Virus record (IMG/VR): IMGVR_UViG_3300045988_057025
DNA: 64,000 bases
Direction: 5' to 3' (one strand)
Source: a virus
In this document: positions 1-64,000 of the stretch, one piece after another
Numbering within the stretch: position 1 is the first letter of the stretch
Layout: every line of letters starts with the position of its first letter
Translations under genes and position numbers: made by a program
Notes under the pieces: model-generated
What the model was told of the DNA's origin: nothing
The model's database searches: none
The model's input: the letters and a program-made list of their open reading frames with translations, nothing else

Positions 1-213
1 ATTGTCATACAAATACTCGCAAGAGTTTTCATAGTCAGACCTCCATGATGAGGACATAATTATTTTAGCACCAGTGGCATCTATTAAGTCATTTATAAGC
101 TCGATACATTTTGGGTCAACGTCTCCTCCATTGTATCCTCCGATACCACGAGTCTTAACATACCAATCATTACTATTCAATACTCCATCAATATCTAAAA
201 AGATTACCTTCAT
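1..213 (-). CDS. HAD-superfamily phosphatase-like protein, N-terminal part (gene runs off window start)
   Basis: minus-strand reading frame starting ATG at 213; N-terminus MKVIFLDIDGVLNS carries HAD motif I (DxDG). Confidence 0.5.
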   Translation of the reverse strand, partial: MKVIFLDIDGVLNSNDWYVKTRGIGGYNGGDVDPKCIELINDLIDATGAKIIMSSSWRSDYENSCEYLYDN

Positions 214-372
214 AATGTTAATCAAATTCTTTTAAAAAGGCTTCTATTATCTTAGAGGAATCTTCCTTAAAGATATTTTGCAAAGCCTTAATAGCATCCT
301 CTTTCTTTATATAATCGCCTGTGCCATTAGCACAGACAATCATAGCTCTCATTGGTGTATAAGTATCCATAA

Positions 373-654
373 TTACTTAGTAACACTTGGTTCAGTATAA
401 GAAACTGGTTCGTACAGTTCCCAGCCAGTTAACCATACTGGAACAATTACGGTTTCTATAGCAACAATATCCCAAACAATGTTCTCAAAACATGCTTCAT
501 ATGTTACTCCTTCAATCTTATTAGATTGGTAGTTAGCCCAACCATAAGGTTCAGCTACAAACTTAGTTCCATCAGCTCTCTCAAAAGTCTTGCTGTCTGC
601 ACAAGAACTTAAAGCAATAATTGCTATTAACAATAAACCAAATAATTTTTTCAT
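373..654 (-). CDS. small secreted/lipoprotein
   Basis: 93 aa; signal peptide MKKLFGLLLIAIIALSSC with lipobox-like Cys. Confidence 0.4.
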   Translation of the reverse strand: MKKLFGLLLIAIIALSSCADSKTFERADGTKFVAEPYGWANYQSNKIEGVTYEACFENIVWDIVAIETVIVPVWLTGWELYEPVSYTEPSVTK

Positions 655-779
655 ACACTACTATATTTAATTAAAAATGATGCCCTAACTGCGCTCTCAG
701 CATTACGCCTTGGACTGTAGGCACTGTTAGTAGGCCAAGGGGGCTCAGGTTTGGCATCACTACTATAGCCCCTTATTCG

Positions 780-2969
780 TTAATGAATCCAATGATCTGA
801 TACAGTAACATCTGCACCTAAAAATACATTAGGACAGAATGGTTTCCCTCCATCTATCATACATTTAACTAATACCTTAGATACTTCATCGGCAATAGAT
901 TCTGGGCATTCTAGATTAAACTCGTCATGGACTGGAACACACATCTTAACAATGTTAAGAAGCTTATGCTCCTTAATCCAATTAAATAGTTTAATAGAGG
1001 AAAGTTTAAAACACATTGCTCCCCTGTTCTGAATACGATAATTGATAGACTGCTTTTCAGATGCTGCTTTTCTCTGAAAATATCTCTTAACGTCTTGGAC
1101 GGTATCACAGCCAGGAGAATCTCTCTTCATTTCTCTGTAATAATCCCAGAACTCTGGGTCATTGAACTTCTTAGAAATCCGCCAGAGGTCATCAATATCA
1201 TATATATGTGCTCTATGCTTAGTTATAGGATTTAACAAAATATAACCATCCCTCATTACCGCCATTCTACAATAATCTTGATACTGTTTTACTCCAGGGA
1301 AACCCTTCATAAAGTTATCATAGATTTCTTGAGCTTCTGACAACGGTAGACCCTTGTTATTAGCTATAGTATTTGCATCGCCTCCATAATTGATGGCAAA
1401 TTCAATACCTTTAGCATCCTGTCTTTGGGCATGATATAATTTAGCTATATCCTCTATAGGGCAGTCTCTAGGGATAATATTCGGATAAGACATTTTAGCT
1501 ACTAGACTATGAACATCCCCACAGCCATGTTCAAATAGTTCAATCATAGCCTCGTCCTTAGATACAGAAGCAATGATTCTACTTTCTTGAGACTGATAAT
1601 CCGCAGAAATCCACTTATTACCTTTCTCTGCAGTAAAACATGCTCTAGTTTCCTTGTCATGAGGTAAATTCTGTAGATTAAGTTTATATACTCCTCCTCC
1701 AGAACTTACTCTAGCTGTATCAGCTCCTAGTGAGTGAAAATCTACATGGATTCTTCCAGTCTTAGGGTTAATTGCCTTCAACCAGTTTTCCCCATAAGTA
1801 GAAACCACTTTTGCAGCTTCCTGATATTTTAGATAGATAGGAATAATCGGGAAATCTTTAGCCTGTGGAGCTAGAAGCTTAGCTTCAACAGATTTCTTTT
1901 CCTTCTTAGTTTGCTTATCAAATGTCTTGACTTTAATTCCTAATAATTCAAATAACTTGATAACTTGTTGAGAGCTACTCCAGTTAATTGTGCACTTAGG
2001 CTTGGTATCAAAGCCATTAAATAAATCACCTTGATTATCTACCTTAGTAAATTGACTTATTACTCTTTTTCTATAAGCTTTAACCTTTCCGTCTGGTGTT
2101 TCAAGGTCTTCCTGAGGGCATCGGACATATTTCTCTTTTAGCAGTCTAGCTACTTCATCCTCTATTTCCATAAGATTATAAAATTCCAGTTCTGGGTATT
2201 TAATATCCCATCCATCATGCTCATGTCTCTTTTCAGAATCCCATTGAACTACCCAATCGTTTAGTTCTTGCTCAGCATCCTTCAGCTTAACAAGGTCTTT
2301 AGCCATCTTATTTCTCCATTTTACGACATCTAGATGAACACCGCAATGCTTGAAATAAGCAAGACTCTTGATAAACTCACACTCAAGTTTCATAGCAAGA
2401 TTTAATTCTTGCTTAGCAAGCTCTATTTCTTGTTTTTCTTTAATGTCTTCTAGCCACATTACGTCTCCTGCAGCATAGACTACTACATCTTCAGTAAGAC
2501 CATCATTTATAATCTTACCTCGAACAGATTTATCTAAGTCATAGTTTAGATAATTCCATGCAGCTGCTTTCAAACTCATTTCTCTTATATTAGCTGGATA
2601 GCCTAACCAAAGTAATTTCTCGGCAATCATACCATCCCAGATATAATTTGGCCAAATATCCTGCACATATAAAAACCCTAAGTCAAACATTAAATTCCAT
2701 CCAAGAAATACTCTATCAGACTCAAAATAATTCTTTATCTCAGCTTTCTCTTCTGCTGACATAGTTGTCCAGTCAAAGACAACTTGATTTTCTTTGCAAC
2801 CTAGTTGCACAGTTAGTAACTCCTTAGTATGCGCATCTAATCCCTTAGTTTCAGTATCAAATTGAACTAAAGAAAGAGGCAACAATATTTTCATTGCCTC
2901 CTCGAAACTTACTTCTTTGTATTTTGTAGACACAAATAAAGTTTTATTCCGACTTACTAAATAAATCAT
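780..2969 (-). CDS. family A DNA polymerase with 3'-5' exonuclease domain
   Basis: 729 aa; exo motifs FDTETKG and YAAGDV; pol motif A DYQSQESRI, motif B RQDAKGIEFAINYGG, motif C VPVHDEF. Confidence 0.9.
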   Translation of the reverse strand: MIYLVSRNKTLFVSTKYKEVSFEEAMKILLPLSLVQFDTETKGLDAHTKELLTVQLGCKENQVVFDWTTMSAEEKAEIKNYFESDRVFLGWNLMFDLGFLYVQDIWPNYIWDGMIAEKLLWLGYPANIREMSLKAAAWNYLNYDLDKSVRGKIINDGLTEDVVVYAAGDVMWLEDIKEKQEIELAKQELNLAMKLECEFIKSLAYFKHCGVHLDVVKWRNKMAKDLVKLKDAEQELNDWVVQWDSEKRHEHDGWDIKYPELEFYNLMEIEDEVARLLKEKYVRCPQEDLETPDGKVKAYRKRVISQFTKVDNQGDLFNGFDTKPKCTINWSSSQQVIKLFELLGIKVKTFDKQTKKEKKSVEAKLLAPQAKDFPIIPIYLKYQEAAKVVSTYGENWLKAINPKTGRIHVDFHSLGADTARVSSGGGVYKLNLQNLPHDKETRACFTAEKGNKWISADYQSQESRIIASVSKDEAMIELFEHGCGDVHSLVAKMSYPNIIPRDCPIEDIAKLYHAQRQDAKGIEFAINYGGDANTIANNKGLPLSEAQEIYDNFMKGFPGVKQYQDYCRMAVMRDGYILLNPITKHRAHIYDIDDLWRISKKFNDPEFWDYYREMKRDSPGCDTVQDVKRYFQRKAASEKQSINYRIQNRGAMCFKLSSIKLFNWIKEHKLLNIVKMCVPVHDEFNLECPESIADEVSKVLVKCMIDGGKPFCPNVFLGADVTVSDHWIH

Positions 2970-3204
2970 GTTGATAGATTTCGATGTTATTTATTTCAAC
3001 ATCTTTGGATTTGAACCTATTATAAATAGCTTCTTCAACTGCACCTTTAATATCATCTTCATCTATTACTTCTACATCTACGAATAACCCTAATTCAACT
3101 CCTACTTCTACCTTAACCTTAGTAGGTAGTGGTTCATTGTAAGGTGCTCTAGGGTCATTAGCTGCACCCATTGGATAGTTATCTAAAGTCGTCATATGGG
3201 TCAT
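2944..3204 (-). CDS. hypothetical protein
   Basis: 86 aa ORF in minus-strand gene chain. Confidence 0.3.
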   Translation of the reverse strand: MTHMTTLDNYPMGAANDPRAPYNEPLPTKVKVEVGVELGLFVDVEVIDEDDIKGAVEEAIYNRFKSKDVEINNIEIYQHDLFSKSE

Positions 3205-3502
3205 AAGTTAAAGGATCAACTACTTCCCAATCATCTGCGTTTATATCTTCACCATCAAAAGGATAGTAAGTACAAGTCCTATCAGAAAAGTCATACATGA
3301 TAAACTGGTCATGGTATGTAATACCTACACCGTAACTACACATAAGAGCTTTCATATCATCAGGGATAGAACGCATAGCAGGTATTCCATCTCCAGAAAT
3401 CATTGCAGGTATCTGCATAAATATTACCAGATTGCTCTGAAATACTTTCCTTCTTACTACTTTTCCCTCTTGTAACTTAGACAATATTTCTCCGAATTTC
3501 AT
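3179..3502 (-). CDS. hypothetical protein
   Basis: 107 aa ORF in minus-strand gene chain. Confidence 0.3.
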   Translation of the reverse strand: MKFGEILSKLQEGKVVRRKVFQSNLVIFMQIPAMISGDGIPAMRSIPDDMKALMCSYGVGITYHDQFIMYDFSDRTCTYYPFDGEDINADDWEVVDPLTYDPYDDFR

Positions 3503-4347
3503 TACATTAAATTTTTAAGTTGATTAGAAAATCTACGTCTTAATTTAGCTAAAGCTCCCTCTTTCATCTGTCTTATTCTTTCTCCTCCAACACCGTACAT
3601 ATCAGCTATAATTTTAGGATTGACAGGAGCCATTCCTATACCAAATAACATACAGATTAAATCGTGCTCTCTAATTGTTAATTTAGAAAGTAGATTCTCT
3701 AGCTCTTTAGTTACATAGCTTTTATTTACTTGTTCATCAAGGGGGTCTTCACCATCTGGAATAATATCACAGACTTGACTGTTTTCTTCATCTCCTCCTA
3801 TGAAATCGTCCACAGAAACTAACTTATTAGAAAACTGTGCTAGATAGTCAATTTGCTCCCTAGGAATATCAGTCATTTCTGATATTTCTTCGGAACTTGG
3901 ATTTCTATCATGCGATTGCAAGAATTTATTAGTTGCATCGAGTATACTTATTACCAATAATTGCTGAGACATTGGAAGACGAATTTCTCGTGCTTGCCAA
4001 TATATAGAATTATAGATACTTTGTCTAATCCACCATACAGCATATGACAAGAATGTCACTCCTCTTTCTGGGTCAAACTTATCAATAGCTTTCATTAATC
4101 CTTCATTTCCACTAGAGATTAAATCCATTAAAGGGATACCTCTATTCTGAAATTGCTTGGCGATAGTCACAACAAACCTAAGATTTGATTTTATAACCTG
4201 CTCTCTAGCAACATCATCTCCCTTTTGGGCTTCACAAATAAGACGAGTTACCTCATCACTATCCAATATTTTATATTTGGATATATCTTTGAGGTAACTA
4301 GTCAATAATGAATCCGAGCGGTCGGTGAAAATGATTTTCTTACTCAC
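3502..4347 (-). CDS. sigma-70 family RNA polymerase sigma factor
   Basis: 281 aa; region 2 DLISSGNEGLMKAIDKFDPERGVTFLSYAVWWIRQSI and region 4 HTH IADMYGVGGERIRQMKEGALAKLRR. Confidence 0.8.
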   Translation of the reverse strand: MSKKIIFTDRSDSLLTSYLKDISKYKILDSDEVTRLICEAQKGDDVAREQVIKSNLRFVVTIAKQFQNRGIPLMDLISSGNEGLMKAIDKFDPERGVTFLSYAVWWIRQSIYNSIYWQAREIRLPMSQQLLVISILDATNKFLQSHDRNPSSEEISEMTDIPREQIDYLAQFSNKLVSVDDFIGGDEENSQVCDIIPDGEDPLDEQVNKSYVTKELENLLSKLTIREHDLICMLFGIGMAPVNPKIIADMYGVGGERIRQMKEGALAKLRRRFSNQLKNLM

Positions 4348-4582
4348 CTTCTTTCACAACCTTGGCCTCTGAAATTTCATCTTTCGGAGCATTAAGTCCT
4401 ATACGAATTGATAGTACAGATACATATGCTTCCATTGCTTTTAGTTGGGCAATTAACAAATCACGATTCAGATTATCTACTTCTTTGCTCTTATCGCTCA
4501 AAATAAATTCTCTAAGTTTGTTAGCACGTTCATTGACTTCATTAAATTCTCCCAACATTCTCTGAAATACAGCTTGTTCCAT
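4340..4582 (-). CDS. hypothetical protein
   Basis: 80 aa ORF immediately downstream of sigma factor. Confidence 0.3.
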   Translation of the reverse strand: MEQAVFQRMLGEFNEVNERANKLREFILSDKSKEVDNLNRDLLIAQLKAMEAYVSVLSIRIGLNAPKDEISEAKVVKEGE

Positions 4583-4719
4583 TTGATTAATTTTTGATAT
4601 TACAAATGAATCTAGACCCGTAGGTTTTAAGGAAATTAGTTTCTTCCTTTACTATCTCATAAATTTCAATTATTATTAATGATAATATTGACCCTCCAAG
4701 AATATATAGGAGGATGTTA

Positions 4720-5415
4720 TTAAATATCCAGATATAATGGTTCATAAGAAATGTCATAAGCATCATCAAGAATAGACACATTAGCAATTTTAGTCGCTCC
4801 AATGTCTGTTAACTGATGATTTCCTTCATGAATATGACCACAAAAAGCATATTTTGGTTTCTTATCTAGAATAGCAGAAGCCAAAACTTCATTTCCAGCA
4901 TCAACAGGAGTTGAGTGCCACATATTAGGAGGTACTAAACCACAATTATTCAATTTAGGAGCATCATGACTAATCAGTATGTCACAATTTCCTGGAATAT
5001 TTTGGTACAACTCTTTTAGCTTTTCGTCAGAATACATAAATGCCCAGTTACCAAATATATGGCAGGCTGGAGTTCCATATATTCTGTATACCTTTCCATC
5101 ATTACTTAGATAATCAAAGTGAGAATTATCTAGGTATACTGCTTTCCCTTCAGTAGGAAATGTAATTATAGAATTTACCCACATAAATTCTCTATTCTCA
5201 AACACAAAGTCGTGATTTCCAGCTACAAATACGACTTTTTCACATGGAAGAGATTTTATCCAATCAGCAAATTCTGTCTTTAACCACTTCTCACACTGTG
5301 GTTTATTCCTTTGCATCCTTAATGGAACAATATCTCCACAGATTAATACTAGCTCGCATGGTTGAATATCATCAATTAGAAATCCATGCAAGTCACTTAA
5401 AATACATATTTTCAT
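4720..5415 (-). CDS. calcineurin-like metallophosphoesterase
   Basis: 231 aa; motifs LSDLHG, GDIV, GNHD, GHIHEG. Confidence 0.7.
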   Translation of the reverse strand: MKICILSDLHGFLIDDIQPCELVLICGDIVPLRMQRNKPQCEKWLKTEFADWIKSLPCEKVVFVAGNHDFVFENREFMWVNSIITFPTEGKAVYLDNSHFDYLSNDGKVYRIYGTPACHIFGNWAFMYSDEKLKELYQNIPGNCDILISHDAPKLNNCGLVPPNMWHSTPVDAGNEVLASAILDKKPKYAFCGHIHEGNHQLTDIGATKIANVSILDDAYDISYEPLYLDI

Positions 5416-5708
5416 AATTTGTGCGCTAAACCATAAACATTCTTAGTCCATCCATTCATATGTCCTTTATTGTTTCCAATCAGACATCCTCTGTTAGGGT
5501 CTACTGAGTATACCTTGTGAGTAAAACATGAACCTCTAACCTTACAGAATACAACATCTCCAATATTACATTCTTGCCAAGTTATAGGCGTGACAAGATG
5601 TTTCTCATTACTCTTATACATAGGTAGCATTGAATTTCCTGGTTCGCTTGTAACAAAAGACTCACCATTCTTCAACCTCTGTATTTTCTTCAGCGTGTTT
5701 GGGTTCAT
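5412..5708 (-). CDS. hypothetical protein
   Basis: 98 aa ORF. Confidence 0.3.
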   Translation of the reverse strand: MNPNTLKKIQRLKNGESFVTSEPGNSMLPMYKSNEKHLVTPITWQECNIGDVVFCKVRGSCFTHKVYSVDPNRGCLIGNNKGHMNGWTKNVYGLAHKL

Positions 5709-6255
5709 ATTCTTTTAATCCTTTTTTAGTCATATTAGAAATAATAGTTATATATTTCTTTTCACCATCCTCTTCATAACTCCAAACATGGTTGTCGATA
5801 GCTTGGTCTATAGTCTTGTTATAATAGGAATAATCTAAGATAGCTTCCCAAGTAGCCATGCTCTTTGTAATACTATTCTTTTCTTCTTTAACTGCCCAGT
5901 TAAATATCCATAACAAATGCCAAGTTCTGAAAAATGTTATACAAATCATAGGGTCCCACTCGTGCCTAGGACTATCCCACTTATCTTTCCATCCAAGTGC
6001 GTGAAATCCTATATCAATTACTGGATTGTAGTAGTCTCTTCGAGCTGGAAGCCCAAACGTCCAAAACTTCTTTCTAAAGAGAAAGTGAGCCTTTGGACGT
6101 TTGAAATATTCTCGAACTTCCCACCAGTGATACCAGGGATTCTTATACTCATTCCACCCTGGAGAGATAAATGGAATTTTACTATGAAAGAAATAGGAAA
6201 CCCGATATCTCAGGCTTCCATATTTTCTGCCAAATAAATATTCCTTAAAGTACAT
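5662..6255 (-). CDS. hypothetical protein (Trp/aromatic-rich)
   Basis: 197 aa ORF. Confidence 0.3.
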   Translation of the reverse strand: MYFKEYLFGRKYGSLRYRVSYFFHSKIPFISPGWNEYKNPWYHWWEVREYFKRPKAHFLFRKKFWTFGLPARRDYYNPVIDIGFHALGWKDKWDSPRHEWDPMICITFFRTWHLLWIFNWAVKEEKNSITKSMATWEAILDYSYYNKTIDQAIDNHVWSYEEDGEKKYITIISNMTKKGLKEYEPKHAEENTEVEEW

Positions 6256-6532
6256 CTAATTCTGGATATCTTTCTATTATTCTACTAGTAAATTCTTCAA
6301 ATATCTCATCTTCTGCATAGTCTGACAGCTCCTCTGAGTCTTTTATCAAACCTAACTTCTCAAGATAATAATTCATGTTATCTCCAAAGACACATTGCAG
6401 ATCGAATAAGCTCATTTCCTCTCCATCAGCATCCTTCTTAGTATCTTCGACCACTAAATCAATAACCTGATCAATATCAAGAGATAACTTCTTTGTTACT
6501 ACTGTTTCATAAGTTACTGTTATATTATGCAT
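6245..6532 (-). CDS. hypothetical acidic protein
   Basis: 95 aa ORF. Confidence 0.3.
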   Translation of the reverse strand: MHNITVTYETVVTKKLSLDIDQVIDLVVEDTKKDADGEEMSLFDLQCVFGDNMNYYLEKLGLIKDSEELSDYAEDEIFEEFTSRIIERYPELDVL

Positions 6533-6535
6533 AAT

Positions 6536-7903
6536 TTAATTTTCATCCTCAATATTAGACTCTCCCTTATCTAACTCCTTTCCTTCTTTATCCAGGAATT
6601 TAAAGCATTTCAATTTGAAAGCCTCTGATTTCATATTCTCTATTTTGATAACAATACCCTCATGAGGTACTTTATTATCGCAAGACGGAGAAGTACGTTC
6701 CATATAGAACTGAGTATCATTTGCTAACTTCTCCATAAAGTTTTCGTTCCAATGTTCAGACTCATTAAGTTCTGGATATAGAGCTTTTGCAGTTCCATAA
6801 TACCATTCTTCCACTGGGGTAAGCCCAACCTTGGCACACCATTGTTGAACTTCACGAGCAGAAAACTCGTGAACAACTCCATCAACATTAGTTATAGTTA
6901 CTCGATAGATACGAACCTTAAAGTGTTTCTCTGGAGTATATGCTTCTCCTTCTTTAGGAGGCATACATCCATAATCATAGTTCTTTTGGATATAACCACC
7001 ATTCGGTAAGAATCCTACTATCTCATAATATGCTGTCATGCCTTTAGACAAACAAGGCTTTACTATTTTATCAGCCTCTGCCCAAACATCACATCCGTAG
7101 AATCCTGGAGTAACATTTTTGTTATAGAACTGATTCTTAATTACAGTTCTAGAGGCATAGAGATAGTCATACTTATTAAACTCTTCTCCTGTCAACCATT
7201 TAGCAATCTTCTGTTTCCAATCTAGGTCTTGCTTACACAAAACATATGCTGAAATACCAGAAGTACCATGTATTTTCTCAGTAATACTAATTAAGTCATT
7301 AGGATGAATTACATTAGGACATTTCTTAATAAGAGTTGTGTCGTAGTGGAATCTAAACTGTTCATCAATAACCTTGCTGATTCCTTTGACTTTCTTCGTT
7401 TGGTTGTTACGTGGAGTTCCCCCTTGTCCCTGTTGTCTCTTGGGAATGTACTTTTTGTTAATCCAAAATTCTTTGCCTTCATGTTCTACAATATCAAATT
7501 CAATACCTTCTTCAACTTCAATCTCCTTATTAGTCACAGACATTATATAGTTCTGAAACTGGACTACTGGAAGAATAAAACCTTCAGACAGCTCATTCTT
7601 TAATCTGATAGCTTTTACTCTACCATTATCCTCAAACATACCAGTTTGTTCTGGGTCATTGTTTAATTCTTTATGACGATAAAGATTACAATATCTCAGA
7701 AAATCTGGATTTATACAACAAGCCGTTGGAAAATATACATATAGTCCTGGCTGAGAATCAATCCCAGTAATGATATTGAAACCATCAATGGTACAACACT
7801 TAAGTCTAGTAACTTCTGGATTACTATGCGCTCTGAAATTTTTAATGTCTACAATCTTCGCCAAATAATTTACATTGGCTCTTTTACTCTTAGATAACTT
7901 CAT
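6536..7903 (-). CDS. RNA ligase-like nucleotidyltransferase (Rnl2-type)
   Basis: 455 aa; KIHGTS resembles T4 Rnl2 motif I KIHGTN; C-terminal EGIVIK/KLK motifs. Confidence 0.5.
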   Translation of the reverse strand: MKLSKSKRANVNYLAKIVDIKNFRAHSNPEVTRLKCCTIDGFNIITGIDSQPGLYVYFPTACCINPDFLRYCNLYRHKELNNDPEQTGMFEDNGRVKAIRLKNELSEGFILPVVQFQNYIMSVTNKEIEVEEGIEFDIVEHEGKEFWINKKYIPKRQQGQGGTPRNNQTKKVKGISKVIDEQFRFHYDTTLIKKCPNVIHPNDLISITEKIHGTSGISAYVLCKQDLDWKQKIAKWLTGEEFNKYDYLYASRTVIKNQFYNKNVTPGFYGCDVWAEADKIVKPCLSKGMTAYYEIVGFLPNGGYIQKNYDYGCMPPKEGEAYTPEKHFKVRIYRVTITNVDGVVHEFSAREVQQWCAKVGLTPVEEWYYGTAKALYPELNESEHWNENFMEKLANDTQFYMERTSPSCDNKVPHEGIVIKIENMKSEAFKLKCFKFLDKEGKELDKGESNIEDEN

Positions 7904-7914
7904 TTATTCTCTAT

Positions 7915-8238
7915 TTAAAATGGTTCTTCTGTAGTTTCTATAAACTCACACATAAAGTTAGCATACACTTGAGCCTGTGCTTCATTGAACTCATTGTTAA
8001 AGTAAAACTGAAATGCGTGAAACAGCTCGTGGTAAAACGTATTCCTCATTTGCTCGTCACTTACTGTAACAACTCCATCATGTTCTGTCTTTAGAGTTCT
8101 TGCTAACTTAATCATATTAGTAGCATCACAAAAATAACCGTAGTTATTATTAGGAAGAATTTCCTCTATAACTACGGTTATTTCTTGATTAGCTATTTTG
8201 AACTTGTCGGGAAGATTTCCTCCATTATTCATTTTCAT
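7915..8238 (-). CDS. hypothetical protein with HExxH motif
   Basis: 107 aa; HELFHAF possible metallopeptidase motif. Confidence 0.3.
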   Translation of the reverse strand: MKMNNGGNLPDKFKIANQEITVVIEEILPNNNYGYFCDATNMIKLARTLKTEHDGVVTVSDEQMRNTFYHELFHAFQFYFNNEFNEAQAQVYANFMCEFIETTEEPF

Positions 8239-8464
8239 CCTCTAATAAGTCTAGAAAGTCATCAGCATGTATTATCTCAGATGCTAAGGTACCTTCAATT
8301 TCATCAGTTGGTCCCTCATAAGGCAAGACTTCAGAAACTATGTATTCCTCTAATAGGCTTTCGCTGGGATCTTCTCCATCTAGCCATTCTATAAAATCTT
8401 GAGCATCAATATCAATTGTGTACTCTCTTTTAACCTCACAAGTCTCTTTAAAAATCAGTTCCAT
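8225..8464 (-). CDS. hypothetical acidic protein
   Basis: 79 aa ORF. Confidence 0.25.
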   Translation of the reverse strand: MELIFKETCEVKREYTIDIDAQDFIEWLDGEDPSESLLEEYIVSEVLPYEGPTDEIEGTLASEIIHADDFLDLLEDENE

Positions 8465-8946
8465 TCTCTATTTTCTTTGTACAGTTTATTTAGGTAATCT
8501 ACAAACTCTTCTTTTCTCTCAAATAAGTTATCTACGTCTGGAAGCTTTACCTTGTTGGCTATTCCATCATTATCATAGTACACAATGTCTATACCACTCA
8601 CACTATGACACATCGTATCGCACATTCCAGCAAAGATTAGAATGTCATTTTCTGATAAGTAGTTACTCAACCAGGGAAAATCTTCGTTTTCGTCTACATG
8701 ATGTCCGTAATGTCCGTCATTCCAACTTTTTCCCTCTGAGAACTTGCCAGAATATTTGCTAACATAAGACAACACTAACAAAAGGAGTTCATCCTCTTCA
8801 AAAGAACTCTTGTCAAATTCTAGAGTATCTCTCATATAATCCCCATCGTTCGCATCGCACTCCACATATACTATATACAATTCCCTATTATTCGGAATAA
8901 TAGAGTATTTAGCTTTCTTCAAAATATCAAACTTTTCGTATTTCAT
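8455..8946 (-). CDS. hypothetical protein
   Basis: 163 aa ORF. Confidence 0.3.
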   Translation of the reverse strand: MKYEKFDILKKAKYSIIPNNRELYIVYVECDANDGDYMRDTLEFDKSSFEEDELLLLVLSYVSKYSGKFSEGKSWNDGHYGHHVDENEDFPWLSNYLSENDILIFAGMCDTMCHSVSGIDIVYYDNDGIANKVKLPDVDNLFERKEEFVDYLNKLYKENREWN

Positions 8947-9161
8947 CGCGTATCAAGTACAATAAAATTATCACACATTTTTATAACATTCGCTCTTATT
9001 CCTCCCTTTAAAGCTCGTGTATCACACACTTCATACTTTTCTTCTAGGAGAGAGGCGTCTTCTTTAGTAATCTTTACCCAATAGACACCATTTTTCTGTT
9101 TAGAACCATTCCATATCAGATGCTTTACTAGCCAGATATAGCGTTTCTCTACATCATTCAT
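8943..9161 (-). CDS. hypothetical protein
   Basis: 72 aa ORF. Confidence 0.3.
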   Translation of the reverse strand: MNDVEKRYIWLVKHLIWNGSKQKNGVYWVKITKEDASLLEEKYEVCDTRALKGGIRANVIKMCDNFIVLDTR

Positions 9162-9807
9162 TGTTAATAATAGATTTATAGATTTTCTCAGACTCCTTTA
9201 AGAACAACTCTGATATGTTTTCATCAGTAGTAAGTTCCTCCATAAAGATTCTTCCGAATTTTATATTGATAATACTCATAGAAGCCATAGCTTCTCCATA
9301 AACCCAATCCTTGAAACATACATTACTAGCTTCTATTCCGGTATATGTAAGTTTCCTGAGCATACATATAGAGCATATTTTCTTACACTCTTTTCCTATC
9401 TCTACTAATTCCGTTAATTCATCCGGACTAGCCTCTCCTATATCTCCAATCTTACTTAAATAGGCTGAAAATTTGGATTCTGACTCTTTGTCTTTGTAAT
9501 ACATAACAGAGTATACCCCACTAAATCGTGGGGCAGATTCTATGTCTAGAACAGCTATTTCGGAATCAGTAATAAATACATCGTCTATGTAATTAAAATA
9601 GACGTTTCCTAGAAGGGTAGAATCTTCAAACTCAGTTGGACATAACATTGCATATGCCTTTGTCCAGGTTTCCTCTTCTATATCCTGAACCTTGTGAGAC
9701 ATATTAATCATTCCTATTTCGTATAAACTACACTCATCTGGAACTTGTAACTCCATATCAGCATAGTTACCACCATAGTAATACTGTCTATAGTTAATCT
9801 TTTTCAT
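9154..9807 (-). CDS. hypothetical protein
   Basis: 217 aa ORF. Confidence 0.3.
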   Translation of the reverse strand: MKKINYRQYYYGGNYADMELQVPDECSLYEIGMINMSHKVQDIEEETWTKAYAMLCPTEFEDSTLLGNVYFNYIDDVFITDSEIAVLDIESAPRFSGVYSVMYYKDKESESKFSAYLSKIGDIGEASPDELTELVEIGKECKKICSICMLRKLTYTGIEASNVCFKDWVYGEAMASMSIINIKFGRIFMEELTTDENISELFLKESEKIYKSIINNE

Positions 9808-9896
9808 TTTTATGCCATAATATAATTATGCTTCCTATTAAAAACAATATAAGGTATATAGCGAAGGGAACCAATGAAGGATGTATCGCAAGTAGA

Positions 9897-11096
9897 TTAT
9901 TCATAATCCCTTATACATTTTAACACTGGTTGTAGGGGAGTCCCTTCATCAGATAGATAGAAATACTTAACAGTAGCCATCTTTCCAATAAGCTCTTTAA
10001 GCCTTTCTCTATACTGCTGCTTAAGCTCTCTGGAACCCATCGGCTTAGCCTTAAATTCTATACCATCTTCAGTTATTAACGTAAAACACATATCCTCTTC
10101 TCGAAGACCTTCTGATAAGCCAGTAATTTCAAACTCTGCATCCTTGTAGAATTTAAATTTAAGCATATCATTAGTACGTTTTCCGAAGCCATACTCTTTA
10201 TCAGGATTTCTACATACTACTCCTTCCCAACCTTCTGATACATACTGGTCGTGGAGTTTCATTATATTCTCATATCCAGAAACCTTCTCCTGTGGAACTA
10301 ATTGCATTTGAAGTTCTCCTTCTTCCCATTCTCTATTTGGGTCAAATCCAAGATTAAGTTCCTTTTGCAACTGCTTAAGAATCTCTAATCTATCTGAGAA
10401 CTTCATTCCAGGAATCATGATGTCGTAAACATAATATTCAAGCCAGTCGCAGTCAACTGCGTTCTTCTCAAGACGAGCTGCTCCACTGATTTGTTGGAGG
10501 CTTTTACCATGTTTATACAACTCTCCATCAAGTATGTAAGCGGGATGAGATTCGAAGAACTTAAGCAATTTCTCATTTCTTCTGATATGACCTGTTGAAT
10601 AGTCATAATTTCCCCCTCCCCTAGAAGCAGATAAAATCTCACCATCCTTGTAGTAGAAGGAACACCTAACTCCATCAATTTTTCGGCTAGCATACCAATA
10701 CTTGACCTTATTGATTGAGGATTCTTTAACCTTATCTGCAGATTTTGCAAGCATATGCTTTGCAAATCCATTCTGGTCCGTCTTGATGTCTCCATAAAAC
10801 TCCTCCAATTGCGTTTCACTGTAGGTTTCCGGATCATTTTCCATTTCCTTGTAACCTTTATCTAAATATTTCTTAAGCTCAGACTTAAACTGTAACTCAA
10901 GCTGCTCTCTATGCGTTCTACCAGCCTTACCCTTAGTAATAACGATTTCTGGCTGTTCTGTCATCTTTCCATGTAGCTGTCCAGTAACTCTATTTATTAC
11001 AAATCCAGCTTTTTCTTCATCCCACTCTTCAGTAGTAGATAGGTATACAACTCTAAATTTACCAGTAGAGGCTTTGCTTAACAAATATTTAATCAT
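9897..11096 (-). CDS. ATP-dependent DNA ligase
   Basis: 399 aa; motif I KIDGVR, motif IV EGVVCR, motif V MLKFKF. Confidence 0.7.
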   Translation of the reverse strand: MIKYLLSKASTGKFRVVYLSTTEEWDEEKAGFVINRVTGQLHGKMTEQPEIVITKGKAGRTHREQLELQFKSELKKYLDKGYKEMENDPETYSETQLEEFYGDIKTDQNGFAKHMLAKSADKVKESSINKVKYWYASRKIDGVRCSFYYKDGEILSASRGGGNYDYSTGHIRRNEKLLKFFESHPAYILDGELYKHGKSLQQISGAARLEKNAVDCDWLEYYVYDIMIPGMKFSDRLEILKQLQKELNLGFDPNREWEEGELQMQLVPQEKVSGYENIMKLHDQYVSEGWEGVVCRNPDKEYGFGKRTNDMLKFKFYKDAEFEITGLSEGLREEDMCFTLITEDGIEFKAKPMGSRELKQQYRERLKELIGKMATVKYFYLSDEGTPLQPVLKCIRDYE

Positions 11097-11536
11097 TCTT
11101 CACAAAATTTGATTGGATAGTATTTATTCAGGTCAGAAATTATATCTCTAAAGTCTACATTCTCATTTATAGAATATTCTTCATCTACCTCACTAAGTAA
11201 ATCTTTGCAAATGTCAATGACAGTTTCCCTAGATATTGAGTATGATTTATTTTCGTAGTTATATCCTAGAAATGCAGCATCGTAGCAATAGTCCATAACT
11301 AGACATTCGTTGTCTGAGATAAAGTCATCCCAATTATTTATAAATTGTCCAAACAATGTGTCAACTATACTCCATTGAACTTCTTTAATAATTGAATCTT
11401 CAAGATCCTCTGGACATTGTGGAAAGTTGTCCATAATTAAACCTAACTCCCAATCAGAGTATGATTCCAAAGCTCTCTTAGTGTCCTCATAGCCAGGAAA
11501 CAATCTCTCCATTATATCTTCTCTTGTTTCTGTCAT
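11093..11536 (-). CDS. hypothetical acidic protein
   Basis: 147 aa ORF. Confidence 0.3.
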   Translation of the reverse strand: MTETREDIMERLFPGYEDTKRALESYSDWELGLIMDNFPQCPEDLEDSIIKEVQWSIVDTLFGQFINNWDDFISDNECLVMDYCYDAAFLGYNYENKSYSISRETVIDICKDLLSEVDEEYSINENVDFRDIISDLNKYYPIKFCEE

Positions 11537-11838
11537 TTCTGATAGTCTTTAACAATATTCCATAAATCATCTATGGTATCTGTAGGAATTACATTCCCAT
11601 CCTCATCATATGCCTGGTTTGGGTCTCCTCCGAATCCGGGCTTCTCAAACAACCACCAATTAACCCAGTCTACGCCCTCATCAGAGAAAAGTTCTGGGAG
11701 AACAACATTAAGGAAGTTCCAACCTAGTTCTGAAATAGGCAATTCAAACAAATCAATACCAAAGTCACTCCATCTATCCAGTTCCTTACTATAATTCAGA
11801 GCATTCTCAATCAGTTTAATAAATCCTTCTTTAGTCAT
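11533..11838 (-). CDS. hypothetical protein
   Basis: 101 aa ORF. Confidence 0.3.
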   Translation of the reverse strand: MTKEGFIKLIENALNYSKELDRWSDFGIDLFELPISELGWNFLNVVLPELFSDEGVDWVNWWLFEKPGFGGDPNQAYDEDGNVIPTDTIDDLWNIVKDYQK

Positions 11839-11843
11839 AACAA

Positions 11844-12167
11844 TTACCTTTTTATAATTTCCTTTTTAATATCTTCTTTCCAACCGCAATCACATTCCTC
11901 GGCTGCTGCAGTAAACGCTTTTTCTAAATTTCCACTTTCCATATATTCAGAGACCAATATGTCAGTATCAATATCATACCTTTCGATAATTTTCTCTGTG
12001 ATTACTTTTAAAGCCATTCCTTCTAGTTCCTCGTATAGGGCGTCTTCCAAATTACTAGATAATTCTTCCCATTCGTCATTCGTTTTAGAAATAGCTTTTC
12101 TGCTATCTTCTTGAGACATTCTAGACTCTAATTCTAGAATACGTTCTCTTAATTCTTCTTTTGTCAT
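11844..12167 (-). CDS. hypothetical protein
   Basis: 107 aa ORF. Confidence 0.3.
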   Translation of the reverse strand: MTKEELRERILELESRMSQEDSRKAISKTNDEWEELSSNLEDALYEELEGMALKVITEKIIERYDIDTDILVSEYMESGNLEKAFTAAAEECDCGWKEDIKKEIIKR

Positions 12168-12412
12168 GGAACTTTCAATACATTCTTAATAACAATCTCC
12201 TTCTTCATCTTACCAAACTGCTTCTCTATTTCATCTGGAATATTCACTTTTATGTCCATCAACGATGTTAGGTATTTAACTTTATCCCTAACATCATCAA
12301 TCAGAGCACCATTAGTTTTTATTCTCATTCCAATGTCTTCGATCCTTCTAGATAAGCATATAATTAGCAAGATATTACATAACCCTATTACTGCCAAAGC
12401 GTATACCATCAT
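12164..12412 (-). CDS. small membrane protein
   Basis: 82 aa with N-terminal hydrophobic helix. Confidence 0.3.
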
Positions 12413-12990
12413 ACTCCAGTATGTCCAAATCCACCTTCTCCTCTCTCAGTAGAGGGTAATTCTTCTACAGCCTCCCATTCTATAGTTTCATGCTTAGCAA
12501 TAATCATTTGGGCTATCCTCTCTCCGTCCTTTATTCGCACAGGATGATTAGAAGTATTAACTAGTACTATCCCTACCTCCCCTCTATAATCAGCGTCAAT
12601 AGTTCCTGGAGAATTTAAAACTGTAAGCCCATGCTTCAAAGCAAGTCCGCTTCTAGGACGGATTTGTGCCTCATAACCCTTAGGTAGAGCTATAAATAAC
12701 CCAGTAGGGATTAAACATCTACCTCCAGGTTTAATCTCAATAGTGGAGGCCGCTGGGATTGTAGCAACCTTCTTATCAGTTGGATTTCCCTCTTTGTCTA
12801 GGACAAATGGAGCATCTGGAGCCTCTATAAGACTTATAGCTACTACATCTGCATCAAAGAAGTTCTTTTCTGGTTTGCTGTCTACTAGTTTGATTCTACT
12901 AAAATCTCCACAGATATCCATACCTGCTGAAAGAGGAGTTTCATACTTAGGAAGTTGATGTCTGGATTTATTAATTATTGATACTTTCAT
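12409..12990 (-). CDS. dut: dUTP diphosphatase
   Basis: 193 aa; dUTPase motifs [34 protein letters not shown]. Confidence 0.8.
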
Positions 12991-13525
12991 GGAGCAAAAT
13001 AAATTCTTTTAAGTAAAACTTAGCATCTATAATACACTTGGGAACTAGTCCTTCTAACTCTAAATCGTTTCTTATAGCGTCCCTCACAATGGTAGCCGAT
13101 ATTCCTTCTTCTACCTGTTCTCTAGCCATAAGAGTCATAGATATGTAATCCTTTAGCATAAACTTTGGAAACCATGTAGTAATGATTTCATACCCATCAC
13201 TATAGTAGATATTAAAAGAGGATTCTTTTATAATACTAACTATATTAGCATATAAATAGAATCCCCAATCCTGAGAGTTGTCTGACTCATCAGTTAAATC
13301 CTTAAGAGGATGTATCACACATTTATTAAGCAGACTTTCCTCTTCTAGCGCTGTCTCTAATAATCTCATTCTAATATTTATCGGAATGGGATTTCTAGCA
13401 TTTATTTTATCAGCACTTCCAACCAGCAAAAGAACCTTATCATTCTCTAAACAGGCTTTTCTAATTAAAGCTAGATGCCCATTATGAATGGGCTGAAATC
13501 TAGCTAAAATAACTCCGTATTTCAT
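12971..13525 (-). CDS. nicotinamide/nicotinate mononucleotide adenylyltransferase (NadM-like)
   Basis: 184 aa; N-terminal [14 protein letters not shown] nucleotidyltransferase HxGH motif. Confidence 0.7.
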
Positions 13526-13833
13526 TTGGAATCTTTTTGTTTATTAGTTATCTCTGTAGTTTTAATTATCTCTCTAAAGTCTAATAACTTCCAGTTCTGT
13601 CTCTTATATTTCTTATGGTCTTGTGCGAAATCCTTTAAATCAGATTTGTTACAAAACAAAGCAAAAGCATAATCAACTATAATTTCAGAAATCTTTTCGT
13701 AGTTCTGCTCCTTATTTGTAGTCAAGTTGAGAATTACATCATCAATTTCTAAATCTGGACAGTTGTATTTAGCTGGAATATAGTTTTTGTCGTTATAATA
13801 AACGCAAACAATATTTGTAAATTTTCTAATCAT
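13522..13833 (-). CDS. hypothetical protein
   Basis: 103 aa ORF. Confidence 0.3.
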   Translation of the reverse strand: MIRKFTNIVCVYYNDKNYIPAKYNCPDLEIDDVILNLTTNKEQNYEKISEIIVDYAFALFCNKSDLKDFAQDHKKYKRQNWKLLDFREIIKTTEITNKQKDSK

Positions 13834-14180
13834 ATTAAGCTAGTTAATTCTCTTAATTTAATAGGAGTAAATTCAAAGTTAAACCAATCTCCGTCTATGG
13901 TCTGAAACATATGAGAATCCCAATCTATTGTTGTAATCTTTGGGACTGTTTTCACAGGATTACAATTAATGATTACAGGAAGTCCTACCTTAAATGCTCC
14001 AGTGATACCATCATAGACCTTTCCGGCACCAGATTTGTGCCAAACCTTTATTCTACCATGTTTAGAGTGGAGAAGATCTTCCTCCTCACTAGTGAAATCT
14101 TTGAAGATGTTCTCCTCCAAACCCTTTATCAGAAGACACTTTTTACTAAGAATATCAGATACATCACTCTTTTCTACCAT
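13830..14180 (-). CDS. hypothetical protein
   Basis: 116 aa ORF. Confidence 0.3.
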   Translation of the reverse strand: MVEKSDVSDILSKKCLLIKGLEENIFKDFTSEEEDLLHSKHGRIKVWHKSGAGKVYDGITGAFKVGLPVIINCNPVKTVPKITTIDWDSHMFQTIDGDWFNFEFTPIKLRELTSLI

Positions 14181-14466
14181 ATACAGTATAATTATTTAAT
14201 GTTTTAAGTATCTCACCTATAGTACAAGTATTAGCCTCACTATAAAAAGCCATTACTGGTTCTGAATCATTATTGATGAGCACTGCAAAAGGAGTATGTC
14301 TAGCACTAAAGCCTCCTTTAATTTTAAAAGCCTTCTTTCTCTCCTTAAATAAACCTTCATGATAAGACTCTAATTCAATTAATGGATAGTTAGGAAGAAT
14401 ACTTTTCAGCTTGTCAACCAATATTTGACTGTCGTCGTCATACACTACTTTAAGAATCATTTCCAA
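14164..14466 (-). CDS. hypothetical protein
   Basis: 100 aa ORF next to nrdG. Confidence 0.3.
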   Translation of the reverse strand: MEMILKVVYDDDSQILVDKLKSILPNYPLIELESYHEGLFKERKKAFKIKGGFSARHTPFAVLINNDSEPVMAFYSEANTCTIGEILKTLNNYTVYGRKE

Positions 14467-14957
14467 AAACGTGATGTGATGTCTTTAGTTATGGGTTTTC
14501 CATAACTATTATCTATTTGAAGCATTACTTGGTTAGTAGTTCTACTGCTGAGGGGTCCTTTTTCTTCAATATATGGTCCAAGTTTTATATAATCAAAATT
14601 ATTTAGATTAATACTCTTAGGTAGACTTTCTCTACCACTATACCAAGCAACCTTTAAATCTGGATAGAAATCCTTAAGGTAACTAGCTAATACATTAACT
14701 AGTGTTGGGTCTGAATCTCCTCCCATCATAGAAACACATGAAATACCAGGGGACTTTTCTATTAGTTCGTCAATGTGAATTACAAAGTCGTCTGAGTATC
14801 CTTTTGGATATTCTATTAGGGGATTGCCAATATCCTCTGCCAAATATGAAGAATGACACCCCGGACAATGACATGGACAATTAGATATATTTATTGCTAA
14901 GGTAATCTCGTCTGGAATCTCCTGAAAAACTACCTTGGTGTCTACATACTTTAACAT
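14457..14957 (-). CDS. nrdG: anaerobic ribonucleotide reductase activating protein
   Basis: 166 aa; Cys cluster NCPCHCPGCHS; adjacent to nrdD. Confidence 0.6.
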   Translation of the reverse strand: MLKYVDTKVVFQEIPDEITLAINISNCPCHCPGCHSSYLAEDIGNPLIEYPKGYSDDFVIHIDELIEKSPGISCVSMMGGDSDPTLVNVLASYLKDFYPDLKVAWYSGRESLPKSINLNNFDYIKLGPYIEEKGPLSSRTTNQVMLQIDNSYGKPITKDITSRFWK

Positions 14958-15622
14958 ATCTCTTCTATTTTTCTATTATCAGTGTCTAATAAGAAACACC
15001 TTCTTACGTCCAGACAAGCCCATTTATCAGTGATAATAGGCTCTGACTCTAGTTGAGTATGTCCAAAGATTTGATAGCAGGTATCTTCTCTATCTCCCTC
15101 AGAGACATCACTCCATACCATGCTTCCAGTATCTTGGTCTCCGCCTCTCAGAAATGATACCTTCCATAAGAATGGAACTAACTCTCTAGTAGTTAAGGTA
15201 GTAAATCTTTCAATATCATATTCTGGAAGATATGTTCTCAACCAATCTCTGGTAATGCCAGCATGAGTGAATAAATAATTTCCTTCTCTAAAATAGAGTC
15301 TAAATAGCCCTATATTTGTACTAAATAAGTTTTTGATTTCAAACTCGTTTTCATAATCATATCTGGATGCACTTCCAAAATCGAAACAGTAAGCACAATC
15401 GTGATTTCCCAACAATAGTACAACCTTGTCAGGATTATCGTTTTTGAACTTAATTATTTCCTCAAACTCTTTAATGGCATTAAGTCTAGAGATACATTCC
15501 CAAGGGTACGGATCTAGGTAGTCTCCTAAGAAGACTACCTTATCCACACTGTTTATCATTTCTTTGGCTTTATGCCAAAACTTTCTCCCATGAACATCTG
15601 GGATAATTAAGTATTTACTCAT
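14951..15622 (-). CDS. calcineurin-like metallophosphoesterase (second copy)
   Basis: 223 aa; IPDVHG, LGDYLD, GNHD, GHT motifs. Confidence 0.65.
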   Translation of the reverse strand: MSKYLIIPDVHGRKFWHKAKEMINSVDKVVFLGDYLDPYPWECISRLNAIKEFEEIIKFKNDNPDKVVLLLGNHDCAYCFDFGSASRYDYENEFEIKNLFSTNIGLFRLYFREGNYLFTHAGITRDWLRTYLPEYDIERFTTLTTRELVPFLWKVSFLRGGDQDTGSMVWSDVSEGDREDTCYQIFGHTQLESEPIITDKWACLDVRRCFLLDTDNRKIEEIC

Positions 15623-15834
15623 ATAGATTTTATATTAAAATTTAATTCATTAGATACCATATAATAAGTATCTTCCCATCTATGATTTTCTCTAATAAGA
15701 TTTTCAATTTCTTCTTTACTCAAATCATTTTGAGAAGTATACACTGTTGTGGTATCTATCGAATAATCCAAAACAGTTATATAAATCATACTACTCGGTC
15801 TAATCGTTGATAAGCATTTATATCTTCTTCCCAA
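15619..15834 (-). CDS. hypothetical protein
   Basis: 71 aa ORF. Confidence 0.3.
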   Translation of the reverse strand: MGRRYKCLSTIRPSSMIYITVLDYSIDTTTVYTSQNDLSKEEIENLIRENHRWEDTYYMVSNELNFNIKSI

Positions 15835-16094
15835 CTATCACAACTTTCCTTGCTTCCTCTACAGAAATATGCAAAGTTTGCACAAGTTAAGCATCCCTTA
15901 CATAAATTCTCTTTAGCATAATCTAGTAATAGTTGTTTCTTCTTGACTTCATCATTATAGTAGAACACTATTACATAACTATTCCTTGCTGGAGACATCA
16001 TTTTTGAAATAGACATATGTTCTATTTCACATTTCTTATTTAGATAATCTTCCAGTTCTTCTGGCTTTCCGCAAAATTCTTCTACTTTATACAT
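15786..16094 (-). CDS. hypothetical Cys-rich protein
   Basis: 102 aa; CKGCLTCANFAYFC cluster. Confidence 0.3.
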   Translation of the reverse strand: MYKVEEFCGKPEELEDYLNKKCEIEHMSISKMMSPARNSYVIVFYYNDEVKKKQLLLDYAKENLCKGCLTCANFAYFCRGSKESCDSWEEDINAYQRLDRVV

Positions 16095-18255
16095 TTTTAC
16101 TATAAGTTCTCTTTTCAGCCTCTATTCTTCTATCCTTACCAAATGCAGTAATAGGTCTTAGATAGCCAATAATTCTAGTATACTGGGTAATATGCTCACT
16201 TCCACACTTTGGACATACTTTGATTGGGGCTTTTACAATATGTTTACAATCCTCACACTTACTGTTCGGAATATTAAACGTAAAGTAGTTAGTTCCTTGT
16301 TCAATAGCAAAATCTATGAGCTTCAAATACTGCTTCTTAGATAAATGTTCCTCTAGGTTTATGTGAGCTGCGCTACCCCCATCAGTATATTGATAAGTCT
16401 GTCTCCCATGAAGTATAAACTTATCTAATACAGAGGTATCATCATGGGCATTATAAAAATAGCTATTGTACAAATTCCTATCTTCTGGAACCCAATATCC
16501 ATCTTCTTTATCCCATCTATAATTTTTACCACCAAGTCCCTCTGCTGGAACAACTTCAGAATTAAATAGGAAAGGTCTTTTCTTATCGTGGATGGAATGA
16601 ATCTTATTCTGCTCCTTAATAGTTCCGAGGATTAGCTGCAAGAACTCGAAATACTCTGGATTATTAGATACTTTCAGTCCCAGGAACTCAGCAGCTTCAT
16701 TCAAACCATTTAAACCAATAGTACTGTATAGGTCTTTAATATTGATATATCCACCATTAGAAGAAGCAAACATCTTCTTTTCTTCCCATTCATAGAGCAT
16801 AGTCTTATAAGTAATGTGATACTTATAAACTCTTTCTAGAATATTCACTAAGTATTTCTTGAGCAGTGGAATATTGTCTTTGCAATGAAGAAGATTCTTA
16901 TCTCCCTCTTCACTCCACCAGGTGGTTTCTTCCTTAGCCCAATCCTGAACAATTCTGTTAATGTTTAAAGTAATTACATTACAAGAACCAGTTTTCACTC
17001 CAGTCATACCAGAGGTAGGACTAAATGTATTCTCCGCCAATTCATTACGAAGTCTACAACACGAAGCTAGACTATCTGCACTATCAGAAATATAAGTAAA
17101 GAAACTATGACCTTGTGCATACATTTCTGCACACAAATCTTTGTATTCCTTATCTATAATATCTTTTCCGTCATGCACCATAGCGAAAGTTTCAACTGGG
17201 AAGGTTAGTACCTGTTTCAAACGCAGCTTGTTGAACCAAGACATAAATAGTCTTTGCAATGTATCAATCGCACTCCACTCCGGTTTCGTTCCATCTGGAT
17301 AATAAAACTCTCCAAACAAGGACTCGAAGTATGTCTTATCATAATATGATACATTAGTAAAGGGCGACTGATAGCTTCTATTTCCAGCAGGCTGATTAAT
17401 TCCCCAAACAAATTGTTTGAATGCTTTGAGAATACTGTCTTTAATAGTACGCTTAATGAGTGAATGCTCGGAGGTACATATACAGCCAAGCTTTTCATAC
17501 CATTTTTCTCCATATTCAGCTATGATGTAATAATTAAGAGCAATGAAGTAGCTTCCCACAGCTACTGCTCCTTTACATTGAGAAGACAGTAGAAATACTA
17601 GATTAGTAACCTGTCCACTGAATGACTGCAAATCATTAGGAGGACCTGGAGTAACTCCGTCGATATTGCCTACTCCTTCAAGCATTAAGGGATATAATGA
17701 AACTGCCATACAATACTGTTTAAGTACTGAGGTAGAAGCTTCATCATGAGTATAGATAATATGACTATCTAAGTCTCTAGCATATTGGGAAGATAATTCA
17801 GGATAAAGAAGTTTTAATTTCTTCTTCATACGATAGCGTTGAATTTCTCTGTTTTCGCGCTTTCTGTCTTCACTTTCTAATGTAGCAACATTCTTAGATA
17901 CAACATTAGCATTTCCATCTGTTTCAGATGAAGTGGCTGCATTTTCAGAACTATTTATATAGTTGTCTTGATAACTAATCTTAGCTATGATTTCTCTAAG
18001 CCTAGATTGCTCACTTCTATATTGAGAATAAGCCGAGGCTACATCATCATAACCATAGTCTCTCAAGGTCTCAATTACAACATCTTGAATTTCTTCAATA
18101 GTAATTCCATCCCATAAATGCATATCTGATACCATAGCATTAATAACGTCTCTGTTCTCATCTGGGCAGCAGGCGTTAAATGCCTTAGATATTGCTTCTA
18201 CTATTTTATTACTATCAAACTCCTGTAAACTTCCGTCTCTTTTTACTACCTGCAT
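16087..18255 (-). CDS. nrdD: anaerobic (class III) ribonucleoside-triphosphate reductase
   Basis: 722 aa; N-terminal ATP-cone (VKRDGSLQEFD), C-terminal CxxC...CxxC zinc site and glycyl-radical motif RIIGYL. Confidence 0.85.
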   Translation of the reverse strand: MQVVKRDGSLQEFDSNKIVEAISKAFNACCPDENRDVINAMVSDMHLWDGITIEEIQDVVIETLRDYGYDDVASAYSQYRSEQSRLREIIAKISYQDNYINSSENAATSSETDGNANVVSKNVATLESEDRKRENREIQRYRMKKKLKLLYPELSSQYARDLDSHIIYTHDEASTSVLKQYCMAVSLYPLMLEGVGNIDGVTPGPPNDLQSFSGQVTNLVFLLSSQCKGAVAVGSYFIALNYYIIAEYGEKWYEKLGCICTSEHSLIKRTIKDSILKAFKQFVWGINQPAGNRSYQSPFTNVSYYDKTYFESLFGEFYYPDGTKPEWSAIDTLQRLFMSWFNKLRLKQVLTFPVETFAMVHDGKDIIDKEYKDLCAEMYAQGHSFFTYISDSADSLASCCRLRNELAENTFSPTSGMTGVKTGSCNVITLNINRIVQDWAKEETTWWSEEGDKNLLHCKDNIPLLKKYLVNILERVYKYHITYKTMLYEWEEKKMFASSNGGYINIKDLYSTIGLNGLNEAAEFLGLKVSNNPEYFEFLQLILGTIKEQNKIHSIHDKKRPFLFNSEVVPAEGLGGKNYRWDKEDGYWVPEDRNLYNSYFYNAHDDTSVLDKFILHGRQTYQYTDGGSAAHINLEEHLSKKQYLKLIDFAIEQGTNYFTFNIPNSKCEDCKHIVKAPIKVCPKCGSEHITQYTRIIGYLRPITAFGKDRRIEAEKRTYSKNV

Positions 18256-18256
18256 A

Positions 18257-19024
18257 TTAAATACCCATTACGTCCTTAATTAACAATGTCTTCTCAAATT
18301 TATTAACCAAATCTCTCTTATCTTGGGTAATCAGGTCAGTAAATGCGTTATACACAGTAAATCCGTCTACAACATTGTCCGTCGTATAATACTTAGATTT
18401 TTCATCATAAAATAAATCTTTATAAACGTCAATCGGAGCAGATTCAGCTAATTTTACAGAACCAAATCCCATATTGATTTTAGAATTGATGCAATTATCA
18501 ACCCAGTGGCCTAGGTCAGCGTATATATCATCTTTCTTATATTCCATCTCTGAAAGCTTCTTAAGCATCAAGTTAGTTTCGTCTGTCATTGACATAGCAT
18601 TTCTCAAAAAGCTATAGTTAATAGCAGATTCAGGCTCTAGCTCAGAAACATTTAACATTTCTGGATTAAATACACAAAGATTTAGACAAGCCATATTCAA
18701 AGCTCCTACATAGAACTTAACTAATGGTTTACGAGTATCTAGAGCATAAATCATACTGATTACTCTCTTATGATTGTCCCAAGCATATTCGTCAGGTAAA
18801 ACTCCTTGAATCCAAACTCTATTGTATATTACATCGTCAAAATTAATCTCCCCGTCTTTAGTAAGTGATATTTGGTCGGCAGGCTTAGCATTAATGATAA
18901 AGTTATCAGTCATCTTAGATACTCTGTCTATAAACGGAGTCACATAAGCTTCTGTAGTAAAATACTCCTTATCCTTAATTCTAGTTGCCTTTCCCTGCAT
19001 CAATTGTTCAATCGTCAATTCCAT
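18257..19024 (-). CDS. hypothetical protein
   Basis: 255 aa ORF. Confidence 0.3.
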   Translation of the reverse strand: MELTIEQLMQGKATRIKDKEYFTTEAYVTPFIDRVSKMTDNFIINAKPADQISLTKDGEINFDDVIYNRVWIQGVLPDEYAWDNHKRVISMIYALDTRKPLVKFYVGALNMACLNLCVFNPEMLNVSELEPESAINYSFLRNAMSMTDETNLMLKKLSEMEYKKDDIYADLGHWVDNCINSKINMGFGSVKLAESAPIDVYKDLFYDEKSKYYTTDNVVDGFTVYNAFTDLITQDKRDLVNKFEKTLLIKDVMGI

Positions 19025-19694
19025 TTATTTCTTCTTTTAATATACTATTAAGTATCTCTCCAGTGTCTGCCAAATCTACTCTGTCTGGCATCATCTCAAA
19101 CGGTAGGTCATCTGCATCAAAATCCAGCATAATTTGCTTCATATTAGATGTCTTATCTCCCCAATACTCACTTGGGGAACTTGTAGCTTTAGATATTGAA
19201 TCTTCTAAGGTATTAATTAATCTTTTAATATCTTCAGTCATAGTTGCATGACATACAAACTTCGGAGTTGTTATCAAAAACATCCCAAAGTGGTCAATAA
19301 TGAATTTATTGATATCTGTATAACCAAACTCCTCCGCCAAATCTTTTAATTTTTTACTAAACTTGGTATATTGGTAGTTCTTTATTTTGAAGTAATAACC
19401 TATATCTTGAAGAAGTGCTTTCTTTAGGCAAGTTTTGTATCCTCTCATAGTCCTACCCACAACAGAATCCCCTACTTTGCATTCGTGCAATATAAAGGTT
19501 ATTTTTCCATCTTTGAAGTACCATCCAAATCCATCTGTCCAATAAAACTTTAGTAGTATACATTCCCCATTAGAGGATGTGCTTATACCTAGTTTTACTG
19601 CATCTTCTAACATAGGTTCATTACTGACTACCCCATTCTCGTCCAAAGCATTATACAGGATTTCTTCACCTGTGTACCGTTTCCATTTATCCAT
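19008..19694 (-). CDS. hypothetical protein
   Basis: 228 aa ORF. Confidence 0.3.
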   Translation of the reverse strand: MDKWKRYTGEEILYNALDENGVVSNEPMLEDAVKLGISTSSNGECILLKFYWTDGFGWYFKDGKITFILHECKVGDSVVGRTMRGYKTCLKKALLQDIGYYFKIKNYQYTKFSKKLKDLAEEFGYTDINKFIIDHFGMFLITTPKFVCHATMTEDIKRLINTLEDSISKATSSPSEYWGDKTSNMKQIMLDFDADDLPFEMMPDRVDLADTGEILNSILKEEINGIDD

Positions 19695-19769
19695 TTAATC
19701 GTTAATTAGTTGTTACACTTTCATAATTAAATTACGTTTTATATCTATCAAACTTAAATTTATCTCAAA

Positions 19770-19805
19770 ATAAAAAAGGAAGACCACCCTAAGGTAATCT
19801 TCCTT
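19770..19805 (-). terminator. rho-independent terminator after gene 19829..20386
   Basis: minus-strand hairpin GGAAGA-14 nt-TCTTCC followed by a T6 run. Confidence 0.6.
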
Positions 19806-19828
19806 TTAAAACTTATATCTTTAAGAAA

Positions 19829-20386
19829 TTAGGCTTCGATACCGAAAGCAATCCAAGTACCGTTCTTAGTGTTCTTAGAAGGAGTATATTGTGCAGTTGC
19901 TACTACAGCTTGTCCCTCAACAACATCCTTAGTCTTTACTAACTCAGCATTTCCTTTGTACTTACCGCTCTTATACAGCTCCTTAATTGCATTCTTAGCG
20001 TCAGCCTTGTTAGTATCAACCTGACAAACTACTGTCTGAGTTTCCTTGTCAATCCACTTGTAGAATGTTTTAAACTTACGTTTTCCATCACCCTTAACAT
20101 CGTCAATCTTATACGGACGCTCACGAGTGTCAGCAACAGACGATTCAACAGTAATCAAATAACCAGCACCAGGGCAGTTCTTACCTTTCTTTGCAAGATA
20201 TTCAAGCATGAACTCTTTTACATCACGCTCTGTGATACCCTTAGTCTGTTTAGCTTTCCAATTTTTGTAAGCCTGTGTTGCATCTCCGTTTACGTGGAAC
20301 AATGTGCTTTCTACTTGTGCGATTGCTGCTTCTTTGCTTTCTGCTACTACTTCTACTTTCTTAAAATTCAAAATCGTTGTACTCAT
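19829..20386 (-). CDS. hypothetical Lys-rich protein, stand-alone transcription unit
   Basis: 185 aa; preceded by 600 nt non-coding region and followed by a strong terminator. Confidence 0.45.
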   Translation of the reverse strand: MSTTILNFKKVEVVAESKEAAIAQVESTLFHVNGDATQAYKNWKAKQTKGITERDVKEFMLEYLAKKGKNCPGAGYLITVESSVADTRERPYKIDDVKGDGKRKFKTFYKWIDKETQTVVCQVDTNKADAKNAIKELYKSGKYKGNAELVKTKDVVEGQAVVATAQYTPSKNTKNGTWIAFGIEA

Positions 20387-21008
20387 AATAAATAAAAAAT
20401 TTTAAACATAAATCATTAACATATAATCTAGAACTATTTTTCTGTATCTAATCAGTATCGTTTCCCTTACTGATGTAATCAATTATACTTCGTAATTTAG
20501 GGAAACCCTAATCTTTAAATGTTAATTTTATGTTAAAGGGTGTTAAATTGACCCTAGTCACACACCTTATGCTAAACAATAAAATTTCCGACTTTTGTCT
20601 TTTTATTAGTTAAAGCATTCTTTATATCCTATATCGGAAAACCTAAACTCTATGAACATTCCTATATGGAATCGTAATCCTTATAGAATACGCCCCTTGA
20701 GGTCCAGACTCTGATGTATTTTCTCTACTTGGCAATATTTTGAGACTATTCTACTAGTCTCTCTACACTATCATGAAAGTGTAAGATAATATAGTTGTTA
20801 TCTTCAAACCATTCCTTAGCTACCTAGTATTTTCTAAACATCTTATGGAGTAGCTTTTCTACCTGTTTATCTCCATCCCTTACATCTAACAATTGATATC
20901 CAAAGGCGCAGGTATTATAGCACTTCATTCTCCTCTAGACATCTTTAGCGAAGCCTATCTTCAAAAAGTTGTTGTTTCTTAATAGATATATCATAAAAAT
21001 TTTTAACA

Positions 21009-21359
21009 TTAAAATGGTACATAATTGTCTAGCAAAATTTTGAGTTGTTTGGGCATATCCTTGGGCTTTATTCCAAAGTCAAGGAAAGTATTACACCCAT
21101 ACATTAAATCCTCGCAAATGGCCCCTAGGGACTTCAGGAAGGTATTTTTTTCCACCTCCCCAAAGTCGTTACCTACTTTTAGGAGAACATCATAACAAGT
21201 TACTTTTTGACCTTTTTTCCTTAACTCATTAGTTATATAACAAGTGAGAGCAATACAAGCTAGTTTATCTCCCATATTGCTATTTAGGTAATTTAAGGTA
21301 AAGTATTTGCTATAAATTGCTGACAATTTTTCAAAGCTGATATTTTGAAGGTCGTTCAT
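21009..21359 (-). CDS. hypothetical protein
   Basis: 116 aa ORF. Confidence 0.3.
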   Translation of the reverse strand: MNDLQNISFEKLSAIYSKYFTLNYLNSNMGDKLACIALTCYITNELRKKGQKVTCYDVLLKVGNDFGEVEKNTFLKSLGAICEDLMYGCNTFLDFGIKPKDMPKQLKILLDNYVPF

Positions 21360-22380
21360 CCAGAGAATAGTCTCTATAACCTATCTGATATGCTACATAC
21401 TTCAATAGAGTTTTAAACTCATGAAATCCCTCACGTAATTCTCCATAAGTAACCGGTCTAACCTTACTATAAAAGTTTGGAATAGTAGAAACTACCAAGT
21501 AATTAGCTTGGATTTTAGGATTCTTTAGGTGATAGAACTTCTCAGCACATAGCTTCAGAAGATATAAATACATTGCAAACTCTCTACTGTAATGAAACTT
21601 CTTGATATTATTGTCGATTTCACTGACAATCTTACCAATAGTTTTTATATCATTCACTACAATAGTGTTAGTCTCCATATCTATGGTATAATTATCTAAT
21701 TTGGACTTTAAGTGCAAAATGAACTTCTTGCCGTTGGGACAAGTAGCTTCCACGTCCAATAAAATAGCTTGCTCATTTTCAGAAATAGGTGTTTTAGTTA
21801 TCCCTTCAGGATGTAAAAGTTTCTGTACTTGCTTATTGCTATTTAATGCAGCCACACAAGATTTTACGATTTCTAGTGACTTATTATCAAGGTATATAAT
21901 TTCCTTATCCTGAGCCAAATCAAATTCTTTAAGCTGTCTATTCTTCCAATAATTGGTAGATGCTTCAATAACAGACTTAGCTAGGTCTTTGGTAAGTTTT
22001 CCTTTGTAATATTCAACTTTATCTGAAGCAGCCTTCACATCATCAAATTTTACATCTCCCTTAAGGAAAACTGGATAAAGCTCATTAGCCATCGCTCCCA
22101 ACTTAGCAGTCGGTTTACCAATGTCTTCTGAAAGCTCAAAACTATCTGGCTGTAACACGAGTTCGTGTACGGCACTACCAAGCTCAAGTGCAGAAGAGAA
22201 AGTATTTTTAAATCCAGTAAAAAATTTATCCGGATTTCCATCTTGCCTAGGATTAATTAATCCTAAACGAGAATTACTTACATATCCACTATATTGCTCG
22301 GAAAAATACACCTTATCACTTATCTTCTCTAACCTTAGCGTGTCTAGCAGAGGTCTAAGCTTGATGTCTTTTAATTCCAT
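21331..22380 (-). CDS. hypothetical protein (possible PD-(D/E)XK-like nuclease)
   Basis: 349 aa; weak D..E.K pattern (LDVEATCPNGKKFILHLKSK). Confidence 0.25.
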   Translation of the reverse strand: MELKDIKLRPLLDTLRLEKISDKVYFSEQYSGYVSNSRLGLINPRQDGNPDKFFTGFKNTFSSALELGSAVHELVLQPDSFELSEDIGKPTAKLGAMANELYPVFLKGDVKFDDVKAASDKVEYYKGKLTKDLAKSVIEASTNYWKNRQLKEFDLAQDKEIIYLDNKSLEIVKSCVAALNSNKQVQKLLHPEGITKTPISENEQAILLDVEATCPNGKKFILHLKSKLDNYTIDMETNTIVVNDIKTIGKIVSEIDNNIKKFHYSREFAMYLYLLKLCAEKFYHLKNPKIQANYLVVSTIPNFYSKVRPVTYGELREGFHEFKTLLKYVAYQIGYRDYSLDERPSKYQL

Positions 22381-22889
22381 CCTAAAGTCTCTAATTCTAA
22401 TTCATATGCAAATCTAATTTCGTTAATATCTAAACTATAAATGCGAAATAATGGGTCTCCATTCTGATTATGAGGTCTGTCAATTAACAGGGCTGGAAGA
22501 CCAGAATTGATAGCCATTTGTACATTACTAATACTATCATCAATTAATACATCGCATTTGCCTTTTATCAAGTCAGCCTTATTTCCATGCTGATAATACA
22601 TTTGATAAATAGGTCTTATTGGTAAATTGTATTTAGCTAGACAATTCCTAGTATAAACCTTACTGTTTATTCTCTTTGTGGCATAAATATATGGTTCAAA
22701 ATTTGGTTTCTCTAGCAAGGGTAAATTTTCCCAAAACTCCTTATTATAGCGAAGACTTACTACGTTCCGTGTAATTACGTGTTCAACTAAATCAGATTCC
22801 CTTGGAAATAGAGCCTTGTAAGCTCCCCAAAAGTCAAAGATAGTATCATCCAAGTCTAGTGCTATTCTCAATGGATTACATAAATTCAT
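22371..22889 (-). CDS. HAD-family 5'(3')-deoxyribonucleotidase-like protein
   Basis: 172 aa; motif I LDLDDTIFDF. Confidence 0.5.
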   Translation of the reverse strand: MNLCNPLRIALDLDDTIFDFWGAYKALFPRESDLVEHVITRNVVSLRYNKEFWENLPLLEKPNFEPYIYATKRINSKVYTRNCLAKYNLPIRPIYQMYYQHGNKADLIKGKCDVLIDDSISNVQMAINSGLPALLIDRPHNQNGDPLFRIYSLDINEIRFAYELELETLGWN

Positions 22890-23097
22890 TTATCTCAGAT
22901 ACTTCTCCTAAATATATCCCATGTTTATCGGCAAGTTCTTCGCAGAAATCATCATAATCCAGAAGATCATCTAAATCGTCGTACTTATTTATATACATAC
23001 TCTTTATTTTTTCTTCACAATCCTCGTAGCTTCTAGCTACCACTTTACCAATTCTACAGACTTCATCTGTATGCCATGGAAATAAATATGTGTTCAT
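22876..23097 (-). CDS. hypothetical protein
   Basis: 73 aa ORF. Confidence 0.3.
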   Translation of the reverse strand: MNTYLFPWHTDEVCRIGKVVARSYEDCEEKIKSMYINKYDDLDDLLDYDDFCEELADKHGIYLGEVSEINEFM

Positions 23098-23342
23098 AAC
23101 TCGATTACTTCAATAACATTTAATCGCTTCTTAATTAAAAGTTCAAGGTCTTCTCTATCCACGTAGACAAAGTGACTCTTTTTCAAATCAGATAATGTAG
23201 AGTCAAATTCTAGAGAAAATGCTTCCTCAGTTCTCCAATTCTTCTTAGCTGTCCTCAAATAGAGGGCATACTCGTCATCAAAGTCATTAACTACACAGTT
23301 CTTAATCGTAGGAATTGGACCTTTAACTATTAACTTTTTCAT
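23094..23342 (-). CDS. hypothetical protein
   Basis: 82 aa ORF. Confidence 0.3.
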   Translation of the reverse strand: MKKLIVKGPIPTIKNCVVNDFDDEYALYLRTAKKNWRTEEAFSLEFDSTLSDLKKSHFVYVDREDLELLIKKRLNVIEVIEL

Positions 23343-23888
23343 TTCTTAAGCAATTCATAAAAATATTCTATAGGTATTACAGCTACTTGACCCACGCTAG
23401 GTGCCCCGTTCTTTCCTGCCTTCTTCCAACATATACAGAACGGTTTAGATTTATCACTACAAGCGTCCCTAATGTCAAAATAGTTTGGCATATTTTGGGT
23501 AAACTTGGCTTGGATATTAACTGGAAGTTCATTGTTCATATCAACAATATCTATTTTGTCAGCATCAGCCAGTTTGTTCTGGCTTCTACTAGATACACAT
23601 CCTTCATATCCAACATCTCTCAATTTATGAATTATTTCTAACTCATATTGAGAACCTTTTTGTTTACTTTTCTTCGCTTGCTTACTTCTTCTAACTGCAG
23701 GATCTGCCCATTCAAAGGTAATTCCATCTTTCGATTTAGCTCCAGAGCCAGGTTTATTAGCCCTAGCTTTAATAGAGTTTATCTCTAAGCCAGTTACTTC
23801 TGAGGCTTCTTCTATAGTTTCGAAGGTTTTCTTTTCTCCATTTTTAAATGTAGCTGTAACACTTGTATTAGTCTACTTTTTCATTCCG
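23339..23888 (-). pseudogene. homing-endonuclease-like DNA-binding protein (NUMOD1/I-TevI-type HTH) with in-frame TAG at codon 4
   Basis: frame opens ATG AAA AAG TAG then stays open 540 nt; FKNGEKKTFETIEEASEVTGLEINSIKARANKPGSGAKSKDGITFEWA resembles homing-endonuclease C-terminal HTH; ORF table calls only the distal 94 aa from a TTG. Confidence 0.4.
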
Positions 23889-23934
23889 TTTATTCTATTT
23901 ATTTTTTCATTAACTTTACATCTCTAGGGTTTCT

Positions 23935-24129
23935 CTAGTCAATAACGAGTTGCTCATTTATAAAGTCCAATAAGTCTTGTGTATTTACACACGCTCCGGC
24001 TGGAAGCTCACACCTATATACTGTCTGTCTAGGAAATTTGGATATTAGTGCTTCTTCGTCTCCAGAAATAAAGTTTTCTCCAGTATCATTAATTACTACG
24101 TAAAATACCATTTCTTTTAAATTTGTCAA
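23935..24129 (-). CDS. hypothetical protein
   Basis: 64 aa ORF. Confidence 0.25.
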   Translation of the reverse strand: MTNLKEMVFYVVINDTGENFISGDEEALISKFPRQTVYRCELPAGACVNTQDLLDFINEQLVID

Positions 24130-25108
24130 TAGTTAACTTAATCAACTCCTGAGTAGCTTTTCTTCCATAGTCCCTATAGTAATCACTTATATCCTTAGCT
24201 CCTGTGTTTCTGGGAATCATTGATACGATTAATTCTGGATGTTGTTTCCTAATCTTATTAGTAAAACGAACTCCAGTTAGGTCATTATCATATAGCAACA
24301 CAATGTATTTGAATCTCTGCTTTAATTCTTCTAAAACTTTGTCAGAAACAAACTGAGTCTCAGAGTTGGGAGCTATAGCTGGTATTCCTAAAGAATATAA
24401 ACACATTACATCTTTCATAGACTTAGTTATTACTACCAGTTTTCCAGTCTTAGCTAATTGTTTATAGCCTTGAATAGTCTTAGTAGAAACATTACCTATG
24501 AATCTAAACTCCTTTCGTTTTGGCATATAAATACGCCATTGCTCGATGTTCTCTTTCTTCCCAAAATAATATCCATAGATAGGACTATGTTGGGCAGACT
24601 GTGCATATATATTTCCATTTAAGAATACAGTACTACAACTGTATACCTTAAACCTATGTAGAATATCTTTAGTAATACCAAAGCTTCCCCACCACTTCAA
24701 CTCAGGTTCTGAGAACTCCTTAGCTTCTATTTGGATGAAGGTTTGTTTTTCTTCCTCAAATTTCGGCTGGATTTTTACTGCAATCTTCTTTACAGGAGAA
24801 TCCTTAGTATATCCAAAGTCCTTAGCTATAATCTTTAAAGCAGTGTGATAGTTACAATTATACTTTTCCATAACTACCCCTTCGAATGTCAAACATTTTC
24901 CGGAAGCAAAGTCCTTAAAATATAAGTTTCCAGATTTTCCTCTAAAAAAGCTGCAGGTGACATGACTGTCACTACGCAAAGGAGACTTGAACAGTCCTTT
25001 CTTAACTGGAATACCCAGATAATAAGTCATGTAAGTCTCCTCATTGTTCTTAGATAGAAGAAATTCCTTAGTAATTTTGGGTTCAAAAGTATAATCAAAC
25101 ATAGTCAC
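24089..25108 (-). CDS. DNA primase (TOPRIM domain)
   Basis: 339 aa; TOPRIM segment VVITKSMKDVMCLYSLGIPAIA ... YIVLLYDNDLTG. Confidence 0.6.
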   Translation of the reverse strand: MTMFDYTFEPKITKEFLLSKNNEETYMTYYLGIPVKKGLFKSPLRSDSHVTCSFFRGKSGNLYFKDFASGKCLTFEGVVMEKYNCNYHTALKIIAKDFGYTKDSPVKKIAVKIQPKFEEEKQTFIQIEAKEFSEPELKWWGSFGITKDILHRFKVYSCSTVFLNGNIYAQSAQHSPIYGYYFGKKENIEQWRIYMPKRKEFRFIGNVSTKTIQGYKQLAKTGKLVVITKSMKDVMCLYSLGIPAIAPNSETQFVSDKVLEELKQRFKYIVLLYDNDLTGVRFTNKIRKQHPELIVSMIPRNTGAKDISDYYRDYGRKATQELIKLTIDKFKRNGILRSN

Positions 25109-25142
25109 TAAGGAATTTATGAATTACTCTACTAACAAATCA

Positions 25143-25838
25143 TTATAGCAAGTTGTCAAGATCGAAGTCATTTCCTGGTGCAGCATCTACACCGGCAACA
25201 TCTGCAATCGGGTCTTCTGACTTCATTTCGGTAGGCTTAGCTTTCAGATACTTCTGACGTTCTCCCTCCTCATAGTCAGAGAAGAACAGCTTGTCACCAA
25301 TATAGTTATCAGAGATGAACGACTCACCTTGTTTGTTAATACCTACGATACGAGGTATATCAGCAACTACTTTACCATCACGGTTTCTACCAATCAACTT
25401 CAACTTAGTCTCTGTACCTTTAACTTTTTCAGTTATAGTAATCAGAGCCTTAGCTACATCATCGAAGCTCTTAAATTTAGAGCTAGCTGCTTGCATCTTT
25501 TCAAATCCTGCAGGATTGAGAACCTGTGCAGTCTGCTTAACTACAGCCATCAAAGTCTCGAAGTTGGAAGGCATGATAACCTTTCCACCATTCTTACTAT
25601 CAAACTCACGTCTCTCATCATCGCCAGCTTTAGGGAAGAATTGGGTTACAGAGAAGTAACCCTCTTCGTTCTCAAAGTTGATTGCTAGAACTTTATAATG
25701 AGCCGTTGGATCCTTTTTACCATCAAATTCTTTGATTTCACATCCCATGAATTTTACATCATGGATGTTCCAAGGAGTTAAAGGACGACGTGTGTTTCTT
25801 ACTGCTGAGTCTGCTGATATACCAAAATTAAATGCCAT
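25143..25838 (-). CDS. putative single-stranded DNA-binding protein
   Basis: 231 aa; acidic C-terminal tail GNDFDLDNLL typical of SSB; lies between primase and Sak4-like gene. Confidence 0.4.
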   Translation of the reverse strand: MAFNFGISADSAVRNTRRPLTPWNIHDVKFMGCEIKEFDGKKDPTAHYKVLAINFENEEGYFSVTQFFPKAGDDERREFDSKNGGKVIMPSNFETLMAVVKQTAQVLNPAGFEKMQAASSKFKSFDDVAKALITITEKVKGTETKLKLIGRNRDGKVVADIPRIVGINKQGESFISDNYIGDKLFFSDYEEGERQKYLKAKPTEMKSEDPIADVAGVDAAPGNDFDLDNLL

Positions 25839-25840
25839 AA

Positions 25841-26422
25841 TTAATTCAAATTAAAATCAAATTTTTCTAAGTCTTTGTCATCTTCGTCTATGTTTATATT
25901 ATCTAATGATTCTATATCGAGTTCATTCTCAATATCAATTATCTCATCAGGTACAGAGTTTTCTTCCTGTATCTTATCTCCTACTAGATAATAAATTCCT
26001 TTATCCTCTGTAGGCTCTAGTTTAAAGGTAGTACCATAAGCTGAGAGCTTTTCATTAGCTGCACCTCTATAACTTACAGTATTACTCTTTGTTAACTTGT
26101 TTCCACTTTTAGTTCCAAAAGCGGCATCAGTTCCAATAATAGGAACTGCTTTCTTATCCTTCTTCTTATACTTGATGTCTACTCGACAATCTGCACAAAC
26201 CTGTAATAGGTCTACAGCTCCCTGAGTTAATATTAACTTGTTGGAATCAAGCGTAATAATAGGATCTGGATTAGCATCTACCTTGGCTGCAGAAGCCTTA
26301 GTAGATGTCTTGGTAGCACTTTTCGTTGCCTTAGTGTCAACAGAAATTTCTTCTTTCCCAATATAGGTGATTTCACCAGTTTGTTCATTCACCTCGTAGT
26401 GAAACAGTATGTCTAACTTCAT
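25841..26422 (-). CDS. hypothetical protein
   Basis: 193 aa ORF, acidic C-terminus. Confidence 0.3.
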   Translation of the reverse strand: MKLDILFHYEVNEQTGEITYIGKEEISVDTKATKSATKTSTKASAAKVDANPDPIITLDSNKLILTQGAVDLLQVCADCRVDIKYKKKDKKAVPIIGTDAAFGTKSGNKLTKSNTVSYRGAANEKLSAYGTTFKLEPTEDKGIYYLVGDKIQEENSVPDEIIDIENELDIESLDNINIDEDDKDLEKFDFNLN

Positions 26423-27117
26423 TACTCTCCTTCATTATAAGCGTCAATAACATGGATAATCTCATTCAAATCATTGTCAATCTCTAGGTCTTCAAACATA
26501 CCAAAGGATGTCTTAGCCACACAAGTACCATCATTATTAGTGATTAACTTGTACTCCATTCTACCAGAATCTCCCTCACTTACCTTAGTGAAGAAAATAT
26601 AAGTAAACAGACCTTCCAGTGTTACCTTTTCAGACAACAACTTTCCAACAGTTTTAATGACAAACTTAGGATTTACATTGTCTCCAACATTCTCCGAGTG
26701 TGTCAAGAAGATCATCTTACAATCCTCTCTCATCTTTTCTGAATATCTCAGAATTTCCATAGCGTGTTGAGCTAGCTCACTAAATTTGGTATAACCAACT
26801 TCTGTTGCTCTATCAACGAACTCATAAGAGAGAACATATTGGAAGTCATCGATAATTACCTGTTTAATTTGAGGCATCATCTTGTCAATAATTTGAAGAA
26901 TTTTCAGAATTTGATCCCATTTGGAACTAACGTAATAGTTACCACTTACGTTCTTTCCCTCTATTTTAATAGGGATATACTTCTTTTTCCATGCTCTAAA
27001 GGGGAGCGGTTTACCCGTAGTACTTATAATAAAAGTCTCTTCGGGATTAAGATTTCTTAAACTTGTACTCTTTCCAGTACCTGATTCACCTACGATAGCA
27101 ATTGTTTCAGCAGCCAT
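26422..27117 (-). CDS. Sak4-like AAA/RecA-fold ATPase
   Basis: 231 aa; Walker A IAIVGESGTGKST at N-terminus; size and context typical of phage Sak4. Confidence 0.55.
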   Translation of the reverse strand: MAAETIAIVGESGTGKSTSLRNLNPEETFIISTTGKPLPFRAWKKKYIPIKIEGKNVSGNYYVSSKWDQILKILQIIDKMMPQIKQVIIDDFQYVLSYEFVDRATEVGYTKFSELAQHAMEILRYSEKMREDCKMIFLTHSENVGDNVNPKFVIKTVGKLLSEKVTLEGLFTYIFFTKVSEGDSGRMEYKLITNNDGTCVAKTSFGMFEDLEIDNDLNEIIHVIDAYNEGE

Positions 27118-28211
27118 TATTCTAATGCAAAATTAAAGTTTTCATTTGAATCATCTAATTCTGTAATATCATCTAGCTCCTGTTCTACTATAGAACTATT
27201 ATCTTCTAGTATATAATTTGGGTTTGTATACCTTTCATAATCATAAATTTCATCGGGCTTTGGAAGCTCGTGGAACATATTAATCCAACCAAAGAAGTTT
27301 ACTCCAACCTCAACATCACAATCACCATATCGGTTCTTAAGTACCATTATACTTCTAAAATAAGAATTTAGATACTCAATATTATAATGTTTATAAGTTT
27401 TCAATCCATCCCTGTGCGGATTATACAATGCAATCATGATATTACAATCCTGCACAGTATTACCAGAGTCTTTAGCATCATGAATAGTAAACGCACTCTT
27501 TCCCTGCTTAAACCTTTCAATATTTCCTTGCTCTCTATTAGCTTGCTGTATTACTACAGGACTAACACCACACTTATCTCTAAAGAAGAGAAGATAGCTA
27601 GAAAGTAAGTCTATGTCAGGTTTAGTACCAACTAGACCAATATGGTCTACTACGATATTATAGATAAGATTAGGATTATTAGGCTTATATAGGAGTCTCG
27701 TCTCACTTTCAGAAAAAGTTCCCATTTCTTCTAACCTAGTTTTCAAGATAGCATACACCTTTTTTGGAGATACTTTCTTGTCATAGATTTCCAGCTTTTT
27801 ACTAATCTTATCTACCCAGGGCATACATTGCTTAACTAGGTCATAATGTTCCTCTGACAAAATATATTCCTTTTCTCTTGAAAGAATCTTCTTAAAAGAT
27901 AATTGTATTCCATACGTTTCGAAGATGTATATGGATAATAGCTTAATATATAAGGCTACTTCTCCCATCTCTAGACTAAAATATAATACCTTAAAATCAT
28001 CATCATCAAGATGTTCCATTAGTGGTCTATAAACATAAGCATAAAGGGCAAATGAAGTTTTACCTGCACCAGAGTTAGATAGAATCAGTGTGTAGGTTTC
28101 CCTAGTAACTCCATCAATAATACTCTCTAGTTTAGGAAGCTTCATAGATATACCATGATTTAACCCCAATCTACCTCTATCAATTTCATAAAGAAGTTTC
28201 TCAGAAATCAT
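27117..28211 (-). CDS. DnaB-like replicative helicase (C-terminal RecA-like domain)
   Basis: 364 aa; Walker A LILSNSGAGKTSFAL, Walker B VVDHIG. Confidence 0.65.
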   Translation of the reverse strand: MISEKLLYEIDRGRLGLNHGISMKLPKLESIIDGVTRETYTLILSNSGAGKTSFALYAYVYRPLMEHLDDDDFKVLYFSLEMGEVALYIKLLSIYIFETYGIQLSFKKILSREKEYILSEEHYDLVKQCMPWVDKISKKLEIYDKKVSPKKVYAILKTRLEEMGTFSESETRLLYKPNNPNLIYNIVVDHIGLVGTKPDIDLLSSYLLFFRDKCGVSPVVIQQANREQGNIERFKQGKSAFTIHDAKDSGNTVQDCNIMIALYNPHRDGLKTYKHYNIEYLNSYFRSIMVLKNRYGDCDVEVGVNFFGWINMFHELPKPDEIYDYERYTNPNYILEDNSSIVEQELDDITELDDSNENFNFALE

Positions 28212-28813
28212 AGTAATCTCATGGAATCATAATTAACTCCGCCTTCATCTTTTAGTGCTTCAAGTTCTTCCCACTTATGGTCTATTACAAAGTTAGCGAT
28301 AGTGGTACATAGAATATTATGCTCTCTAGCCCACTTTACTAGCTCTATAATTTGATTATGAATTTCTGGCTTCCATCTGATGGTCCTACCATAAAACCTA
28401 TAGAAGTCTTCGATGGTATCAAATTTCTTAGACACGCTTCTAAGACCCACTTGTGAATTATTAACTATCCCGAATTGAGGATAGGTATCCCATAATTCCT
28501 TACCTAGCTCAAATGAGCATTTGTAGAAATCTTTAACCACATTTTTGTTTAGTGGAATATCTAAGGGATTAAATACACTTCCTTTTTCAGGAATTTTATA
28601 GGATTTATGAATAATTCCAGCATTGCGAAGCCCAGTTAATAGTTCTATTGTAAAACCACGAGCACATACTCTAGAGGAGAAATACTCATGGACAATTTCT
28701 GGTTCGTCGCCTTCTTGGGCAATAAGAATAATTTCTAACAACAACAACTCGCTCGGATTTATACTATATTTCTCACAAAACAGAAGCTGTTGTTTCAATT
28801 CAAGATTTCTCAC
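28208..28813 (-). CDS. hypothetical protein
   Basis: 201 aa ORF. Confidence 0.3.
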   Translation of the reverse strand: MRNLELKQQLLFCEKYSINPSELLLLEIILIAQEGDEPEIVHEYFSSRVCARGFTIELLTGLRNAGIIHKSYKIPEKGSVFNPLDIPLNKNVVKDFYKCSFELGKELWDTYPQFGIVNNSQVGLRSVSKKFDTIEDFYRFYGRTIRWKPEIHNQIIELVKWAREHNILCTTIANFVIDHKWEELEALKDEGGVNYDSMRLL

Positions 28814-29070
28814 GTGTACAAATTAATAGATTTTCTACTAATCTATACACTAAGTCTAGTTTACCTGTTAAGGTGTTAAAACTTAGTTACGTGATAAACT
28901 TTAGTCCTCAACTTTCTCGTTGGCGGTTTCAAGAAGTACTGCATAATCCTTCTTTAATTCCTTCAACTCAGATGTCAGTTTACTAACTTTAGCTTCTAGC
29001 GACTTACATTTCTTAGTAAGTGCAGATTTCATCTCATTATACTCTTTCTTAGTGTAATAAGTTTCCATAA

Positions 29071-30348
29071 TTAAAAACGATAAGTAAAATTTTGTATTTT
29101 TTTCTTATAAGGCTCATAGGGTTCTCCCCTTAGAACTTTCATAAGATTCTCTTCATCAATAGTTATATAATTCACTCCTTCATGTGACTTCTTGTACCAT
29201 TCACACTCTACAGTGTTTTCAATAACAATTGTGAACATTTCAGCATACTTAGTAGGTTCTTCCTTACGTATTACCCTACCAGTTCTCTGCTTACTCTTTA
29301 TAGGACTGGAATCTAGACCAAGAACAATACCAACAGATAAACCCTTACAGTCCAAACCCTCATTAGCTAGCTGGACGCTATTAAGCACTCCAGAGCTAAG
29401 TGTGGAAAATTCCTCTATAGTTATTCTGTTTTTCTTTTTACTCTCTCTTCCAGTATAAACGTATCCTATACCTATGCTTTCAGCCATTTTCACATTAGCT
29501 GAAAAGGTAATGATTTTCTTATCGGACCTATACTTGATTATCTCCTTGGCTATTTCTAGCTTCTTAGCATGATTGTATATGAACTTTTTCCTACTCTGCA
29601 AAGCTCTCATAAATGCCGTAGCATGAAAAGTAATTTCTTTGAAAACTTCTTTCCTATCCAGCTTGCTGTTTCGGTTACATAGTTCGTCCCTATACTTAGC
29701 CCTATTGACAAATCCGTTTTGACCTAACATACTCATAACTAAGTCAAAATCAAAGTTAAAATATTCAAAATGTTGAACAAACTCCTTGTTATATTTTCTA
29801 TACAAGTCTATGTCGTCCACCGTTATTATAACTTGATATTCTGAAAAGTTTGATACCCAACCATTGGCTTTGGCTACTTCTATAGAAATATTATCAATCT
29901 CTGGACAGTATTTTTCTATGATACTGTGCTTTCCATCGAGTCTCTCTATAGTAGCAGTTAAGCCAAGAATAAGTTTATATTTTACCTTAGTAAATACTGA
30001 AGAGAAAGTATCAGCAGGACATCTGTGAATTTCATCCAGAATTAGAAGGTCACAATCATACCCGTTCTTTGCCATGGAATTAATAATTCCAACTTCGACA
30101 TTCAATCCATATCCCAAACTGTCTAGGATTCCAGACCATTGTTCTTGCAAAGTAGAATTTGGAACGACTACTAATACCTTGATAGAAGGATACTTAGAAA
30201 TAAGTTTTCCTATAATAATAGTAGCAACCCTAGTCTTTCCATACCCAGTACAAGCAACTATTGTACCTCTTCCTTTGGACTTAATCCACTTTTTGACGGA
30301 CTCCTCCTGCCGCTCATCACGAGTGACAGGAGTAAAAAGGTCCTTCAT
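29071..30348 (-). CDS. SF2 DEAD/DEAH-like helicase
   Basis: 425 aa; motif I GTIVACTGYGKT, motif II LILDEIHR, motif VI QRTGRVIR. Confidence 0.6.
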   Translation of the reverse strand: MKDLFTPVTRDERQEESVKKWIKSKGRGTIVACTGYGKTRVATIIIGKLISKYPSIKVLVVVPNSTLQEQWSGILDSLGYGLNVEVGIINSMAKNGYDCDLLILDEIHRCPADTFSSVFTKVKYKLILGLTATIERLDGKHSIIEKYCPEIDNISIEVAKANGWVSNFSEYQVIITVDDIDLYRKYNKEFVQHFEYFNFDFDLVMSMLGQNGFVNRAKYRDELCNRNSKLDRKEVFKEITFHATAFMRALQSRKKFIYNHAKKLEIAKEIIKYRSDKKIITFSANVKMAESIGIGYVYTGRESKKKNRITIEEFSTLSSGVLNSVQLANEGLDCKGLSVGIVLGLDSSPIKSKQRTGRVIRKEEPTKYAEMFTIVIENTVECEWYKKSHEGVNYITIDEENLMKVLRGEPYEPYKKKIQNFTYRF

Positions 30349-31211
30349 TAGTCTATATTTCTAGTGATGTCCCAACCTTTAAGTTCGGCAACTTTCTTAA
30401 TTTCTTCCATTTTGTCCTTCCACTGTTTGGCTTGACTTTCACATTGATTCTGGAAGCGATAAAGAACTTTGTTTGATAGCAGTCTGAGCTGATCACTAGT
30501 TAAGTTAGCATATTTATCTCGTTTCAATCTACACATAGATCTAAACTCAGCATAACTTAATCCAGTATCACAGATTTTCAGAGCTATAGAAGGATTCAAA
30601 CGAAGTTCCTTACTTACTACTAACAGTCTGTTAACAGCTTTACCTGTCACTGGGTCTTTACGATACAAGTCTTTCTGCATTTCTTGCTGTGTAAACCACA
30701 GTCCCATTTTTACAATGAAGTTAAGCGTCAAATGAGAGTTGTCAAACAATCCCAAGGAATCTAAACAAGCATCCATAACTAAACTTACTGGTACTTCTCT
30801 AAACTCTACAGGGATTCCATTAAGAATCTCTCCAATTGGATAGACCTTAATAGCCTCATTAGTTAACACTTCCTTATTGTTTTTGATAACAGCTTTCAAG
30901 TCTTCCAAACAACGTGTGTTTGTGTATTGCTTTTCAGCTCTAAGCCATCTAATAAGAAGCTCTGCACGACATCTTTGTATTTGGTCGGACACAATTCCGA
31001 GTAATGTTACACGACCCGGATTCTTGGTATCAGAGTTGTACAACATTTGTTCACAATGATTGTAGAATCGTCTTAGCTGGTCATAACCTGCGTCTACCAA
31101 TTTAATTTCCTCCTGGACCCCATTTACCTTAGGTCCTTTCCATACATAGCTATTAACGTCGTTTGCTTTATCGCTCAAAGCCTCTCTCAGCTTATCTCCT
31201 AATACAGTCAT
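30348..31211 (-). CDS. hypothetical protein
   Basis: 287 aa ORF. Confidence 0.3.
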   Translation of the reverse strand: MTVLGDKLREALSDKANDVNSYVWKGPKVNGVQEEIKLVDAGYDQLRRFYNHCEQMLYNSDTKNPGRVTLLGIVSDQIQRCRAELLIRWLRAEKQYTNTRCLEDLKAVIKNNKEVLTNEAIKVYPIGEILNGIPVEFREVPVSLVMDACLDSLGLFDNSHLTLNFIVKMGLWFTQQEMQKDLYRKDPVTGKAVNRLLVVSKELRLNPSIALKICDTGLSYAEFRSMCRLKRDKYANLTSDQLRLLSNKVLYRFQNQCESQAKQWKDKMEEIKKVAELKGWDITRNID

Positions 31212-31256
31212 AAATTATTCTTTAAAAATACTTCATAGTTTATCTCCTTTTTAATG

Positions 31257-31580
31257 TTAATCTAATAATATTTGTCCATCTTCAATGATAGGCTTTTCAT
31301 GAATAAATTTCAAGAAAATTATATTACTATCCTTGTATGGAACAAAATCTTTACCATCGTACCATTTATCGATGCCTTCTTCTACGTATCTTAGTGAAAC
31401 ATAGCCGACATCTCCTAATTTCATAGAACACTGGTTCCAATTCGGGAATCGAACACACATTATATCCTTGTAATCTAGATTATCATATTCTAGCCTTTCA
31501 AAGACATAATTAGCGTATCCCATCCCGTCCTCACATTCAGCAACAAATTTGACATGGTAAGTTACTTCTTTGGTTTCCAC
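31257..31580 (-). CDS. hypothetical protein
   Basis: 107 aa ORF. Confidence 0.3.
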   Translation of the reverse strand: METKEVTYHVKFVAECEDGMGYANYVFERLEYDNLDYKDIMCVRFPNWNQCSMKLGDVGYVSLRYVEEGIDKWYDGKDFVPYKDSNIIFLKFIHEKPIIEDGQILLD

Positions 31581-31771
31581 ACTTCAAATGTATTAATATC
31601 CTCGAACTTCCTACAACCATAAGAAGCGAAGTCTCCTTGCAGCTTATCCATGTTAGGCAAGCAAGGGTAATTCTTACACCTAGTGCAGCTACGTTCAGGA
31701 TGTTTGTAGTGAAAACCATCTTTGTCCTTAAACATTACTTCAGTAATAGGCATAATAATATTAATACACAT
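31562..31771 (-). CDS. hypothetical Cys-containing small protein
   Basis: 69 aa ORF. Confidence 0.25.
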   Translation of the reverse strand: MCINIIMPITEVMFKDKDGFHYKHPERSCTRCKNYPCLPNMDKLQGDFASYGCRKFEDINTFEVWKPKK

Positions 31772-32109
31772 GAACCAGCAGTGCCATATTTAATGACATT
31801 CTGCTTCTTTTTTAAAGACTTATTAAGACCTTCAATAGATCTATTTTTATCTTCAATTATGTTTCCATAATACAGTAACTGAACTCTACGAAGAGAATCC
31901 GTTTTTTCCCAACTCTTATTTATTAGTTCTAGATTAGTTATTCGCTTATTCAATAACGGAACAGTTTCAGACAACTTCTGATGCTCAGCAAATATCAGAT
32001 TAGTTGTTTTTAGTTGCTCGCTGGTTATTGTAACGGTCGATGTATTCTGAGAAAAAGCACAAATTGATGCTATCAGAACTAGACATAATAGTAGATACTT
32101 TCTCATCAT
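31735..32109 (-). CDS. secreted protein
   Basis: 124 aa; signal peptide MMRKYLLLCLVLIASICAFSQ. Confidence 0.35.
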   Translation of the reverse strand: MMRKYLLLCLVLIASICAFSQNTSTVTITSEQLKTTNLIFAEHQKLSETVPLLNKRITNLELINKSWEKTDSLRRVQLLYYGNIIEDKNRSIEGLNKSLKKKQNVIKYGTAGSCVLILLCLLLK

Positions 32110-32305
32110 ACTCTTTGTCTATATACTTAATTTTCTCCACGATGGAATCGTTAACTATATAGATGCTATCTCTAATTATAGAATCCCTTACTATTTCCTG
32201 CACATTAGGTGGAGAAACTGTGGTTTCCTTCTTAGGTATTAGCAAATAAATAATTAACAATCCCATCAAGGCTATTAAGATATAGCAAAACTTAGTCCTG
32301 TTCAT
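32000..32305 (-). CDS. small membrane protein
   Basis: 101 aa; N-terminal TM helix. Confidence 0.25.
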   Translation of the reverse strand: MNRTKFCYILIALMGLLIIYLLIPKKETTVSPPNVQEIVRDSIIRDSIYIVNDSIVEKIKYIDKEYDEKVSTIMSSSDSINLCFFSEYIDRYNNQRATKNN

Positions 32306-32876
32306 TCAGATCAACGCCTATTGCCTTGGCTTTAGTTACCAGTTCAGCGCATTTAACTACATCTATACCTTCTTTAGCTAGATTCAAAGCTTGCTTCTCT
32401 TTATCAGAGAGATTTTTGATTTCATTTTTGAGGGCTTCTTTTCTTTCAAACCGAGCTTTCATTTGGTTATATCCCTTAATGATACGCTCTGGATTTTCTT
32501 TCAAGAAAGTAAGCTCCTGTTCCAAGAATGCTTTTACCAGCACTTTACCTGCTACACCTCTAGATGTAGTATAAATAGCTGGACACTTTGGATCATGAAG
32601 AGCCTTATCGTAAGCCTTCTTCTGTCCCTTAGCCAAATCGAAGGTATCACTAGGATTACATACTGCAATACCAACGGTTACTACTCTACAGATTCTAGCA
32701 TAGTCCGGATCATTTGTGCATATGTATTCATCGGGAGCCACCCAACCTACTGCTAAGACACAATCATCCTCACTTACTTCAGCAGCCTGACTTAAAGCAC
32801 AAGCTACAATTTTACGTTCTTCACCCTTAAAGTCTACAAATGAGTCTACCATGTACTCAATCACATCCTGTTTCAT
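32292..32876 (-). CDS. hypothetical protein
   Basis: 194 aa ORF. Confidence 0.3.
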   Translation of the reverse strand: MKQDVIEYMVDSFVDFKGEERKIVACALSQAAEVSEDDCVLAVGWVAPDEYICTNDPDYARICRVVTVGIAVCNPSDTFDLAKGQKKAYDKALHDPKCPAIYTTSRGVAGKVLVKAFLEQELTFLKENPERIIKGYNQMKARFERKEALKNEIKNLSDKEKQALNLAKEGIDVVKCAELVTKAKAIGVDLNEQD

Positions 32877-33141
32877 TTTCTACAATTTTAAAACCGTTAT
32901 TAATTAAATATTCTTCGGGAGCAAATTGTAATTCAAAGAACCTATGCAGAGAGTATTTCTTCCTCTTACAGCATAGTTGATTCTTTTTCAATACAATGGG
33001 TTTATTAGAAGAGTAGTATTTTTCTTCCATTAGAGCAGCTCCCCAGCTCCATATTTGATATACTGAACTACAGTAGATAAACTTATCATGCGTATGCACA
33101 ATCTGTTTATCCTTCTCGTAAGTCCTCCGTGAGGTCGTCAT
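32857..33141 (-). CDS. hypothetical protein
   Basis: 94 aa ORF. Confidence 0.25.
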   Translation of the reverse strand: MTTSRRTYEKDKQIVHTHDKFIYCSSVYQIWSWGAALMEEKYYSSNKPIVLKKNQLCCKRKKYSLHRFFELQFAPEEYLINNGFKIVENETGCD

Positions 33142-33580
33142 AAAATACCTTTATAGTCTTAAAAATGAATTGATTCTTTTGAGTATTATAACAGTCATTC
33201 CAGCTACATTTCTGATAGTGAGATAGTAGTTCGGAAGCTTTTACACCAGTATACACATTTCTGCAAAAGCTATCGTCATCATCACAATCTGCTGCGTTTA
33301 TGGTGTACTTTCCAATAGAAATCGCATAATGATAATGACTTCTCTCTACTTCGCTAAACTTTTCTTCTAGTTCATAATCCTCGTAAATAATGACTTTGAA
33401 CTTGAATTTATCTCTACTTAGTAGCCTGGCTAGACAGTATGCTATATAGCAACACCCTCCACAATTAACGTCATATTCCTCATCTAAGAATCTACAAAGC
33501 TTATTCAGCCTCTCCGCTAGAATCTCCTGAATCTCCTGAGACTTCGAGTTTAATTTCCTCCTTTGCCTTTTTAAACTCAT
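33107..33580 (-). CDS. hypothetical Cys-rich protein
   Basis: 157 aa ORF. Confidence 0.3.
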   Translation of the reverse strand: MSLKRQRRKLNSKSQEIQEILAERLNKLCRFLDEEYDVNCGGCCYIAYCLARLLSRDKFKFKVIIYEDYELEEKFSEVERSHYHYAISIGKYTINAADCDDDDSFCRNVYTGVKASELLSHYQKCSWNDCYNTQKNQFIFKTIKVFYDDLTEDLREG

Positions 33581-33803
33581 CTAAGTACCTACCTAAAGTT
33601 ATAACTTCATCTTTTCCGAACTTTTTTCTTACTGCATAATGGCGACATCGCTCTATAGCAGCTTCTAGGGGATAGCCGTAGCCCTCCACTTTAAATTCTT
33701 TTCTCGGATTTTTCCCACCAATATCATACAACAATTCCAAGTCAAACCTCGGAGAAGATTCACTAATGGGAGTAAGTCTGTAAAAAGGACCTTCAATTAC
33801 CAT
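33501..33803 (-). CDS. hypothetical protein
   Basis: 100 aa ORF. Confidence 0.3.
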   Translation of the reverse strand: MVIEGPFYRLTPISESSPRFDLELLYDIGGKNPRKEFKVEGYGYPLEAAIERCRHYAVRKKFGKDEVITLGRYLDEFKKAKEEIKLEVSGDSGDSSGEAE

Positions 33804-33812
33804 TTTATTTTG

Positions 33813-34622
33813 TTATTTACAAACGTCTATTACAGTTAAGTTCTCGTTGCCGGGACGATAATTAATATCCCTATGAGAATTAGATACAATAACCTGGTCA
33901 AAATTATTACACATATTAACCAGGCCTTTATCATTAACTACATGACATACGATTATGATAAACTTGCTATTTGGATATCTCTCTTTGAGAACCTTAAGCT
34001 CTCCTAGGAAAGTTCCTCCAGCATCACACAAGTCATCAATGAACACAAATGTAGAATAGTAGCAATTCTTAGACTCCTCTATTTCAAAGGACTCAATTCT
34101 TCCAGTCTCTAGATTTCTTTCCTTTTTGAAGACTAAATAACCATAGTGAGAATAGTTACTTCCATATCTGTCCTTCGCCCCATGGTCTGGGAACACGATA
34201 TTACTTTGGGCTGGAATCCAAGAGTAGTGTCCAAATTCCCAAGGTAAACATCTGTCACCAAGAAGATGAAAAGTTCTACTAGAATGTGCCTCAAGAACAT
34301 ATATGTTTCTATAGCCTAAGCTATTTAACATATTACATACTACTTTCAAGGAGAATGGACGATTAAAACTCATTACTCTATCCATACGCATAGACATTAA
34401 ATAAGTAATATGTAAATCCCATTCTACTTCTTGTCTATCTAAAATATCTCCTACTTGCATTAAGAGGAATAAATCCTCAGTATTAGATATTCTACAAATG
34501 ACATCAATAGATTCCTTTCTGTTTAATTCCTCAGTAAGGAAAAACTGAGGCTCTCCATCAGGAAATCTAGTAACATCGTACTTAATTTCACTGATTTCCT
34601 TGTTGATTAAGTTTAATTTCAT
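33813..34622 (-). CDS. ribose-phosphate pyrophosphokinase (PRPP synthetase)-like protein; Prs or Adps-type
   Basis: 269 aa; N-terminal FPDGEPQFFL (FSDGE-type), RMDR (RQDR-like) and PRPP-binding loop VFIDDLCDAGGTF. Confidence 0.7.
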   Translation of the reverse strand: MKLNLINKEISEIKYDVTRFPDGEPQFFLTEELNRKESIDVICRISNTEDLFLLMQVGDILDRQEVEWDLHITYLMSMRMDRVMSFNRPFSLKVVCNMLNSLGYRNIYVLEAHSSRTFHLLGDRCLPWEFGHYSWIPAQSNIVFPDHGAKDRYGSNYSHYGYLVFKKERNLETGRIESFEIEESKNCYYSTFVFIDDLCDAGGTFLGELKVLKERYPNSKFIIIVCHVVNDKGLVNMCNNFDQVIVSNSHRDINYRPGNENLTVIDVCK

Positions 34623-35052
34623 CTACTACATATTTTAAGATTTCATAACTTTCTTCTAGACCTGCCCTATCATCTAGGAGGATATTGTAATAAGGTTTCT
34701 TAGATTTAGAGAATATAGAACTACTAATGTTTGGAGCAGATAAAGTATTAGAAGTAATATTTGCTATTCCTAATCGCATACAAATTGTCTGCTTTGCCAT
34801 AATTTTATAATCATCTTCATCAGTGGTGAATAAAATCATTTCAAAACCTAGAAGTGAGCATTCTTTAAGTAGTTCTATAACGCAACTATAATCTCCGCCA
34901 GTATTATGGTAATCGAAAATAGTATTATCAAAATCGAAAGCGACTATTAGCTTTCTGTATTTATGATACTCTTCTAATAGTCGTTTCTTGCAAGCTTCTT
35001 TCCCAAAAGGATGATTAAAGTCCATGGTCAATTCTTTGTCTGATTTCTTCAA
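34588..35052 (-). CDS. HAD-family phosphatase-like protein
   Basis: 154 aa; motif I VAFDFDNTIFD. Confidence 0.45.
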   Translation of the reverse strand: MKKSDKELTMDFNHPFGKEACKKRLLEEYHKYRKLIVAFDFDNTIFDYHNTGGDYSCVIELLKECSLLGFEMILFTTDEDDYKIMAKQTICMRLGIANITSNTLSAPNISSSIFSKSKKPYYNILLDDRAGLEESYEILKYVVDEIKLNQQGNQ

Positions 35053-36565
35053 GAGAATATTCTTTCTTCAAGATACCATCTTCAAAGACAGTCTCTAAGC
35101 ATCCCTCTTTTTCCTCCTCGATTGAGACCTGGTCGGTAGCAGTATACTTCCCATCCAGACCTTTATAGACAGCAATCAAACCTTTCAAAGAGTTCTTAGT
35201 ACCATCATCAGTTTTAGGATGTTTGAAGATTTCTTTCAATTCTCCATTAATTACACAAGCAGTAGCCTTAATTGCAAATCCTAAGCTATCTCTACTTGCA
35301 TACTGATATGAAAATGAGCCTACTCCTAGAACAAGATTGCAAGCTGCCATATGAGCGTTCTCAAGTCGCATATAGATTTGCTTCTGACGTTCAAGAGTGA
35401 TAGAATCACCATACAACAAACCTATTTTCGTACTAGGATAGCGATAATCCTTAGAAGTAGTATTCCAGCCGAATATCTTACCAAGCATATAATATGCTCC
35501 GTAATATTGACCCTCTGACACTTCTACATACTCAGCATCATCGTTAAATGGAGCATAGCAACAATAATACTTACCCTCTTTCATCCTAGTATGGAAGTGA
35601 GGATTAGTTCTCAGTCCACAAATAATATCAACGGGGTCTCCGCTATCTGGACGAATAACTACACGCCCATCACGAGCCATAATATCCTTCTTTAATTTGG
35701 GAAGGAAGTTTTCAATAACATTCCAGAAGTCCCAAGTATCAGAAACTATAGAAACGAACCCAGATGGATACAATTCATTAATTAATCGCTTAAAGGTTTG
35801 AAGTTCGTCCTCTTCTCCACCAGCACACATTACAGAATGTTCTGTAGCTGGAACAGTAGCAGCAATTAATTCATTGTCAGAATTTGCACCATAATATTCT
35901 TCTAGAGCAGCAATAGCTGGAATGGTCTCACTTCCAACAAACGAAGTCATATGTGCCATACCAGAAATGATAGCAGCCTCTAAACCAGCCATTCCTCTCA
36001 TAGAGAAGTCATGACACAAGAAATCCAGATTTACATCTTCTGGAAATCCAGTATGTACTGCGTGTCTTTTAAGTTCCTTCTTATAGAGTCTTGCTCTAGT
36101 AGCAGAAGTGCAAGGCATCCACAGAGTACAACTAATCAAAGTCTCTAAATAATTAGTTAACCAGAAGAACTCTGACTTTGTATTAGTAATAGTCATCATG
36201 GGAACTCTGATAGGACATACAGAACCTTCTGGCAACGCTTTAATGCGAATGGGAAGATAACCTAAATCATACAAGGCTTCAATATGTTTATATCCTACGG
36301 ACTCAATTCCCACGAAGTTATGAACTCTTCGATAAAACATTTCTACAGCTTTCTCTTTGGGCAATCCAAAGAAATTCTGATTAAATTCATCAATCAGATA
36401 CTTCTTAATTAAATATTGGATTCCGAATACTACAGAACCTTCAGTGGCTTCTGGAAAGTATTTGTTACTTCTAGGAGTCCAATTACTGTAAACTTGTTCA
36501 GTACCTTCTGGATACATTCTATGGTGGCCCAATTTATAGCCATCTGTTGCATTAATTATTTCCAT
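35015..36565 (-). CDS. nicotinamide phosphoribosyltransferase-like enzyme (NamPRT/NadV or Namat-type)
   Basis: 516 aa; N-terminus INATDGYKLGHHRMYPEGTEQVYS parallels NAMPT [26 protein letters not shown]. Confidence 0.75.
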   Translation of the reverse strand: MEIINATDGYKLGHHRMYPEGTEQVYSNWTPRSNKYFPEATEGSVVFGIQYLIKKYLIDEFNQNFFGLPKEKAVEMFYRRVHNFVGIESVGYKHIEALYDLGYLPIRIKALPEGSVCPIRVPMMTITNTKSEFFWLTNYLETLISCTLWMPCTSATRARLYKKELKRHAVHTGFPEDVNLDFLCHDFSMRGMAGLEAAIISGMAHMTSFVGSETIPAIAALEEYYGANSDNELIAATVPATEHSVMCAGGEEDELQTFKRLINELYPSGFVSIVSDTWDFWNVIENFLPKLKKDIMARDGRVVIRPDSGDPVDIICGLRTNPHFHTRMKEGKYYCCYAPFNDDAEYVEVSEGQYYGAYYMLGKIFGWNTTSKDYRYPSTKIGLLYGDSITLERQKQIYMRLENAHMAACNLVLGVGSFSYQYASRDSLGFAIKATACVINGELKEIFKHPKTDDGTKNSLKGLIAVYKGLDGKYTATDQVSIEEEKEGCLETVFEDGILKKEYSLEEIRQRIDHGL

Positions 36566-36578
36566 TCTAAAAATTATT

Positions 36579-37103
36579 TTAATAACTAATTGTTAATAAA
36601 CTTTTCATGCCTTTACCACTAGCTAAATTCTTAAAACACTGAGTGATAAATTCCTTCGTTTCTGGATGGATAGCCCTAGGAGAATTTATATACTTAATCC
36701 ACCAGTTATATTCTCCTTGAAAACTATTACCGTTGTATACTTTACCAGCAGCCAGATAATCGCATACCAATTCTAGAGCATACTCTTTAGGCATCTTCAC
36801 TGGAACACCGCCAATGTCTAGCTTAGTTACCCAGTATTCATAATGGTGTGGATTTCTTCCTCTGTGATGTAAATAAGACCTAGAATATCCTAGAATTTCT
36901 TTTTCCTTGTTTAAGGGAGATGTGTCATCATCGTAAAATTTTACAGAACGAGAGAACTCATACCATCCGAATTTAGATAAGTCGTGCAAGATGCCCTGTT
37001 TGTATAAACCTAACTGAAAACAGTAATAAGCTACCCAAAACTTATGTCTAAGTATTCGCCTAAGATGTCTCAGTGTTATACACATACATTTAAGAATTTC
37101 CAT
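36579..37103 (-). CDS. hypothetical protein
   Basis: 174 aa ORF. Confidence 0.3.
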   Translation of the reverse strand: MEILKCMCITLRHLRRILRHKFWVAYYCFQLGLYKQGILHDLSKFGWYEFSRSVKFYDDDTSPLNKEKEILGYSRSYLHHRGRNPHHYEYWVTKLDIGGVPVKMPKEYALELVCDYLAAGKVYNGNSFQGEYNWWIKYINSPRAIHPETKEFITQCFKNLASGKGMKSLLTISY

Positions 37104-37423
37104 ATCTTCTTCACTATTCTAGTTAGAAAATTATTTCCTCTTAGATTGAACTTATGTGTATATCCAGACAACTTGTCTGGATTCCACACAGCATGAACTA
37201 TATAGAATAAATATCCTACTGTGTATAGCATAATGTTCAGTACTGGGATAAATCCTAGGATTAGTATTACTAAAACTAGCCACACTGGAACTTTAAGGTC
37301 ATAGTCTTCTTCTATAAGTGCCACACTTCTGCTATACCCATTGTAATAAACGGTTACATGGGTATCTTTCAAGATAAGCACCGTGATGATTACCATCACA
37401 GTGCATATTACTAGATACATCAT
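37076..37423 (-). CDS. integral membrane protein
   Basis: 115 aa; three predicted hydrophobic helices. Confidence 0.35.
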   Translation of the reverse strand: MMYLVICTVMVIITVLILKDTHVTVYYNGYSRSVALIEEDYDLKVPVWLVLVILILGFIPVLNIMLYTVGYLFYIVHAVWNPDKLSGYTHKFNLRGNNFLTRIVKKIWKFLNVCV

Positions 37424-38247
37424 TTGTTATTAGCTACGTCTTTAAATAAGGTGGGAACCTGACCATAAGTAGGAAGTTTTCCATCCCACTTCTTAATCAT
37501 ATCCTGCTGAACTATGAGAACTGATAAAGATGCTGAAATCTTTCTATTATATTCAGCTTCTGCATCACCCTTAATCTTAAGAGCTTCTGCCTCTCCTTGT
37601 GCAGCTGCTACTTTCTTTTTAGCTTCTGCCTCAATAGTCTTAACTTCATTCTCTGCCTTCAAAGCCTGTTGAATTGCAGCATTCTTAGCATCAATAGAAT
37701 TGACTAGCGTCTGTGGATATTGAAGACCAGAAGTCATTTGTTCAAGCTGAAAATTCTCAGCCAAGAGTTCCTTTGACAGTCTATCTTCTATAGACTTCTC
37801 AAACTCCTCACGTTTACTTACTAGTTCATCAGTAGTATAGTTATTCAGCTGAATGCGAAAAGCATTCTTTACGTAATTATACAAAGTAGTGTTAATTACC
37901 TCTACAATATCTTCCTTTCTATACTTCTTAAATACTTCTGGTGATTTCCCGTCAACAATCTTCAAAGAAATTGTAGGGTCTACAGTAAATGATGATCCAT
38001 CTTTAGCATTAATACTGAAAGGAGGATAGTCCACAGTCTGTACGAATGTAGGATATTCATATACAGCCGTAGTAACAGGATTATACCACACCGCGCCAGT
38101 AACAAGAGACACATCGTCTACTCCCTTACCGTCTCCGTATAGATTCACCTTAATGCCTTCGTAACCAGCATCAATTCTCTCGTAGCCACAACTAGACAAG
38201 CCAAACACCAAAGTTAATACACACAAAAGCTTAATAATTGTCTTCAT
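37420..38247 (-). CDS. SPFH/band-7 family lipoprotein
   Basis: 275 aa; lipoprotein signal MKTIIKLLCVLTLVFGLSSC; SPFH-like core and Ala/Glu/Lys coiled-coil tail. Confidence 0.55.
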   Translation of the reverse strand: MKTIIKLLCVLTLVFGLSSCGYERIDAGYEGIKVNLYGDGKGVDDVSLVTGAVWYNPVTTAVYEYPTFVQTVDYPPFSINAKDGSSFTVDPTISLKIVDGKSPEVFKKYRKEDIVEVINTTLYNYVKNAFRIQLNNYTTDELVSKREEFEKSIEDRLSKELLAENFQLEQMTSGLQYPQTLVNSIDAKNAAIQQALKAENEVKTIEAEAKKKVAAAQGEAEALKIKGDAEAEYNRKISASLSVLIVQQDMIKKWDGKLPTYGQVPTLFKDVANNK

Positions 38248-38443
38248 TTTCCTTATTTAAATAATGTTTCTTAATGTATTTGAATATCCTATAAACTAAA
38301 CTTGGGATTGCCACTAGTAATAGTAACAACCCCAAGATATTTGCAGCATACAATGATTCGGATAATAACCATAAGCTGACGTTGTAAATCACAACGATTA
38401 ACAGAACGGCAACAAATGCCTTAATTAAGTTTTTCTCGACCAT
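38231..38443 (-). CDS. small two-helix membrane protein
   Basis: 70 aa, two hydrophobic helices. Confidence 0.3.
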   Translation of the reverse strand: MVEKNLIKAFVAVLLIVVIYNVSLWLLSESLYAANILGLLLLLVAIPSLVYRIFKYIKKHYLNKENEDNY

Positions 38444-38684
38444 AGAATAATATATTCTCTATTGCCACTTTTATTATACCATAGTAGTACATTATCCTCT
38501 GTAATGTCTACATACGGGTCATAATAAATATACGCGGCAAACATTATGCACACAATTATAAATGCAACCATGATTTATCGAGTTTTAACAGACCCAGGTC
38601 TGGTAGTTGCAGCCTGAAAATCTTTTCCTTGTTTATCCCACCATGCTTGCTTTGCCTTTAACCAAGCTACTTTTTTCTTATACT

Positions 38685-39701
38685 TCATTGTTCAGAAATT
38701 ATTACGATACGATTAAATTCATTATCTCCAAATTCAGTGGTAATTCCACATCCCTTAACAACCAACTTATCCTCTGGAGCACCATAGCTAATCAGAGCTT
38801 TCTTCATAGATTCTGCTCTAGCTACAGCGAGGTTATTATTAAACTCTTCTGGACCCTCTTCCGAAGCATATCCCTCAATCACATAAGCTTTTCCACTATT
38901 AGAAATATAGGAAGCTAGTTCTGAGACAGCCACATTGGAAGTTTTAGAAATCTCTGAAGAATTTTGAAGGAATTGAATTTTTGGAGTCAAAAGCTCTACT
39001 TTAGTAATTTCGATTGTGTCTGTCTTAACAATTTCTATTGGTTTGCGAGCCATAAGTTCCTCATTCTTGGCTCTCAACTCATTAATAGAAGCATTTAGGC
39101 TTTCAACCTCAGCATCACTATACAACTTCATAATTGGAAAGTTACCCTTGCTAGACTTAAAGCGATAGGTAGCACCAATATAGATGTTAAACTCATGATT
39201 CAGAGGGGAAGTCTTGGGAAGTAACATATACTCAGGAGTAACATTTAATGCCCATCTATTAGAGATATTAAAGTTACATCTAACGGCTCCACGGGCGGAT
39301 ACATTATTATAGACACCTCCATAAGTATGATACCAACCAGCACCAATGATTAATATAGGCTCAAACAGACGTCTATCTCCGTTATATCCACATATCAGGT
39401 TAGTAAGATTGGTAGTAACGTTAGCTGTCAAATTATGTGAATCAAAGAATGTTTTATTTCCTTGGTTCATTCCAGCCATCATGTCTAACTCCAAGCCAAA
39501 GATAGGAGTAATCTCCTTACCAATAGCAATGTTTACTAGTACATCATTTGGTTCTGCCCAACTTCTATGGTTATCCCAAATAGTAGTTCCAACATTACCA
39601 GAAATATACCAGTTATCCTTCATACTTCCAGTCTCAACAACTTGTGCGCTAGCAAATGCACACATCAAACACAAACAAATAATACTAAAAATTCTCTTCA
39701 T
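38685..39701 (-). CDS. OmpA-family outer-membrane protein
   Basis: 338 aa; signal peptide MKRIFSIICLCLMCAFASAQ; C-terminal OmpA-like domain (NNLAVARAESMKKAL). Confidence 0.65.
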   Translation of the reverse strand: MKRIFSIICLCLMCAFASAQVVETGSMKDNWYISGNVGTTIWDNHRSWAEPNDVLVNIAIGKEITPIFGLELDMMAGMNQGNKTFFDSHNLTANVTTNLTNLICGYNGDRRLFEPILIIGAGWYHTYGGVYNNVSARGAVRCNFNISNRWALNVTPEYMLLPKTSPLNHEFNIYIGATYRFKSSKGNFPIMKLYSDAEVESLNASINELRAKNEELMARKPIEIVKTDTIEITKVELLTPKIQFLQNSSEISKTSNVAVSELASYISNSGKAYVIEGYASEEGPEEFNNNLAVARAESMKKALISYGAPEDKLVVKGCGITTEFGDNEFNRIVIISEQ

Positions 39702-39717
39702 AATTAAATTAGTTAAA

Positions 39718-40152
39718 TTAATCCCACCAAGTTCTCATACGTTCAAACCTAAGTTTATTGTACAAGTACCAGGCTTTTTCTCTTCTCAAATGGTCTTGAA
39801 GAATAGGTTTACTCAAATCAAGATCAGCAGCTTTAGGCCAGAATCGTTTCCAGTTCTTAATGTTTATGTGCCTATCTACGAATCCTTCAGACCCAGGTCT
39901 GAAATCACAATGATAGGCAGAATCTATCTCTAGAACAATATCTAAAAGTCCTAGTGCGAGTTTTAGATTCTTTTCAACAACTTCGTTACCTTCAGCAATT
40001 CTAGATACTTTGAAGTATTCATACATTCTAATTAAAGCTTGTTTCTCTAGGGAGAGAACAAAACCATAATCAAACGGATAGAACTTCATAGCCTCTTTAA
40101 TGAGTCTCTTGTTTTTGTTCTTTCTTAGTTTCATATTCTTGACTTGCTTCAA
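39718..40152 (-). CDS. hypothetical protein
   Basis: 144 aa ORF. Confidence 0.3.
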   Translation of the reverse strand: MKQVKNMKLRKNKNKRLIKEAMKFYPFDYGFVLSLEKQALIRMYEYFKVSRIAEGNEVVEKNLKLALGLLDIVLEIDSAYHCDFRPGSEGFVDRHINIKNWKRFWPKAADLDLSKPILQDHLRREKAWYLYNKLRFERMRTWWD

Positions 40153-40558
40153 CTGCTAATTTATCTGCTAAATTATTCATCTCAGAAAAGAAATCAGAAT
40201 TTGAAGTATGTCCCTTAACCCAACAAAATTTTATGTCAGGGCAAAACTGGCTTGCCTTAGCAAAAACCTTGTCATATAAGTTCCACAACTCTACATTCTT
40301 TTTTCTTTTCCATCCTTTTGTAGCACATCCTATGACATACTGAGAATCTGAATAGATAGTAAGAGATTCTATCTTACGGCTTACTGCATTGAGAGCATAT
40401 ATTACAGCTAACAACTCACATTTGTTGTTAGTAGTATTTGGAATCATCTTGCTAAATTCATAGGATTTTTTCCCATCAATTACGAATACAACTCCTACTC
40501 CTCCTGTATTTCTAGATGAACTAAAAGCTCCGTCAGTAAAGACCTCTAAATTACTCAT
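40097..40558 (-). CDS. rnhA: ribonuclease H
   Basis: 153 aa; VFTDGA, NNKCELLAVIYAL, IYSDSQYV, KGHTSN, NNLADKLA catalytic motifs. Confidence 0.8.
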   Translation of the reverse strand: MSNLEVFTDGAFSSSRNTGGVGVVFVIDGKKSYEFSKMIPNTTNNKCELLAVIYALNAVSRKIESLTIYSDSQYVIGCATKGWKRKKNVELWNLYDKVFAKASQFCPDIKFCWVKGHTSNSDFFSEMNNLADKLAVEASQEYETKKEQKQETH

Positions 40559-40946
40559 TCTGAGTATTAGTCCTGAGATTAGTTCCTAGTAGTATTGCTA
40601 TCTTTAGCAGGTCGTCTTGGTTATCACAAAATATATTATCTAAAATATAGTTTGCGTAATCACTTATTCTAACTCTCTTTCCTACAGCTCCATACTTCCC
40701 ATTAAGCCACTTAATTTGTGGAATAAAGTCTTCCAAATTATCTCCAAGATGCCTCAAGGCTTTTCTAATAGAGACTGGAAACCACATTTTTTCTTTTATC
40801 CAATCTAAGTGACAATAACCAAAAGCAAAAGCTCTACTCAAATCCTTCTGAATGAATTCATCTAGCTCGAAATTTCTCTCATGCCTTCCTAATTCCTCAA
40901 AATCATCTTTTAAATCTAAACAGAACACTTCATTGAACTCAATCAT
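40551..40946 (-). CDS. hypothetical protein
   Basis: 131 aa ORF. Confidence 0.3.
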   Translation of the reverse strand: MIEFNEVFCLDLKDDFEELGRHERNFELDEFIQKDLSRAFAFGYCHLDWIKEKMWFPVSIRKALRHLGDNLEDFIPQIKWLNGKYGAVGKRVRISDYANYILDNIFCDNQDDLLKIAILLGTNLRTNTQNE

Positions 40947-41328
40947 CGCTCCAAGATTCTATAACACCAACCAACTCTAGCATACCATATCTACACATAG
41001 CCTTAAATGGCCCAGTAGATATAGAAACAAATGTTGATTTACTGTTTCTATAATTTCTTATTACTTGCGTAAGTAAGTCTCTAGCTAGTGCTCTTAGGTC
41101 AGAAATAGATGGAACTCTATACTCTCCAGGACTTATATACATCCTCCAAGGAGACTTTCCTACACATTTCCCATCATCGTCATATGTTCTATGACTCTTG
41201 TCCCAACTCATATATTCTAGAACCTTGTCAAAGTCAAAGTTCTCCATGATGTAGTTATACTGAACATCAAGAGGTGGGGCATCACTGAAATTTCTTGTCT
41301 TCTTTACTTTCATTTTTATAACATTCAA
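40939..41328 (-). CDS. hypothetical protein
   Basis: 129 aa ORF. Confidence 0.3.
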   Translation of the reverse strand: MNVIKMKVKKTRNFSDAPPLDVQYNYIMENFDFDKVLEYMSWDKSHRTYDDDGKCVGKSPWRMYISPGEYRVPSISDLRALARDLLTQVIRNYRNSKSTFVSISTGPFKAMCRYGMLELVGVIESWSDD

Positions 41329-41599
41329 CGAGACGTTGCAGATTGGGAAGTTTGTCAGATCTCACACTGACAATTAAACCTCCTTTCCGCAGATTGTAAC
41401 TCAATTTGATTCCGCAATGATTAAGAATTTCAATAAATTCTTTCAATGCGTTACCTTTCAATACATTTCTATAGACTAGCTTCTGACCATCTTGATAACC
41501 TTCACGGTAGTATTCATTCGCAACATCGGAAATAAGCCATCGTCTAATGGGTGAAACCTTTTCTAGGAGTTCACTAACTCTAGTTGCGATGAAATCCAT
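41282..41599 (-). CDS. hypothetical protein
   Basis: 105 aa ORF. Confidence 0.3.
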   Translation of the reverse strand: MDFIATRVSELLEKVSPIRRWLISDVANEYYREGYQDGQKLVYRNVLKGNALKEFIEILNHCGIKLSYNLRKGGLIVSVRSDKLPNLQRLVECYKNESKEDKKFQ

Positions 41600-41602
41600 A
41601 CT

Positions 41603-41770
41603 TACTGAATACTATCGTTAGATACTATAGAATCGACAGCAGTTGTGTCTGCAACATTCTCAACGACTACAACAGAGTCTTCTGCAACTACAGTTGCCGG
41701 TTGAGTCTTGTGTGTGCAAGCTGACATAGCAGCAACTAACACAAAAAGCAATAGTAACTTCTTCATTTTC
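41603..41770 (-). CDS. small lipoprotein (55 aa, not in ORF table)
   Basis: manual translation MKKLLLLFVLVAAMSACTHKTQPATVV...; lipobox AMSAC. Confidence 0.35.
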
Positions 41771-41803
41771 AATAATTTTAATTAGTTAAACATTTTATCT
41801 ATC

Positions 41804-41855
41804 AAAAAAAAGAGTGGTTCCAGTATCTGTGCTTCTCAGATACTTTCCCCACTCC
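41804..41855 (-). terminator. rho-independent terminator (nested hairpin + T8)
   Basis: GAGTGG...CCACTC outer stem with inner GTATCTG/CAGATAC stem, followed on minus strand by TTTTTTTT. Confidence 0.6.
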
Positions 41856-42244
41856 TATCACTCCGAAGAGCTTGTACCGTTATTAGGTCGGCCAACCTCC
41901 CTCTTCATCTTGTTGAGAATTTGGGATAATAGTCACCAAGTTTAAAGATTACTTGTAACTGAAGCAAATGCTGAAACCCTTAACAGGGCTTCGTAACTCC
42001 TCCAACAACTTGGTTGGTGAGCTATAGTAGGAAGCTAACACGCAGGCAAAGATGAAATCAAAGTCGAAGACCTGGTCACACTAGCGAAGACTAAGACAAA
42101 GACTCTCAATAAGAGAGTAATTTCAAGATTTTTGTGAGACCAGCGAATGTGTAAGTCAGAAATCCTTAGATTTCCAAATAAAGATTCATATATTATTCCT
42201 AACGTATATATAAATTGTTAGCTTCCTACAGAAAATTCCTCTAA

Positions 42245-43159
42245 TTACTTAGAGGAGGGATCGCCATGTTTCCTAATTTCTTCGAAAATTCCTAGAAGAT
42301 TCGTTGGCAAGGTAATCTTTAGTTGAGAGATTCTCTCCTGTTCAGACGTTCTCCAGTTATTAAACTGACTTCTAAATTCTTGCATTTTAGAATTATATCT
42401 CTCATAGTCAGCCTTAAATTCTGCTACTCTATCTTGATATTCCCTTTCTCTAGTCATATCAAGTTTATTTACAGTCTCTTTAAGTTCTGCCTTCATAGCG
42501 TTTAGTTCTTTTTCATAAGAACGATACGTATCTTGAAGAGACATAAACATCGCATCGACGTCCTCTATCTTAATAGTTGGGTCTTGGTAATAGAGAATTA
42601 AGTCTCTACCAGTTCCTTCCTTGTAGATTGGGCAGTTTTCAGCAGCATGAACATCTTTTCTAGCTTTACTAAAAGCTCCTTTTGGGTGAATATATTTCCC
42701 ATAAGTAGAAGCAAACGCTTCAAGTCTTAGGTACTTGTTTCTCTTATTGGCATCCCATGAATCCATTACCTCTTTTTCATCCGCCTTAATAGGTGAATCT
42801 GGATATTGAGGTTGTTCTGGAATCTCAACATTGTTTTCTCTAGCCCATTTTTCGATAGAGCAAGCAGTAGTATAGGAAATCAATTCCTCCTTTTTCTTAA
42901 TAGCCTCCCGCACCCAAGCACAGAAGCTATTCATTTCCGCTGACTTTTCTAAGTCGTCCTTAATAAAGTCTAGGGAAGTTTGACCTACTGTCATTAATTG
43001 CTTCTCCCCACCTCCTATAGAGGCTACAAACACTTGATAGAACCTCACACTATTCAGACGCTCAGTAGCAGCCTGAATCATTTCCTGCGCAACATTAGCA
43101 TAATAGTTAGCAGATGTAGAAGTCAATCCTTCGTTTCCAAAAAATACACTTTCTTTCAT
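42245..43159 (-). CDS. hypothetical coiled-coil protein
   Basis: 304 aa ORF. Confidence 0.3.
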   Translation of the reverse strand: MKESVFFGNEGLTSTSANYYANVAQEMIQAATERLNSVRFYQVFVASIGGGEKQLMTVGQTSLDFIKDDLEKSAEMNSFCAWVREAIKKKEELISYTTACSIEKWARENNVEIPEQPQYPDSPIKADEKEVMDSWDANKRNKYLRLEAFASTYGKYIHPKGAFSKARKDVHAAENCPIYKEGTGRDLILYYQDPTIKIEDVDAMFMSLQDTYRSYEKELNAMKAELKETVNKLDMTREREYQDRVAEFKADYERYNSKMQEFRSQFNNWRTSEQERISQLKITLPTNLLGIFEEIRKHGDPSSK

Positions 43160-43362
43160 TTTGTTAACTTATCAATTACATTTACTATAGATTCTTCTCC
43201 AGCTATGAAACCAGCTCTATGAGCATTCATAATAAGTTTCTTCAAACTTTCTAGCTCCTCTTTTGACTTAAGAGTATTGCTAGTATAAATCTCTACTAGT
43301 TCTTTTATGTATCTTTCCATATCAAAACATTTTATAGTACCCGAAGTGGGACTCGAACCCAC
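43156..43362 (-). CDS. hypothetical protein
   Basis: 68 aa ORF. Confidence 0.3.
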   Translation of the reverse strand: MGSSPTSGTIKCFDMERYIKELVEIYTSNTLKSKEELESLKKLIMNAHRAGFIAGEESIVNVIDKLTK

Positions 43363-43422
43363 ACGCCCTCAATGGGCATCAGAGCTTAAATCTGACGTGT
43401 CCACCAATTCCACCATCCGGGC
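43338..43422 (-). tRNA. tRNA-Leu(TAA)
   Basis: cloverleaf; anticodon loop TTTAAGC; long variable arm; T-loop GTGGGTTCGAGTCCCAC. Confidence 0.8.
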
Positions 43423-43538
43423 ATATGGTAGCTATTCTCACGAACCGCTACCGAGAGATAATCCTAAAGTATCATTTTTCTAATCTTCTTACTAGATTAG
43501 TCTCCGAATTGTTAAATTCAAAGTTAAAAACTGTTAAC

Positions 43539-43850
43539 TTACTTAAACTGTAGACAGGTGTTAATAAACTTATCAACATCAGTTCCACAATCAATATAGT
43601 TAGGGGTAACTTTTTCAAAGTATCTTAGATTAGCTTCTGTGCCTATTAACCCAAGCTCTTCAAAATCGTAACCCTCTCCATGAATATCAAAGGGTAGTCC
43701 AGGACTGAATGTCAACCAGGCTACTCCTTCAAATTCGCAACAAATACAAACTGTCAACCCACTTTCTCTTAGTCTGTCTAAGATTTGTGGACTGACAGTC
43801 TTTAATACTACACACTCACCCGAGTTCGGCGAGTCTCCGTTTGATTTCAT
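43539..43850 (-). CDS. hypothetical protein
   Basis: 103 aa ORF. Confidence 0.3.
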   Translation of the reverse strand: MKSNGDSPNSGECVVLKTVSPQILDRLRESGLTVCICCEFEGVAWLTFSPGLPFDIHGEGYDFEELGLIGTEANLRYFEKVTPNYIDCGTDVDKFINTCLQFK

Positions 43851-44190
43851 CTTCGGACAAGCTTTCTAACTTCTCAGATTGTTTCTTAGCTAACAGTTCC
43901 GTCAGGCGAGCCTTTTCAGCAGCCTTATTCTTAGCTGTCTCTCTATCAGCCTTCTCTTTTAGCTTATCCGTTATAATCTCCTTCACAATATTGAACTTCA
44001 ATTCAAGTTCGGTATTGCTGGGAGTATCATTAGTTATGAAAGACTTTCTTGGACTTTTAGCTAGTTCCTCATCGTAAGAAACGGCTAATTTATCCAATAC
44101 TGGCAGGCTCAAGTCCCACAAATCTTCTACACTCAGATTACCTTTACTAGTTGCGAAACGCAACTTCATTTTTGACGCTTGTTTAAACAT
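43816..44190 (-). CDS. hypothetical Lys/Glu-rich protein
   Basis: 124 aa ORF. Confidence 0.3.
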   Translation of the reverse strand: MFKQASKMKLRFATSKGNLSVEDLWDLSLPVLDKLAVSYDEELAKSPRKSFITNDTPSNTELELKFNIVKEIITDKLKEKADRETAKNKAAEKARLTELLAKKQSEKLESLSEDEIKRRLAELG

Positions 44191-44192
44191 AA

Positions 44193-46208
44193 TTAGAAAA
44201 TGATTTTAAATGATTTATTATCAACTTTTACAACAACATCATTGTGTGATGTGCTAGAAAATCCCAATCCACTCAACTGGTCATCACTGTACTCAGCTTT
44301 TGCTCTAGAACCAAGAGCTTCAAACACTCTTCTATGCTCCTTTTCAAGGTCAGCTCTCAGATATTCATTAAAGAAACCTCTAACAGGGTCTGGATTCTTG
44401 CATCCATCTATCATAAAGAACAGATGCTTGTTTCCTATAGCGTTGCCTTCCCAATGATTAGGAGAGAACATAATACAAGAAACCTTCTGGAATTTCATTG
44501 TATCAATTCCCCACTCGTTAGTAGATTTGAACGATGTAGAACCCTCTTTAATAGTAGGAGTCATGGAAATGTTTCTTTGTCCATCAACATGGATACGAGC
44601 AACTTCAATGTATTCCTTGCTCAGAACTACTTTTCCATACTGGAATTTGTGAAGTTCTCCATTAATCTCGATTTCCATTTCGAAACCAAAATCAATACTT
44701 TCCCTCTTATAGAAGTTATGCACTCTTACCACATAATCTCCCGGTCTTAGTCTGCTAGGGTCTGTCCATATGATGTTCTCAACAGCATCTCTAGTTTTTC
44801 CGGAACCTGCATTCATGTCAACATCAAGAGTTCCTCCAGTATAACCAGTTTTGCTTCCATAATAGATTTCTCTTCCACCAGGTTCGGTTACATGAAGGTC
44901 AAGGTCATCATAGTTAAACCAGTGAAGAGAGCATCTCATGAAACCGTCTACATTTCCACCAGCAGCCTTTACCTTCTCCTTGAAGGAATCGGCTACAGAA
45001 CCATTATAAACCCAAGCAAAGTTGTTATTCCACTTAAACAACTGTCCAGCATCCGGATTTTCAGGAGCAGTCAGAGTAACAAAGTTGGGAATATGTCTGT
45101 TCTCTACCAAGATAGAAACCTCCTTAGCTCCTGGAAGTACATTCTTGACAAAGGCATCAGCAGAAACTTCTTGGGCTTTGGTAAACTCTTTTGGATTTAC
45201 TGTAGAAGTCTCAGAGAGCATATCAAACATTCCTCCCTTCATCTTTGCTCTAGTATCTCTATTTACGAATAGAACATCATTCACAGAAATATCTTCCACA
45301 TGAGCATGACGACGAGGAAGTGCATCAGTAAGACCTAGCTCTTCTACCTTCTTCTGAGCGGCTTCAATTTGTTTCTTAGTAATAAGAGCAGTAGGTCTCT
45401 TATAGTTAGCAGGAGCCATGATGTTTTCATACGCTCTTACGGCTTTCTCCAGATCTACACCATTGCTTAGATCAATAAGTAAAGTTCCCATAGCCGTATT
45501 TCTAATCTTAGCTATAGGAGACTTAAAGTTTAACCAGCAATAGTTAGTTCTTACTTCTGGACTCAGAGTTTGAGCAGTAACTAGTGTTCTTCTAAATTCC
45601 TCCAAACTCTTCAAGAACTCTGCACCTCTATAGAGATTATTTCCTTCTATAAGCTCAATAACAGTTTCAACTGCCTCCAGCTTAAGCTCGCTGATAGAGC
45701 GTTCAAATACCCCAGCTCTTGCTCTGACATCTCCCCTGTAACCGGCAGCAGAGTCAAAACCATGAACTCGCCTGTTGAACTTGAAGTTATTCGGAATAGT
45801 TACGTACAGATGTGTCCAAGTTCTAGTTGTTCCATCAGGGAGTAGTTGAACATTATGGTCACAACCATGAAATTCGTTCACATCTTGAATGAAGACATCT
45901 CCTATTCCAGCTTCCTTAACTAATTTAGCTAGAGCCTGTGCTGTTTTCTCGTATCCAGGAGTGTGCACATCATCCCAGAATGTTTTAGTCTTATATGTTT
46001 GAGGGTCAATCGCTACAACTTTACCATAATGCCGGATAAAAGATTTACAGGCATTGCAGTTATGGTCTTGTCTAACGGTTTCATCTTCAAACGACAGAAG
46101 ATAGCCCATCCAAAGGAGGTCTTTATCAACATTAGCAACAAACAGGTTTTCTGCAATCATATTATTGAAAGCAGCTTCTACATCTTTCTTAAAATTCTTA
46201 AATTCCAT
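44193..46208 (-). CDS. large hypothetical protein
   Basis: 671 aa ORF, no recognisable motif. Confidence 0.35.
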   Translation of the reverse strand: MEFKNFKKDVEAAFNNMIAENLFVANVDKDLLWMGYLLSFEDETVRQDHNCNACKSFIRHYGKVVAIDPQTYKTKTFWDDVHTPGYEKTAQALAKLVKEAGIGDVFIQDVNEFHGCDHNVQLLPDGTTRTWTHLYVTIPNNFKFNRRVHGFDSAAGYRGDVRARAGVFERSISELKLEAVETVIELIEGNNLYRGAEFLKSLEEFRRTLVTAQTLSPEVRTNYCWLNFKSPIAKIRNTAMGTLLIDLSNGVDLEKAVRAYENIMAPANYKRPTALITKKQIEAAQKKVEELGLTDALPRRHAHVEDISVNDVLFVNRDTRAKMKGGMFDMLSETSTVNPKEFTKAQEVSADAFVKNVLPGAKEVSILVENRHIPNFVTLTAPENPDAGQLFKWNNNFAWVYNGSVADSFKEKVKAAGGNVDGFMRCSLHWFNYDDLDLHVTEPGGREIYYGSKTGYTGGTLDVDMNAGSGKTRDAVENIIWTDPSRLRPGDYVVRVHNFYKRESIDFGFEMEIEINGELHKFQYGKVVLSKEYIEVARIHVDGQRNISMTPTIKEGSTSFKSTNEWGIDTMKFQKVSCIMFSPNHWEGNAIGNKHLFFMIDGCKNPDPVRGFFNEYLRADLEKEHRRVFEALGSRAKAEYSDDQLSGLGFSSTSHNDVVVKVDNKSFKIIF

Positions 46209-46218
46209 TTTAAATCTA

Positions 46219-46440
46219 TTAAGTGTTCAACTTTTTGTTCATTTCTCCTTCTAAATTCCTAAGAGTTTCTATACTCTCCTCATAGAACTTATCCTTACCT
46301 AATTCACAGACTTTGTAATTAGATAATATTTGCTGGAATCGCAAATGTGGACTACATTCTATGATTTGAGCTAGTCTAGTTAAAATCTTAAAGTTAGCTT
46401 GTTTTCTAAGCTCAATAGCCTTTTCAATCTGGGCTTCCAT
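46219..46440 (-). CDS. hypothetical protein
   Basis: 73 aa ORF. Confidence 0.3.
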   Translation of the reverse strand: MEAQIEKAIELRKQANFKILTRLAQIIECSPHLRFQQILSNYKVCELGKDKFYEESIETLRNLEGEMNKKLNT

Positions 46441-46921
46441 ACTTGTTGATAATATCTAACTCTAATTCTTTAACCTTACTCTCATATAGAGAATCTTCGG
46501 CATATCCAATCCTATCTAGGAATCTATAATAGTCCTCTTCTGGATCGTACCTACTTAGAATAAATTGCTTATAAGCAAATACACAGCTTATCCAACTATC
46601 AAACTTGAAATAGGACATCGTTCTTGAATTATACAGTCCGAACAAATTATTGTTGTCCTTACAAAGTTTAGACTTGAAGTTACCAGATTCTAGAATAGCC
46701 TGAGCTGTTATGATAGCAGGACTTGGGAAATCATAGTGTTTAAGAGTATTATACAATACTTCCTCATTCACCTCCTCCATCAAATAGAATGGATGTTCCG
46801 GCATCAGCATAATTTTCTCCTCTGGAAACCTCGCAGAATGTATCCAGTGGTGCAAGGAATAACCAGTTGCAAATCCGAATACAATACTAATCATTAAAAT
46901 AATTAAAACTCTCTTTTTCAT
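46424..46921 (-). CDS. membrane-anchored peptidoglycan hydrolase (glucosaminidase-type lysin)
   Basis: 165 aa; N-terminal anchor; QAILESGNFKSK...NNLFGL matches FlgJ/glucosaminidase domain signature. Confidence 0.55.
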   Translation of the reverse strand: MKKRVLIILMISIVFGFATGYSLHHWIHSARFPEEKIMLMPEHPFYLMEEVNEEVLYNTLKHYDFPSPAIITAQAILESGNFKSKLCKDNNNLFGLYNSRTMSYFKFDSWISCVFAYKQFILSRYDPEEDYYRFLDRIGYAEDSLYESKVKELELDIINKYGSPD

Positions 46922-47214
46922 ATCTCAATAGAATTAATAAATCTTGCATCATTACATAGTTGATAAACAACTTTATCAAGTTCTGGGACATAGACTATAT
47001 AATAGTAATCAAAGAATTGGTTATTATCTTCGAACCCTATAATTATCCCTTTATGTCCACTATCTACCACACAGTCTCTAAATAAATATTTTGAAATATC
47101 TTGGCGGATGTCATCGTGGCCTGCCTGTAAAGCTGATATACCCCAGTAGGAAGTATTTGTACCCCTAACTTCCTTTCCTAATAAGTCCTTATCGTATGAA
47201 ATCTCAGTAATCAT
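46918..47214 (-). CDS. hypothetical protein
   Basis: 98 aa ORF. Confidence 0.3.
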   Translation of the reverse strand: MITEISYDKDLLGKEVRGTNTSYWGISALQAGHDDIRQDISKYLFRDCVVDSGHKGIIIGFEDNNQFFDYYYIVYVPELDKVVYQLCNDARFINSIEI

Positions 47215-47371
47215 GATGTTTTCTCAGGCTTATCCTTTTCTATGTTAACTACTATCATAAGCTCGGAATTAGGATTCTCACGATTCTTCGCCTTCCTGGC
47301 ATCTTCTTCGGTATCATACTGACCTATAATGAATGGGATATTATTTCTGCACTTAATCAGGTAGTATTCCT

Positions 47372-47563
47372 TCATTTTTCAATTCCAAAATAACTCTTTA
47401 ATAATTCTATATTCCCTTCCTTAAGATGTCTTATAATAGCTTTTCTCTCCTTTTCATAGAGAATAATCTTGCTTTCTAAGATATTTATCTTATGGTTGAA
47501 ATTATTTTCATATTCTTCCAGAGCTTCGGCAATGACTTTAATCGCAGTACAATCCTTCATCAT
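47372..47563 (-). CDS. hypothetical protein (shortened to internal Met to limit overlap)
   Basis: table ORF 47372..47701 overlaps neighbour by 164 nt; internal start MMKDCTAIK gives 64 aa. Confidence 0.25.
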   Translation of the reverse strand: MMKDCTAIKVIAEALEEYENNFNHKINILESKIILYEKERKAIIRHLKEGNIELLKSYFGIEK

Positions 47564-47987
47564 ACTCTTCGTTATAATAGTCCTCGCTTCCACTATCATC
47601 TCCGATAGGATTCTCCCAGCCATACTTTTCCGCAGTAGCCTTAAATAATGGCAAATACATAGCATAGTTATCCTCTGGATAATCCTCCAAGCCTTCCTCA
47701 AGAACTCTATTCCATCTAAGAACTACAGCAAACATCAGACTTGCAGAAATACCTCTCTTGTCAAGGGCTTTTTCAAATCCGAACTCTACATCTTCTTTAA
47801 GTTGGGAAAGAATATTCTCTCTAGTCCACTCTTTGGGTTCAGGATAAGGTTCATCACTATTCCACTTAAAACCTATTTTCTCTAACTGTTCCTGTGTCAG
47901 AAATTGAGCTAATCTAACTCCAAATCTATCGTCAAGAAATACAGACCATTCTTCGTAATTGTTTACGATTTCATCTAATGTTTTCAT
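47538..47987 (-). CDS. hypothetical acidic protein
   Basis: 149 aa ORF. Confidence 0.3.
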   Translation of the reverse strand: MKTLDEIVNNYEEWSVFLDDRFGVRLAQFLTQEQLEKIGFKWNSDEPYPEPKEWTRENILSQLKEDVEFGFEKALDKRGISASLMFAVVLRWNRVLEEGLEDYPEDNYAMYLPLFKATAEKYGWENPIGDDSGSEDYYNEEYDEGLYCD

Positions 47988-48313
47988 TATAATTCAGACA
48001 AATAAATGTTTTGAGGATATTCGTTAAATACTAGTAGAGTTACTGGACAAATCCAAACTCTATCGTTATAATTCTTACTTTTACACAAGTAAGTAGCTCC
48101 ATTCTCATCTTCTTCAATCTTAGATAGAACAATCTTAGCTACAGAAGGGTCAACCATCTGCAACCTAACAAATCTATCATCAAGAGAATCAAGAAGATCG
48201 TCAGCCCCGCCAACCATAGCCAACTCTCCTGGGTCTCCATCGAAGTCTGGCCACCAATAAAACCAGACTCCTCCCACTTTTACAAATTCAAATGTTTTTC
48301 GCATTAAACACAA
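47987..48313 (-). CDS. hypothetical protein
   Basis: 108 aa ORF. Confidence 0.3.
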   Translation of the reverse strand: MCLMRKTFEFVKVGGVWFYWWPDFDGDPGELAMVGGADDLLDSLDDRFVRLQMVDPSVAKIVLSKIEEDENGATYLCKSKNYNDRVWICPVTLLVFNEYPQNIYLSEL

Positions 48314-48324
48314 ATTAAATTAAA

Positions 48325-48359
48325 CAAAAAATACCCCAACAACTTTCGCTGCTGGGGTA
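48325..48359 (-). terminator. rho-independent terminator downstream of tRNA-Glu
   Basis: TACCCCA-loop-TGGGGTA hairpin followed by T-run on minus strand. Confidence 0.5.
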
Positions 48360-48364
48360 CATAG

Positions 48365-48436
48365 TAACGCCAACGGGATTCGAACCCGTATGGCAGGCGT
48401 GAAAAGCCTGAATCCTAACCATTAGATGATGGCGCT
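48365..48436 (-). tRNA. tRNA-Glu(TTC)
   Basis: anticodon arm CAGGC-TTTTCAC-GCCTG; T-arm ACGGGTTCGAATCCCGT; acceptor AGCGCCA/TGGCGTT. Confidence 0.8.
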
Positions 48437-48439
48437 ATC

Positions 48440-49114
48440 CTACTGCACAATCAAGCTATAAGCTTCTTGCAACAGTTTAATAGTTGGAACCATACGGTTA
48501 TCAACAACTATTATTTTATAAATGTTCAGAATTTCTTTGTAGGTTAAAGATGTACAAGTTAGAAATATCTGCACATCTTCGTTTACAGAACCATTTGACA
48601 ATCCTAAATCTACTTTAATCATACTGGGTAATGTCCCAATCTGAGAAATATCCCAAGTAGATTTAGTTCTCCTGAAAACTTCCCGCTGTTTGGAAGTAAG
48701 TTGCTTTTCTTTCAATCTAGACTCAATAATAGTACCATCAAACGTTAACGAACCTCCATCGGTATTACTATTATTTAATGCTAGCTGAATCTTCTGAACT
48801 GCAGAGTCTTTAGGTTTTGGCTTAAGTTGCACTCCTTCCTTCAAGCCCTTAATAATCTGCAATGAAGGAATAAAGTCTTTTATTTGAGTTGCATTCCATA
48901 CAAGAAATTTTCCAGGACTATCCTTAACAGTAACTATATACTTAGTCCCTCCGTTCAATGGAATAATCACTTGTAAGTCTGCATCACTCATTTTACTTAA
49001 ATGGTCTGATACTCTAACTTTGACGTTTCCAATGACAAAGTAGCGAGAAACAGTTGTTTCCGCTTCGATAATCTCAGTAGCAGTTGCTACTAAATACTTT
49101 TCTAATCTAGTCAT
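48440..49114 (-). CDS. hypothetical protein (TAG stop)
   Basis: 224 aa ORF ending in TAG 4 nt upstream of tRNA-Glu. Confidence 0.3.
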   Translation of the reverse strand: MTRLEKYLVATATEIIEAETTVSRYFVIGNVKVRVSDHLSKMSDADLQVIIPLNGGTKYIVTVKDSPGKFLVWNATQIKDFIPSLQIIKGLKEGVQLKPKPKDSAVQKIQLALNNSNTDGGSLTFDGTIIESRLKEKQLTSKQREVFRRTKSTWDISQIGTLPSMIKVDLGLSNGSVNEDVQIFLTCTSLTYKEILNIYKIIVVDNRMVPTIKLLQEAYSLIVQ

Positions 49115-49141
49115 AAAAATTAATCTAATTTAATGGTTAAG

Positions 49142-49214
49142 ATCCCCCACTCGGATTCGAACCGAGGTCTCGAGATTACAAATCACGTGTTCTAACCAAC
49201 TAAACTACAGGGGA
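49142..49214 (-). tRNA. tRNA-Thr(TGT)
   Basis: anticodon loop TTTGTAA, one mismatch in anticodon stem; T-arm CTCGGTTCGAATCCGAG; acceptor TCCCCTG/TGGGGGA. Confidence 0.7.
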
Positions 49215-49221
49215 ATAAATG

Positions 49222-49255
49222 CCGAGGCTGGGGGATTCGAACCCCAACCTTCACA
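49222..49255 (-). other. orphan tRNA 3' half (anticodon 3' stem + T-arm + acceptor 3' strand), diverged duplicate of the 3' half of tRNA-Asp
   Basis: TGTGAAGGTTGGGGTTCGAATCCCCCAGCCTCGG; pairs perfectly with acceptor and anticodon stem of the 5' half at 49915..49953. Confidence 0.55.
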
Positions 49256-49258
49256 GTG

Positions 49259-49320
49259 CCGAGAGTACCAGACTCGAACTGGTGACCTTCGCATAGACAG
49301 TGCACTATTCTACCACTGAA
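49259..49320 (-). tRNA. tRNA-Asp(GTC), intact copy
   Basis: CGAGGGT acceptor, D-arm GTTCAGTGGTAGAAT, anticodon loop CTGTCTA (pos 37 is U, one stem mismatch), T-arm ACCAGTTCGAGTCTGGT. Confidence 0.65.
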
Positions 49321-49341
49321 CTAACCCTCGGTGTAACTGGA

Positions 49342-49893
49342 TTACTCCAGACTAATTAAACCCTTCTCTAACATAATATGGTGATTCGGACATAACCATA
49401 CTAAATTATTCTCGTTGTTAATCTCCTTAATAAGAGTGTCTTCGTCAAATTCTAATATTCCTTTAAGATGATGTACTTCAAGTATTGCATCAAATTCATG
49501 ATTATGACAATATTGACATACTTTCTCACGTTCGGAACTTTCTAATACTCTACGAGCATTAGTCCTTATTTCTTGACATTTAGATGATAAGTACTTCTGC
49601 CCAGATGTATAATAACCTAATGTTTTGTTACCAATTCCATTAAGTTCTTCCCAGCAACTACGACACATTTCTGAATCTTTATGCTTAGGTTTACCACATC
49701 TAGGACATATCTTGTTTTCATCGTGCTTTATCCTACCTCTATTATTGTAAGAAGCAGCACACGAATGACTACAAAACTGTTTCTTCCTCACATCTGCGAC
49801 CCTCTGATTATCTAGTACTTCGATTACCTTACCACATTCCTTACAGTGGTTAGGATTCTCATAATACAATTTAAGAGATTGTTCTCGATTCAC
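49342..49893 (-). CDS. HNH homing endonuclease
   Basis: 183 aa, GTG start; Zn-finger CxxC pairs; C-terminal HNH motif VHHLKG...NLVWLCPNHH. Confidence 0.75.
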   Translation of the reverse strand: MNREQSLKLYYENPNHCKECGKVIEVLDNQRVADVRKKQFCSHSCAASYNNRGRIKHDENKICPRCGKPKHKDSEMCRSCWEELNGIGNKTLGYYTSGQKYLSSKCQEIRTNARRVLESSEREKVCQYCHNHEFDAILEVHHLKGILEFDEDTLIKEINNENNLVWLCPNHHIMLEKGLISLE

Positions 49894-49914
49894 AGATAAG
49901 TTTAATTAATTTTA

Positions 49915-49953
49915 ATGACAGTGTGATATGCAAGCCATTACACCACAGCCTCG
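49915..49953 (-). other. orphan tRNA 5' half (acceptor 5' strand, D-arm, anticodon 5' stem and GTC anticodon loop)
   Basis: CGAGGCTGTGGTGTAATGGCTTGCATATCACACTGTCAT; acceptor CGAGGCT is exact complement of AGCCTCG in 49222..49255. Confidence 0.5.
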
Positions 49954-50030
49954 AAAATGCAGGTATTTATCTCGTTACACCTGCGAGTCCGGCAATCCTT
50001 TCTTATATACCGCGTGAGCTGGCGGTTTTG

Positions 50031-50104
50031 TAGGGCTAATCAGACTTGAACTGATAACCTCCACATTATCAGTGTGGTGCTCTAACCAGTTGAGCTATAG
50101 CCCT
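50031..50104 (-). tRNA. tRNA-Ile(GAT)
   Basis: acceptor AGGGCTA/TAGCCCT; anticodon arm CCACA-CTGATAA-TGTGG; T-loop TTCAAGT. Confidence 0.8.
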
Positions 50105-50110
50105 ATTATG

Positions 50111-50671
50111 TGGACCTAACGGGAGTCGAACCCGTGTCCAAACAACCCTCGTTACAAGGATAACGTGCGTCTCATTTTTATTATATCAGCTAGGGAGTTC
50201 TAGCATTTAGGTAGTTTTATAAGTCTTACAAGAGTCCATACTAAGTATTTCTCTAGATGCTTATCTACAAGCTACCAAACTATAGGGCTGACCGAAGTCA
50301 ACGTTCCACCACTCCATTTACGTTGGAGAACGGAATGATACTTTAGAGATTCGTCACATCTCACGGAACACATCTTCCATCTGTTTTATGACATAGGAGA
50401 TTCAGTCTTACTAACTCTTAGAGTGTTCTGATTAAGAGCATATTACTAGGATTAGAGCCTAGCTCTCCATTATATCAATATACTCAACCTCTTCTGTTTC
50501 TAGGTCTCTCCCGTAACCCGACTTAGTTAATAGTGTCTACCAACAAGCCAGCAGCTTAGGCTGCCATTCTTACTTCGCTATAAGTAGCATTTATTATTTT
50601 CCTTCGTTTAAAGAGATTGCGCTCTACACGTCCTTATAATTCGTAATCGCCTGTCAAATCCAAGTAGGCCC
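50111..50671 (-). ncRNA. ssrA: tmRNA (SsrA)-like RNA, unusually long (~560 nt)
   Basis: 5' GGGCCTACTTGGATTTGACAGGCGATT matches tmRNA 5' consensus GGGGCUGAUUCUGGAUUCGACGGGAUUU; 3' GGACACGGGTTCGACTCCCGTTAGGTCCA matches GGACGCGGGUUCAACUCCCGCCAGCUCCA; G3-U70 pair; P2 pairing AAGGACGTG/CACGTTATCCTT; candidate tag ORF ...GCT ACT TAT AGC GAA GTA AGA ATG GCA GCC TAA (ATYSEVRMAA*). Confidence 0.6.
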
Positions 50672-50713
50672 ATGTTCCAGTTTATCTCTGATTAGAAAAC
50701 TGGAGAAAAGAAA

Positions 50714-50971
50714 TTATAGCATTATAGTTGAGCCAGGAGGCAAAATTGTGACCTTACAAGTAAGCAAACGACGCGTATCCTCAACAGTAAACAGCTTAGG
50801 ATAGCATAGACCGCTACGCCCACCAATGATAATTAAAGCATCTCCGTACCTCTGAACTATAGTTCCAGGCTCCATTTCCTCGTCACAGAACCAATTTACA
50901 ATCTCAGCTACATCTCCATCTTTCATATTTGTAAGATGTGTTGTGATTGTCTTATTAATTACTTTTGCCAT
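50714..50971 (-). CDS. hypothetical protein
   Basis: 85 aa ORF. Confidence 0.3.
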   Translation of the reverse strand: MAKVINKTITTHLTNMKDGDVAEIVNWFCDEEMEPGTIVQRYGDALIIIGGRSGLCYPKLFTVEDTRRLLTCKVTILPPGSTIML

Positions 50972-51533
50972 GTAAACACTGTTTTAATATTTCCTTAGTA
51001 ACTACTCTATCAGCTTCTCTAGATAGCTTATCCAACTTTTCTAAGTCAAACTCGCTAGACTGGAACTTAAATTGAATCCAAGTTGGTTCACTAGGTCTAT
51101 AGTCTAAATAAGTCTCACACTTATCAGTTCCCAAAACCTCATGCACCATAGCTAATATACGTTCACCAGCAGCTTTAGTTTTTACGAATCCAGATAAATC
51201 ATATCCAACACCTCTAGAACTCCAGTATTCTCCTTCCTCTGGACGAATGTCTTTTGGTTCCCAATGCCAGGCAGAAACACCGGACCTAGGATGAGCAATA
51301 CGATGAGCATACTCCATTACGGATTCCGAATTTGGATCAGAAGGATTCTCTGGATGAGAGCCATATTGCACTATGCCTTTTCCGTTATCACTTCTTATTT
51401 CGAATGTTAGTTTACAATGTCTGCAAGTTCCAGAGGTAACTCCTCCGCAAGAGAAACAACCACTGGTCACAGAATCACATCCACAATTAGGACAACCCCA
51501 TTCCTTAAATTCTGAGAATAATATAGATAACAT
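50955..51533 (-). CDS. hypothetical Cys-rich protein
   Basis: 192 aa; N-terminal CPNCGC...CFSCGG...CRHC cluster. Confidence 0.3.
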   Translation of the reverse strand: MLSILFSEFKEWGCPNCGCDSVTSGCFSCGGVTSGTCRHCKLTFEIRSDNGKGIVQYGSHPENPSDPNSESVMEYAHRIAHPRSGVSAWHWEPKDIRPEEGEYWSSRGVGYDLSGFVKTKAAGERILAMVHEVLGTDKCETYLDYRPSEPTWIQFKFQSSEFDLEKLDKLSREADRVVTKEILKQCLHGKSN

Positions 51534-51826
51534 TAGTAATTAGGTTTAAATTCTACTTCCTTTAATACAACATACATCTTACCATCCTTCTGTTCTATAC
51601 AACCATTGGCCTGTAGAAAATTAATTATAAAGTCCATAGGAATGTGGTAATTGTCAGTTACAAGCATACTGCCATCAATATGATAGCGTTCTTTTCTCTC
51701 TAATCTAGTGGGATTACCATTTATAGTAATCTCACCAGAACATTCATTATCCTTATCTGGTTTAATTCCCTTTATGTAAATAGAATAACCAGCTTCAGCT
51801 AAATAAACTTGTTGTATTACACTCAT
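51533..51826 (-). CDS. hypothetical protein
   Basis: 97 aa ORF. Confidence 0.3.
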   Translation of the reverse strand: MSVIQQVYLAEAGYSIYIKGIKPDKDNECSGEITINGNPTRLERKERYHIDGSMLVTDNYHIPMDFIINFLQANGCIEQKDGKMYVVLKEVEFKPNY

Positions 51827-52248
51827 AGTTTTGGAACATCAGAACGGTTATCATGATAGCCCTCGTCCCCAACAAGTTGGGCTAAACAACCGTGCATATA
51901 AGGAACAAGTTCGGGTTTCTCCTTATAACACCTGTATAGCATCCAACTCATGCTCATAGAGTTTCCACTATGACCATTATCAAAGTACGGAAGTTTGTCT
52001 TTGATAGCCTCAATCAGCTCAAATAAGCTAGGATATTTCTCATAGAAGGCTTTACATTCCTCTAGACTCATTTCTTTGAAAAACTCGGTAAACGATAAGG
52101 CCTGCTTTATACAACCCATTTCATAACCAAATAGGTCATTTTCTTCAAATGTACCATCACCAGCTTCAATGAATAAACGATTGAAACGTTCGATTCTCTC
52201 CTGAAATTCTTTCGGAAGAGATTCCTTTGTAAGATTCTTGAAATCCAT
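51823..52248 (-). CDS. hypothetical protein
   Basis: 141 aa ORF. Confidence 0.3.
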   Translation of the reverse strand: MDFKNLTKESLPKEFQERIERFNRLFIEAGDGTFEENDLFGYEMGCIKQALSFTEFFKEMSLEECKAFYEKYPSLFELIEAIKDKLPYFDNGHSGNSMSMSWMLYRCYKEKPELVPYMHGCLAQLVGDEGYHDNRSDVPKL

Positions 52249-52279
52249 AATCTAATTTTAATTGTTAAAAATAACTTAG

Positions 52280-52352
52280 TAACGGGAGTCGGATTCGAAC
52301 CGACGACCTTCAGGTTATGAGCCTGACTAGCTACCTCTGCTATCATCCCGCG
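52280..52352 (-). tRNA. tRNA-Met(CAT), first of three CAT tRNAs (Met/fMet/Ile-lysidine not resolved)
   Basis: anticodon arm TCAGG-CTCATAA-CCTGA; T-arm GTCGGTTCGAATCCGAC; D-stem TAGC/GCTA; imperfect 1-72 pairing. Confidence 0.65.
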
Positions 52353-52560
52353 ATATTACAAATGCTTTTTAATTAGTTTACAATGATTATACTCTCCTCC
52401 CCATCTAATAGGAAACTCTTTTTCCTTAGCCTCTTTATACTTCTCTGCCTGTTTCTTGTCTAAGAAGATTTGGCAATCAGTTTCATAATTTTGAGGAGCA
52501 TTAGCTGGTGATAATTTACTACAACTACATATACTTTCATAATTTTTTAAATAAAGTTTG

Positions 52561-52633
52561 TGGACACGCAGGGACTCGAACCCTATCTTCCGGTGTGCAA
52601 AACCAGCGCTCTAGCCATTTGAGCTAACGGCCC
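52561..52633 (-). tRNA. tRNA-Ala(TGC)
   Basis: acceptor GGGCCGT with G3-U70; D-arm GCTCAAATGGCTAGAGC; anticodon loop TTTGCAC; T-loop TTCGAGT; lower acceptor stem pairs poorly. Confidence 0.6.
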
Positions 52634-53162
52634 ATTTTTGGGATTTTCTTTTTAATTGGTGACATACCCATAAATTTCCACTGTTAAGATTCCATAACTT
52701 AACAACACCAGATAAGTTTTTTTTGTTTGAATCATGTTCTAGTAGCATAAGTTCGCAACCATGCTACTCTCTCAGTTCATCGACTATCGTGTCAGAAAAG
52801 GTCTCTATGATTTCGCAGGGACTGGCTTCAACTTAAACCCCGAATGGATTTTTACCTTGCCAGGTCAGGATATTATTACGTTTCTAGCACTCTGAATTGA
52901 TTTAGCCTGTTTAATCTTATAATCACGAACTACTTCTTTCATATAAGAGTTAAATTCCTTCATGTCTTTCCATGAAATCTCATTAGCTAGTTTTGGAGTT
53001 TGAAACATTTTGTACTTTTCTAATAGGTCTTTCATTTCTCTCTTTAGTTTTCAAAGCATTTTCACACGCTTGTTTCTTCATTACATATGGACAATCACAA
53101 TTTCCACTGTAGTACCAACAACAATAATCACACTGATGCATAATCTAATATAAGGTCAATAG

Positions 53163-53234
53163 CTGGGGCACATGGACTCGAACCATGATTCTTTGATTAA
53201 CAGTCAAAAGTTCTGACCTTTGAACTATACCCCA
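53163..53234 (-). tRNA. tRNA-Asn(GTT)
   Basis: acceptor TGGGGTA/TGCCCCA; anticodon arm TTTGA-CTGTTAA-TCAAA; T-arm CATGGTTCGAGTCCATG. Confidence 0.8.
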
Positions 53235-53479
53235 ATAGTTAATTTTCTCCACGGGTGTAGATAAGTACCCCTTTGGTACTTACCTTTTAGTAGTATCTTT
53301 ACTCTAGACCTCTATAAGGAGGCGGAATAGTTCCAGAAACTAACCATGTATAGCTCTTAGAACTCTGTTCAAAATACCACTTAGCAGCTTTCTTCACAAC
53401 ATTAATTACTTTCTTCATAACATCAAAGTTTAAAATTGTTAATAATTAATCTAATTCAGAGCCACAAAAGGAGTTTCGT

Positions 53480-53557
53480 TGCGGAGGTAGGATTCGAACC
53501 GTTTATGACGATTTCTAGGTTATGAGCCTAGCGAGATGACCACTTCTCTACTCCACG
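53480..53557 (-). tRNA. tRNA-like gene with CAT anticodon (initiator-like C1xA72 mismatch; irregular T-arm)
   Basis: acceptor CGTGGAG/CTCCGCA; D-arm GAGAAGTGGTCATCTC; anticodon arm CTAGG-CTCATAA-CCTAG; 11-nt variable region and only 2-3 bp T-stem around TTCGAAT. Confidence 0.45.
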
Positions 53558-53982
53558 ATATTGGCAGCTACTTTACATCCGCTACCCAGGGATGCCTCTA
53601 TCACCAGTGAGGCACGGACTATTCTAACCGTATAGCACGACTGGTTGGTAACGTCTCCAGACACGGCATTTAGACTGAAAATGTCGAAACAGTGATTTAA
53701 AGATTAAATAGGCTCTGGAAGATATTTCCAAATGTAGCCATACTATGATTTGGTTTTATTCTTACAGCATCCTATAATATGACTCTATGCAGATTTATTG
53801 TCAGTAATTCCGTTATTAATTAACCATTCCTAAGCTTCTCTGGAACCAAAGAATACCTGTATAAAATTACCTGCTAAGTCATACTAAGCAATTAACTTTG
53901 CGTTACTTTTTCTAATTTTTATATTATTTGCCTTCAAAACTTTGTAAATAGTGTCTTTACAGCACCCTATTTTTTCTTGTAT

Positions 53983-54339
53983 CTAAGAACTAGTATATCC
54001 CAATCTAGCTAATTCTACAATTTCACTATGATTGTATAGAATAGTGCCATCTCCTCCTTTAGAGGCATTGTACCCATTAGAACCATAAGTTCCTAGCTCT
54101 TTTATCCAATAGATTTCTCTTTCAGATAATTCAGAGTTACTATCTACATATTCCAATTCCTCTATCATAAAGTTCTCAACACCATACTTATTCATGGCAT
54201 CATATAAAGGTCTTTTGTTGCATCTTTCTTTCTAAAAGTCATAACAATGTTCCTTCCAGCGCTCTTCTATAGAAGTAGTAGTTTTTCCTACGTATCGCTT
54301 GCTATTAATTAAATTTGTAATGCAATAAATATATGCCAT
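53983..54339 (-). pseudogene. GIY-YIG homing endonuclease interrupted by in-frame TAG codons
   Basis: MAYIYCITNLINSKRYVGKTTTSIEERWKEHCYDF-TAG-KERCNKRPLYDA MNKYGVENF...NASKGGDGTILYNHSE...; table ORFs 54232..54495 and 53983..54195 are the same frame separated only by TAG at 54232-54234; second TAG at 53983. Confidence 0.55.
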
Positions 54340-54359
54340 ATTTTTAAATTTAAAATTAG

Positions 54360-54444
54360 AATCCGTGGAGGGATTCGAACCCTCATTAAAGATTTCTCTT
54401 TTCAGTTTTGCAGACTGATGGCTAAACCATTCACCCACACGGAT
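54360..54444 (-). tRNA. atypical tRNA with GCA (Cys) anticodon and a long hairpin variable arm
   Basis: acceptor ATCCGTG/CACGGAT; anticodon arm TCAGT-CTGCAAA-ACTGA; variable arm AAAGA-GAAA-TCTTT (5-bp stem); T-arm GAGGGTTCGAATCCCTC; 85 nt. Confidence 0.5.
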
Positions 54445-54445
54445 A

Positions 54446-54748
54446 TTAAGATTTAAAGTACTTCTCTCTAAATGGGATATTAAATAATGAATCATTAATA
54501 TCCTTATCAGTTATTTCCCTACCTAGAGCCTTCTCCGCACATTCGCTACAGATAAACACATGGTGGTCTGGATAATAATCTTTACCTCCCCCTTTGTAAT
54601 AAGAGGAGAATTTCTTTGCAGCTTCTTTTTCAAAATTGGTTAGCTTAAAGTAATTTATTATCTTGTTCCAAACCTCATCAATAAACATTGGAGAGTTATG
54701 GTCTCCATAATAAAATTCTTTATTACATACTGTACACTTTATTTTCAT
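54446..54748 (-). CDS. hypothetical zinc-ribbon protein
   Basis: 100 aa; CTVC...CSEC pairs. Confidence 0.3.
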   Translation of the reverse strand: MKIKCTVCNKEFYYGDHNSPMFIDEVWNKIINYFKLTNFEKEAAKKFSSYYKGGGKDYYPDHHVFICSECAEKALGREITDKDINDSLFNIPFREKYFKS

Positions 54749-54763
54749 AAAACTTAAATTTTG

Positions 54764-54835
54764 AGTAGGTAATGAGAATCGAACTCACATCCTCGGCATG
54801 GCAAGCCGATGCACTAACCGTTGTGCTATACCTAC
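54764..54835 (-). tRNA. tRNA-Gly(GCC)
   Basis: perfect acceptor GTAGGTA/TACCTAC; anticodon loop TTGCCAT; T-arm GTGAGTTCGATTCTCAT. Confidence 0.8.
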
Positions 54836-54841
54836 AAATGT

Positions 54842-54916
54842 GCAGATAGAGAGACTCGAACTCTCCCCTTCAGATTGGAAGTCTGACGTGCTCAAACCAT
54901 TAACACCACATCTGCA
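54842..54916 (-). tRNA. tRNA-Gly(TCC)
   Basis: acceptor GCAGATG/TATCTGC; anticodon arm TCAGA-CTTCCAA-TCTGA; T-arm GAGAGTTCGAGTCTCTC. Confidence 0.8.
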
Positions 54917-54952
54917 TAAGGAGAGTTATACGATACTCTCCTAAACGCTATC

Positions 54953-55294
54953 TTAAGATAGTAATTCCTGTGCCTCAATCTCGCCGATTATTTTAGTAAC
55001 CGCAATCTTGAACGGATTTCCCTTAGTCTTGTCAAACAGATGTACATCACGTACCTCGTCAACCTTGTCAGGAACATTCACCTTTCTTTTCCCTCTCTCT
55101 ATGGTCTTCCAAGTGATGACTTCGCACCGTTTCACGTCATAAACGCTATCGTTGCGGTCTACGTAGACCTTGAAGAAGTTCTTCTTATGCTTCACAATCT
55201 CAACTCTTTTAAAGTTTTTGATGTTAGCACGAAATTTCAAATCGCATTTTCCATTAGGTAAGAAAATCAATTCTGCCATAATGATACTCCGCAT
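54953..55294 (-). CDS. hypothetical protein
   Basis: 113 aa ORF. Confidence 0.3.
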   Translation of the reverse strand: MRSIIMAELIFLPNGKCDLKFRANIKNFKRVEIVKHKKNFFKVYVDRNDSVYDVKRCEVITWKTIERGKRKVNVPDKVDEVRDVHLFDKTKGNPFKIAVTKIIGEIEAQELLS

Positions 55295-55415
55295 AGTCGG
55301 AGATTCAAAGTTAAACTATGTTAATTCCAGTCTTTCGTCTGGCACTCCACCTCGTTTTAACCAATAGCTACTGTTCTTCACTACTTGAGCTAAGCTCTAA
55401 ACTGGGATAAAGGTA

Positions 55416-55799
55416 TTATTCTATATACATAAATGGTTTTCCAAATTCTTGCCTGAAAGACTCAAGCCAGCCTTCCATTTCCTCATCACTATCAAAATAG
55501 ATAGACTCATCATGTCTCTCAGAGAACTCTAGAATAATATGCGGCTTCTGGTATACTATTCCATCCTTGTAGAAGGACGTTCTCTTACTAATTGATTCGA
55601 GCATCCCTTTCTCAGAGTAAGTCCCAAAGCATGGGTCTAGAAGATACCAATAATCAATATGCCTTTTCCAGAATAAAAATTTGGTATCCGCTATTCTATG
55701 CTTCCATTCTGGATGTTTTCTAGTTTTAAAAACTAGTATCCTCTTTATTAAATTTCCATTAATATATTTATTCATAATTAATCCCAATATTCTGGACAA
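55416..55799 (-). CDS. hypothetical protein
   Basis: 127 aa ORF. Confidence 0.3.
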   Translation of the reverse strand: MSRILGLIMNKYINGNLIKRILVFKTRKHPEWKHRIADTKFLFWKRHIDYWYLLDPCFGTYSEKGMLESISKRTSFYKDGIVYQKPHIILEFSERHDESIYFDSDEEMEGWLESFRQEFGKPFMYIE

Positions 55800-56206
55800 T
55801 CATCTGTCGTTAATAATCCTTTCTCGCATAGACCTCCATCATAGAATATACATGATGAGCATGAAAGATTGTCCCTGGACTCATATTCCTGAATACCTTC
55901 CTGGATATCTTTCTTAGCCTTATATCTATCTTTTCTATTCTCTTTCTTATATTCGTACTGCATCATCTTACTTCTGTAGGGAGAAGTGCAATTCTTAAGC
56001 ATTTTGGCATACTTGGAATCATTAAGAAAATCCGTAATTGATTCACAAATTCTCAGTGCTCTATTTCTGAAAATAGGAACATTATACTGAACACTGGCTT
56101 TAATTCCGTTTACCGGGATATAGAACTTCCCGCAAGAGTTATAAACTTTTTTAGCTCTAGAAATCCACTTTCTTTTAGAAAGCTCTCTTCTTAATTTTCT
56201 GTCCAT
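55778..56206 (-). CDS. hypothetical basic protein (trimmed to internal Met to clear tRNA-Cys)
   Basis: table ORF 55778..56437 runs through tRNA-Cys; Met at 56206 gives 143 aa. Confidence 0.3.
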   Translation of the reverse strand: MDRKLRRELSKRKWISRAKKVYNSCGKFYIPVNGIKASVQYNVPIFRNRALRICESITDFLNDSKYAKMLKNCTSPYRSKMMQYEYKKENRKDRYKAKKDIQEGIQEYESRDNLSCSSCIFYDGGLCEKGLLTTDDCPEYWD

Positions 56207-56226
56207 AGGCAAATAAATTAGTGTAG

Positions 56227-56300
56227 AATCTGGAGTGGGATTCGAACCCACGAAACACGGTTTTGCAGACCGTTCCCTTAGACCACTCAGGCATCCAGAC
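56227..56300 (-). tRNA. tRNA-Cys(GCA)
   Basis: acceptor GTCTGGA/TCCAGAT; anticodon arm ACGGT-CTGCAAA-ACCGT; 5-nt variable loop; T-arm GTGGGTTCGAATCCCAC. Confidence 0.75.
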
Positions 56301-56327
56301 ATAAAGGGGAGACTAGCTCCCCAGTTT

Positions 56328-57512
56328 TTAGAGTACCAAAGAATCGTATCTTCCTGTACGATACAGAGATGGCTTACTGTTAGGATCTTTAATCCAGTAG
56401 TAGTTAATTTCGTTACCGTTCTTAGTAACAATAACATTCAACTTCTTGTCAATAGCGATAATCTCGTCACTGTAGAAGCCGTCTCCCACCTTAAGATTGC
56501 TGAACTTGGTAGAAGAGTAGATAAAGTAATACGACAGGTTGTGGAAGTTATGGCGACGATACTCATAGTATTCGTTGAGAGCTTTTCTTTCCTCCATAGT
56601 ACAGTTATCCTCATCGTTAACAATAGGCTTAGGTATAGGATTATTAAATCTCTCAACAGCCTTGGAGAAGTTCTCAATAGAGAACTTATTCTTGTCTTGC
56701 TCAATTTCTCCAGTGTAAGCATAACCTCTGATACAGGAATACTCATACTCATTAGTTACTACATTGAAGAAACTCTTAGCCTTTCTCAAACCTTCAATTC
56801 CATGAATGTTAACTTCATTAACTATAGTTTTGAGAATATCAATAGTTGATATGGTCAAAGAATCAATGAAGTCAAGCAAATCTTGACGTGCTTCTGGAAC
56901 TTCCAAGGCATCGTCTAGATATTCGTTTACAACCTTCAAATCAAGATTTTCAAACTTCTTGACGTAGCGGATTCTAGACGGACGTCCTACCATATTATCG
57001 TTGATAGACATTGCATTAGTAGTCAACAAGAATACCTTACGATACTTAGAGTTATAAACTCCATCCATAATTTGGAGGATTGTAGAATCCGACTCGCTGA
57101 AGTTCTTTTCAAACTCGTCTAGGAAGAGAACACAGTCTCCCTCAATGCCAGAGAGAAACTCAATCATAGATTGATTATGGTCTCCCATATCCTTTACTAT
57201 AATAACAGGAAGGTTCAATTTGTTAGCTAATTCTTTAGCTGTGACAGTCTTTCCAGTACCTTTTGTACCAGTAAGCATGATTCCCAAGTTTCCTTCCGTG
57301 TTACTATAAGTTTTGATTACATAGTCTATGAAATCTTCCTGCAGTCCATATATCTTGTACGGAAATACGAACTTGTCTGCATACTTATCCAGGTGATAAC
57401 CTGTCATTGTCAGACTAATACCGTAAATACCGACCGGAAGAGATTCCGAAACCTTGTAACCTGAGCCTACTTGGGTGTATGTAGACCCGGAACACATCCA
57501 AACTTTGTTCAT
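56328..57512 (-). CDS. AAA+ family ATPase
   Basis: 394 aa; Walker A MLTGTKGTGKTVTAKE; Walker B VLFLDEFE. Confidence 0.6.
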   Translation of the reverse strand: MNKVWMCSGSTYTQVGSGYKVSESLPVGIYGISLTMTGYHLDKYADKFVFPYKIYGLQEDFIDYVIKTYSNTEGNLGIMLTGTKGTGKTVTAKELANKLNLPVIIVKDMGDHNQSMIEFLSGIEGDCVLFLDEFEKNFSESDSTILQIMDGVYNSKYRKVFLLTTNAMSINDNMVGRPSRIRYVKKFENLDLKVVNEYLDDALEVPEARQDLLDFIDSLTISTIDILKTIVNEVNIHGIEGLRKAKSFFNVVTNEYEYSCIRGYAYTGEIEQDKNKFSIENFSKAVERFNNPIPKPIVNDEDNCTMEERKALNEYYEYRRHNFHNLSYYFIYSSTKFSNLKVGDGFYSDEIIAIDKKLNVIVTKNGNEINYYWIKDPNSKPSLYRTGRYDSLVL

Positions 57513-57743
57513 TTCTTTATTTTTAATTGTTATTTAATATGAATGTTTCAGAACATTCAGTTAATTAAAGTTCTCCACTGTCTTTGATAAGTTCTTTAGC
57601 CTTATCCATTCCAGCTTCGTAAGCCTCCACAACGTACTGTATAGCAGTTTTTGAATCAATCTGATTCATGGAGTTGCTATTTTCTACCAATTCTTGAATA
57701 ATTTCACTTAACTCTTTCATAATCTATAATCGAATAAAAGTTG

Positions 57744-57825
57744 TAGGGTAGGAGGGACTCGAACCCTCACACATTTCTGTACTAGATCCTAAGTCTAGCG
57801 CGTCTACCAATTCCGCCACTACCCC
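57744..57825 (-). tRNA. tRNA-Leu(TAG)
   Basis: anticodon arm CTAGA-CTTAGGA-TCTAG; long variable arm; T-arm GAGGGTTCGAGTCCCTC. Confidence 0.75.
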
Positions 57826-57829
57826 AAGG

Positions 57830-58279
57830 TTACAATTCCCTGTCTCTTATTTTCTCAGCCATAGTACACATCTCTTGATAATACTCGACTACCTTATTGA
57901 ACAATTCTTCAGGAACTATTGTACACTTTTCACTTCTCTGCCCAGGAAGCCAATAACGATTTATCATTCTCTTCTTTTCAAGACCTATTCTAGTTGTATT
58001 GCTATCTATAAAGACCTCATAGAAATCTTCTTTAATATCTTCTCTAAGGGCAGTAATATCTTTAGTTATCTTAAAATAACCAAATGATTGTCTATTGAAG
58101 TTTATTTGAAAGCATTTTCCCTCAAAACTTTTTAGAAGTTGATTATTTTCTTCTTCTTTTAGTCTCCTTCTTTCTGCTTCCTCTCTAGCAATATTATCTA
58201 AATATTCACAATACTCTTGAAGAGAACAGCCAGGATGCTTCCTGGCATATTCTTTCATTGGACTTTCTCTTGACCACAT
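57830..58279 (-). CDS. hypothetical protein
   Basis: 149 aa ORF. Confidence 0.3.
   Translation of the reverse strand: MWSRESPMKEYARKHPGCSLQEYCEYLDNIAREEAERRRLKEEENNQLLKSFEGKCFQINFNRQSFGYFKITKDITALREDIKEDFYEVFIDSNTTRIGLEKKRMINRYWLPGQRSEKCTIVPEELFNKVVEYYQEMCTMAEKIRDREL

Positions 58280-64000: not shown

Follow-up and report, generated by a model that had tools for sequence, protein, structure and literature searches.

The three overlapping minus-strand genes at 33813–36565 of the window (the whole 64 kb stretch of viral DNA analysed here) make up, to judge from their products, a NARP1 locus, a system already known, in which a HAD-family phosphatase gene occupies the middle position. In our estimate the module as a whole is probably a NARP1-type operon for the reconstitution of NAD+, supplemented by a phosphatase that most likely acts on phosphorylated ADP-ribose (ADPR). 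The initial annotation had described three adjacent genes here, and the list of open reading frames (ORFs) of the window confirms them (table 1). It had listed the HAD phosphatase without a role; here that enzyme is the most informative part of the module.

Table 1. Predicted products of the three-gene module and of the NMNAT-like gene, with their positions in the window.
Predicted product	Coordinates	Strand	Length (aa)	Remark
Namat (nicotinamide ADP-ribose transferase)	35015..36565	-	516	first module gene
NARP1-associated HAD-family phosphatase	34588..35025	-	145	middle gene; from ATG at 35025
Adps (ADP-ribose pyrophosphokinase, PRPS-like)	33813..34622	-	269	last module gene
NMNAT-like nucleotidyltransferase	12971..13525	-	184	possible unlinked extra NAD+ enzyme

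A single gene lies between those for Adps and Namat, and overlaps join all three ORFs, that of the HAD protein sharing 11 nt with the Namat gene and 35 nt with the Adps gene. An upstream TTG at 35052 would lengthen the HAD product to 154 aa. A scan for sigma-70 promoters and terminators between 32.8 and 38.6 kb returned fewer promoter-like sites than did shuffled sequences, none of them interpretable; Bacteroidota promoters lie outside the coverage of the tool. Five neighbours considered as further members of the module (DUF5662, SPFH and ORFs of 100, 115 and 157 aa) were rejected, all being lineage-specific only. Among the approximately 50 window ORFs scanned with Pfam and PHROGs there was no other NAD gene of the Nudix, PncA, NadE, Sir2, PnuC or NadR type.

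Is the 516 aa protein a Namat or a housekeeping NamPRT? Its best match in the PDB, at 500 bits, is 9W5X/9W5W, the crystal structure of the Namat of phage SPbetaL1 (PMC12774641); human NAMPT scores about 224 bits. With the validated SPbetaL1 Namat it shares 49% identity (470 bits), as against 30% (199 bits) with a KVP40-type Nampt, and the identities obtained by tblastn are distributed bimodally. Phylogenetic placement, which the initial annotation had suggested as a check, sets it in the Namat clade: in a neighbour-joining tree of 17 sequences, 13 Adps-linked proteins, that of the window among them, split from four NARP2-type Nampts with bootstrap values of 98 and 100%.

The residues that set the specificity of Namat agree with this placement. 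The helix of its selectivity clamp carries the motif GS-X-phi-X-phi-X-phi-TRD, in which X is aromatic, and a residue of the clamp loop contributes stacking (PMC12774641). In the window protein the helix reads GSFSYQYASRD (F418, Y422); all three X positions are aromatic, and Ser replaces the Thr of the motif, as it does in all the Bacteroidota-phage members. The clamp loop reads PRSNKYF, with Lys then Tyr (K35–Y36). The NARP2-type Nampts have GGGLLQ at the position of the clamp helix. The catalytic core residues F187, R190, R305 and D307 are kept, Glu (E213) replaces the nicotinamide-contacting Asp215, and there is an insertion of roughly 40 residues relative to the validated NARP1 enzymes. Clade and clamp thus both identify the 516 aa protein as a Namat and not a housekeeping NamPRT, and the Adps/Namat reading towards which the initial annotation leaned is upheld.

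One score might be taken to favour classical, NARP2-like salvage by a true PRPP synthetase (the 269 aa protein) and a true NMN-producing NamPRT (the 516 aa protein), with the NMNAT-like protein as the enzyme that finishes NAD+. The window Namat passes the NCBIfam NamPRT equivalog model NF006629 with 529 bits (cut-off 405). But the validated Namats also pass it, with 594 and 424 bits, and so does the KVP40-type Nampt. Because both kinds of enzyme pass, the model cannot separate Namat from Nampt, and we rejected it as a discriminator.

What, then, is the PRPS-like partner of this Namat? The 269 aa protein matches phrog_619 (1.2e-51). Against the Prs model TIGR01251 it scores only 59.6 bits (cut-off 113), where the Adps enzymes of SPbetaL1 and ICP1 score 106 and 98 bits and Escherichia coli Prs scores 423; it falls far below every cut-off of nine NCBIfam Prs models. 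BLASTP ranks the proteins in the same sense (SPbetaL1 Adps, 67.8 bits; ICP1 Adps, 63.2 bits; E. coli Prs, 39.7 bits), the identity to the validated Adps enzymes being only 27–28%. The C-terminal alpha11–alpha12 segment of PRPS is missing, which leaves 269 aa against the 315 aa of Prs.

A search of the PDB with this protein returned PRPS chains only. The ICP1 Adps entries of PMC13586617 were absent from the matches, so the comparison with ICP1 Adps rested on the published list of residues, whose roles are taken from that paper. F18, R87, H121, D161 and K185 of the ICP1 enzyme are conserved as F20, R79, H113, D146 and K167, and D212, D213, C215, D216 and F221 as D196, D197, C199, D200 and F205. 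Both the catalytic Lys (K167) and the PP loop, CDAGGT, are thus present. The adenine-stacking Phe92 of ICP1 is Met in the window protein and Glu in SPbetaL1, so this position is not family-wide. The scores and residues together mark the 269 aa protein as an Adps and not a bona fide Prs. The initial annotation had remarked that a shortened Prs homolog would fit Adps, and it is indeed the validated Adps enzymes that this protein resembles.

Since its two larger genes appear to encode a Namat and an Adps, the locus is assigned to NARP1, the system described from Bacillus phage SPbetaL1 and Vibrio phage ICP1 (Osterman et al., bioRxiv 10.1101/2024.02.11.579819; structures, PMC12774641 and PMC13586617). 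Like those loci it encodes a PRPS-like Adps together with a Nampt-like Namat, with the clamp motif, the catalytic residues, the Adps Lys, the PP loop and the shortened C-terminus in common. It differs in its order, Namat first and Adps last, and in the third gene that stands between them. The core of the locus is an ordinary, if divergent, NARP1.

What role might be played by the NMNAT-like gene? Its product matches Pfam CTP_transf_like (1.3e-9) and, over its full length, the archaeal NMNATs 1F9A, 1M8J and 1EJ2 (E values from 3e-9 to 1e-7), its best matches in the PDB; the HxGH and SxTxxR motifs are present. It lies below all NCBIfam cut-offs, the best match being the NMNAT subfamily NF002243 (52.8 bits; cut-off 127). 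It has no Nudix domain, shares only its first 40 residues with phage NadM–Nudix enzymes, and gives a weak, N-terminal match to NadR models. A role as an NAD+ enzyme is plausible on these matches. The gene and the module belong to one co-directional array, some 20 kb apart, and within the lineage of the window phage the gene is retained at 17–25 kb from the module. It is absent from the other phages with NARP1 and the HAD gene (crAss-like, Lak and Bacillus) and present in phages that lack the module.

Taken with the rest, this leaves classical salvage highly improbable. An NMNAT-like gene is present, and the SPbetaL1 Namat keeps about half of the NMN-forming activity of human Nampt in vitro (PMC12774641), so some flux through NMN is conceivable. 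Against this stand the Namat clade and aromatic clamp of the 516 aa protein, the low Prs score and missing PRPS C-terminus of its partner, and an NMNAT-like gene that is unlinked to the module outside the lineage. NARP2 itself, as in Vibrio phage KVP40, combines a Nampt with NMNAT/Nudix; the window genome likewise has a Nampt-family enzyme and an NMNAT-like gene, but the former belongs to the Namat clade with its adenine clamp. The suggestion that the phage carries both routes is weakly supported at best: an NMNAT-like gene exists, but the only Namat/Nampt homolog in the window is of the NARP1 type, there being no Nampt of the PRPP-using clade, and the NMNAT-like protein is sub-threshold and without Nudix. 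In the original NARP study no phage carried both NARP1 and NARP2. As to NARP3, which pairs a PnuC-like transporter with a NadR-like bifunctional enzyme, neither family gave a match in those window ORFs to which Pfam or PHROGs was applied.

The middle gene encodes a predicted active phosphatase. The model is confident and has the fold of a capless HAD phosphatase, and motifs I (DxDxT/V), II (S/T), III (K) and IV (DD) are all invariant in the family. The sole confident match in the PDB by Foldseek is 2OBB, BT0820 of Bacteroides thetaiotaomicron, on whose function the searchable literature held nothing relevant. Unlike BT0820, the family has an extra conserved N-terminal helix with an invariant R15 and a Y112–Y113–N114 motif, and the window protein scores 20 bits against the NCBIfam model of the BT0820 family (cut-off 165). 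Further structural neighbours include the 3'-phosphatase of T4 Pnkp and 5'(3')-deoxyribonucleotidases; matches among the BFVD structures carry only generic HAD and nucleotidase labels.

The family is large (867 clusters at 50% identity) and has no Pfam model. Its PHROGs label, 'phosphoheptose isomerase', is probably wrong, and in some annotations homologs go under the names polynucleotide kinase or hydrolase. A search for domain fusions brought to light no partner of the Adps, Namat, Macro or NMNAT type. It yielded only a fusion to a nucleoside 2-deoxyribosyltransferase-like domain, in one member, and one to a GIY-YIG domain, which is probably an artefact caused by a homing endonuclease. The substrate of a HAD phosphatase is notoriously hard to predict from sequence or fold.

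Is this phosphatase tied to NARP1, or a passenger? We examined 237 viral and bacterial loci holding a HAD homolog, in three surveys. Adps and Namat both lie within 5 kb of the HAD gene in 81% of them (69/77, 59/80 and 64/80 by survey), counts that overstate the number of independent events because many of the loci are close relatives. At least four gene orders occur: Namat–HAD–Adps, Adps–HAD–Namat, HAD–Adps–Namat and Adps–Namat–HAD, the second being the commonest outside the lineage of the window phage. The coding sequences of the three genes often overlap. The association extends to crAss-like phages, Lak megaphages and Bacillus Bastillevirinae, and to many genomes of Bacteroidota and Bacillota. 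Beyond the window lineage, Adps and Namat are the only neighbours that are kept. In Lak-C1 no Namat was found directly upstream of HAD–Adps within a 6 kb flank.

In about 13% of the loci there is no Adps or Namat gene at a distance of up to 5 kb from the HAD gene; the tie of the family to NARP1 is thus not absolute. These exceptions might suggest a HAD enzyme unrelated to NAD+, for instance a nucleotidase controlling the dNTP pool or a PNKP-like end-healing phosphatase, as might the polynucleotide kinase and hydrolase labels, the T4 Pnkp phosphatase among the structural neighbours, and the richness of the window in genes of nucleic-acid metabolism, RNA and DNA ligases included. We consider such a passenger very unlikely. 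The linkage of the HAD gene to NARP1 persists in bacterial genomes and across unrelated phage groups in spite of rearrangement into four or more gene orders, the coding sequences often overlap, and no other neighbour is conserved; moreover, divergent HAD loci without NARP1 still adjoin NAD genes, Sir2 or NadE-like. One locus, L085, has the order HAD–nicotinamidase-like–Adps–Namat–NadE. The HAD phosphatase is apparently a widespread, conserved and hitherto undescribed third component of a NARP1 variant. Linkage of this kind fixes the pathway and not the substrate.

Which substrate, then? HAD enzymes act via an aspartyl-phosphate intermediate; the ADPR-1''P hydrolases known to us are Macro domains, and we know of no HAD enzyme that hydrolyses ADPR-1''P. 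There are two precedents for the supply of ADPR by an enzyme encoded next to NARP1. The first is NARP1-AP of Vibrio phage Gary, with the order Adps–Macro-domain Adpp–Namat; by the published criterion the ADPR-1''P phosphatase Adpp (PF14519, PF01661 or PF20016) lies no more than two genes from NARP1 (Osterman et al., bioRxiv 10.64898/2026.01.28.702374). The window module resembles it in being a three-gene operon with a small phosphatase gene embedded in NARP1, and many HAD loci share its exact order, Adps–phosphatase–Namat. It differs in that the phosphatase is a HAD enzyme and not a Macro domain, the two being unrelated in sequence, structure and catalytic mechanism. The second precedent is RyDEP, beside NARP1 in mycobacteriophage DyoEdafos (bioRxiv 10.64898/2026.05.28.727677). 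It too adjoins NARP1, and it yields linear ADPR, from which Adps and Namat then make NAD+; on the other hand, it is not a phosphatase but a glycosidase with a RyR domain, whose targets are cyclic ADPR signals of the immune response. Pfam detected neither a RyR domain nor any other in the ORFs on either side of the window module.

The two types of phosphatase exclude one another in the loci examined. A profile built from 10 published Adpp sequences (published Table S1), which detects the Wyman positive control with 193 bits, matched no six-frame ORF of the 64 kb window and nothing in the 237 HAD loci, and Pfam gave no Macro match for the module or the genes around it. Conversely, the loci of SPbetaL1, ICP1, Wyman and XZ1 gave no match to the HAD profile. 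HAD and Macro Adpp occurred together in none of the loci. Their hosts differ as well: the HAD type belongs to Bacteroidota and Bacillota, whereas entries in the published Macro-type list include Vibrio, Pseudomonas, Acinetobacter and Pseudoalteromonas, and the list has none from Bacillus, Bacteroides, Flavobacterium or Paenibacillus. Those last four genera are included in the published list of predicted aRES systems.

From the family assignments, catalytic and specificity residues, HAD fold and motifs, gene linkage and exclusivity computed here, we infer the enzymatic activities of the module, the HAD substrate in particular, as follows. A host defence NADase would split NAD+ into nicotinamide and ADPR. 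Adps would transfer pyrophosphate from ATP to the terminal ribose of ADPR, giving ADPR-PP and AMP, and Namat would join ADPR-PP to nicotinamide, giving NAD+ and PPi. The regenerated NAD+ would let the phage replicate despite NAD+-depleting immunity. The HAD enzyme would serve as a dedicated accessory of NARP1, dephosphorylating an ADPR derivative that Adps cannot use. By analogy with Adpp, it most likely provides Adps with ADPR in this way; ADPR-1''-phosphate, made by RES-domain (aRES) defence proteins, is the foremost candidate for its substrate. It would thereby widen the reach of the pathway, as the unrelated Macro-domain Adpp does in NARP1-AP.

The linkage is equally compatible with another substrate within the NAD+ module, to which we give a small but appreciable chance. 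The enzyme might convert 2'-phospho-ADPR, the product of a NADase acting on NADP+, to ADPR, or NADP+ to NAD+, or it might hydrolyse the PPi released by Namat and so pull that reaction forward. The structural neighbours, with phosphatases of nucleotide 2', 3' and 5' positions among them, and the fusion to a nucleoside 2-deoxyribosyltransferase-like domain point to a nucleotide substrate; for PPi there is BT2127, reportedly a HAD-family inorganic pyrophosphatase of Bacteroides. Host pyrophosphatase is normally abundant, however, which would leave little for a dedicated enzyme to contribute. The shared position with Adpp, the mutual exclusivity and the aRES proteins predicted in the relevant host genera favour an Adpp-like role, though not decisively. 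Rather speculatively, the enzyme may be tuned to a phosphorylated NAD+-breakdown product of no described defence system, for example another phospho-isomer of ADPR or 2'-phospho-ADPR from NADP+-directed effectors; we think this unlikely.

Few antiviral strategies of bacteria are as common as NAD+ depletion, to which NARP1 is, to our knowledge, the main phage answer. The locus described here extends NARP1 to large phages of gut Bacteroidota, and its new element is the middle HAD gene, in the slot held by the Macro phosphatase in NARP1-AP. If the HAD enzyme is an ADPR-1''P phosphatase, two unrelated folds would have been recruited convergently to the same counter-defence step, and RES-type NAD+ phosphorolysis would be predicted to be important in the defence of gut Bacteroides and of Bacillus. 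If its substrate differs, the enzyme points to a new chemistry of NAD+ cleavage. Should a novel phosphorylated product be its target, an undiscovered mode of NAD(P)+ destruction would be implied in the immunity of Bacteroidota and Bacillota, opposed by this three-gene variant of NARP1.

NARP1 is a known system that turns ADPR and nicotinamide back into NAD+; it overcomes Thoeris, DSR1/2, SIR2-HerA and SEFIR. Do the clustered genes of the window encode it, or do they encode classical NAD salvage, the other reading offered by the initial annotation? All four ORFs named there were confirmed, every one on the minus strand, and the motifs that it quoted, FPDGE and DDLCDAGGT, were found. The closest database homologues of the HAD protein are 145 aa long, matching the ATG start. 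Neighbouring ORFs of the cluster share 11 and 35 nt, and we therefore regard Namat, HAD and Adps as a single expression unit.

Features of the window discussed in the text
Feature	Coordinates	Strand	Remarks
Namat ORF, 516 aa	35015-36565	minus	adjoins DUF5662 gene upstream
HAD ORF, 154 aa from TTG	34588-35052	minus	145 aa if ATG at 35025 used
Adps ORF, 269 aa	33813-34622	minus	third of the clustered ORFs
NMNAT-like ORF, 184 aa	12971-13525	minus	20 kb from module
DUF5662 gene	36579-37103		Pfam 1.5e-28; HD-like motif GILHDLSKF
SPFH/Band-7 gene	37420-38247
SPFH/Band-7 gene	60273-62246
Calcineurin-like metallophosphoesterase gene	4720-5415
Calcineurin-like metallophosphoesterase gene	14951-15622		flanked by NrdG-like and NrdD-like genes
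Outer-membrane beta-barrel plus OmpA domain protein	38685-39701		phage-encoded
tRNA genes (19)	43337-63192	minus	small ORFs in between; Met x3; Cys, Gly, Leu, Ser x2 each

The best match of the 516 aa protein among solved structures is 9W5X/9W5W (E = 4.6e-149, 500 bits), the SPbetaL1 Namat with nicotinamide and with NAD+ bound (PMC12774641); human NAMPT scored about 224 bits in the structure-sequence search. Matches in the phage collection are bimodal, at 34-50% identity in Adps carriers and then at 31% or less in T4-like and KVP40-like phages. Phylogenetic placement grouped the protein with the Adps-linked Namats: in a neighbour-joining tree of 17 sequences, bootstrap values of 98/100% supported the split between 13 Adps-linked proteins, the window's included, and four Nampts of the NARP2 type. 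At the Namat signature GS-X-phi-X-phi-X-phi-TRD, whose aromatic X residues stack on the adenine of ADPR-PP (PMC12774641), the window protein has GSFSYQYASRD, F418 and Y422 corresponding to SPbetaL1 F392 and Y396, and all four Nampts of the alignment have GGGLLQ. Its variable clamp loop, PRSNKYF, places an aromatic residue after Lys, as that source reports for the Bas63 Namat, and its conserved core comprises F187, R190, R305 and D307. The NCBIfam 'equivalog' NF006629 was dropped as a discriminator, since validated Namat, a KVP40-type Nampt and the window protein all passed it in a control run.

Departures from the SPbetaL1 enzyme were seen. E213 replaces the nicotinamide-binding Asp (SPbetaL1 D215); Glu also occurs in three of three crAss-like Namats, and in the same alignment the Bacillus and Vibrio sequences, like the Nampts, have Asp. 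In SPbetaL1 Namat, D215 hydrogen-bonds nicotinamide and the D215A mutant loses activity about 8-fold; the Glu could shift pyridine-base preference. There is also an insertion of about 40 residues at ~318-355, LRTNPHFHTRMKEGKYYCCYAPFNDDAEYVEVSEGQYY, around which HMMER breaks the alignment into two domains.

The 269 aa protein scored 59.6 bits against the Prs model TIGR01251 (cut-off 113); of the controls, two experimentally validated Adps also fell below the cut-off, at 106 and 98 bits, and E. coli Prs reached 423. By BLASTP it scored 67.8 bits with SPbetaL1 Adps, 63.2 with ICP1 Adps and 39.7 with E. coli Prs. Among the ADPR- and ATP-binding residues defined for ICP1 Adps (PMC13586617), F20, R79, H113, D146, D196 and D197 are kept, as is the essential Lys (K167, ICP1 K185). 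The PP loop, CDAGGT-F, is similar to CDGAAS-F of ICP1, and the protein stops short of the PRPS alpha11-alpha12 regulatory segment. By sequence, then, we identify the 269 aa protein as an Adps and the 516 aa protein as a Namat. Adjacency to Namat is the operational definition applied by the discoverers of NARP1; because it is found here together with these Adps features, we conclude that the locus is NARP1, and that the module core is a new, divergent member of this known system. The Adps/Namat reading was right, on the Namat clade and clamp motif and the Adps-like scores and residues. The classical-salvage reading was wrong, the one protein lying outside the Nampt group and the other below the Prs cut-off. 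Adps and Namat would convert ADPR, ATP and nicotinamide to NAD+, a reconstitution that we consider highly probable.

What of the NMNAT-like gene, which the initial annotation had listed with the module genes? Its product has the nucleotidyltransferase motifs HxGH and SxTxxR, and its alignment with archaeal NMNATs (E = 3e-9) extends from end to end. The protein lies under every curated NMNAT cut-off and is without a Nudix domain. The sole full-length relative in a cultured phage is in Bacteroides phage BS-TP1, which was not found among the HAD matches in cultured phages. Within the window's lineage the gene is kept, at a distance of 17-25 kb from the module in every case; the crAss-like, Lak and Bacillus NARP1-HAD phages lack it, and it occurs in other lineages missing from the HAD list. 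On this distribution the gene is not part of the module. If it does encode a true NMNAT, the product could turn NMN into NAD+, which would be notable beside the original survey's count of zero phages with both NARP1 and NARP2, even if a full NARP2 is not present here.

The 64-kb window consists of co-directional genes for replication and nucleotide metabolism, among them DNA polymerase, sigma factor, RNA and DNA ligases, dUTPase, NrdD/NrdG, primase and helicases, together with the 19 tRNA genes. Human-gut viral contigs in IMG/VR, roughly 95-193 kb long, carry the same sequence; among cultured phages, the module's nearest relatives occur in DAC15 and DAC17, crAss-like phages of Bacteroides. Both calcineurin-like metallophosphoesterases fall in a broad superfamily that also includes the Metis NAD+ diphosphatase. 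One SPFH/Band-7 protein, a predicted lipoprotein, is encoded two genes upstream of the module; in crAss-like phage cr126_1 an SPFH gene likewise lies two genes from the NARP1-HAD module.

Is the HAD gene tied to NARP1? Its homologues comprise 82 records in the cultured-phage collection (54 Bacillus, 15 Prevotella Lak megaphages, plus crAss-like phages) and 867 clusters at 50% identity in a global protein set. The label 'phosphoheptose isomerase' given to the family by phrog_1238 and RefSeq (cr126_1, cr111_1, BPS10C, others) is probably wrong, fold and motifs being those of a HAD phosphatase. Adps and Namat both lay within 5 kb of HAD in 69 of 77 close IMG/VR loci. Among 80 divergent IMG/VR loci, 59 had both, seven one (mostly at contig ends) and 14 neither; among 80 loci of bacterial species-representative genomes, 64 had both and 10 neither. 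Most of these genomes belong to Bacteroidota (Saprospiraceae, Flavobacterium, Cytophagales, Mucilaginibacter) and to Bacillota (Paenibacillus, Cohnella). Overall, 192/237 loci (81%) had both genes and 207/237 (87%) at least one, counts that include many closely related loci and are not independent events.

Gene order varies. The window and the crAss-like phages share Namat-HAD-Adps; 48 of the 64 complete genomic loci, along with many viral loci, show Adps-HAD-Namat. Some loci read HAD-Adps-Namat, and Bacillus phages, BPS10C for example, have Adps-Namat-HAD. No other module neighbour conserved beyond the window's lineage was found, and the DUF5662 gene is a companion in that lineage only. Because the link outlasts rearrangement and spans unrelated phage groups, we argue for a functional tie between HAD and NARP1.

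HAD loci free of NARP1 tend toward NAD genes. One (L197) has a NadE-like gene nearby; in two phage contigs, L086 (3686-5384) and L241 (3485-5405), HAD follows Sir2-family and CxxxCxxC (radical-SAM-like) genes, Sir2 being two genes off, an arrangement that may be a different NAD-related module. IMGVR_UViG_2872351278_000001 (4965-8963) has a five-gene NAD cluster, HAD - isochorismatase/nicotinamidase-family - Adps - Namat - NAD synthase (NadE), whose Namat carries a 9-residue insertion within the clamp helix, GSFSMQCVEEDGVLKPFTRD, hinting at a nicotinate or deamido pathway variant. In Prevotella phage Lak-C1 (5530-6864) HAD is directly followed by Adps, with no Namat within the 6 kb flank on either side; its Namat may be located in another part of the 540 kb genome, or the Lak alternative genetic code may mask it. 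Paenibacillus/Cohnella NARP1 operons (L249, L254, L258-L260 and other surveyed loci) also contain the HAD gene; bacterial NARP1 was validated in Paenibacillaceae, and the parts of that account (PMC12774641) that were consulted make no mention of one.

What might the phosphatase act upon? The defence protein aRES, of the RES-domain type, breaks NAD+ down into nicotinamide and ADPR-1''-phosphate, and the latter is not a substrate that NARP1 can take up; the Macro-domain phosphatase Adpp, present in about 15% of NARP1 operons, restores ADPR, the example tested being that of Vibrio phage Gary, whose operon reads Adps-Adpp-Namat (NARP1-AP; Osterman et al., 2026 preprint, bioRxiv 10.64898/2026.01.28.702374). 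A profile of ten Adpp sequences from Table S1 of that preprint matched the control, Vibrio phage Wyman (closely related to Gary), at 193 bits, and gave zero matches in the window and across the 237 HAD loci; the HAD profile gave zero matches in the SPbetaL1, ICP1, Wyman and XZ1 loci. The preprint's Macro table is without Bacillus, Bacteroides, Flavobacterium, Paenibacillus, Staphylococcus and Mycobacterium; its predicted-aRES table lists Bacteroides thetaiotaomicron, Bacillus cereus, Flavobacterium, Paenibacillus and Saprospiraceae genomes. A second precedent for such an accessory is RyDEP, a RyR-domain glycosidase that adjoins NARP1 and supplies ADPR (bioRxiv 10.64898/2026.05.28.727677).

The HAD enzyme would dephosphorylate modified ADPR for entry into the pathway, and this predicted role as a dedicated accessory seems to us rather likely. 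By likeness to Adpp, ADPR-1''P is the best candidate substrate, a choice we make tentatively; the alternatives within NAD metabolism are 2'-phospho-ADPR, NADP+ or PPi. One family member (P0220, 290 aa) carries a fused nucleoside 2-deoxyribosyltransferase-like domain (PF15891, 3.6e-18). This fusion would agree with a nucleotide-type substrate, as would the nucleotide phosphatases among the structural neighbours, without choosing among these candidates. The open, capless active site of the HAD enzyme would, given the general features of HAD cap classes, fit a bulky dinucleotide-like substrate. No paper linking a HAD phosphatase to NARP1 was found, which, literature coverage being incomplete, is absence of evidence only. 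The HAD gene makes the locus a previously undescribed variant of phosphatase-extended NARP1, and this HAD-type NARP1 has a wide distribution among Bacteroidota and Bacillota, in their phages as well as their prophages.

What the first reader, a model, noticed from the sequence alone, without database searches (positions are those of the whole stretch)
49211..49975. tRNA-Asp(GTC) split into 5' and 3' halves flanking an HNH endonuclease gene and an intact tRNA-Asp copy
Minus-strand order is: 5' half (acceptor CGAGGCT, D-arm, anticodon stem TCACA, loop CTGTCAT) at ~49915-49953; HNH ORF 49893-49342; a complete tRNA-Asp(GTC) at 49320-49259; then CAC and a second 3' half (TGTGA-AGGT-TGGGGTTCGAATCCCCC-AGCCTCG) at 49255-49222. 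The orphan halves complement each other exactly in both the acceptor (CGAGGCT/AGCCTCG) and anticodon (TCACA/TGTGA) stems. Their T-stem carries compensatory changes relative to the intact copy (ACCAG/CTGGT versus TGGGG/CCCCC). This fits either a tRNA gene invaded by a homing-endonuclease cassette that carried a replacement tRNA copy, or a tRNA with a ~0.7 kb group-I-type intron in the anticodon loop. A splice after U35 would give the loop CTGT|CAC; the upstream exon ends in U and the candidate intron ends in G.
Basis: seen in the sequence. Interest (0 to 1): 0.7.

Follow-up and report, generated by a model that had tools for sequence, protein, structure and literature searches.

The report
Homing endonuclease carrying spare tRNA-Asp
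A phage tRNA-Asp gene has been cut in two at its anticodon loop by a 657-base mobile element made of a homing-endonuclease gene plus its own working tRNA-Asp gene, so the element replaces the gene it destroys instead of splicing itself out as an intron would.

Summary
On the minus strand, a tRNA-Asp(GTC) 5' half (49953-49916) and 3' half (49256-22) flank a 657-nt insert (49915-49259). The insert holds an HNH ORF (49893-49342) and a complete tRNA-Asp(GTC) (49330-49259).

Sister phages carry the same tRNA-Asp uninterrupted, with identical flanks.

The insert is independently mobile:
- Near-identical copies sit in different tRNA-Asp alleles and phage backgrounds.
- Diverged copies sit in near-identical backgrounds.
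- The junction is the same each time (CTGTCA|...|C) in five outer alleles.

It is not a ribozyme intron:
- No Rfam group I or II match.
- Only 33 nt of the insert is neither ORF nor tRNA.
- HNH synonymous sites are unconstrained.
- At least 8 lineages have irreparably damaged or lost outer halves yet keep the inner tRNA.

The inner tRNA shows compensatory changes in 6 pairs and also occurs free-standing. The HNH gene is under purifying selection (dN/dS 0.06). 12 of 13 non-nested relatives checked in viral contigs lie next to a tRNA-Asp gene.

Best reading: a homing-endonuclease cassette that carries a replacement tRNA. This is a new variant of a known kind. Cleavage and RNA fates are untested.

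The parts
49916..49953 (-). Outer (resident) tRNA-Asp(GTC) 5' half: acceptor 5' strand, D-arm, anticodon stem 5' strand TCACA, and loop bases CTGTCA. In Rfam's register the tRNA proper starts at 49952.
   Evidence: Sequence. Identical to the 5' part of the intact allele in L001 and others. The intact allele scores 54.7 bits as tRNA.
49259..49915 (-). The whole 657-nt mobile insert: leader, HNH gene, spacer and inner tRNA-Asp. Its boundaries can shift by up to 2 nt because of the CA repeat.
   Evidence: It is absent from empty-site relatives, with the breakpoints mapped by BLAST. It is exchanged as a unit independently of its flanks.
49894..49915 (-). AT-rich leader of the element (TTAAAATTAATTAAACTTATCT), lying between the 5' junction and the HNH start codon.
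   Evidence: A similar leader is present in diverged copies: L036, L043, L087, L088, L089, L090 and L131.
49342..49893 (-). HNH homing-endonuclease gene, 183 aa, GTG start. The N-terminal part has zinc-ribbon-like CxxC pairs. The C-terminal part is an HNH (beta-beta-alpha-metal) domain.
   Evidence: ORF. Pfam HNH_2 and PHROG HNH families. Invariant C126, C129, H141, H142, N159, N163, C168 and H172 across 33 homologs. AlphaFold mean pLDDT 89.9, with the best PDB fold hits being HNH nicking endonucleases at weak E-values of 0.08-0.2. dN/dS is 0.06 against L036.
49331..49341 (-). 11-nt spacer (TCCAGTTACAC) between the HNH stop codon and the inner tRNA.
   Evidence: Sequence.
49259..49330 (-). Inner tRNA-Asp(GTC), 72 nt, anticodon loop CUGUCUA. 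This is the element's cargo and replacement copy.
   Evidence: ARAGORN. Rfam tRNA 53.4 bits. Across 14 distinct copies, 6 of 21 pairs carry compensatory double changes and 95% of cells are paired; 0 of 500 shuffles reached this. The same tRNA type occurs free-standing in L048 and L060.
49257..49258 (-). The dinucleotide CA, which also occurs at 49917-49916. It makes the exact insertion point ambiguous (35/36, 36/37 or 37/38).
   Evidence: The two BLAST segments against the empty sites overlap by 2 nt.
49222..49256 (-). Outer tRNA-Asp 3' half: loop base C38, anticodon stem 3' strand TGTGA, variable loop, T-arm, acceptor 3' strand and discriminator.
   Evidence: Sequence. It matches the intact allele except for C versus T at one acceptor position.
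49141..49214 (-). tRNA-Thr(TGT), the downstream neighbour. It forms part of the conserved flank used to recognise empty sites.
   Evidence: ARAGORN and Rfam. The same neighbour follows the intact tRNA-Asp in L001 and others.
50030..50104 (-). tRNA-Ile(GAT), the upstream neighbour in the tRNA array. A tmRNA gene at 50108-50671 lies just upstream of it.
   Evidence: ARAGORN and Rfam.

Best explanation
This is a composite homing element. A free-standing HNH homing-endonuclease gene travels fused to its own tRNA-Asp(GTC) gene, and the pair is inserted in the anticodon loop of the phage's resident tRNA-Asp gene.

Inferred mechanism:
1. In a mixed infection, the HNH enzyme cuts or nicks the uninterrupted tRNA-Asp gene of a phage that lacks the element, at or near the anticodon-loop DNA (loop CTGTCAC).
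2. The break is repaired from the element-bearing genome. That genome's two tRNA halves act as homology arms reaching right up to the break, so the 657-nt cassette is copied in precisely.
3. Insertion destroys both the target site (self-immunity) and the resident tRNA.
4. The cassette's own tRNA-Asp supplies the lost function. It has a different anticodon stem and the loop CTGTCTA, so it is presumably not recognised by the enzyme.
5. The outer halves are then dead remnants that decay.
6. The HNH mRNA is probably made from the tRNA-array transcript, and its 3' end is probably set by RNase P cutting at the inner tRNA.

Shown here: presence/absence polymorphism; independent mobility with fixed boundaries; selection on the HNH gene and the inner tRNA; decay of the outer halves; family-wide linkage of this HNH family to tRNA-Asp genes.

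Inferred, not shown: the cleavage itself and its site; immunity of the inner copy; the expression route.
For: 1. Empty sites. Eight contigs share the window's flanks and carry the intact tRNA-Asp. A second lineage (L043) has its own empty-site relatives, L080 and L081.

2. Incongruence between element and flanks:
- WIN vs L148: flanks 99.2% identical, element 86.9%.
- WIN vs L154: element 98.2% identical, flanks unrelated, different outer allele.
- L154 vs L153: flanks 99.8-100% identical, elements 81.5% over the part that aligns, one with a full-length and one with a short HNH.

3. The same junction, CTGTCA|TTAAAA...CTCTCGGCA|C, occurs in five different outer alleles: window type, L043 type, L087, L090 and L131.

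4. The HNH gene is under purifying selection. dN/dS is 0.06, with pS 0.53 (WIN vs L036). Catalytic-motif residues are invariant in 33 homologs.

5. The inner tRNA:
- 6 of 21 pairs show compensatory double changes, and 0 of 500 shuffles reach this.
- The anticodon loop is invariant.
- The same type occurs free-standing in L048 and L060.
- The loop CUGUCUA is also found in chromosomal tRNA-Asp genes of Bacteroidota MAGs.

6. The outer halves are unrecoverable in at least 8 independent lineages that still keep the inner tRNA:
- 3' acceptor strand lost: L023/64.
- T-loop deleted: L037/130.
- 5' half deleted: L038, L041, L063 and apparently L165 (only the ~40 nt upstream of its inner tRNA were read: no HNH 3' end there).
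- HNH internally deleted, loop bases lost: L062/129.
- Imprecise junctions that cannot restore GTC: L088/147 and L089.

No such lesion was seen in the intact alleles examined.

7. The wider HNH family (48-72% identity) is linked to tRNA-Asp. 12 of 13 non-nested relatives examined in viral contigs have a tRNA-Asp gene overlapping the HNH gene or within a few hundred bases of it. L122, L124 and L126 fit as well. This includes HNH placed directly upstream of a tRNA-Asp (L044, L196), the plausible precursor of the cassette.

8. There is no ribozyme.
Against: - No biochemical evidence shows that this HNH cuts the intact allele, and nothing shows where it would cut.
- Immunity of the inner copy is inferred only from sequence differences at loop positions 37 and 38 and in the stem.
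- L089 sits in a background whose intact allele already has the loop CTGTCTA. The loop variant alone therefore cannot explain immunity for every family member.
- Because homing resets the exons to the local allele, intact and perfectly complementary outer halves (as in the window) do not by themselves rule out a function for them.
- The fold match of the model to HNH nucleases in the PDB is weak (E 0.08-0.2), and the Pfam hit only just passes its cut-off.
- Some of the small deletions seen in metagenome assemblies (e.g. L152) could be assembly errors.
Confidence: 0.8

Rival explanations
1. A true intron. The 657-nt insert is removed from the pre-tRNA by self-splicing (group I or II) or by some other RNA-level excision, and the outer tRNA-Asp is the functional product. 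On this view the inner tRNA-like fold is part of the intron.
For: - The insertion is in the anticodon loop, where bacterial tRNA group I introns sit (review PMC3984707, listed).
- One junction register gives an exon ending in U and an insert ending in G.
- The halves in the window are perfectly complementary.
Against: - No group I or II match at E<=10, even with lax filters on the insert alone, and none at gathering score across 42-64 kb.
- No guide sequence complementary to the 5' exon.
- Only 22 + 11 nt of the insert is neither ORF nor a 53-bit tRNA.
- Synonymous sites of the ORF are unconstrained (pS 0.53 at dN/dS 0.06).
- The short variants L043 and L153 lack about 170 nt of the insert.
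- Many lineages have unusable outer halves yet retain the insert's tRNA.
Confidence: 0.04
2. A passive rearrangement. The nested arrangement arose once by illegitimate recombination between two tRNA-Asp genes and spreads only by ordinary phage recombination. The HNH gene is just a neighbour and does not drive insertion at this site.
For: - No cleavage data exist.
- tRNA arrays are recombination hot spots.
- The imprecise junctions in L088 and L089 show that illegitimate events do happen here.
Against: - The identical junction occurs in five distinct outer alleles and in unrelated flanks.
- The element is in the majority within its phage group: about 26 filled against 8 empty viral contigs.
- The HNH gene is kept under strong purifying selection.
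- The whole HNH family, in other arrangements too, tracks tRNA-Asp genes specifically.
- Degenerate HNH copies coexist with intact ones, as expected from a homing-endonuclease life cycle.
Confidence: 0.1
3. The outer halves still work. After RNase P and 3'-end processing release the inner tRNA, either the two halves pair through their acceptor and anticodon stems and are joined by an RNA ligase, or the halves serve as regulatory or leader RNAs for the HNH mRNA.
For: - The halves in the window and in most copies are intact and fully complementary.
- The 5' strand TCACA can also pair with TGTGA overlapping the HNH GTG start codon (49894-49890), which could gate translation (by inspection only).
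Against: - The 5' half would remain attached to about 590 nt of mRNA, with no known trimming route.
- At least 8 lineages have lost or damaged one half with no loss of the element's tRNA.
- Recent homing into intact alleles explains the complementarity.
Confidence: 0.05

Closest known systems
T4 SegB, a free-standing GIY-YIG homing endonuclease in the T4 tRNA gene cluster (PMC2330249; tRNA co-localisation survey in PMC13096335)
   Same: - A phage homing endonuclease that lives in a tRNA array.
- It recognises tRNA-gene DNA; for SegB this is the T-psi-C stem-loop motif.
- It drives inheritance of itself together with neighbouring tRNA genes.
   Different: - Different nuclease family: HNH here, GIY-YIG for SegB.
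- SegB sits between genes.
- The cassette here is nested inside the target tRNA's anticodon loop, splits that tRNA, and brings a same-isotype replacement.
Mobile group I introns in bacterial tRNA anticodon loops, and endonuclease-containing phage group I introns (review PMC3984707)
   Same: - Insertion in the anticodon loop of a tRNA gene.
- Carries a homing-endonuclease ORF.
- Shows presence/absence polymorphism and precise junctions.
   Different: - No ribozyme core, so no splicing is expected.
- The cost of insertion is offset by a spare gene copy rather than by RNA splicing.
- The exons decay.
Intronless homing by free-standing endonucleases of T-even phages, such as SegF, SegG and MobE (review PMC2988022; MobE in PMC2790892)
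   Same: Endonuclease-driven gene conversion that co-transfers the endonuclease gene and adjacent DNA with no intron involved.
   Different: - Those genes lie in intergenic positions next to their targets.
- Here the unit lies inside the target gene and includes a full replacement of it.
Free-standing endonuclease insertions in fungal mitochondrial genes that bring a duplicate 3' end of the host gene, e.g. Allomyces atp6
   Same: The mobile unit carries a replacement for the part of the gene it displaces, and leaves a dead remnant downstream.
   Different: - Those cases involve protein-coding genes with partial, in-frame C-terminal replacement, and GIY-YIG or LAGLIDADG enzymes.
- Here a whole tRNA gene is carried, and both halves of the target remain as remnants.
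'Fractured genes': a homing endonuclease gene lying between the two halves of a split-intein gene (PMC2677866)
   Same: A gene physically split in two by a homing-endonuclease gene.
   Different: There, function is restored by protein trans-splicing. Here it is restored by a spare gene.

Membership tests
HNH homing endonuclease gene (mobile, free-standing type) | HNH / beta-beta-alpha-metal nuclease motif | tested here: met
   - Pfam HNH_2 scores 22.0 bits against a cut-off of 21.
- PHROG HNH families match.
- Invariant CxxC...HH...N...N...CPNxH motif in 33 homologs.
- The best PDB fold hits are HNH nicking endonucleases, but at weak E-values of 0.08-0.2.
HNH homing endonuclease gene (mobile, free-standing type) | Presence/absence polymorphism at one fixed site between otherwise near-identical genomes | tested here: met
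   - Window vs L001 and others: flanks 98.7-100% identical, 657-nt insert absent.
- L043 vs L080/L081.
HNH homing endonuclease gene (mobile, free-standing type) | Horizontal mobility: the element's relationships disagree with those of its flanks | tested here: met
   
- WIN vs L148: flanks 99.2%, element 86.9%.
- WIN vs L154: element 98.2%, flanks unrelated.
- L154 vs L153: flanks 99.8-100%, elements 81.5% over the aligned part.
HNH homing endonuclease gene (mobile, free-standing type) | Site-specific cleavage of the element-free allele, with immunity of the element-bearing genome | not testable with these tools
   Needs purified protein and DNA substrates. Only sequence differences can be reported here: target loop CTGTCAC versus inner-copy loop CTGTCTA.
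HNH homing endonuclease gene (mobile, free-standing type) | Life cycle of invasion and decay: selected, intact ORFs alongside degenerate copies | tested here: met
   - dN/dS 0.06.
- Truncated or internally deleted HNH genes in L038, L041, L062, L063, L131, L209 and L210.
Group I intron | Conserved catalytic core (P3-P9) detectable by the Rfam Intron_gpI model | tested here: not met
   No hit at E<=10 on 48300-50800 or on the insert alone. None at gathering score across 42000-64000.
Group I intron | P1 helix: an internal guide sequence pairing with the end of the 5' exon | tested here: not met
   No [GA]CAGTG or ACAG[TC]G anywhere in the insert. The shorter [GA]CAGT occurs only once, 137 nt in and inside the ORF.
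Group I intron | 5' exon ends in U and the intron ends in G | tested here: met
   True for the register CTGT|CA...GG|CAC. This is only one of three equivalent registers created by the CA repeat.
Group I intron | Exons kept functional; the spliced product is the gene's purpose | tested here: not met
   The outer halves are deleted, truncated or imprecisely joined in at least 8 lineages that keep the insert's tRNA.
Group I intron | Self-splicing of the transcript | not testable with these tools
   Needs in-vitro transcription and splicing, or RNA-seq.
Group II intron | Domain V/VI RNA and a reverse-transcriptase/maturase ORF | tested here: not met
   No Rfam group II hit. The ORF is a 183-aa HNH protein with no reverse-transcriptase domain.
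Protein-spliced (archaeal/eukaryal type) tRNA intron at position 37/38 | Bulge-helix-bulge motif around the splice sites, and a splicing endonuclease available | tested here: not met
- By inspection of the sequence, no helix extends beyond the 5-bp anticodon stem.
- The insert's 3' end is the acceptor stem of the inner tRNA.
- The phage carries a tmRNA gene. From general knowledge, tmRNA is a bacterial feature and bacteria lack this splicing enzyme, so a bacterial host is inferred.
Functional tRNA (the inner copy) | Cloverleaf maintained by compensatory substitutions; canonical D and T loops; GTC anticodon | tested here: met
   - 53.4 bits.
- 6 pairs with double changes, 95% of cells paired, 0 of 500 shuffles as high.
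- Free-standing copies exist in other phages.
- The unusual U37 is shared with chromosomal Bacteroidota tRNA-Asp genes.
- Aminoacylation was not testable.

The most novel reading that the evidence does not exclude
The most novel reading not excluded is that the nested tRNA acts as a 'tRNA-shaped intron'. RNase P and tRNA 3'-end processing would cut out the inner tRNA. The outer halves, held together by their acceptor and anticodon stems, would then be trimmed and rejoined by a cellular or phage RNA ligase. One locus would thus yield two tRNA-Asp species by a ribozyme-free, tRNA-processing-based splicing route in a bacterial system.
Probability: 0.03. Interest if true: 0.9.

Novelty: new variant of a known kind. 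Interest (0 to 1): 0.55.

Why it matters
Homing endonuclease genes can live inside important genes because they hide in self-splicing introns or inteins. Otherwise they avoid genes altogether and sit between them.

This element shows a third route for an RNA gene. It lands inside the target, destroys it, and brings a working, presumably cleavage-resistant copy of the same gene.

Consequences:
- It makes the phage depend on the cassette's tRNA.
- It explains why tRNA halves and 'duplicated' tRNAs appear in phage tRNA arrays.
- It gives annotators a pattern to look for: an orphan T-arm next to an endonuclease gene.
- It offers a natural system for asking how endonucleases colonise conserved genes before, or without, acquiring an intron.
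- The HNH family, with its apparent specificity for tRNA-Asp DNA, could be a source of new sequence-specific nucleases.

Tried and rejected
- **Group I/II intron.** Three Rfam scans, including a permissive one on the insert alone, found nothing. A search for a P1 guide sequence also found nothing.
- **ARAGORN intron mode.** Run on the region with introns allowed, it did not call the split tRNA. It does call the tRNA once the halves are joined by hand.
- **L088 and L089 as a different target tRNA.** Brute-force joining gave ambiguous isotypes. Their intact relatives showed that both are tRNA-Asp of another family with scrambled junctions.
- **U37/A38 in the inner tRNA as a defect or a pure immunity mutation.** Rejected as an anomaly, because the same loop occurs in chromosomal Bacteroidota tRNA-Asp genes and in many unrelated phage arrays.
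- **The 1-nt deletion in L036's outer 3' half as a lesion.** Dropped, because in the other acceptor register it still folds.
- **Small deletions in L152.** Not used; they may be assembly errors.
- **Sequence search of the PDB.** No homolog found.
- **crAss-like affiliation.** Suggested by a tRNA-only BLAST hit but not borne out. A 671-aa neighbouring protein is about 43-44% identical to proteins of large Enterobacteriaceae and Caulobacter phages. The host stays unknown.
- **Sigma-70 promoter and terminator scan.** Nothing convincing at the element's borders.
- **Literature.** Searches found no description of a tRNA nested with an endonuclease inside another tRNA.
Full report
**1. What is in the sequence**

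Everything below is on the minus strand. The region reads, in order:
- tRNA-Ile (50104-50030);
- a 5' tRNA-Asp half, CGAGGCTGTGGTGTAATGGCTTGCATATCACACTGTCA (49953-49916);
- a 22-nt AT-rich leader;
- a 183-aa ORF starting with GTG (49893-49342);
- an 11-nt spacer;
- a complete tRNA-Asp(GTC) (49330-49259; ARAGORN; Rfam 53.4 bits);
- the dinucleotide CA;
- a 3' tRNA-Asp half, CTGTGAAGGTTGGGGTTCGAATCCCCCAGCCTCGG (49256-49222);
- tRNA-Thr, seven bases further on (49214-49141).

Joined by hand, the two halves are called tRNA-Asp(gtc) by ARAGORN. There are small corrections. The inner tRNA begins at 49330, not 49320. Rfam prefers an outer-tRNA register shifted by one base, which gives U8 and a 4-bp D-stem.

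**2. It is an insertion, and empty sites exist**

An exact search for the uninterrupted anticodon arm found 16 viral contigs. Eight of them (L001, 2, 3, 5, 7, 9, 10, 13) share the window's flanks. They carry one intact tRNA-Asp where the window has two halves. This intact allele scores 54.7 bits as a tRNA.

BLAST places the breakpoints so that the insert is 657 nt (49915-49259), with a 2-nt CA ambiguity. About 26 viral contigs of the same phage group carry the insert, so it is the majority state.

**3. The insert moves on its own, always to the same spot**

A diverged copy in L043 (79% identical, with a shorter HNH) sits at the same loop position of a different tRNA-Asp allele in a different neighbourhood. 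That lineage has its own empty-site relatives, L080 and L081.

Further copies were recovered through HNH homologs and through a metagenome scan. They show the identical junction CTGTCA|TTAAAA...CTCTCGGCA|C in five outer alleles. The anticodon stems of these alleles are TCACA/TGTGA, CCACA/TGTGG or CCTCC/GGAGG.

Comparing element and flanks separately:

| Pair | Flanks | Element |
|---|---|---|
| WIN vs L148 | 99.2% | 86.9% |
| WIN vs L154 | unrelated | 98.2% |
| L154 vs L153 | 99.8-100% | 81.5% (aligned part) |

The unit that is exchanged includes both the HNH gene and the inner tRNA. Its edges lie exactly in the tRNA loop.

**4. It is not a ribozyme intron**

- Rfam finds no group I or II intron at E<=10 in 2.5 kb around the site or on the insert alone. 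It finds none at gathering score across 22 kb.
- The insert has no sequence able to form P1 with the 5' exon.
- Apart from the ORF and a well-scoring tRNA, only 33 nt remain.
- Between the window and L036, the ORF has 53% synonymous differences at dN/dS 0.06. No hidden RNA structure constrains it.
- The L043/L153 variants lack about 170 nt of it.

**5. The outer halves behave as remnants and the inner tRNA as the working gene**

In element-bearing contigs the outer tRNA is often beyond repair:
- L023/64: the 3' acceptor strand is replaced.
- L037/130: the T-loop is deleted.
- L038 and L041: the 5' half and the N-terminal part of the HNH gene are deleted. L165 also has no HNH 3' end directly upstream of its inner tRNA; the region further upstream was not read.
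- L063: the 5' half and most of the HNH gene are displaced by a GIY-YIG ORF.
- L062/129: the HNH gene is internally deleted and loop bases are lost.
- L088/147 and L089: here the target was a different tRNA-Asp family. The junctions are imprecise and no joining could restore a GTC anticodon. The intact alleles of that family are in L094 and L093.

All of these lineages keep an intact inner tRNA. No comparable lesion was seen in the intact alleles examined.

The inner tRNA shows compensatory double changes in 6 of its 21 pairs across 14 distinct copies. Its anticodon loop is invariant, and 0 of 500 shuffles reach the observed covariation.

The same tRNA type occurs alone, with no HNH gene or halves around it, in L048 and L060. 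Its odd-looking loop CUGUCUA (U37) also occurs in chromosomal tRNA-Asp genes of Bacteroidota MAGs and in unrelated phage arrays. It is therefore a normal variant.

**6. The protein**

- The ORF matches Pfam HNH_2 just above its cut-off and matches PHROG HNH families.
- 33 homologs share an invariant CxxC...HH...N...N...CPNxH motif behind zinc-ribbon-like N-terminal modules.
- A confident AlphaFold model (pLDDT 89.9) finds HNH nicking endonucleases as its best PDB matches. These include a phage T5 enzyme and Gme HNH, at weak E-values.

The family is tied to tRNA-Asp. 12 of 13 non-nested relatives (48-75% identity) examined in viral contigs have a tRNA-Asp(GTC) gene overlapping the HNH gene or within a few hundred bases of it. 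The tRNA lies either just upstream or directly downstream. Three more contexts agree. The arrangement 'HNH immediately upstream of tRNA-Asp' (L044, L196) is the obvious precursor of the cassette.

**7. Mechanism proposed**

The enzyme cuts the intact tRNA-Asp gene of a co-infecting phage at or near the anticodon-loop DNA. Repair copies the cassette from the donor, whose tRNA halves serve as homology arms. The insertion removes the target site and kills the resident tRNA. The cassette's tRNA-Asp has a different stem and loop positions 37/38, so it presumably escapes cutting. It takes over decoding.

Afterwards the endonuclease gene may decay, while the tRNA is retained by selection. Where homology is poor (L088, L089), repair is untidy, as expected for break repair.

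Cleavage, immunity and expression are inferred, not shown.

One loose end remains. The background of L089 already has the CTGTCTA loop, so loop identity cannot be the whole basis of immunity for all family members.

**8. Comparison with what is known**

Free-standing homing endonucleases in phage tRNA clusters are known. T4 SegB recognises the T-psi-C motif of tRNA genes and drags neighbouring tRNA genes along (PMC2330249). SegB homologs co-localise with tRNA genes widely (PMC13096335).

Group I introns with endonuclease ORFs occupy tRNA anticodon loops in bacteria (PMC3984707).

What is new is the combination:
- an endonuclease gene nested inside its target RNA gene;
- no self-splicing element;
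- a full same-isotype replacement carried along.

Full-text searches found no report of this.

The nearest concept I know is a fungal mitochondrial endonuclease insertion that brings a duplicate gene end. I recall this from memory and did not check it.

I rate the finding as a new variant of a known kind, of moderate-to-good interest.

Noticed in passing
window 50108-50671 (-): A tmRNA gene (Rfam RF00023, 62.3 bits) sits directly upstream of tRNA-Ile in the phage tRNA array. It contains a 213-nt stretch that the model cannot align, in the 3' pseudoknot region. This could be an insertion or just a variable domain.
   Followed up: no
window 52561-52633 (-): A tRNA-like gene with anticodon TGC (Ala by the anticodon) was found by Rfam (39.5 bits) but missed by ARAGORN. 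Its acceptor stem looks imperfect.
   Followed up: partly
L063 (IMGVR_UViG_3300045988_058553), about 700 nt upstream of its inner tRNA-Asp: A GIY-YIG-type endonuclease ORF with several in-frame TAG codons has replaced the outer 5' half and most of the HNH gene. This is a second homing endonuclease competing for the same spot. TAG may be recoded in these phages, or the ORF may be dead.
   Followed up: no
L030, L032, L033, L035, L038: between the outer tRNA-Asp 3' end and tRNA-Thr: An extra insert of about 135 nt (AAGGCTTCTGGATGG...) is present in some relatives and absent from the window. Its nature is unknown.
   Followed up: no
L128, L135, L140, L146, L156, L157, L160, L164, L166, L167, L169 (tRNA-Asp genes): tRNA-Asp genes with anticodon loop CUGUCUA (a pyrimidine at position 37) are widespread. 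They occur in environmental contigs, some of them in tRNA arrays, and on chromosomes of Bacteroidota MAGs (Cyclobacteriaceae, Ekhidna, Schleiferiaceae). U37 is unusual for tRNAs in general.
   Followed up: partly
L088 (logan SRR24045182_6463), junctions of the element: The 5' junction carries GTGATG, the reverse complement of the CATCAC at the 3' junction. Together they form a 10-bp helix around the element. This looks like a fold-back repair scar at the palindromic anticodon arm.
   Followed up: partly
L165 (contig labelled Bacteroides sp. MAG, 186 kb) and L170 (contig labelled Clostridium sp. MAG): Contigs carrying this element and its tRNA flanks, one of them of phage-genome size, are deposited inside bacterial MAG bins. 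They look like phage contigs and this looks like mis-binning, so the labels should not be read as host assignments.
   Followed up: no
window 49226 (-) versus L001 and others: The window, L041 and L042 have C (AGCCTCG) where the empty sites and most filled sites have T (AGTCTCG) in the outer 3' acceptor strand. This turns a G-U pair into G-C. Both states occur among filled sites, so the difference is not tied to the insertion.
   Followed up: partly

Follow-up and report, generated by a model that had tools for sequence, protein, structure and literature searches.

A phage-borne tmRNA with an enlarged pseudoknot domain in a gut virus genome resembling crAss-like phages

The tmRNA gene and its genome

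The stretch of DNA analysed here (the window) comprises 64,000 nucleotides of the IMG/VR virus record IMGVR_UViG_3300045988_057025. Its minus strand, on which all RNA features described below lie, carries a tmRNA (ssrA) gene at 50111-50671 that runs for 561 nt from G1 to the discriminator A561 and encodes no CCA; RNA position p corresponds to window coordinate 50672 - p. The gene had been proposed from the letters alone, and a full-length, one-piece gene is indeed present, with every proposed element where it had been placed. The covariance-model search that the original prediction called for is positive: run against the whole 64-kb window, Rfam model RF00023 matches 50108-50671 (minus strand) over model positions 1-374 with 62.3 bits, above the gathering score of 47 (E = 6e-22), and the tmRNAs of relatives score 56-91 bits. 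The gene order is standard; a permuted, two-piece tmRNA was rejected on this ground and because model RF04321 reaches 27.1 bits over a partial stretch (gathering score 47). Neither strand has an ORF of 60 aa or more that overlaps the gene, and the upstream region holds no convincing match to a sigma-70-type promoter.

ARAGORN, also named for this check, makes no call at the gene. It misses seven of eight other long viral-contig tmRNAs tested as well, and the one long gene of the nine that it does call is given a wrong tag. ARAGORN is the tmRNA caller within Pharokka and most phage surveys, and because it missed eight of the nine long genes, the counts of phage tmRNAs in the literature are probably too low.

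The tmRNA gene sits in a region of tRNA genes, of which the window holds 19-21. A tRNA-Ile(GAU) gene (50030-50104, minus strand) starts 6 nt past the 3' end of the tmRNA, with which it probably shares a transcript; the same order, tmRNA and then tRNA-Ile, recurs at L004, L005 and L014. An HNH endonuclease gene lies ~220 nt downstream of the tmRNA. All window genes are on one strand and include PolA, NrdD, primase and helicases; 60 ORFs scanned include no integrase. One protein matches phrog_1735 (E = 8e-242), PolA is 45-52% identical to Crassvirales PolA, the window GC content is 0.33-0.42, and related contigs are 185-192 kb long. Zeta crAss-like phages have genomes of 145-192 kb, a GC content of ~30-37%, 17-34 tRNA genes and a PolA or PolB of the Crassvirales type (PMC12386605, PMC7886860). 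Judged by size, GC, tRNA count and a Crassvirales-type PolA, the tmRNA belongs to what looks like a ~190-kb human-gut phage resembling the Zeta group (proposed Echekviridae); the window contains no structural genes of the kind (TerL, capsid protein) that a phylogenetic placement would use. Neither tmRNA nor SmpB is mentioned in two descriptions of the Zeta group (PMC7886860, PMC12386605).

Anatomy of the RNA

The RNA was compared across 23 alleles from ~30 related IMG/VR contigs (mostly 185-192 kb). Its tRNA-like ends, which the original prediction had matched to the tRNA-like domain of tmRNA nearly base for base, are nearly invariant, and the Rfam alignment shows a 7-bp acceptor stem and a canonical T-arm, paired in all 23 alleles. 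In the acceptor stem P1, GGGCCUA (RNA 1-7, 50665-50671) pairs with UAGGUCC (RNA 554-560, 50112-50118), and all seven pairs are invariant, including the expected alanine identity pair G3-U70, here G3·U558. The T-arm (RNA 537-553) and the acceptor 3' strand together span 50112-50135; the T-loop, UUCGACU, is intact and of the GGUUCGANUCC type, and in L064 two T-stem pairs are changed on both sides. The proposed P2 pairing between the two ends is a helix of 25 bp, formed by RNA 19-46 (50626-50653) with RNA 504-533 (50139-50168), in which four pairs show both-sided changes. The 5' 22-mer and the 3' 29-mer of the RNA each occur without a mismatch in 32 IMG/VR contigs.

The missing CCA is real, the DNA after the discriminator reading CAT, but it is not the oddity it had seemed. 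All 19 of 19 tRNA genes in the window likewise lack CCA, with N73-C74 present and no CA, and CCA follows just 12 of 120 bacterial tmRNA genes with the same 3' end, among the matches listed. An absent CCA is thus ordinary in this phage, and a tmRNA gene need not encode one. Lera, a relative, encodes a CCA-adding enzyme.

Downstream of P2, the position of PK1 is taken by a hairpin at 50612-50625 (RNA 47-60, AGAG/CUCU). No pairing is supported for a second PK1 helix, which could comprise at most 2-3 bp, and only 2 bp in the window allele; the supported form of PK1 is a reduced, 4-bp hairpin (47-50/57-60).

The candidate tag reading frame, ATYSEVRMAA followed by UAA, lies at 50556-50588 (RNA 84-116) and reads GCU ACU UAU AGC GAA GUA AGA AUG GCA GCC UAA, with the resume codon GCU at RNA 84-86. 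The resume context AAUAAAU|GCU aligns with the model consensus AAUAAuU|GCa, and the frame is kept across alleles. Four tags occur (ATYSEVRMAA, AAYSEVRMAA, AEIAPVRMAA and AEIDYNRMAA), and in all 23 alleles the tag has 10 codons, a GCN start and an RMAA end followed by a stop codon, the frame remaining intact despite a 15-nt in-frame cassette swap. Evidence for selection on the frame is suggestive only: five random codons are free of stops ~79% of the time. The stop codon sits, as had been noticed, in a hairpin: helix 5 (GGCAGC-CUAA-GCUGCU, 50550-50565) pairs RNA 107-112 with 117-122 around a CUAA loop, with 100% of its alignment cells paired. Some alleles carry GCG-UGA for GCC-UAA, a synonymous GCC to GCG change together with UAA to UGA.

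The estimate of ~560 nt, some 200 nt above bacterial tmRNAs, proves accurate: 561 nt compares with 337-391 nt in 90 bacterial tmRNAs with the same 3' tRNA-like end, among the matches listed. The unusual length is due to extra structured modules in the pseudoknot domain. Here, the PK2-PK4 region of ordinary tmRNAs has grown into eight helical modules, of which several are H-type pseudoknots; they occupy 361 nt at 50189-50549 (RNA 123-483) and were delimited by module-by-module folding of all alleles: A (RNA 123-152), B (153-186), C (187-236), D (248-258), E (271-326), the core module F (341-387), G (392-467) and H (468-483). H-type pseudoknots are verified in C, E and G, where the stems covary, and the elements downstream of the tag exceed the canonical three in number and size. 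A loop-loop contact may join RNA 279-284 to 315-320. Module B can form two alternative helices, between which no choice is made because every base involved is invariant. Alleles are 515-574 nt long, C, E and G having undergone indels independently of one another, and module C exists as four unrelated sequences that each fold a stem of 6-10 bp in the same position; the modules have been exchanged, lengthened or shortened one by one in different alleles, in the manner of expansion segments.

Module F also contains an invariant motif, GUGGUGGA (50305-50312), that is common to other viral-contig tmRNAs of 321-514 nt and absent from all 90 bacterial tmRNAs sampled. No conserved pairing partner was found for this motif or for the loop of hairpin H. 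The Rfam parse places module F in the middle of the "extra" region, yet tmRNAs of normal length (321-417 nt) have it too, so module F belongs to the mature RNA.

Conservation and alternative explanations

Across the 23 alleles, 92.1% of the cells of 131 proposed pairs are paired, compared with 36-45% when the partners are slid, a control that favours the proposed structure since the latter was derived from the window allele. Both-sided changes affect 25 pairs, against 3-10 in the slid controls, and none of 500 shuffles reached the observed values; the alleles are closely related, and many of the covariation "cells" go back to one event that numerous sequences have inherited. An independent RNAalifold run recovers P1, P2, H5, A, C-outer, F, G-outer, H and the T-arm. 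A global covariation scan and whole-alignment RNAalifold were confounded by the replacement of modules with non-homologous ones and gave way to an anchor-delimited, module-by-module analysis. Together, the invariant ends and the covarying helices point to purifying selection.

Could the gene instead encode a tmRNA of normal size, ~360 nt when mature, interrupted outside the T-loop by an element that removes itself, for example a small group I intron? The Rfam parse invites this thought, as it gathers 213 nt into one insertion in the region of PK4, and an HNH endonuclease gene is close by. Introns and inteins are reported to reach an unprecedented density in Zeta crAss-like phages (PMC7886860), so that an unrecognised intervening sequence has a higher prior here, and introns outside the T-loop might be systematically missed, according to the authors of the tmRNA database (PMC11915505). 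However, the single insertion is an artefact of the model, because the model puts the unaligned sequence of L064 elsewhere, and the 213-nt "insert" includes module F, which intron-free tmRNAs of 321-417 nt also have. The modules absent from these relatives (A, C, D and E) amount to ~215 nt but are split by conserved linkers, and a group I core would not fit into C and E alone. At least five modules contribute to the extra length, each varying on its own from allele to allele, and no allele (515-574 nt) lacks it as a block. The T-loop, the only known site of tmRNA introns, is uninterrupted. A group I or group II intron or a ribozyme was rejected as the main explanation, Rfam finding no Intron_gpI, group II or ribozyme match at the gathering score, nor any in the 381-nt core at E values up to 10. 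An intervening sequence is thus very improbable.

Another view, which we consider very unlikely, is that the RNA exists without tagging proteins and serves instead as a decoy, one that titrates SmpB, AlaRS or ribosomes of the host and thereby switches off its trans-translation. PK1, which in E. coli helps to set the reading frame, is only a hairpin here, and no SmpB gene was found in the window; moreover, a phage molecule consisting of the tRNA-like domain only is reported to inhibit tmRNA (PMC4131195, PMC11915505), and the one of mycobacteriophage DS6A has been proposed to be such a decoy. A decoy needs none of the tag features, and DS6A has lost them; the window RNA, in contrast, keeps a full mRNA-like domain with a resume context that fits the model consensus, and its 10-codon tag, RMAA end and stop codon in a hairpin loop survive both the cassette swap and the stop switch. 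Least credible of all is an inert or decaying copy, either a captured host ssrA pseudogene or a sequence retained solely as an att site, or a bacterial rather than a phage contig. ssrA 3' fragments often serve temperate phages as att sites, the last ~35 nt are 92-97% identical to Lachnospiraceae-type ssrA, and the long tmRNAs of the L060 type lie ~2 kb from an integrase gene. Against this, the gene is complete rather than a 3' fragment, the 60 ORFs scanned include no integrase, the 23 alleles have invariant ends and covarying helices, and the surroundings form a module of phage replication and tRNA genes in which PHROG and Crassvirales matches occur. Resemblance to any sampled bacterial ssrA is limited to the universal T-arm and acceptor region. 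The idea of an ssrA recently captured from the host was rejected for the same reason, blastn similarity being confined to the last ~35 nt. A scan of bacterial genome contigs with the 3' tRNA-like pattern gave at least 120 matches, mostly in Lachnospiraceae, but names neither host nor donor because the similarity extends over those ~35 nt only.

Most probably, the phage encodes a tmRNA that functions as such and has the standard one-piece form, its pseudoknot region expanded rather than interrupted.

Known tmRNAs and a possible role in infection

The window tmRNA shares with bacterial SsrA (E. coli and Lachnospiraceae genes) the G3·U70 pair, A73, the T-arm, a long P2 and an A-rich resume context, as well as a 10-codon tag with an Ala start and a hydrophobic-Ala-Ala end and pseudoknots downstream of the tag; the helix 5 sequence GCAGCC-UAA-GCUGC is identical in a Roseburia-type gene. 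Unlike bacterial SsrA, it is carried by a phage, has PK1 as a hairpin, has no sequence similarity to the sampled genes beyond its last ~35 nt and, at 561 rather than 337-391 nt, replaces PK2-PK4 with the 361-nt eight-module domain. tmRNAs can differ in how many pseudoknots follow the tag without losing their function, the pseudoknot ring being the plastic part of the molecule, and in cyanobacterial tmRNAs PK4 is replaced by tandem pseudoknots. Compared with these, the expansion here is much larger, at ~200 nt; long capped stems are part of it, and it differs between close alleles.

Phage tmRNAs had been described as rare and mostly reported from very large phages. They are no longer rare, being reported from many large phages and from mycobacteriophages and phage G too (PMC4131195, PMC7162821, PMC12484599). 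Like the mycobacteriophage Bxz1 group, phage G and the huge phages, the window phage has a complete ssrA in a large, tRNA-rich genome, and known phage tmRNAs usually adjoin tRNA genes, as here (PMC4131195, PMC12484599, PMC7162821). Known phage tmRNAs were detected by ARAGORN and have a normal or short length, that of Bacillus phage G having 308 nt and the tag AKLNITNNELQVA, whereas the window tmRNA is far longer and missed by ARAGORN. In an annotated phage collection, blastn at distant settings found nothing similar beyond two unannotated virome fragments. Mycobacteriophage DS6A likewise bears a tmRNA derivative, but one reduced to the tRNA-like domain, without tag frame and pseudoknots, while the window RNA keeps the frame and enlarges the pseudoknots. 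tmRNA genes of the intron form contain a group I intron, at known sites that are all in the T-loop (PMC11915505); the window gene differs in its uninterrupted T-loop, its lack of a group I signal and extra sequence that is dispersed and modular.

A search for the SmpB partner, also proposed originally, covered the 64-kb window out of a genome of ~190 kb: neither tblastn with three SmpB sequences nor Pfam on 60 ORFs detected an SmpB gene there. In a tblastn search of the phage collection, genuine phage-encoded SmpB was confined to megaphages; Lak phages and phages of 630-735 kb encode it, whereas none was seen near the tmRNA of the window, which lies in a crAss-like lineage. Because the window has no SmpB gene, the RNA presumably uses that of the host.

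From established tmRNA biology we infer how the RNA may be expressed, charged, partnered with SmpB and used for tagging, and how the phage may benefit. The transcript, probably shared with the adjacent tRNA-Ile, would be trimmed by tRNA-processing enzymes, and its 3' end would be completed by a CCA-adding enzyme. Host AlaRS would charge it with alanine through G3·U70 and A73, and it would bind SmpB, probably that of the host. It would then enter stalled ribosomes and append A-TYSEVRMAA, whose hydrophobic-Ala-Ala end is like that of bacterial degradation tags.

A bolder and on the whole unlikely reading makes the enlarged tmRNA an unrecognised, lineage-wide part of the takeover of translation by Zeta crAss-like phages. 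These phages bring large sets of tRNAs, and many of them also use suppressor tRNAs that let host mRNAs be translated past their stop codons. Ribosomes would then be left stranded at message 3' ends, and the tmRNA would free them and tag the read-through products with a degron, ...RMAA, that the phage specifies. Factors of the phage or the host might dock on the fast-evolving added modules and on the invariant GUGGUGGA. The function of the tmRNA is directly testable, since the predicted tags ATYSEVRMAA and AEIAPVRMAA can be searched for in gut metaproteomes. An intron-free tmRNA of ~560 nt that varies by module is also a natural experiment on how far the pseudoknot domain can be remodelled. crAss-like phages are among the commonest viruses of the human gut, and with a conserved, apparently selected tmRNA, ribosome rescue would join the host functions that they supply themselves.

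Anatomy of the tmRNA gene

A search of the whole window against Rfam at curated thresholds returns a single tmRNA match: minus-strand positions 50108-50671 align to the whole of RF00023 (model 1-374) with 62.3 bits (gathering score 47; E = 6e-22). The minus-strand tmRNA gene of the original prediction (50111-50671) is thereby borne out, and no ORF of at least 60 aa overlaps it on either strand. RNA position p corresponds to window coordinate 50672-p. The acceptor stem (RNA 1-7/554-560) includes the G3·U558 alanine pair and is followed by discriminator A561; the T-arm (537-553) carries the loop UUCGACU; and P2 joins the gene ends as a 25-bp interrupted helix (19-46/504-533), so that the tRNA-like ends, the G3-U pair and the pairing of the ends are all as proposed. 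The ATYSEVRMAA tag, likewise confirmed, is read at RNA 84-116 (GCU ACU UAU AGC GAA GUA AGA AUG GCA GCC UAA), with its stop codon in the CUAA loop of a hairpin (107-112/117-122), and the resume context AAUAAAU-GCU aligns to the RF00023 consensus AAUAAuU-GCa. Both the first observation and its interpretation hold.

Unusual length without an encoded CCA had also been proposed, and here only the length proves unusual. A scan of the 3' tRNA-like pattern against 185,579 species genomes gave at least 120 matches; those listed are mostly from Lachnospiraceae and other Clostridia, with a few from Bacteroidota, and among these, 90 delimitable tmRNA genes measure 337-391 nt. The DNA 3' of the window discriminator reads CAT, and CCA is thus not encoded. 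This is ordinary, because CCA directly follows the gene in only 12 of the 120 bacterial matches listed and is encoded by none of the 19 window tRNA genes called by ARAGORN (43337-63192). All 19 encode discriminator N73 and C74 without C75-A76, and most tmRNA alleles likewise read A-C-A-U (window 50108-50111). The presence of C74 in 19 of 19 tRNA genes is far from chance and points to a common rule for 3' processing or CCA completion. Two weak tRNA matches, one found by Rfam alone (52561-52633, 39.5 bits) and one overlapping an ARAGORN tRNA-Met (52283-52349, 44.5 bits), put the window tRNA count at 19-21.

ARAGORN calls these tRNAs and does not call the window tmRNA. It also misses the tmRNA genes of L001, L005, L014, L064, L060, L109 and L191 (L numbers denote other tmRNA-bearing loci, mostly viral contigs). 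At L004 (3833-4347, 515 nt) it reports an implausible tag, VQQKDDRATVLNLKAKG, where comparative data and the sequence itself indicate ATYSEVRMAA; at L283 (4559-4950), a Paludibacteraceae tmRNA, its tag is an implausible 22 aa where the sequence indicates GENNYALAA. Tested tmRNA genes of 358-420 nt are correctly located by the program. A blind spot of a standard detection tool is thus exposed. Other long tmRNAs on viral contigs include L060, L109 and L142 (511-512 nt) and L191 (681 nt); an integrase gene lies about 2 kb from the L060-type tmRNA, which may therefore be a host gene at a prophage edge.

Alleles and tag conservation

The exact 5' 22-mer and the exact 3' 29-mer of the gene each occur in 32 IMG/VR contigs, for most of which a single human-gut data set is the source. 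The longest contigs bearing a tmRNA end are 185-192 kb, with one at 270 kb. Both ends are present at 28 loci, which yield 22 distinct alleles of 515-574 nt, and a more diverged member found with a looser pattern (L064, 566 nt, 91 bits) brings the number to 23. GenBank holds just two unannotated virome fragments, L001 (MT837398.1) and L002 (MT836666.1), and blastn finds no similar tmRNA in annotated phages. Each of these two contigs terminates within the tmRNA gene; short-read assemblies may break there because strains differ in their pseudoknot modules.

The tRNA-like ends are essentially unchanged over the 23 alleles. The tag is ten codons long in every one, beginning with GCN and ending in R-M-A-A and a stop; its variants are ATYSEVRMAA, AAYSEVRMAA, AEIAPVRMAA and AEIDYNRMAA. 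One allelic difference in the tag interior is a 15-nt replacement that stays in frame, and three alleles have GCG-UGA in place of GCC-UAA, a synonymous change with the stop switched yet kept.

An enlarged, modular pseudoknot domain

All alleles were split at ten conserved anchors, each piece was folded separately, and pseudoknot pairings were verified base by base. Eight modules, A to H, make up the stretch flanked by helix 5 and the P2 3' strand (RNA 123-483, 361 nt). Module A is a 13-bp hairpin with a G-C to A-U change among alleles. Module B does not vary and can form either of two 5-bp helices, but not both at once. In module C, four unrelated sequences form a 6-10 bp stem (GAGUAUAUU/AAUAUGCUC, AGGUAUACC/GGUAUAUCU, UGUAUCUAAG/CUUAGAUGCA and GUACAG/CUGUAC), capped according to allele by an H-type pseudoknot, a larger insert or a bare loop. 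Module D is a 4-bp hairpin, ACUC-UAA-GAGU or AGCC-AAA-GGUU depending on the allele. In the window type, module E is a pair of hairpins whose loops may contact each other (279-284/315-320); in other alleles it is a compact H-type pseudoknot of about 30 nt whose stem 1 covaries (GCCUA/UGGGC, ACCUA/UAGGU). Module F comprises a stem-loop, an invariant GUGGUGGA, a UUCG-capped hairpin and CCC. Module G has an 11-bp stem (GGUAG/CUACC, GAUAG/CUAUC, GGUGG/CUAUC), in some alleles capped by a clean H-type pseudoknot (AAGCGGA/UCCGCUU with GCUAGAU/AUCUAGC; GUAG/CUAC with GCUGG/CCAGC), and module H is a 5-bp hairpin.

When the window structure (131 pairs, 19 helices) is mapped on the 23-allele alignment, 92.1% of cells hold standard pairs, versus 36-45% with partners slid by 1-3 columns, and 25 pairs are changed on both sides, versus 3-10, a comparison in which the tested structure came from one of the aligned sequences and the alleles are closely related. 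None of 500 shuffles reached the observed pairing/covariation score. The least supported helices are the C-pseudoknot, E2 and the loop-loop contact, all at places where non-homologous sequence stands in other alleles. P1, P2, H5, A, C-outer, F, G-outer, H and the T-arm also emerged from an independent RNAalifold run.

Module F has likenesses in other viral-contig tmRNAs, with an ACNUAAA-type loop before GUGGUGGA and a hairpin-CCCUA after it. The motif, at window 50305-50312, recurs in L043, L155, L215, L230, L060, L109 and L142 and is thus common to viral-contig tmRNAs spanning 321-574 nt. In L043, L155 and L215 (321-323 nt) module F is the sole element of the extra region, and L230 (417 nt) carries it as well. 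The motif is absent from the 90 bacterial tmRNAs, and no pairing partner for it was found.

Whether the extra length is instead an unrecognised intron matters because an exceptional richness in introns is reported for Zeta-group crAss-like phages (PMC7886860), and introns outside the T-loop could have been missed, according to the tmRNA database authors (PMC11915505). RF00023 does parse the window gene with one insertion of 213 nt, placed in the region of PK4; however, in L064 the unaligned sequence is put elsewhere with low posterior probability, and the single insert therefore reflects the limits of the model rather than RNA anatomy. Neither the gathering score nor a cut-off of E up to 10 gives a group I, group II or ribozyme match on the 381-nt core, and the T-loop is intact. 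Modules C, E and G gain or lose sequence independently, which accounts for the differences in allele length; the extra sequence is missing as one block from none of the alleles; and module F, in the middle of the putative insert, is common to normal-length viral-contig tmRNAs. An intron is consequently very improbable, and the extra length is read as expansion of the pseudoknot domain: the window tmRNA is distinctly oversized and intron-free.

Phage context and function

Window genes lie 100% on the minus strand. Pfam matches among 60 ORFs include PolA, anaerobic ribonucleotide reductase, DNA ligase, Toprim primase, RNase H, dUTPase, DnaB-like and SNF2-like helicases, an HNH endonuclease, a phage-encoded sigma-70 family factor (3502-4347) and two SPFH/Band 7 domain proteins (37420-38247, 60273-62246); SmpB, a CCA-adding enzyme and an integrase were not found in this set. 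An OmpA-family protein with an outer-membrane beta-barrel domain (38685-39701) suggests a host with an outer membrane. NAMPT and an NMNAT-like cytidylyltransferase (35015-36565, 12971-13525) form an NAD+ salvage pair of the kind that PMC11662467 describes for gastrointestinal jumbo phages. Within or near the tRNA array lies an RNA-repair-like set, comprising a weakly matched RNA-ligase-like protein, a 2H/CPD phosphoesterase domain and two metallophosphoesterases (6536-7903, 58279-58695, 4720-5415, 14951-15622), which may mend tRNAs cut by host anticodon nucleases.

A 671-aa window protein matches phrog_1735 (E = 8e-242), and the enzymes most like the window PolA come from Crassvirales (IAS virus, 52% identical; Bacteroides phage PhiCrAssBcn, 45%). 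Zeta crAss-like phages share the genome size, GC near 36%, tRNA number and PolA (PMC12386605); from these genome features and PolA, the phage is provisionally placed in the Zeta group, which is predicted to infect mainly Bacteroides and Phocaeicola and whose member Lera encodes a CCA tRNA nucleotidyltransferase (PMC12386605).

Six nt separate the tmRNA 3' end from the 5' end of tRNA-Ile, and relatives keep this gene order, an arrangement that points to a joint transcript matured by tRNA-processing enzymes. Between tRNA-Ile and the HNH endonuclease gene is a 74-nt intergenic element (49954-50027, minus strand) with 97% identity to intergenic DNA adjoining tRNA-Leu in the crAss-like phage cr115_1 (NC_055898.1, 39049-39122). 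The element, which has no Rfam match, closes with a hairpin (GCAGGUG...ACCUGC) and UUUU; it could be a terminator common to both phages, a small RNA or a mobile-element end. Elsewhere, the 72-kb viral contig of L052 encodes a GOLLD RNA (9321-9735, 292 bits) beside a tRNA array, with a 408-nt tmRNA about 900 nt upstream of it; at L064, about 1.5 kb separate the long tmRNA from a RAGATH-34 RNA (147-254, 118 bits).

With its alanine identity elements, conserved tag frame and enlarged modular pseudoknot domain established, this is a complete tmRNA gene in a phage lineage, under apparent purifying selection. Phage tmRNAs were already known, as were variable pseudoknot numbers, so the finding is not new in kind; it places an oversized tmRNA in an abundant gut phage lineage, and the words tmRNA and SmpB are absent from two papers on the Zeta group (PMC12386605; PMC7886860). 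By established tmRNA biology, the precursor would be processed by RNase P and 3' nucleases, receive CCA at its 3' end and be charged with alanine by AlaRS. It would bind SmpB, probably the host's; in a tblastn search of a phage collection, phage-encoded SmpB was found only in megaphages. The tmRNA would then enter stalled ribosomes, translation would resume on GCU, and the ...RMAA tag would send the product to C-terminal-specific proteases. Retention of the tag frame makes a decoy role, as proposed for the tRNA-like fragment of mycobacteriophage DS6A, less likely. As a functional tmRNA, the gene would likely benefit the phage by keeping ribosomes available during infection or by redirecting the fate of stalled products.

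Follow-up and report, generated by a model that had tools for sequence, protein, structure and literature searches.

Crassvirales phages of the Zeta crAss-like group, whose genomes range from 145 to 192 kb, are known to encode suppressor tRNAs and to recode mostly their late genes (Yutin et al. 2021, PMC7886860). A 2025 survey of the Zeta group tabulates amber-suppressing genomes of 176-189 kb that carry polA together with a CTA suppressor (PMC12386605), and metaproteomics has confirmed for two crAss-like phages that TAG is read as Gln (PMC9523058). The reassignment of codons by phages is therefore established knowledge, which the case described here leaves unchanged. It has likewise been proposed before that recoding of a stop codon can delay the production of a homing endonuclease encoded in an early gene. 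This was put forward for the Agate phages, which recode TGA and in which a stop-recoded group I intron endonuclease located in an early gene is predicted to be made late (Borges et al., bioRxiv 10.1101/2021.08.26.457843).

The sequence considered here, referred to below as the window, is a stretch of 64,000 nucleotides from the viral record IMGVR_UViG_3300045988_057025. A preliminary description of this DNA drew attention to two endonuclease-type genes that contain in-frame TAG codons, favored the view that they are decaying selfish genes, and offered context-dependent read-through or TAG reassignment of the type found in gut phages as an alternative. The comparisons presented below make reassignment very probable. 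TAG appears to encode an amino acid throughout this phage, and glutamine is almost certainly the one. Three nuclease genes in the window are intact on this reading, and the phage encodes its own suppressor tRNAs.

Positions 1 to 63941 of the window constitute the early or replication arm of the genome, as judged by PHROG matches to PolA, NrdD, NAMPT, DNA and RNA ligases, helicases, and a primase. All window genes reside on the minus strand, and the G+C content is ~35%. The 59 nt at the end of the window are foreign and had no match in GTDB genomes. The rightmost 11.7 kb of the arm (52265-63941) is 100.000% identical to a locus (L007) on a public contig of 191,889 bp (ena:ERZ1310370 NODE_18_length_191889). 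The same contig, at a matching offset, contains a second locus (L090), retrieved by a look-up with the protein encoded at 42245-43159, that corresponds to window positions 32245-53159. A position x of the window equates to about x+10015 on this contig. Exact look-ups showed that window proteins occur on numerous public contigs of 186-192 kb from the human gut, and a megablast search of window pieces and flanking loci against GenBank phages returned only short unannotated fragments (MT837398, MT836281, and MT836666).

Several features indicate the type of phage from which this DNA is derived. PolA shares 52% identity with IAS virus, and its best matches are mostly crAss-like along with some unannotated gut contigs. 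A tblastn search with the large terminase (TerL) yielded 125 matches. Those listed with an annotation are crAss-like (26-29%), and most of the others come from phages of Flavobacterium and Bacteroides or from gut contigs that lack annotation. The phage also carries ~27-28 tRNA genes. Because of its size, its PolA, its tRNA load, and its suppressor and recoding features, the closest fit is to the amber-suppressing polA genomes of 176-189 kb in PMC12386605, which predicts Prevotella or Bacteroides as hosts of related genomes. This combination fits a Zeta-group crAss-like phage (Crassvirales) of the human gut with a genome of ~187-192 kb.

The use of stop codons in the early arm is strongly skewed. 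In a nonoverlapping set of ~104 non-nuclease ORFs (18,550 codons), the terminators are TAA in 66 cases, TGA in 35, and TAG in three, which bears out the earlier impression that nearly all stops are TAA or TGA. Normal use of TAG as a terminator would have spoken for an unaltered code, and it is not seen. Only the ORF at 48440-49114 had been thought to end in TAG; three ORFs do so, although this one is the only example of appreciable size. Its TAG (48440-48442) is followed five codons later by a back-up TAA (48422-48424), giving a frame that spans 48422-49114. Within the same ~104 ORFs there is no in-frame TAG, and Gln is encoded by CAA (286 codons) or CAG (224 codons). TAG codons are carried instead by all three nuclease-type genes of the window. 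Other ORFs that seem to contain an in-frame TAG under code 15 were rejected as artefacts, because their TAGs either precede the true start codon or fall within tRNA genes (7915-8268, 15786-16142, 21009-21398, 29071-30375, 32292-32885, 33813-34631, 40551-41030, 46219-46509, 47372-47731, 52356-52748, 52983-53252, 54953-55657, 57565-57819, and 58795-59136).

One of the three is a free-standing GIY-YIG homing-endonuclease gene located at 53704-54339 on the minus strand. It begins with ATG at 54339-54337, comprises 211 codons, and ends with TAA at 53706-53704. The two in-frame TAG codons first recognized in this gene (54232-54234 and 53983-53985) are indeed in frame. The gene nevertheless carries six TAGs rather than two, at codons 36, 119, 152, 170, 185, and 199 (low coordinates 54232, 53983, 53884, 53830, 53785, and 53743), and the TAA 24 nt past the second TAG that was taken to be its end is out of frame. 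Public pipelines call a protein of 263 residues for this gene (54495-53704), but that frame crosses a tRNA gene, and we prefer 54339 as the start. TAG accounts for six of the eight Gln-type codons.

The encoded protein has a GIY-YIG catalytic domain. It matches the Pfam GIY-YIG model (PF01541) with E=6e-13 and 49.3 bits (cut-off 22.6) and a PHROG of homing endonucleases with E=4e-31, and phrog_314 spans residues 1-206. The C-terminal part may contain DNA-binding modules of the HTH_23 (E=0.0045) and NUMOD1 (E=0.0098) types, with both matches falling under the Pfam cut-offs. Full-length homologs number 994. Residues Y5, Y16, G18, R27, H31, E75, and N91 are invariant among 120 aligned sequences. 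In the alignment with 119 homologs, the position of TAG codon 152 is occupied by Q in 119 of 119 and that of codon 119 in 106 of 119, and Q is the most common residue at positions 36 and 170. Because the Q residues of homologs may themselves be TAG codons translated with code 15, paralogs were examined at the level of DNA. Three of these (L013, L015, and L072) have true CAA or CAG codons at positions 36, 119, and 152 and carry TAG elsewhere, and their frames are always intact.

The distribution of this gene points to mobility. It occurs with 100% identity at seven loci, which belong to six public contigs, and in comparison with one related locus (L072) it is contained within an island of 100% identity (53479-55078), beyond which identity drops to 65-91%. 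Its paralogs occupy other sites in the tRNA array. Among the related loci compared, no empty site was found for this copy. The identity island looks like the pattern expected from recent homing with co-conversion, where cleavage by the enzyme is predicted.

Both of the genes first reported to carry TAG codons are real, but a third was missed. This gene, at 20533-21009 on the minus strand, encodes an endonuclease-type protein of the T5orf172/MUG113 branch of the GIY-YIG superfamily, as indicated by Pfam matches to T5orf172 (E=4.6e-10, 40.4 bits, cut-off 20) and MUG113 (E=2.8e-9, 37.9 bits, cut-off 22.3). Its ATG overlaps the stop codon of the upstream gene (TAATG), its stop is TAA, and nine of its 158 codons are sense TAGs (codons 25, 62, 88, 95, 116, 120, 127, 146, and 152), representing nine of 13 Gln-type codons. 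Nearly the entire gene is subject to presence or absence: window positions 20548-21008 (461 bp) are replaced by 21 bp in a related locus (L073/MT836281), and the boundaries are clean. Another relative (L088) has the gene with the identical nine TAGs, and two more (L087 and L089) lack it. The T5orf172 and GIY-YIG genes thus look like recently mobile elements that are coded in the manner of late genes.

The remaining gene of the three has a different character. It is located at 23339-23884 on the minus strand and comprises 181 codons, with a TGA stop (23341-23339) that overlaps the ATG of the next gene (ATGA). A gene at 23339-23888 that opens with ATG AAA AAG TAG and then remains open had been described, and this opening and the frame that extends to the TGA hold, except that the ATG is located at 23884-23882. 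The single sense TAG is codon 4 (23873-23875). The C-terminal part of the protein matches a resolvase-type PHROG (phrog_244, E=4e-10), and comparison with PDB sequences gave weak matches to Hjc (E=0.3-0.7). An AlphaFold model (pLDDT 88) has archaeal Hjc among its top Foldseek matches (1gef, probability 0.96, E=8e-3), and the N-terminal module of the model matches the DNA-binding part of I-HmuI (1u3e, probability 1.00, 53 columns). These matches agree and none is strong, and they are consistent with a nuclease that has an I-HmuI/NUMOD-like DNA-binding module followed by an Hjc-like PD-(D/E)XK domain.

Because this gene is embedded in an island of 100% identity, it was considered as a possible mobile homing endonuclease. 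That candidate was dropped because the gene occupies the same position in all relatives. It has 312 full-length homologs, and every relative examined carries it. The upstream gene could be seen in ten loci. There, the Hjc-like gene directly follows a primase-like (Toprim_2) gene, except in L089, where one small ORF lies between the two. The Hjc-like gene is a conserved gene and not a presence/absence element.

The lone TAG of the Hjc-like gene is also conserved. It is found at codon 3-5, before the motif (T/L)NTSV, in seven lineages that share 66-100% nucleotide identity, and the neighboring codons vary. Among the other Gln codons of the Hjc-like genes in these seven lineages, 0 of 39 are TAG (P ~7e-14 if the body of the gene used TAG at the rate of late genes). 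A different situation is seen in one amber-recoded relative (L100), in which GAA occupies the place of the N-terminal TAG. No alternative start codon is consistently present after the TAG, and production of the full Hjc-like protein would therefore require suppression. Because some TAG columns of TerL are equally conserved, selection on the N-terminal TAG is suggested rather than proven.

When the three nuclease genes are considered together (550 codons), their internal stops are exclusively TAG (16 of 16), with no TAA, no TGA, and no frameshift. Under a null model based on the trinucleotide frequencies of the strand, the probability that all 16 stops would be TAG is ~7e-10. For 158-211 random codons, the probability of encountering neither TAA nor TGA is 1e-4 to 7e-6. 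The nucleotide that follows TAG in the nuclease genes is A in seven cases, G in five, T in three, and C in one.

If TAG is a sense codon, the phage should be able to read it. The tRNA genes of the window are dispersed among small ORFs at 43337-63192 on the minus strand, where ARAGORN identified 19 and Rfam one more. Neither program found a tRNA(CUA) within the window, as the preliminary description had also reported. That description recommended a search for such a tRNA in the rest of the genome, where its absence would have counted against reassignment, and two were found. The first (supA) is at positions 603-673 of L007, on the contig identical to the window, ~8.2 kb past the window's right end. 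The second (supB) was found in IMG/VR contigs of the same phage (L013-L016), which carry both suppressors and are 98-99% identical to L007 over most of the shared tRNA-proximal stretch. It is located on the opposite strand, ~2.5 kb beyond supA, and heads a divergent block of genes.

The two tRNAs differ in their affinities. Rfam assigns tRNA scores of 66.3 bits to supB and 43.9 bits to supA. In pairwise tRNA comparison, the closest relative of supB is the tRNA-Gln(UUG) encoded at 59651-59723 of the window, with 71% identity and the same D-arm. The nearest phage tRNA to supA is Arg(UCU), at 66%, leaving it without a clear relative, and its exact sequence had no match in IMG/VR. Because the early strand starts with supA, suppression may begin early, which would weaken a strict restriction of suppression to late times.

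The late genes were read in close relatives. An exact search of metagenome contigs with a TerL 36-mer returned 13 other contigs, and the contig identical to the window was not among them; late genes were therefore examined in relatives that are 98-99% identical. The main example, L027, is from the same IMG/VR contig as L014 and is ~98% identical to L007 where the two overlap. Its divergent block begins with small ORFs, followed by the large terminase. In-frame TAGs in conserved late genes, whose count had been recommended earlier, are abundant here. TerL (786 codons; phrog_6681, E=1e-61) contains 16 TAGs, the portal gene (736 codons; P22_portal) contains 32, and six more late ORFs contain 2-22 each. 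In these eight genes, TAG represents 108 of 200 Gln-type codons, with individual genes ranging from 40% to 73%. The nucleotide that follows TAG is A in 41 cases, T in 28, G in 26, and C in 13, and no downstream context stands out in either the late or the nuclease genes.

This pattern extends to more distant relatives. Every one of 55 TerL relatives in IMG/VR (67-99% identity) contains TAG, with 5-31 codons each. For 11 of the 16 TAG columns of the L027 TerL, Q is the sole or main alternative, and some columns are strongly conserved as TAG (48-50 of 52). At a minority of TAG positions in TerL and the GIY-YIG gene, the aligned residue is E/D, A, K, or M instead of Q. Since the closest relatives bracket the window genome (55 of 55), we infer that its own late genes are recoded in the same way.

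These findings bear on how the nuclease genes should be interpreted. The preliminary description preferred decaying selfish genes, with nonsense mutations accumulating in pseudogenes. In favor of this view, each of the three genes is broken under the standard code, and decay after fixation is a known fate of homing-endonuclease genes. We nonetheless consider it very unlikely. Random decay would not be expected to leave 16 TAGs and no TAA or TGA, to spare the conserved residues, or to place TAG at invariant or conserved Gln positions. Frameshifted homologs, which would have marked plain pseudogenes, were sought and did not appear; full-length homologs exist in large numbers for both the GIY-YIG (994) and Hjc-like (312) genes. 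Moreover, identical sequences are maintained across strains whose flanks differ by 7-35% (islands amid 65-93% identity), the insertion polymorphism has clean boundaries, and suppressor tRNAs exist.

Programmed read-through occurs in some viruses, and the window itself is without a suppressor tRNA. TAG could still be a stop codon that is bypassed locally, in a context-dependent manner, to make the nucleases. Such an arrangement is highly improbable given that a pair of dedicated tRNA(CUA) genes is located just beyond the window, that eight late genes together contain 108 TAGs, and that TAG is avoided as a terminator. Context-dependent read-through is not needed to account for the data, and the nucleotide after TAG does not set these sites apart. 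The other alternative offered earlier, reassignment of TAG as in gut phages, is supported by supA and supB and by the TAG-dense late genes of relatives.

Under reassignment, a coherent arrangement can be proposed. Two CUA tRNA genes would be expressed from the junction of two divergent gene blocks, 8-11 kb past the right end of the window, and we infer that they are charged with Gln. The late genes (terminase, portal, and tail-type) would use TAG at about half of their Gln positions, while the early genes do without it and avoid it as a terminator as well. The three nuclease genes would be exceptions within the early arm, yielding full-length products only under active amber suppression. Without suppression, translation would halt after 35 residues of the GIY-YIG protein, 24 residues of the T5orf172 protein, and three residues of the Hjc-like protein, in each case ahead of the catalytic residues. 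If suppression rises during infection, production of the nucleases would be delayed, and this delay may have been selected rather than merely tolerated. For the Hjc-like gene, the single TAG might function as an on/off gate, with the enzyme made only after suppressor tRNA accumulates; one possible use would be the resolution of branched DNA ahead of packaging. Amber-coded homing endonucleases of the GIY-YIG, T5orf172, HNH, and PDDEXK types would not be produced at the start of infection, nor at any time in a cell or phage that has no suppressor.

TAG use in early arms is not confined to the window genes. In relatives, a PDDEXK_5 gene with three TAGs and an HNH_3 gene with a sense TAG are found in the early arm, and in L100 an ORF that splits nrdD is GIY-YIG-like, with a Pfam score just under the cut-off, and contains six TAGs. 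An additional ORF of 396 residues, located just upstream of the window and of unknown function, carries seven TAGs, one of which is a TAG/CAR polymorphism between strains. This ORF means that TAG use in the early arm is not strictly limited to nucleases.

The proposal that the ambers of early-arm nucleases form a selected translational lock, and are not a product of drift, is one that we advance tentatively. A competing view, which we rate as a substantial possibility though still short of probable, is that TAG is an ordinary Gln codon without a regulatory role in these genes. It would have arrived through drift between CAG/CAA and TAG, or by import from amber-coded phages, and would simply be tolerated. 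TAG interchanges with CAA and CAG among GIY-YIG paralogs and TerL relatives, a pattern equally compatible with neutral tolerance and with selected gating. The homing-endonuclease genes have a TAG share (69-75%) that was judged to be within the range of individual late genes, the 396-residue ORF belongs to the same arm, and the equal conservation of TerL columns means that one retained TAG alone is no proof of selection. Tolerance does not readily explain why seven lineages that diverge to 66% nucleotide identity have all retained a single TAG, at codon 3-5, in the Hjc-like gene, why its 39 other Gln codons include no TAG, or why TAG is present in all three nuclease-type genes of the window and in none of the ~104 other ORFs.

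Several implications follow for annotation and for biology. In the case of an abundant gut phage such as this, TAG must be translated as Gln, because otherwise the terminase, portal, and tail genes and the homing endonucleases appear fragmented or pseudogenic. The genes of the early arm that would depend on suppression are nucleases, and in the window they are the only such genes, with the 396-residue ORF just upstream as the exception. What is new is a clear TAG example that involves several free-standing nuclease families together with a conserved nuclease that has one N-terminal amber. If the lock proposal is correct, such homing endonucleases could spread only among phages that are amber-recoded. 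It might also account for the retention, in some Zeta crAss-like phages, of CUA suppressors that are apparently unused. The Hjc-like gene with its single TAG offers a simple test system for recoding as a timer of dangerous proteins.

The closest described relatives are the crAss-like and Zeta phages that read TAG as Gln (code 15 type), and nothing essential separates this phage from them. In common with them, it has a genome of 186-192 kb that encodes PolA, a large array of tRNAs, and a tRNA(CUA). Structural and packaging genes are rich in TAG, the replication block is free of it, and TAG codons align with Gln. Two features of this phage were not found in the reports consulted, namely the two different CUA tRNAs that are encoded on opposite strands where the blocks meet and the systematic presence of TAG in nuclease genes of the early block (PMC7886860, PMC12386605, PMC9523058, and Borges et al., 10.1101/2021.08.26.457843). 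Similarities also exist with Zeta phages that are classified as having no suppression despite carrying tRNA-Sup(CTA) (clade 8, Lera, and ctE7s22; PMC12386605). These belong to the same group and carry a suppressor of the same type, and in them, too, TAG seldom serves as a terminator and is followed by a back-up TAA. They differ from the present phage, which uses TAG heavily in late genes, as read in its relatives.

The individual nucleases have their own counterparts. As in the T4-like phages with their Seg proteins and I-TevI family, the GIY-YIG domain is followed by HTH/NUMOD-type modules, which are putative here, the insertion site is between genes and among tRNA genes, and the flanking identity island is consistent with co-conversion, with cleavage predicted for the enzyme described here. 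Translation that would depend on amber suppression distinguishes it from the T4 enzymes. For the Hjc-like gene, the C-terminal domain is a candidate counterpart of the archaeal Hjc resolvase (PD-(D/E)XK) by profile and by fold, with a modest E-value for the latter, and resolvase activity is putative. Unlike archaeal Hjc, the protein has a putative N-terminal I-HmuI/NUMOD-like module of the homing-endonuclease type, and its gene has a conserved N-terminal amber. The gene holds a conserved position adjacent to the primase gene in the replication block. T4 endonuclease VII and T7 endonuclease I might serve as functional analogs.

With regard to timing, the Agate phages are a precedent because there, too, a homing endonuclease of the early region carries a recoded stop codon. 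The two cases differ in the codon and in the phage, since TAG is read as Gln here in a Zeta crAss-like phage, whereas TGA is read as Trp in the Agate phages. They also differ in genomic setting: the Agate gene is intron-borne, whereas the genes described here are free-standing and are located between tRNA genes or between ORFs. Finally, several families are represented in the present case, namely GIY-YIG and T5orf172 in the window, with PDDEXK_5 and HNH in its relatives.

The window encodes a tmRNA (50108-50671, minus strand) that matches the Rfam model RF00023 with a score of 62.3 bits relative to a gathering score of 47; ARAGORN made no call at this location. When examined by eye, its tag frame reads GCU ACU UAU AGC GAA GUA AGA AUG GCA GCC UAA, which corresponds to the peptide ATYSEVRMAA followed by a UAA terminator. 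A tRNA-Ile gene is located directly upstream. Neither of the two recoding papers searched mentions it, and we can only speculate that this RNA is tied to ribosome rescue during amber suppression.

Some early genes left of the window, at 16508-16906 and 20237-20725 of L001, end in tandem or repeated TAG codons. In these genes, TAA or TGA is encountered within a few codons after the terminal TAGs, as in ...WEC-TAG-TAG-GN-stop. Such gene ends are consistent with TAG acting as a leaky terminator that requires a back-up stop.

Approximately 8 kb past the right end of the window, a RAGATH-14 RNA (Rfam RF03145, 183 bits versus a gathering score of 149) occupies positions 8902-9095 of L014, a locus from a relative, and is the immediate 5′ neighbor of the suppressor tRNA gene supA. 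One relative carries at the supA position a tRNA with a UUA (ochre) anticodon rather than CUA (L015, 8700-8770), and retains supB with its CUA anticodon. No in-frame TAA was found in the large terminase gene from the same contig (L018).

Going from supA along the early strand, the first large gene encountered is a 396-residue ORF that contains seven sense TAGs and lacks any Pfam or PHROG match. It lies outside the window at positions 1953-3143 of L007, a locus on the contig that matches the right part of the window. In L008 the gene is divided between two ORFs, and L016 has CAA/CAG at one of the TAG positions. The final 59 bases of the window (63942-64000) differ from the phage contig, which is otherwise 100% identical. 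This G+C-rich segment has a translation resembling an M24-peptidase motif (HGVGHFLNVHEGPQSIRMN), and no exact match to it was found in GTDB genomes. A chimeric join, or contig-end sequence of foreign origin, probably accounts for it.

On the minus strand of the window, a tRNA-Ala(UGC)-like gene (52561-52633; Rfam, 39.5 bits) was not detected by ARAGORN; it has a G3:U70 pair and one badly paired acceptor-stem base. The minus-strand tRNAs on either side of the GIY-YIG gene are unusual. The one at 54359-54444 is 86 nt long and has a GCA (Cys) anticodon and an extended variable arm; the other, at 53478-53557, is a tRNA-Met of 80 nt in which 13 nt are inserted 5′ of the T arm. ARAGORN assigned no anticodon to the L011 counterpart of the former.

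The 220 kb contig of a divergent relative, likewise amber-recoded, is the source of L100, wherein nrdD (region 15016-18397) is interrupted by a GIY-YIG-like ORF with six TAGs. This ORF is probably an intron-borne homing endonuclease.
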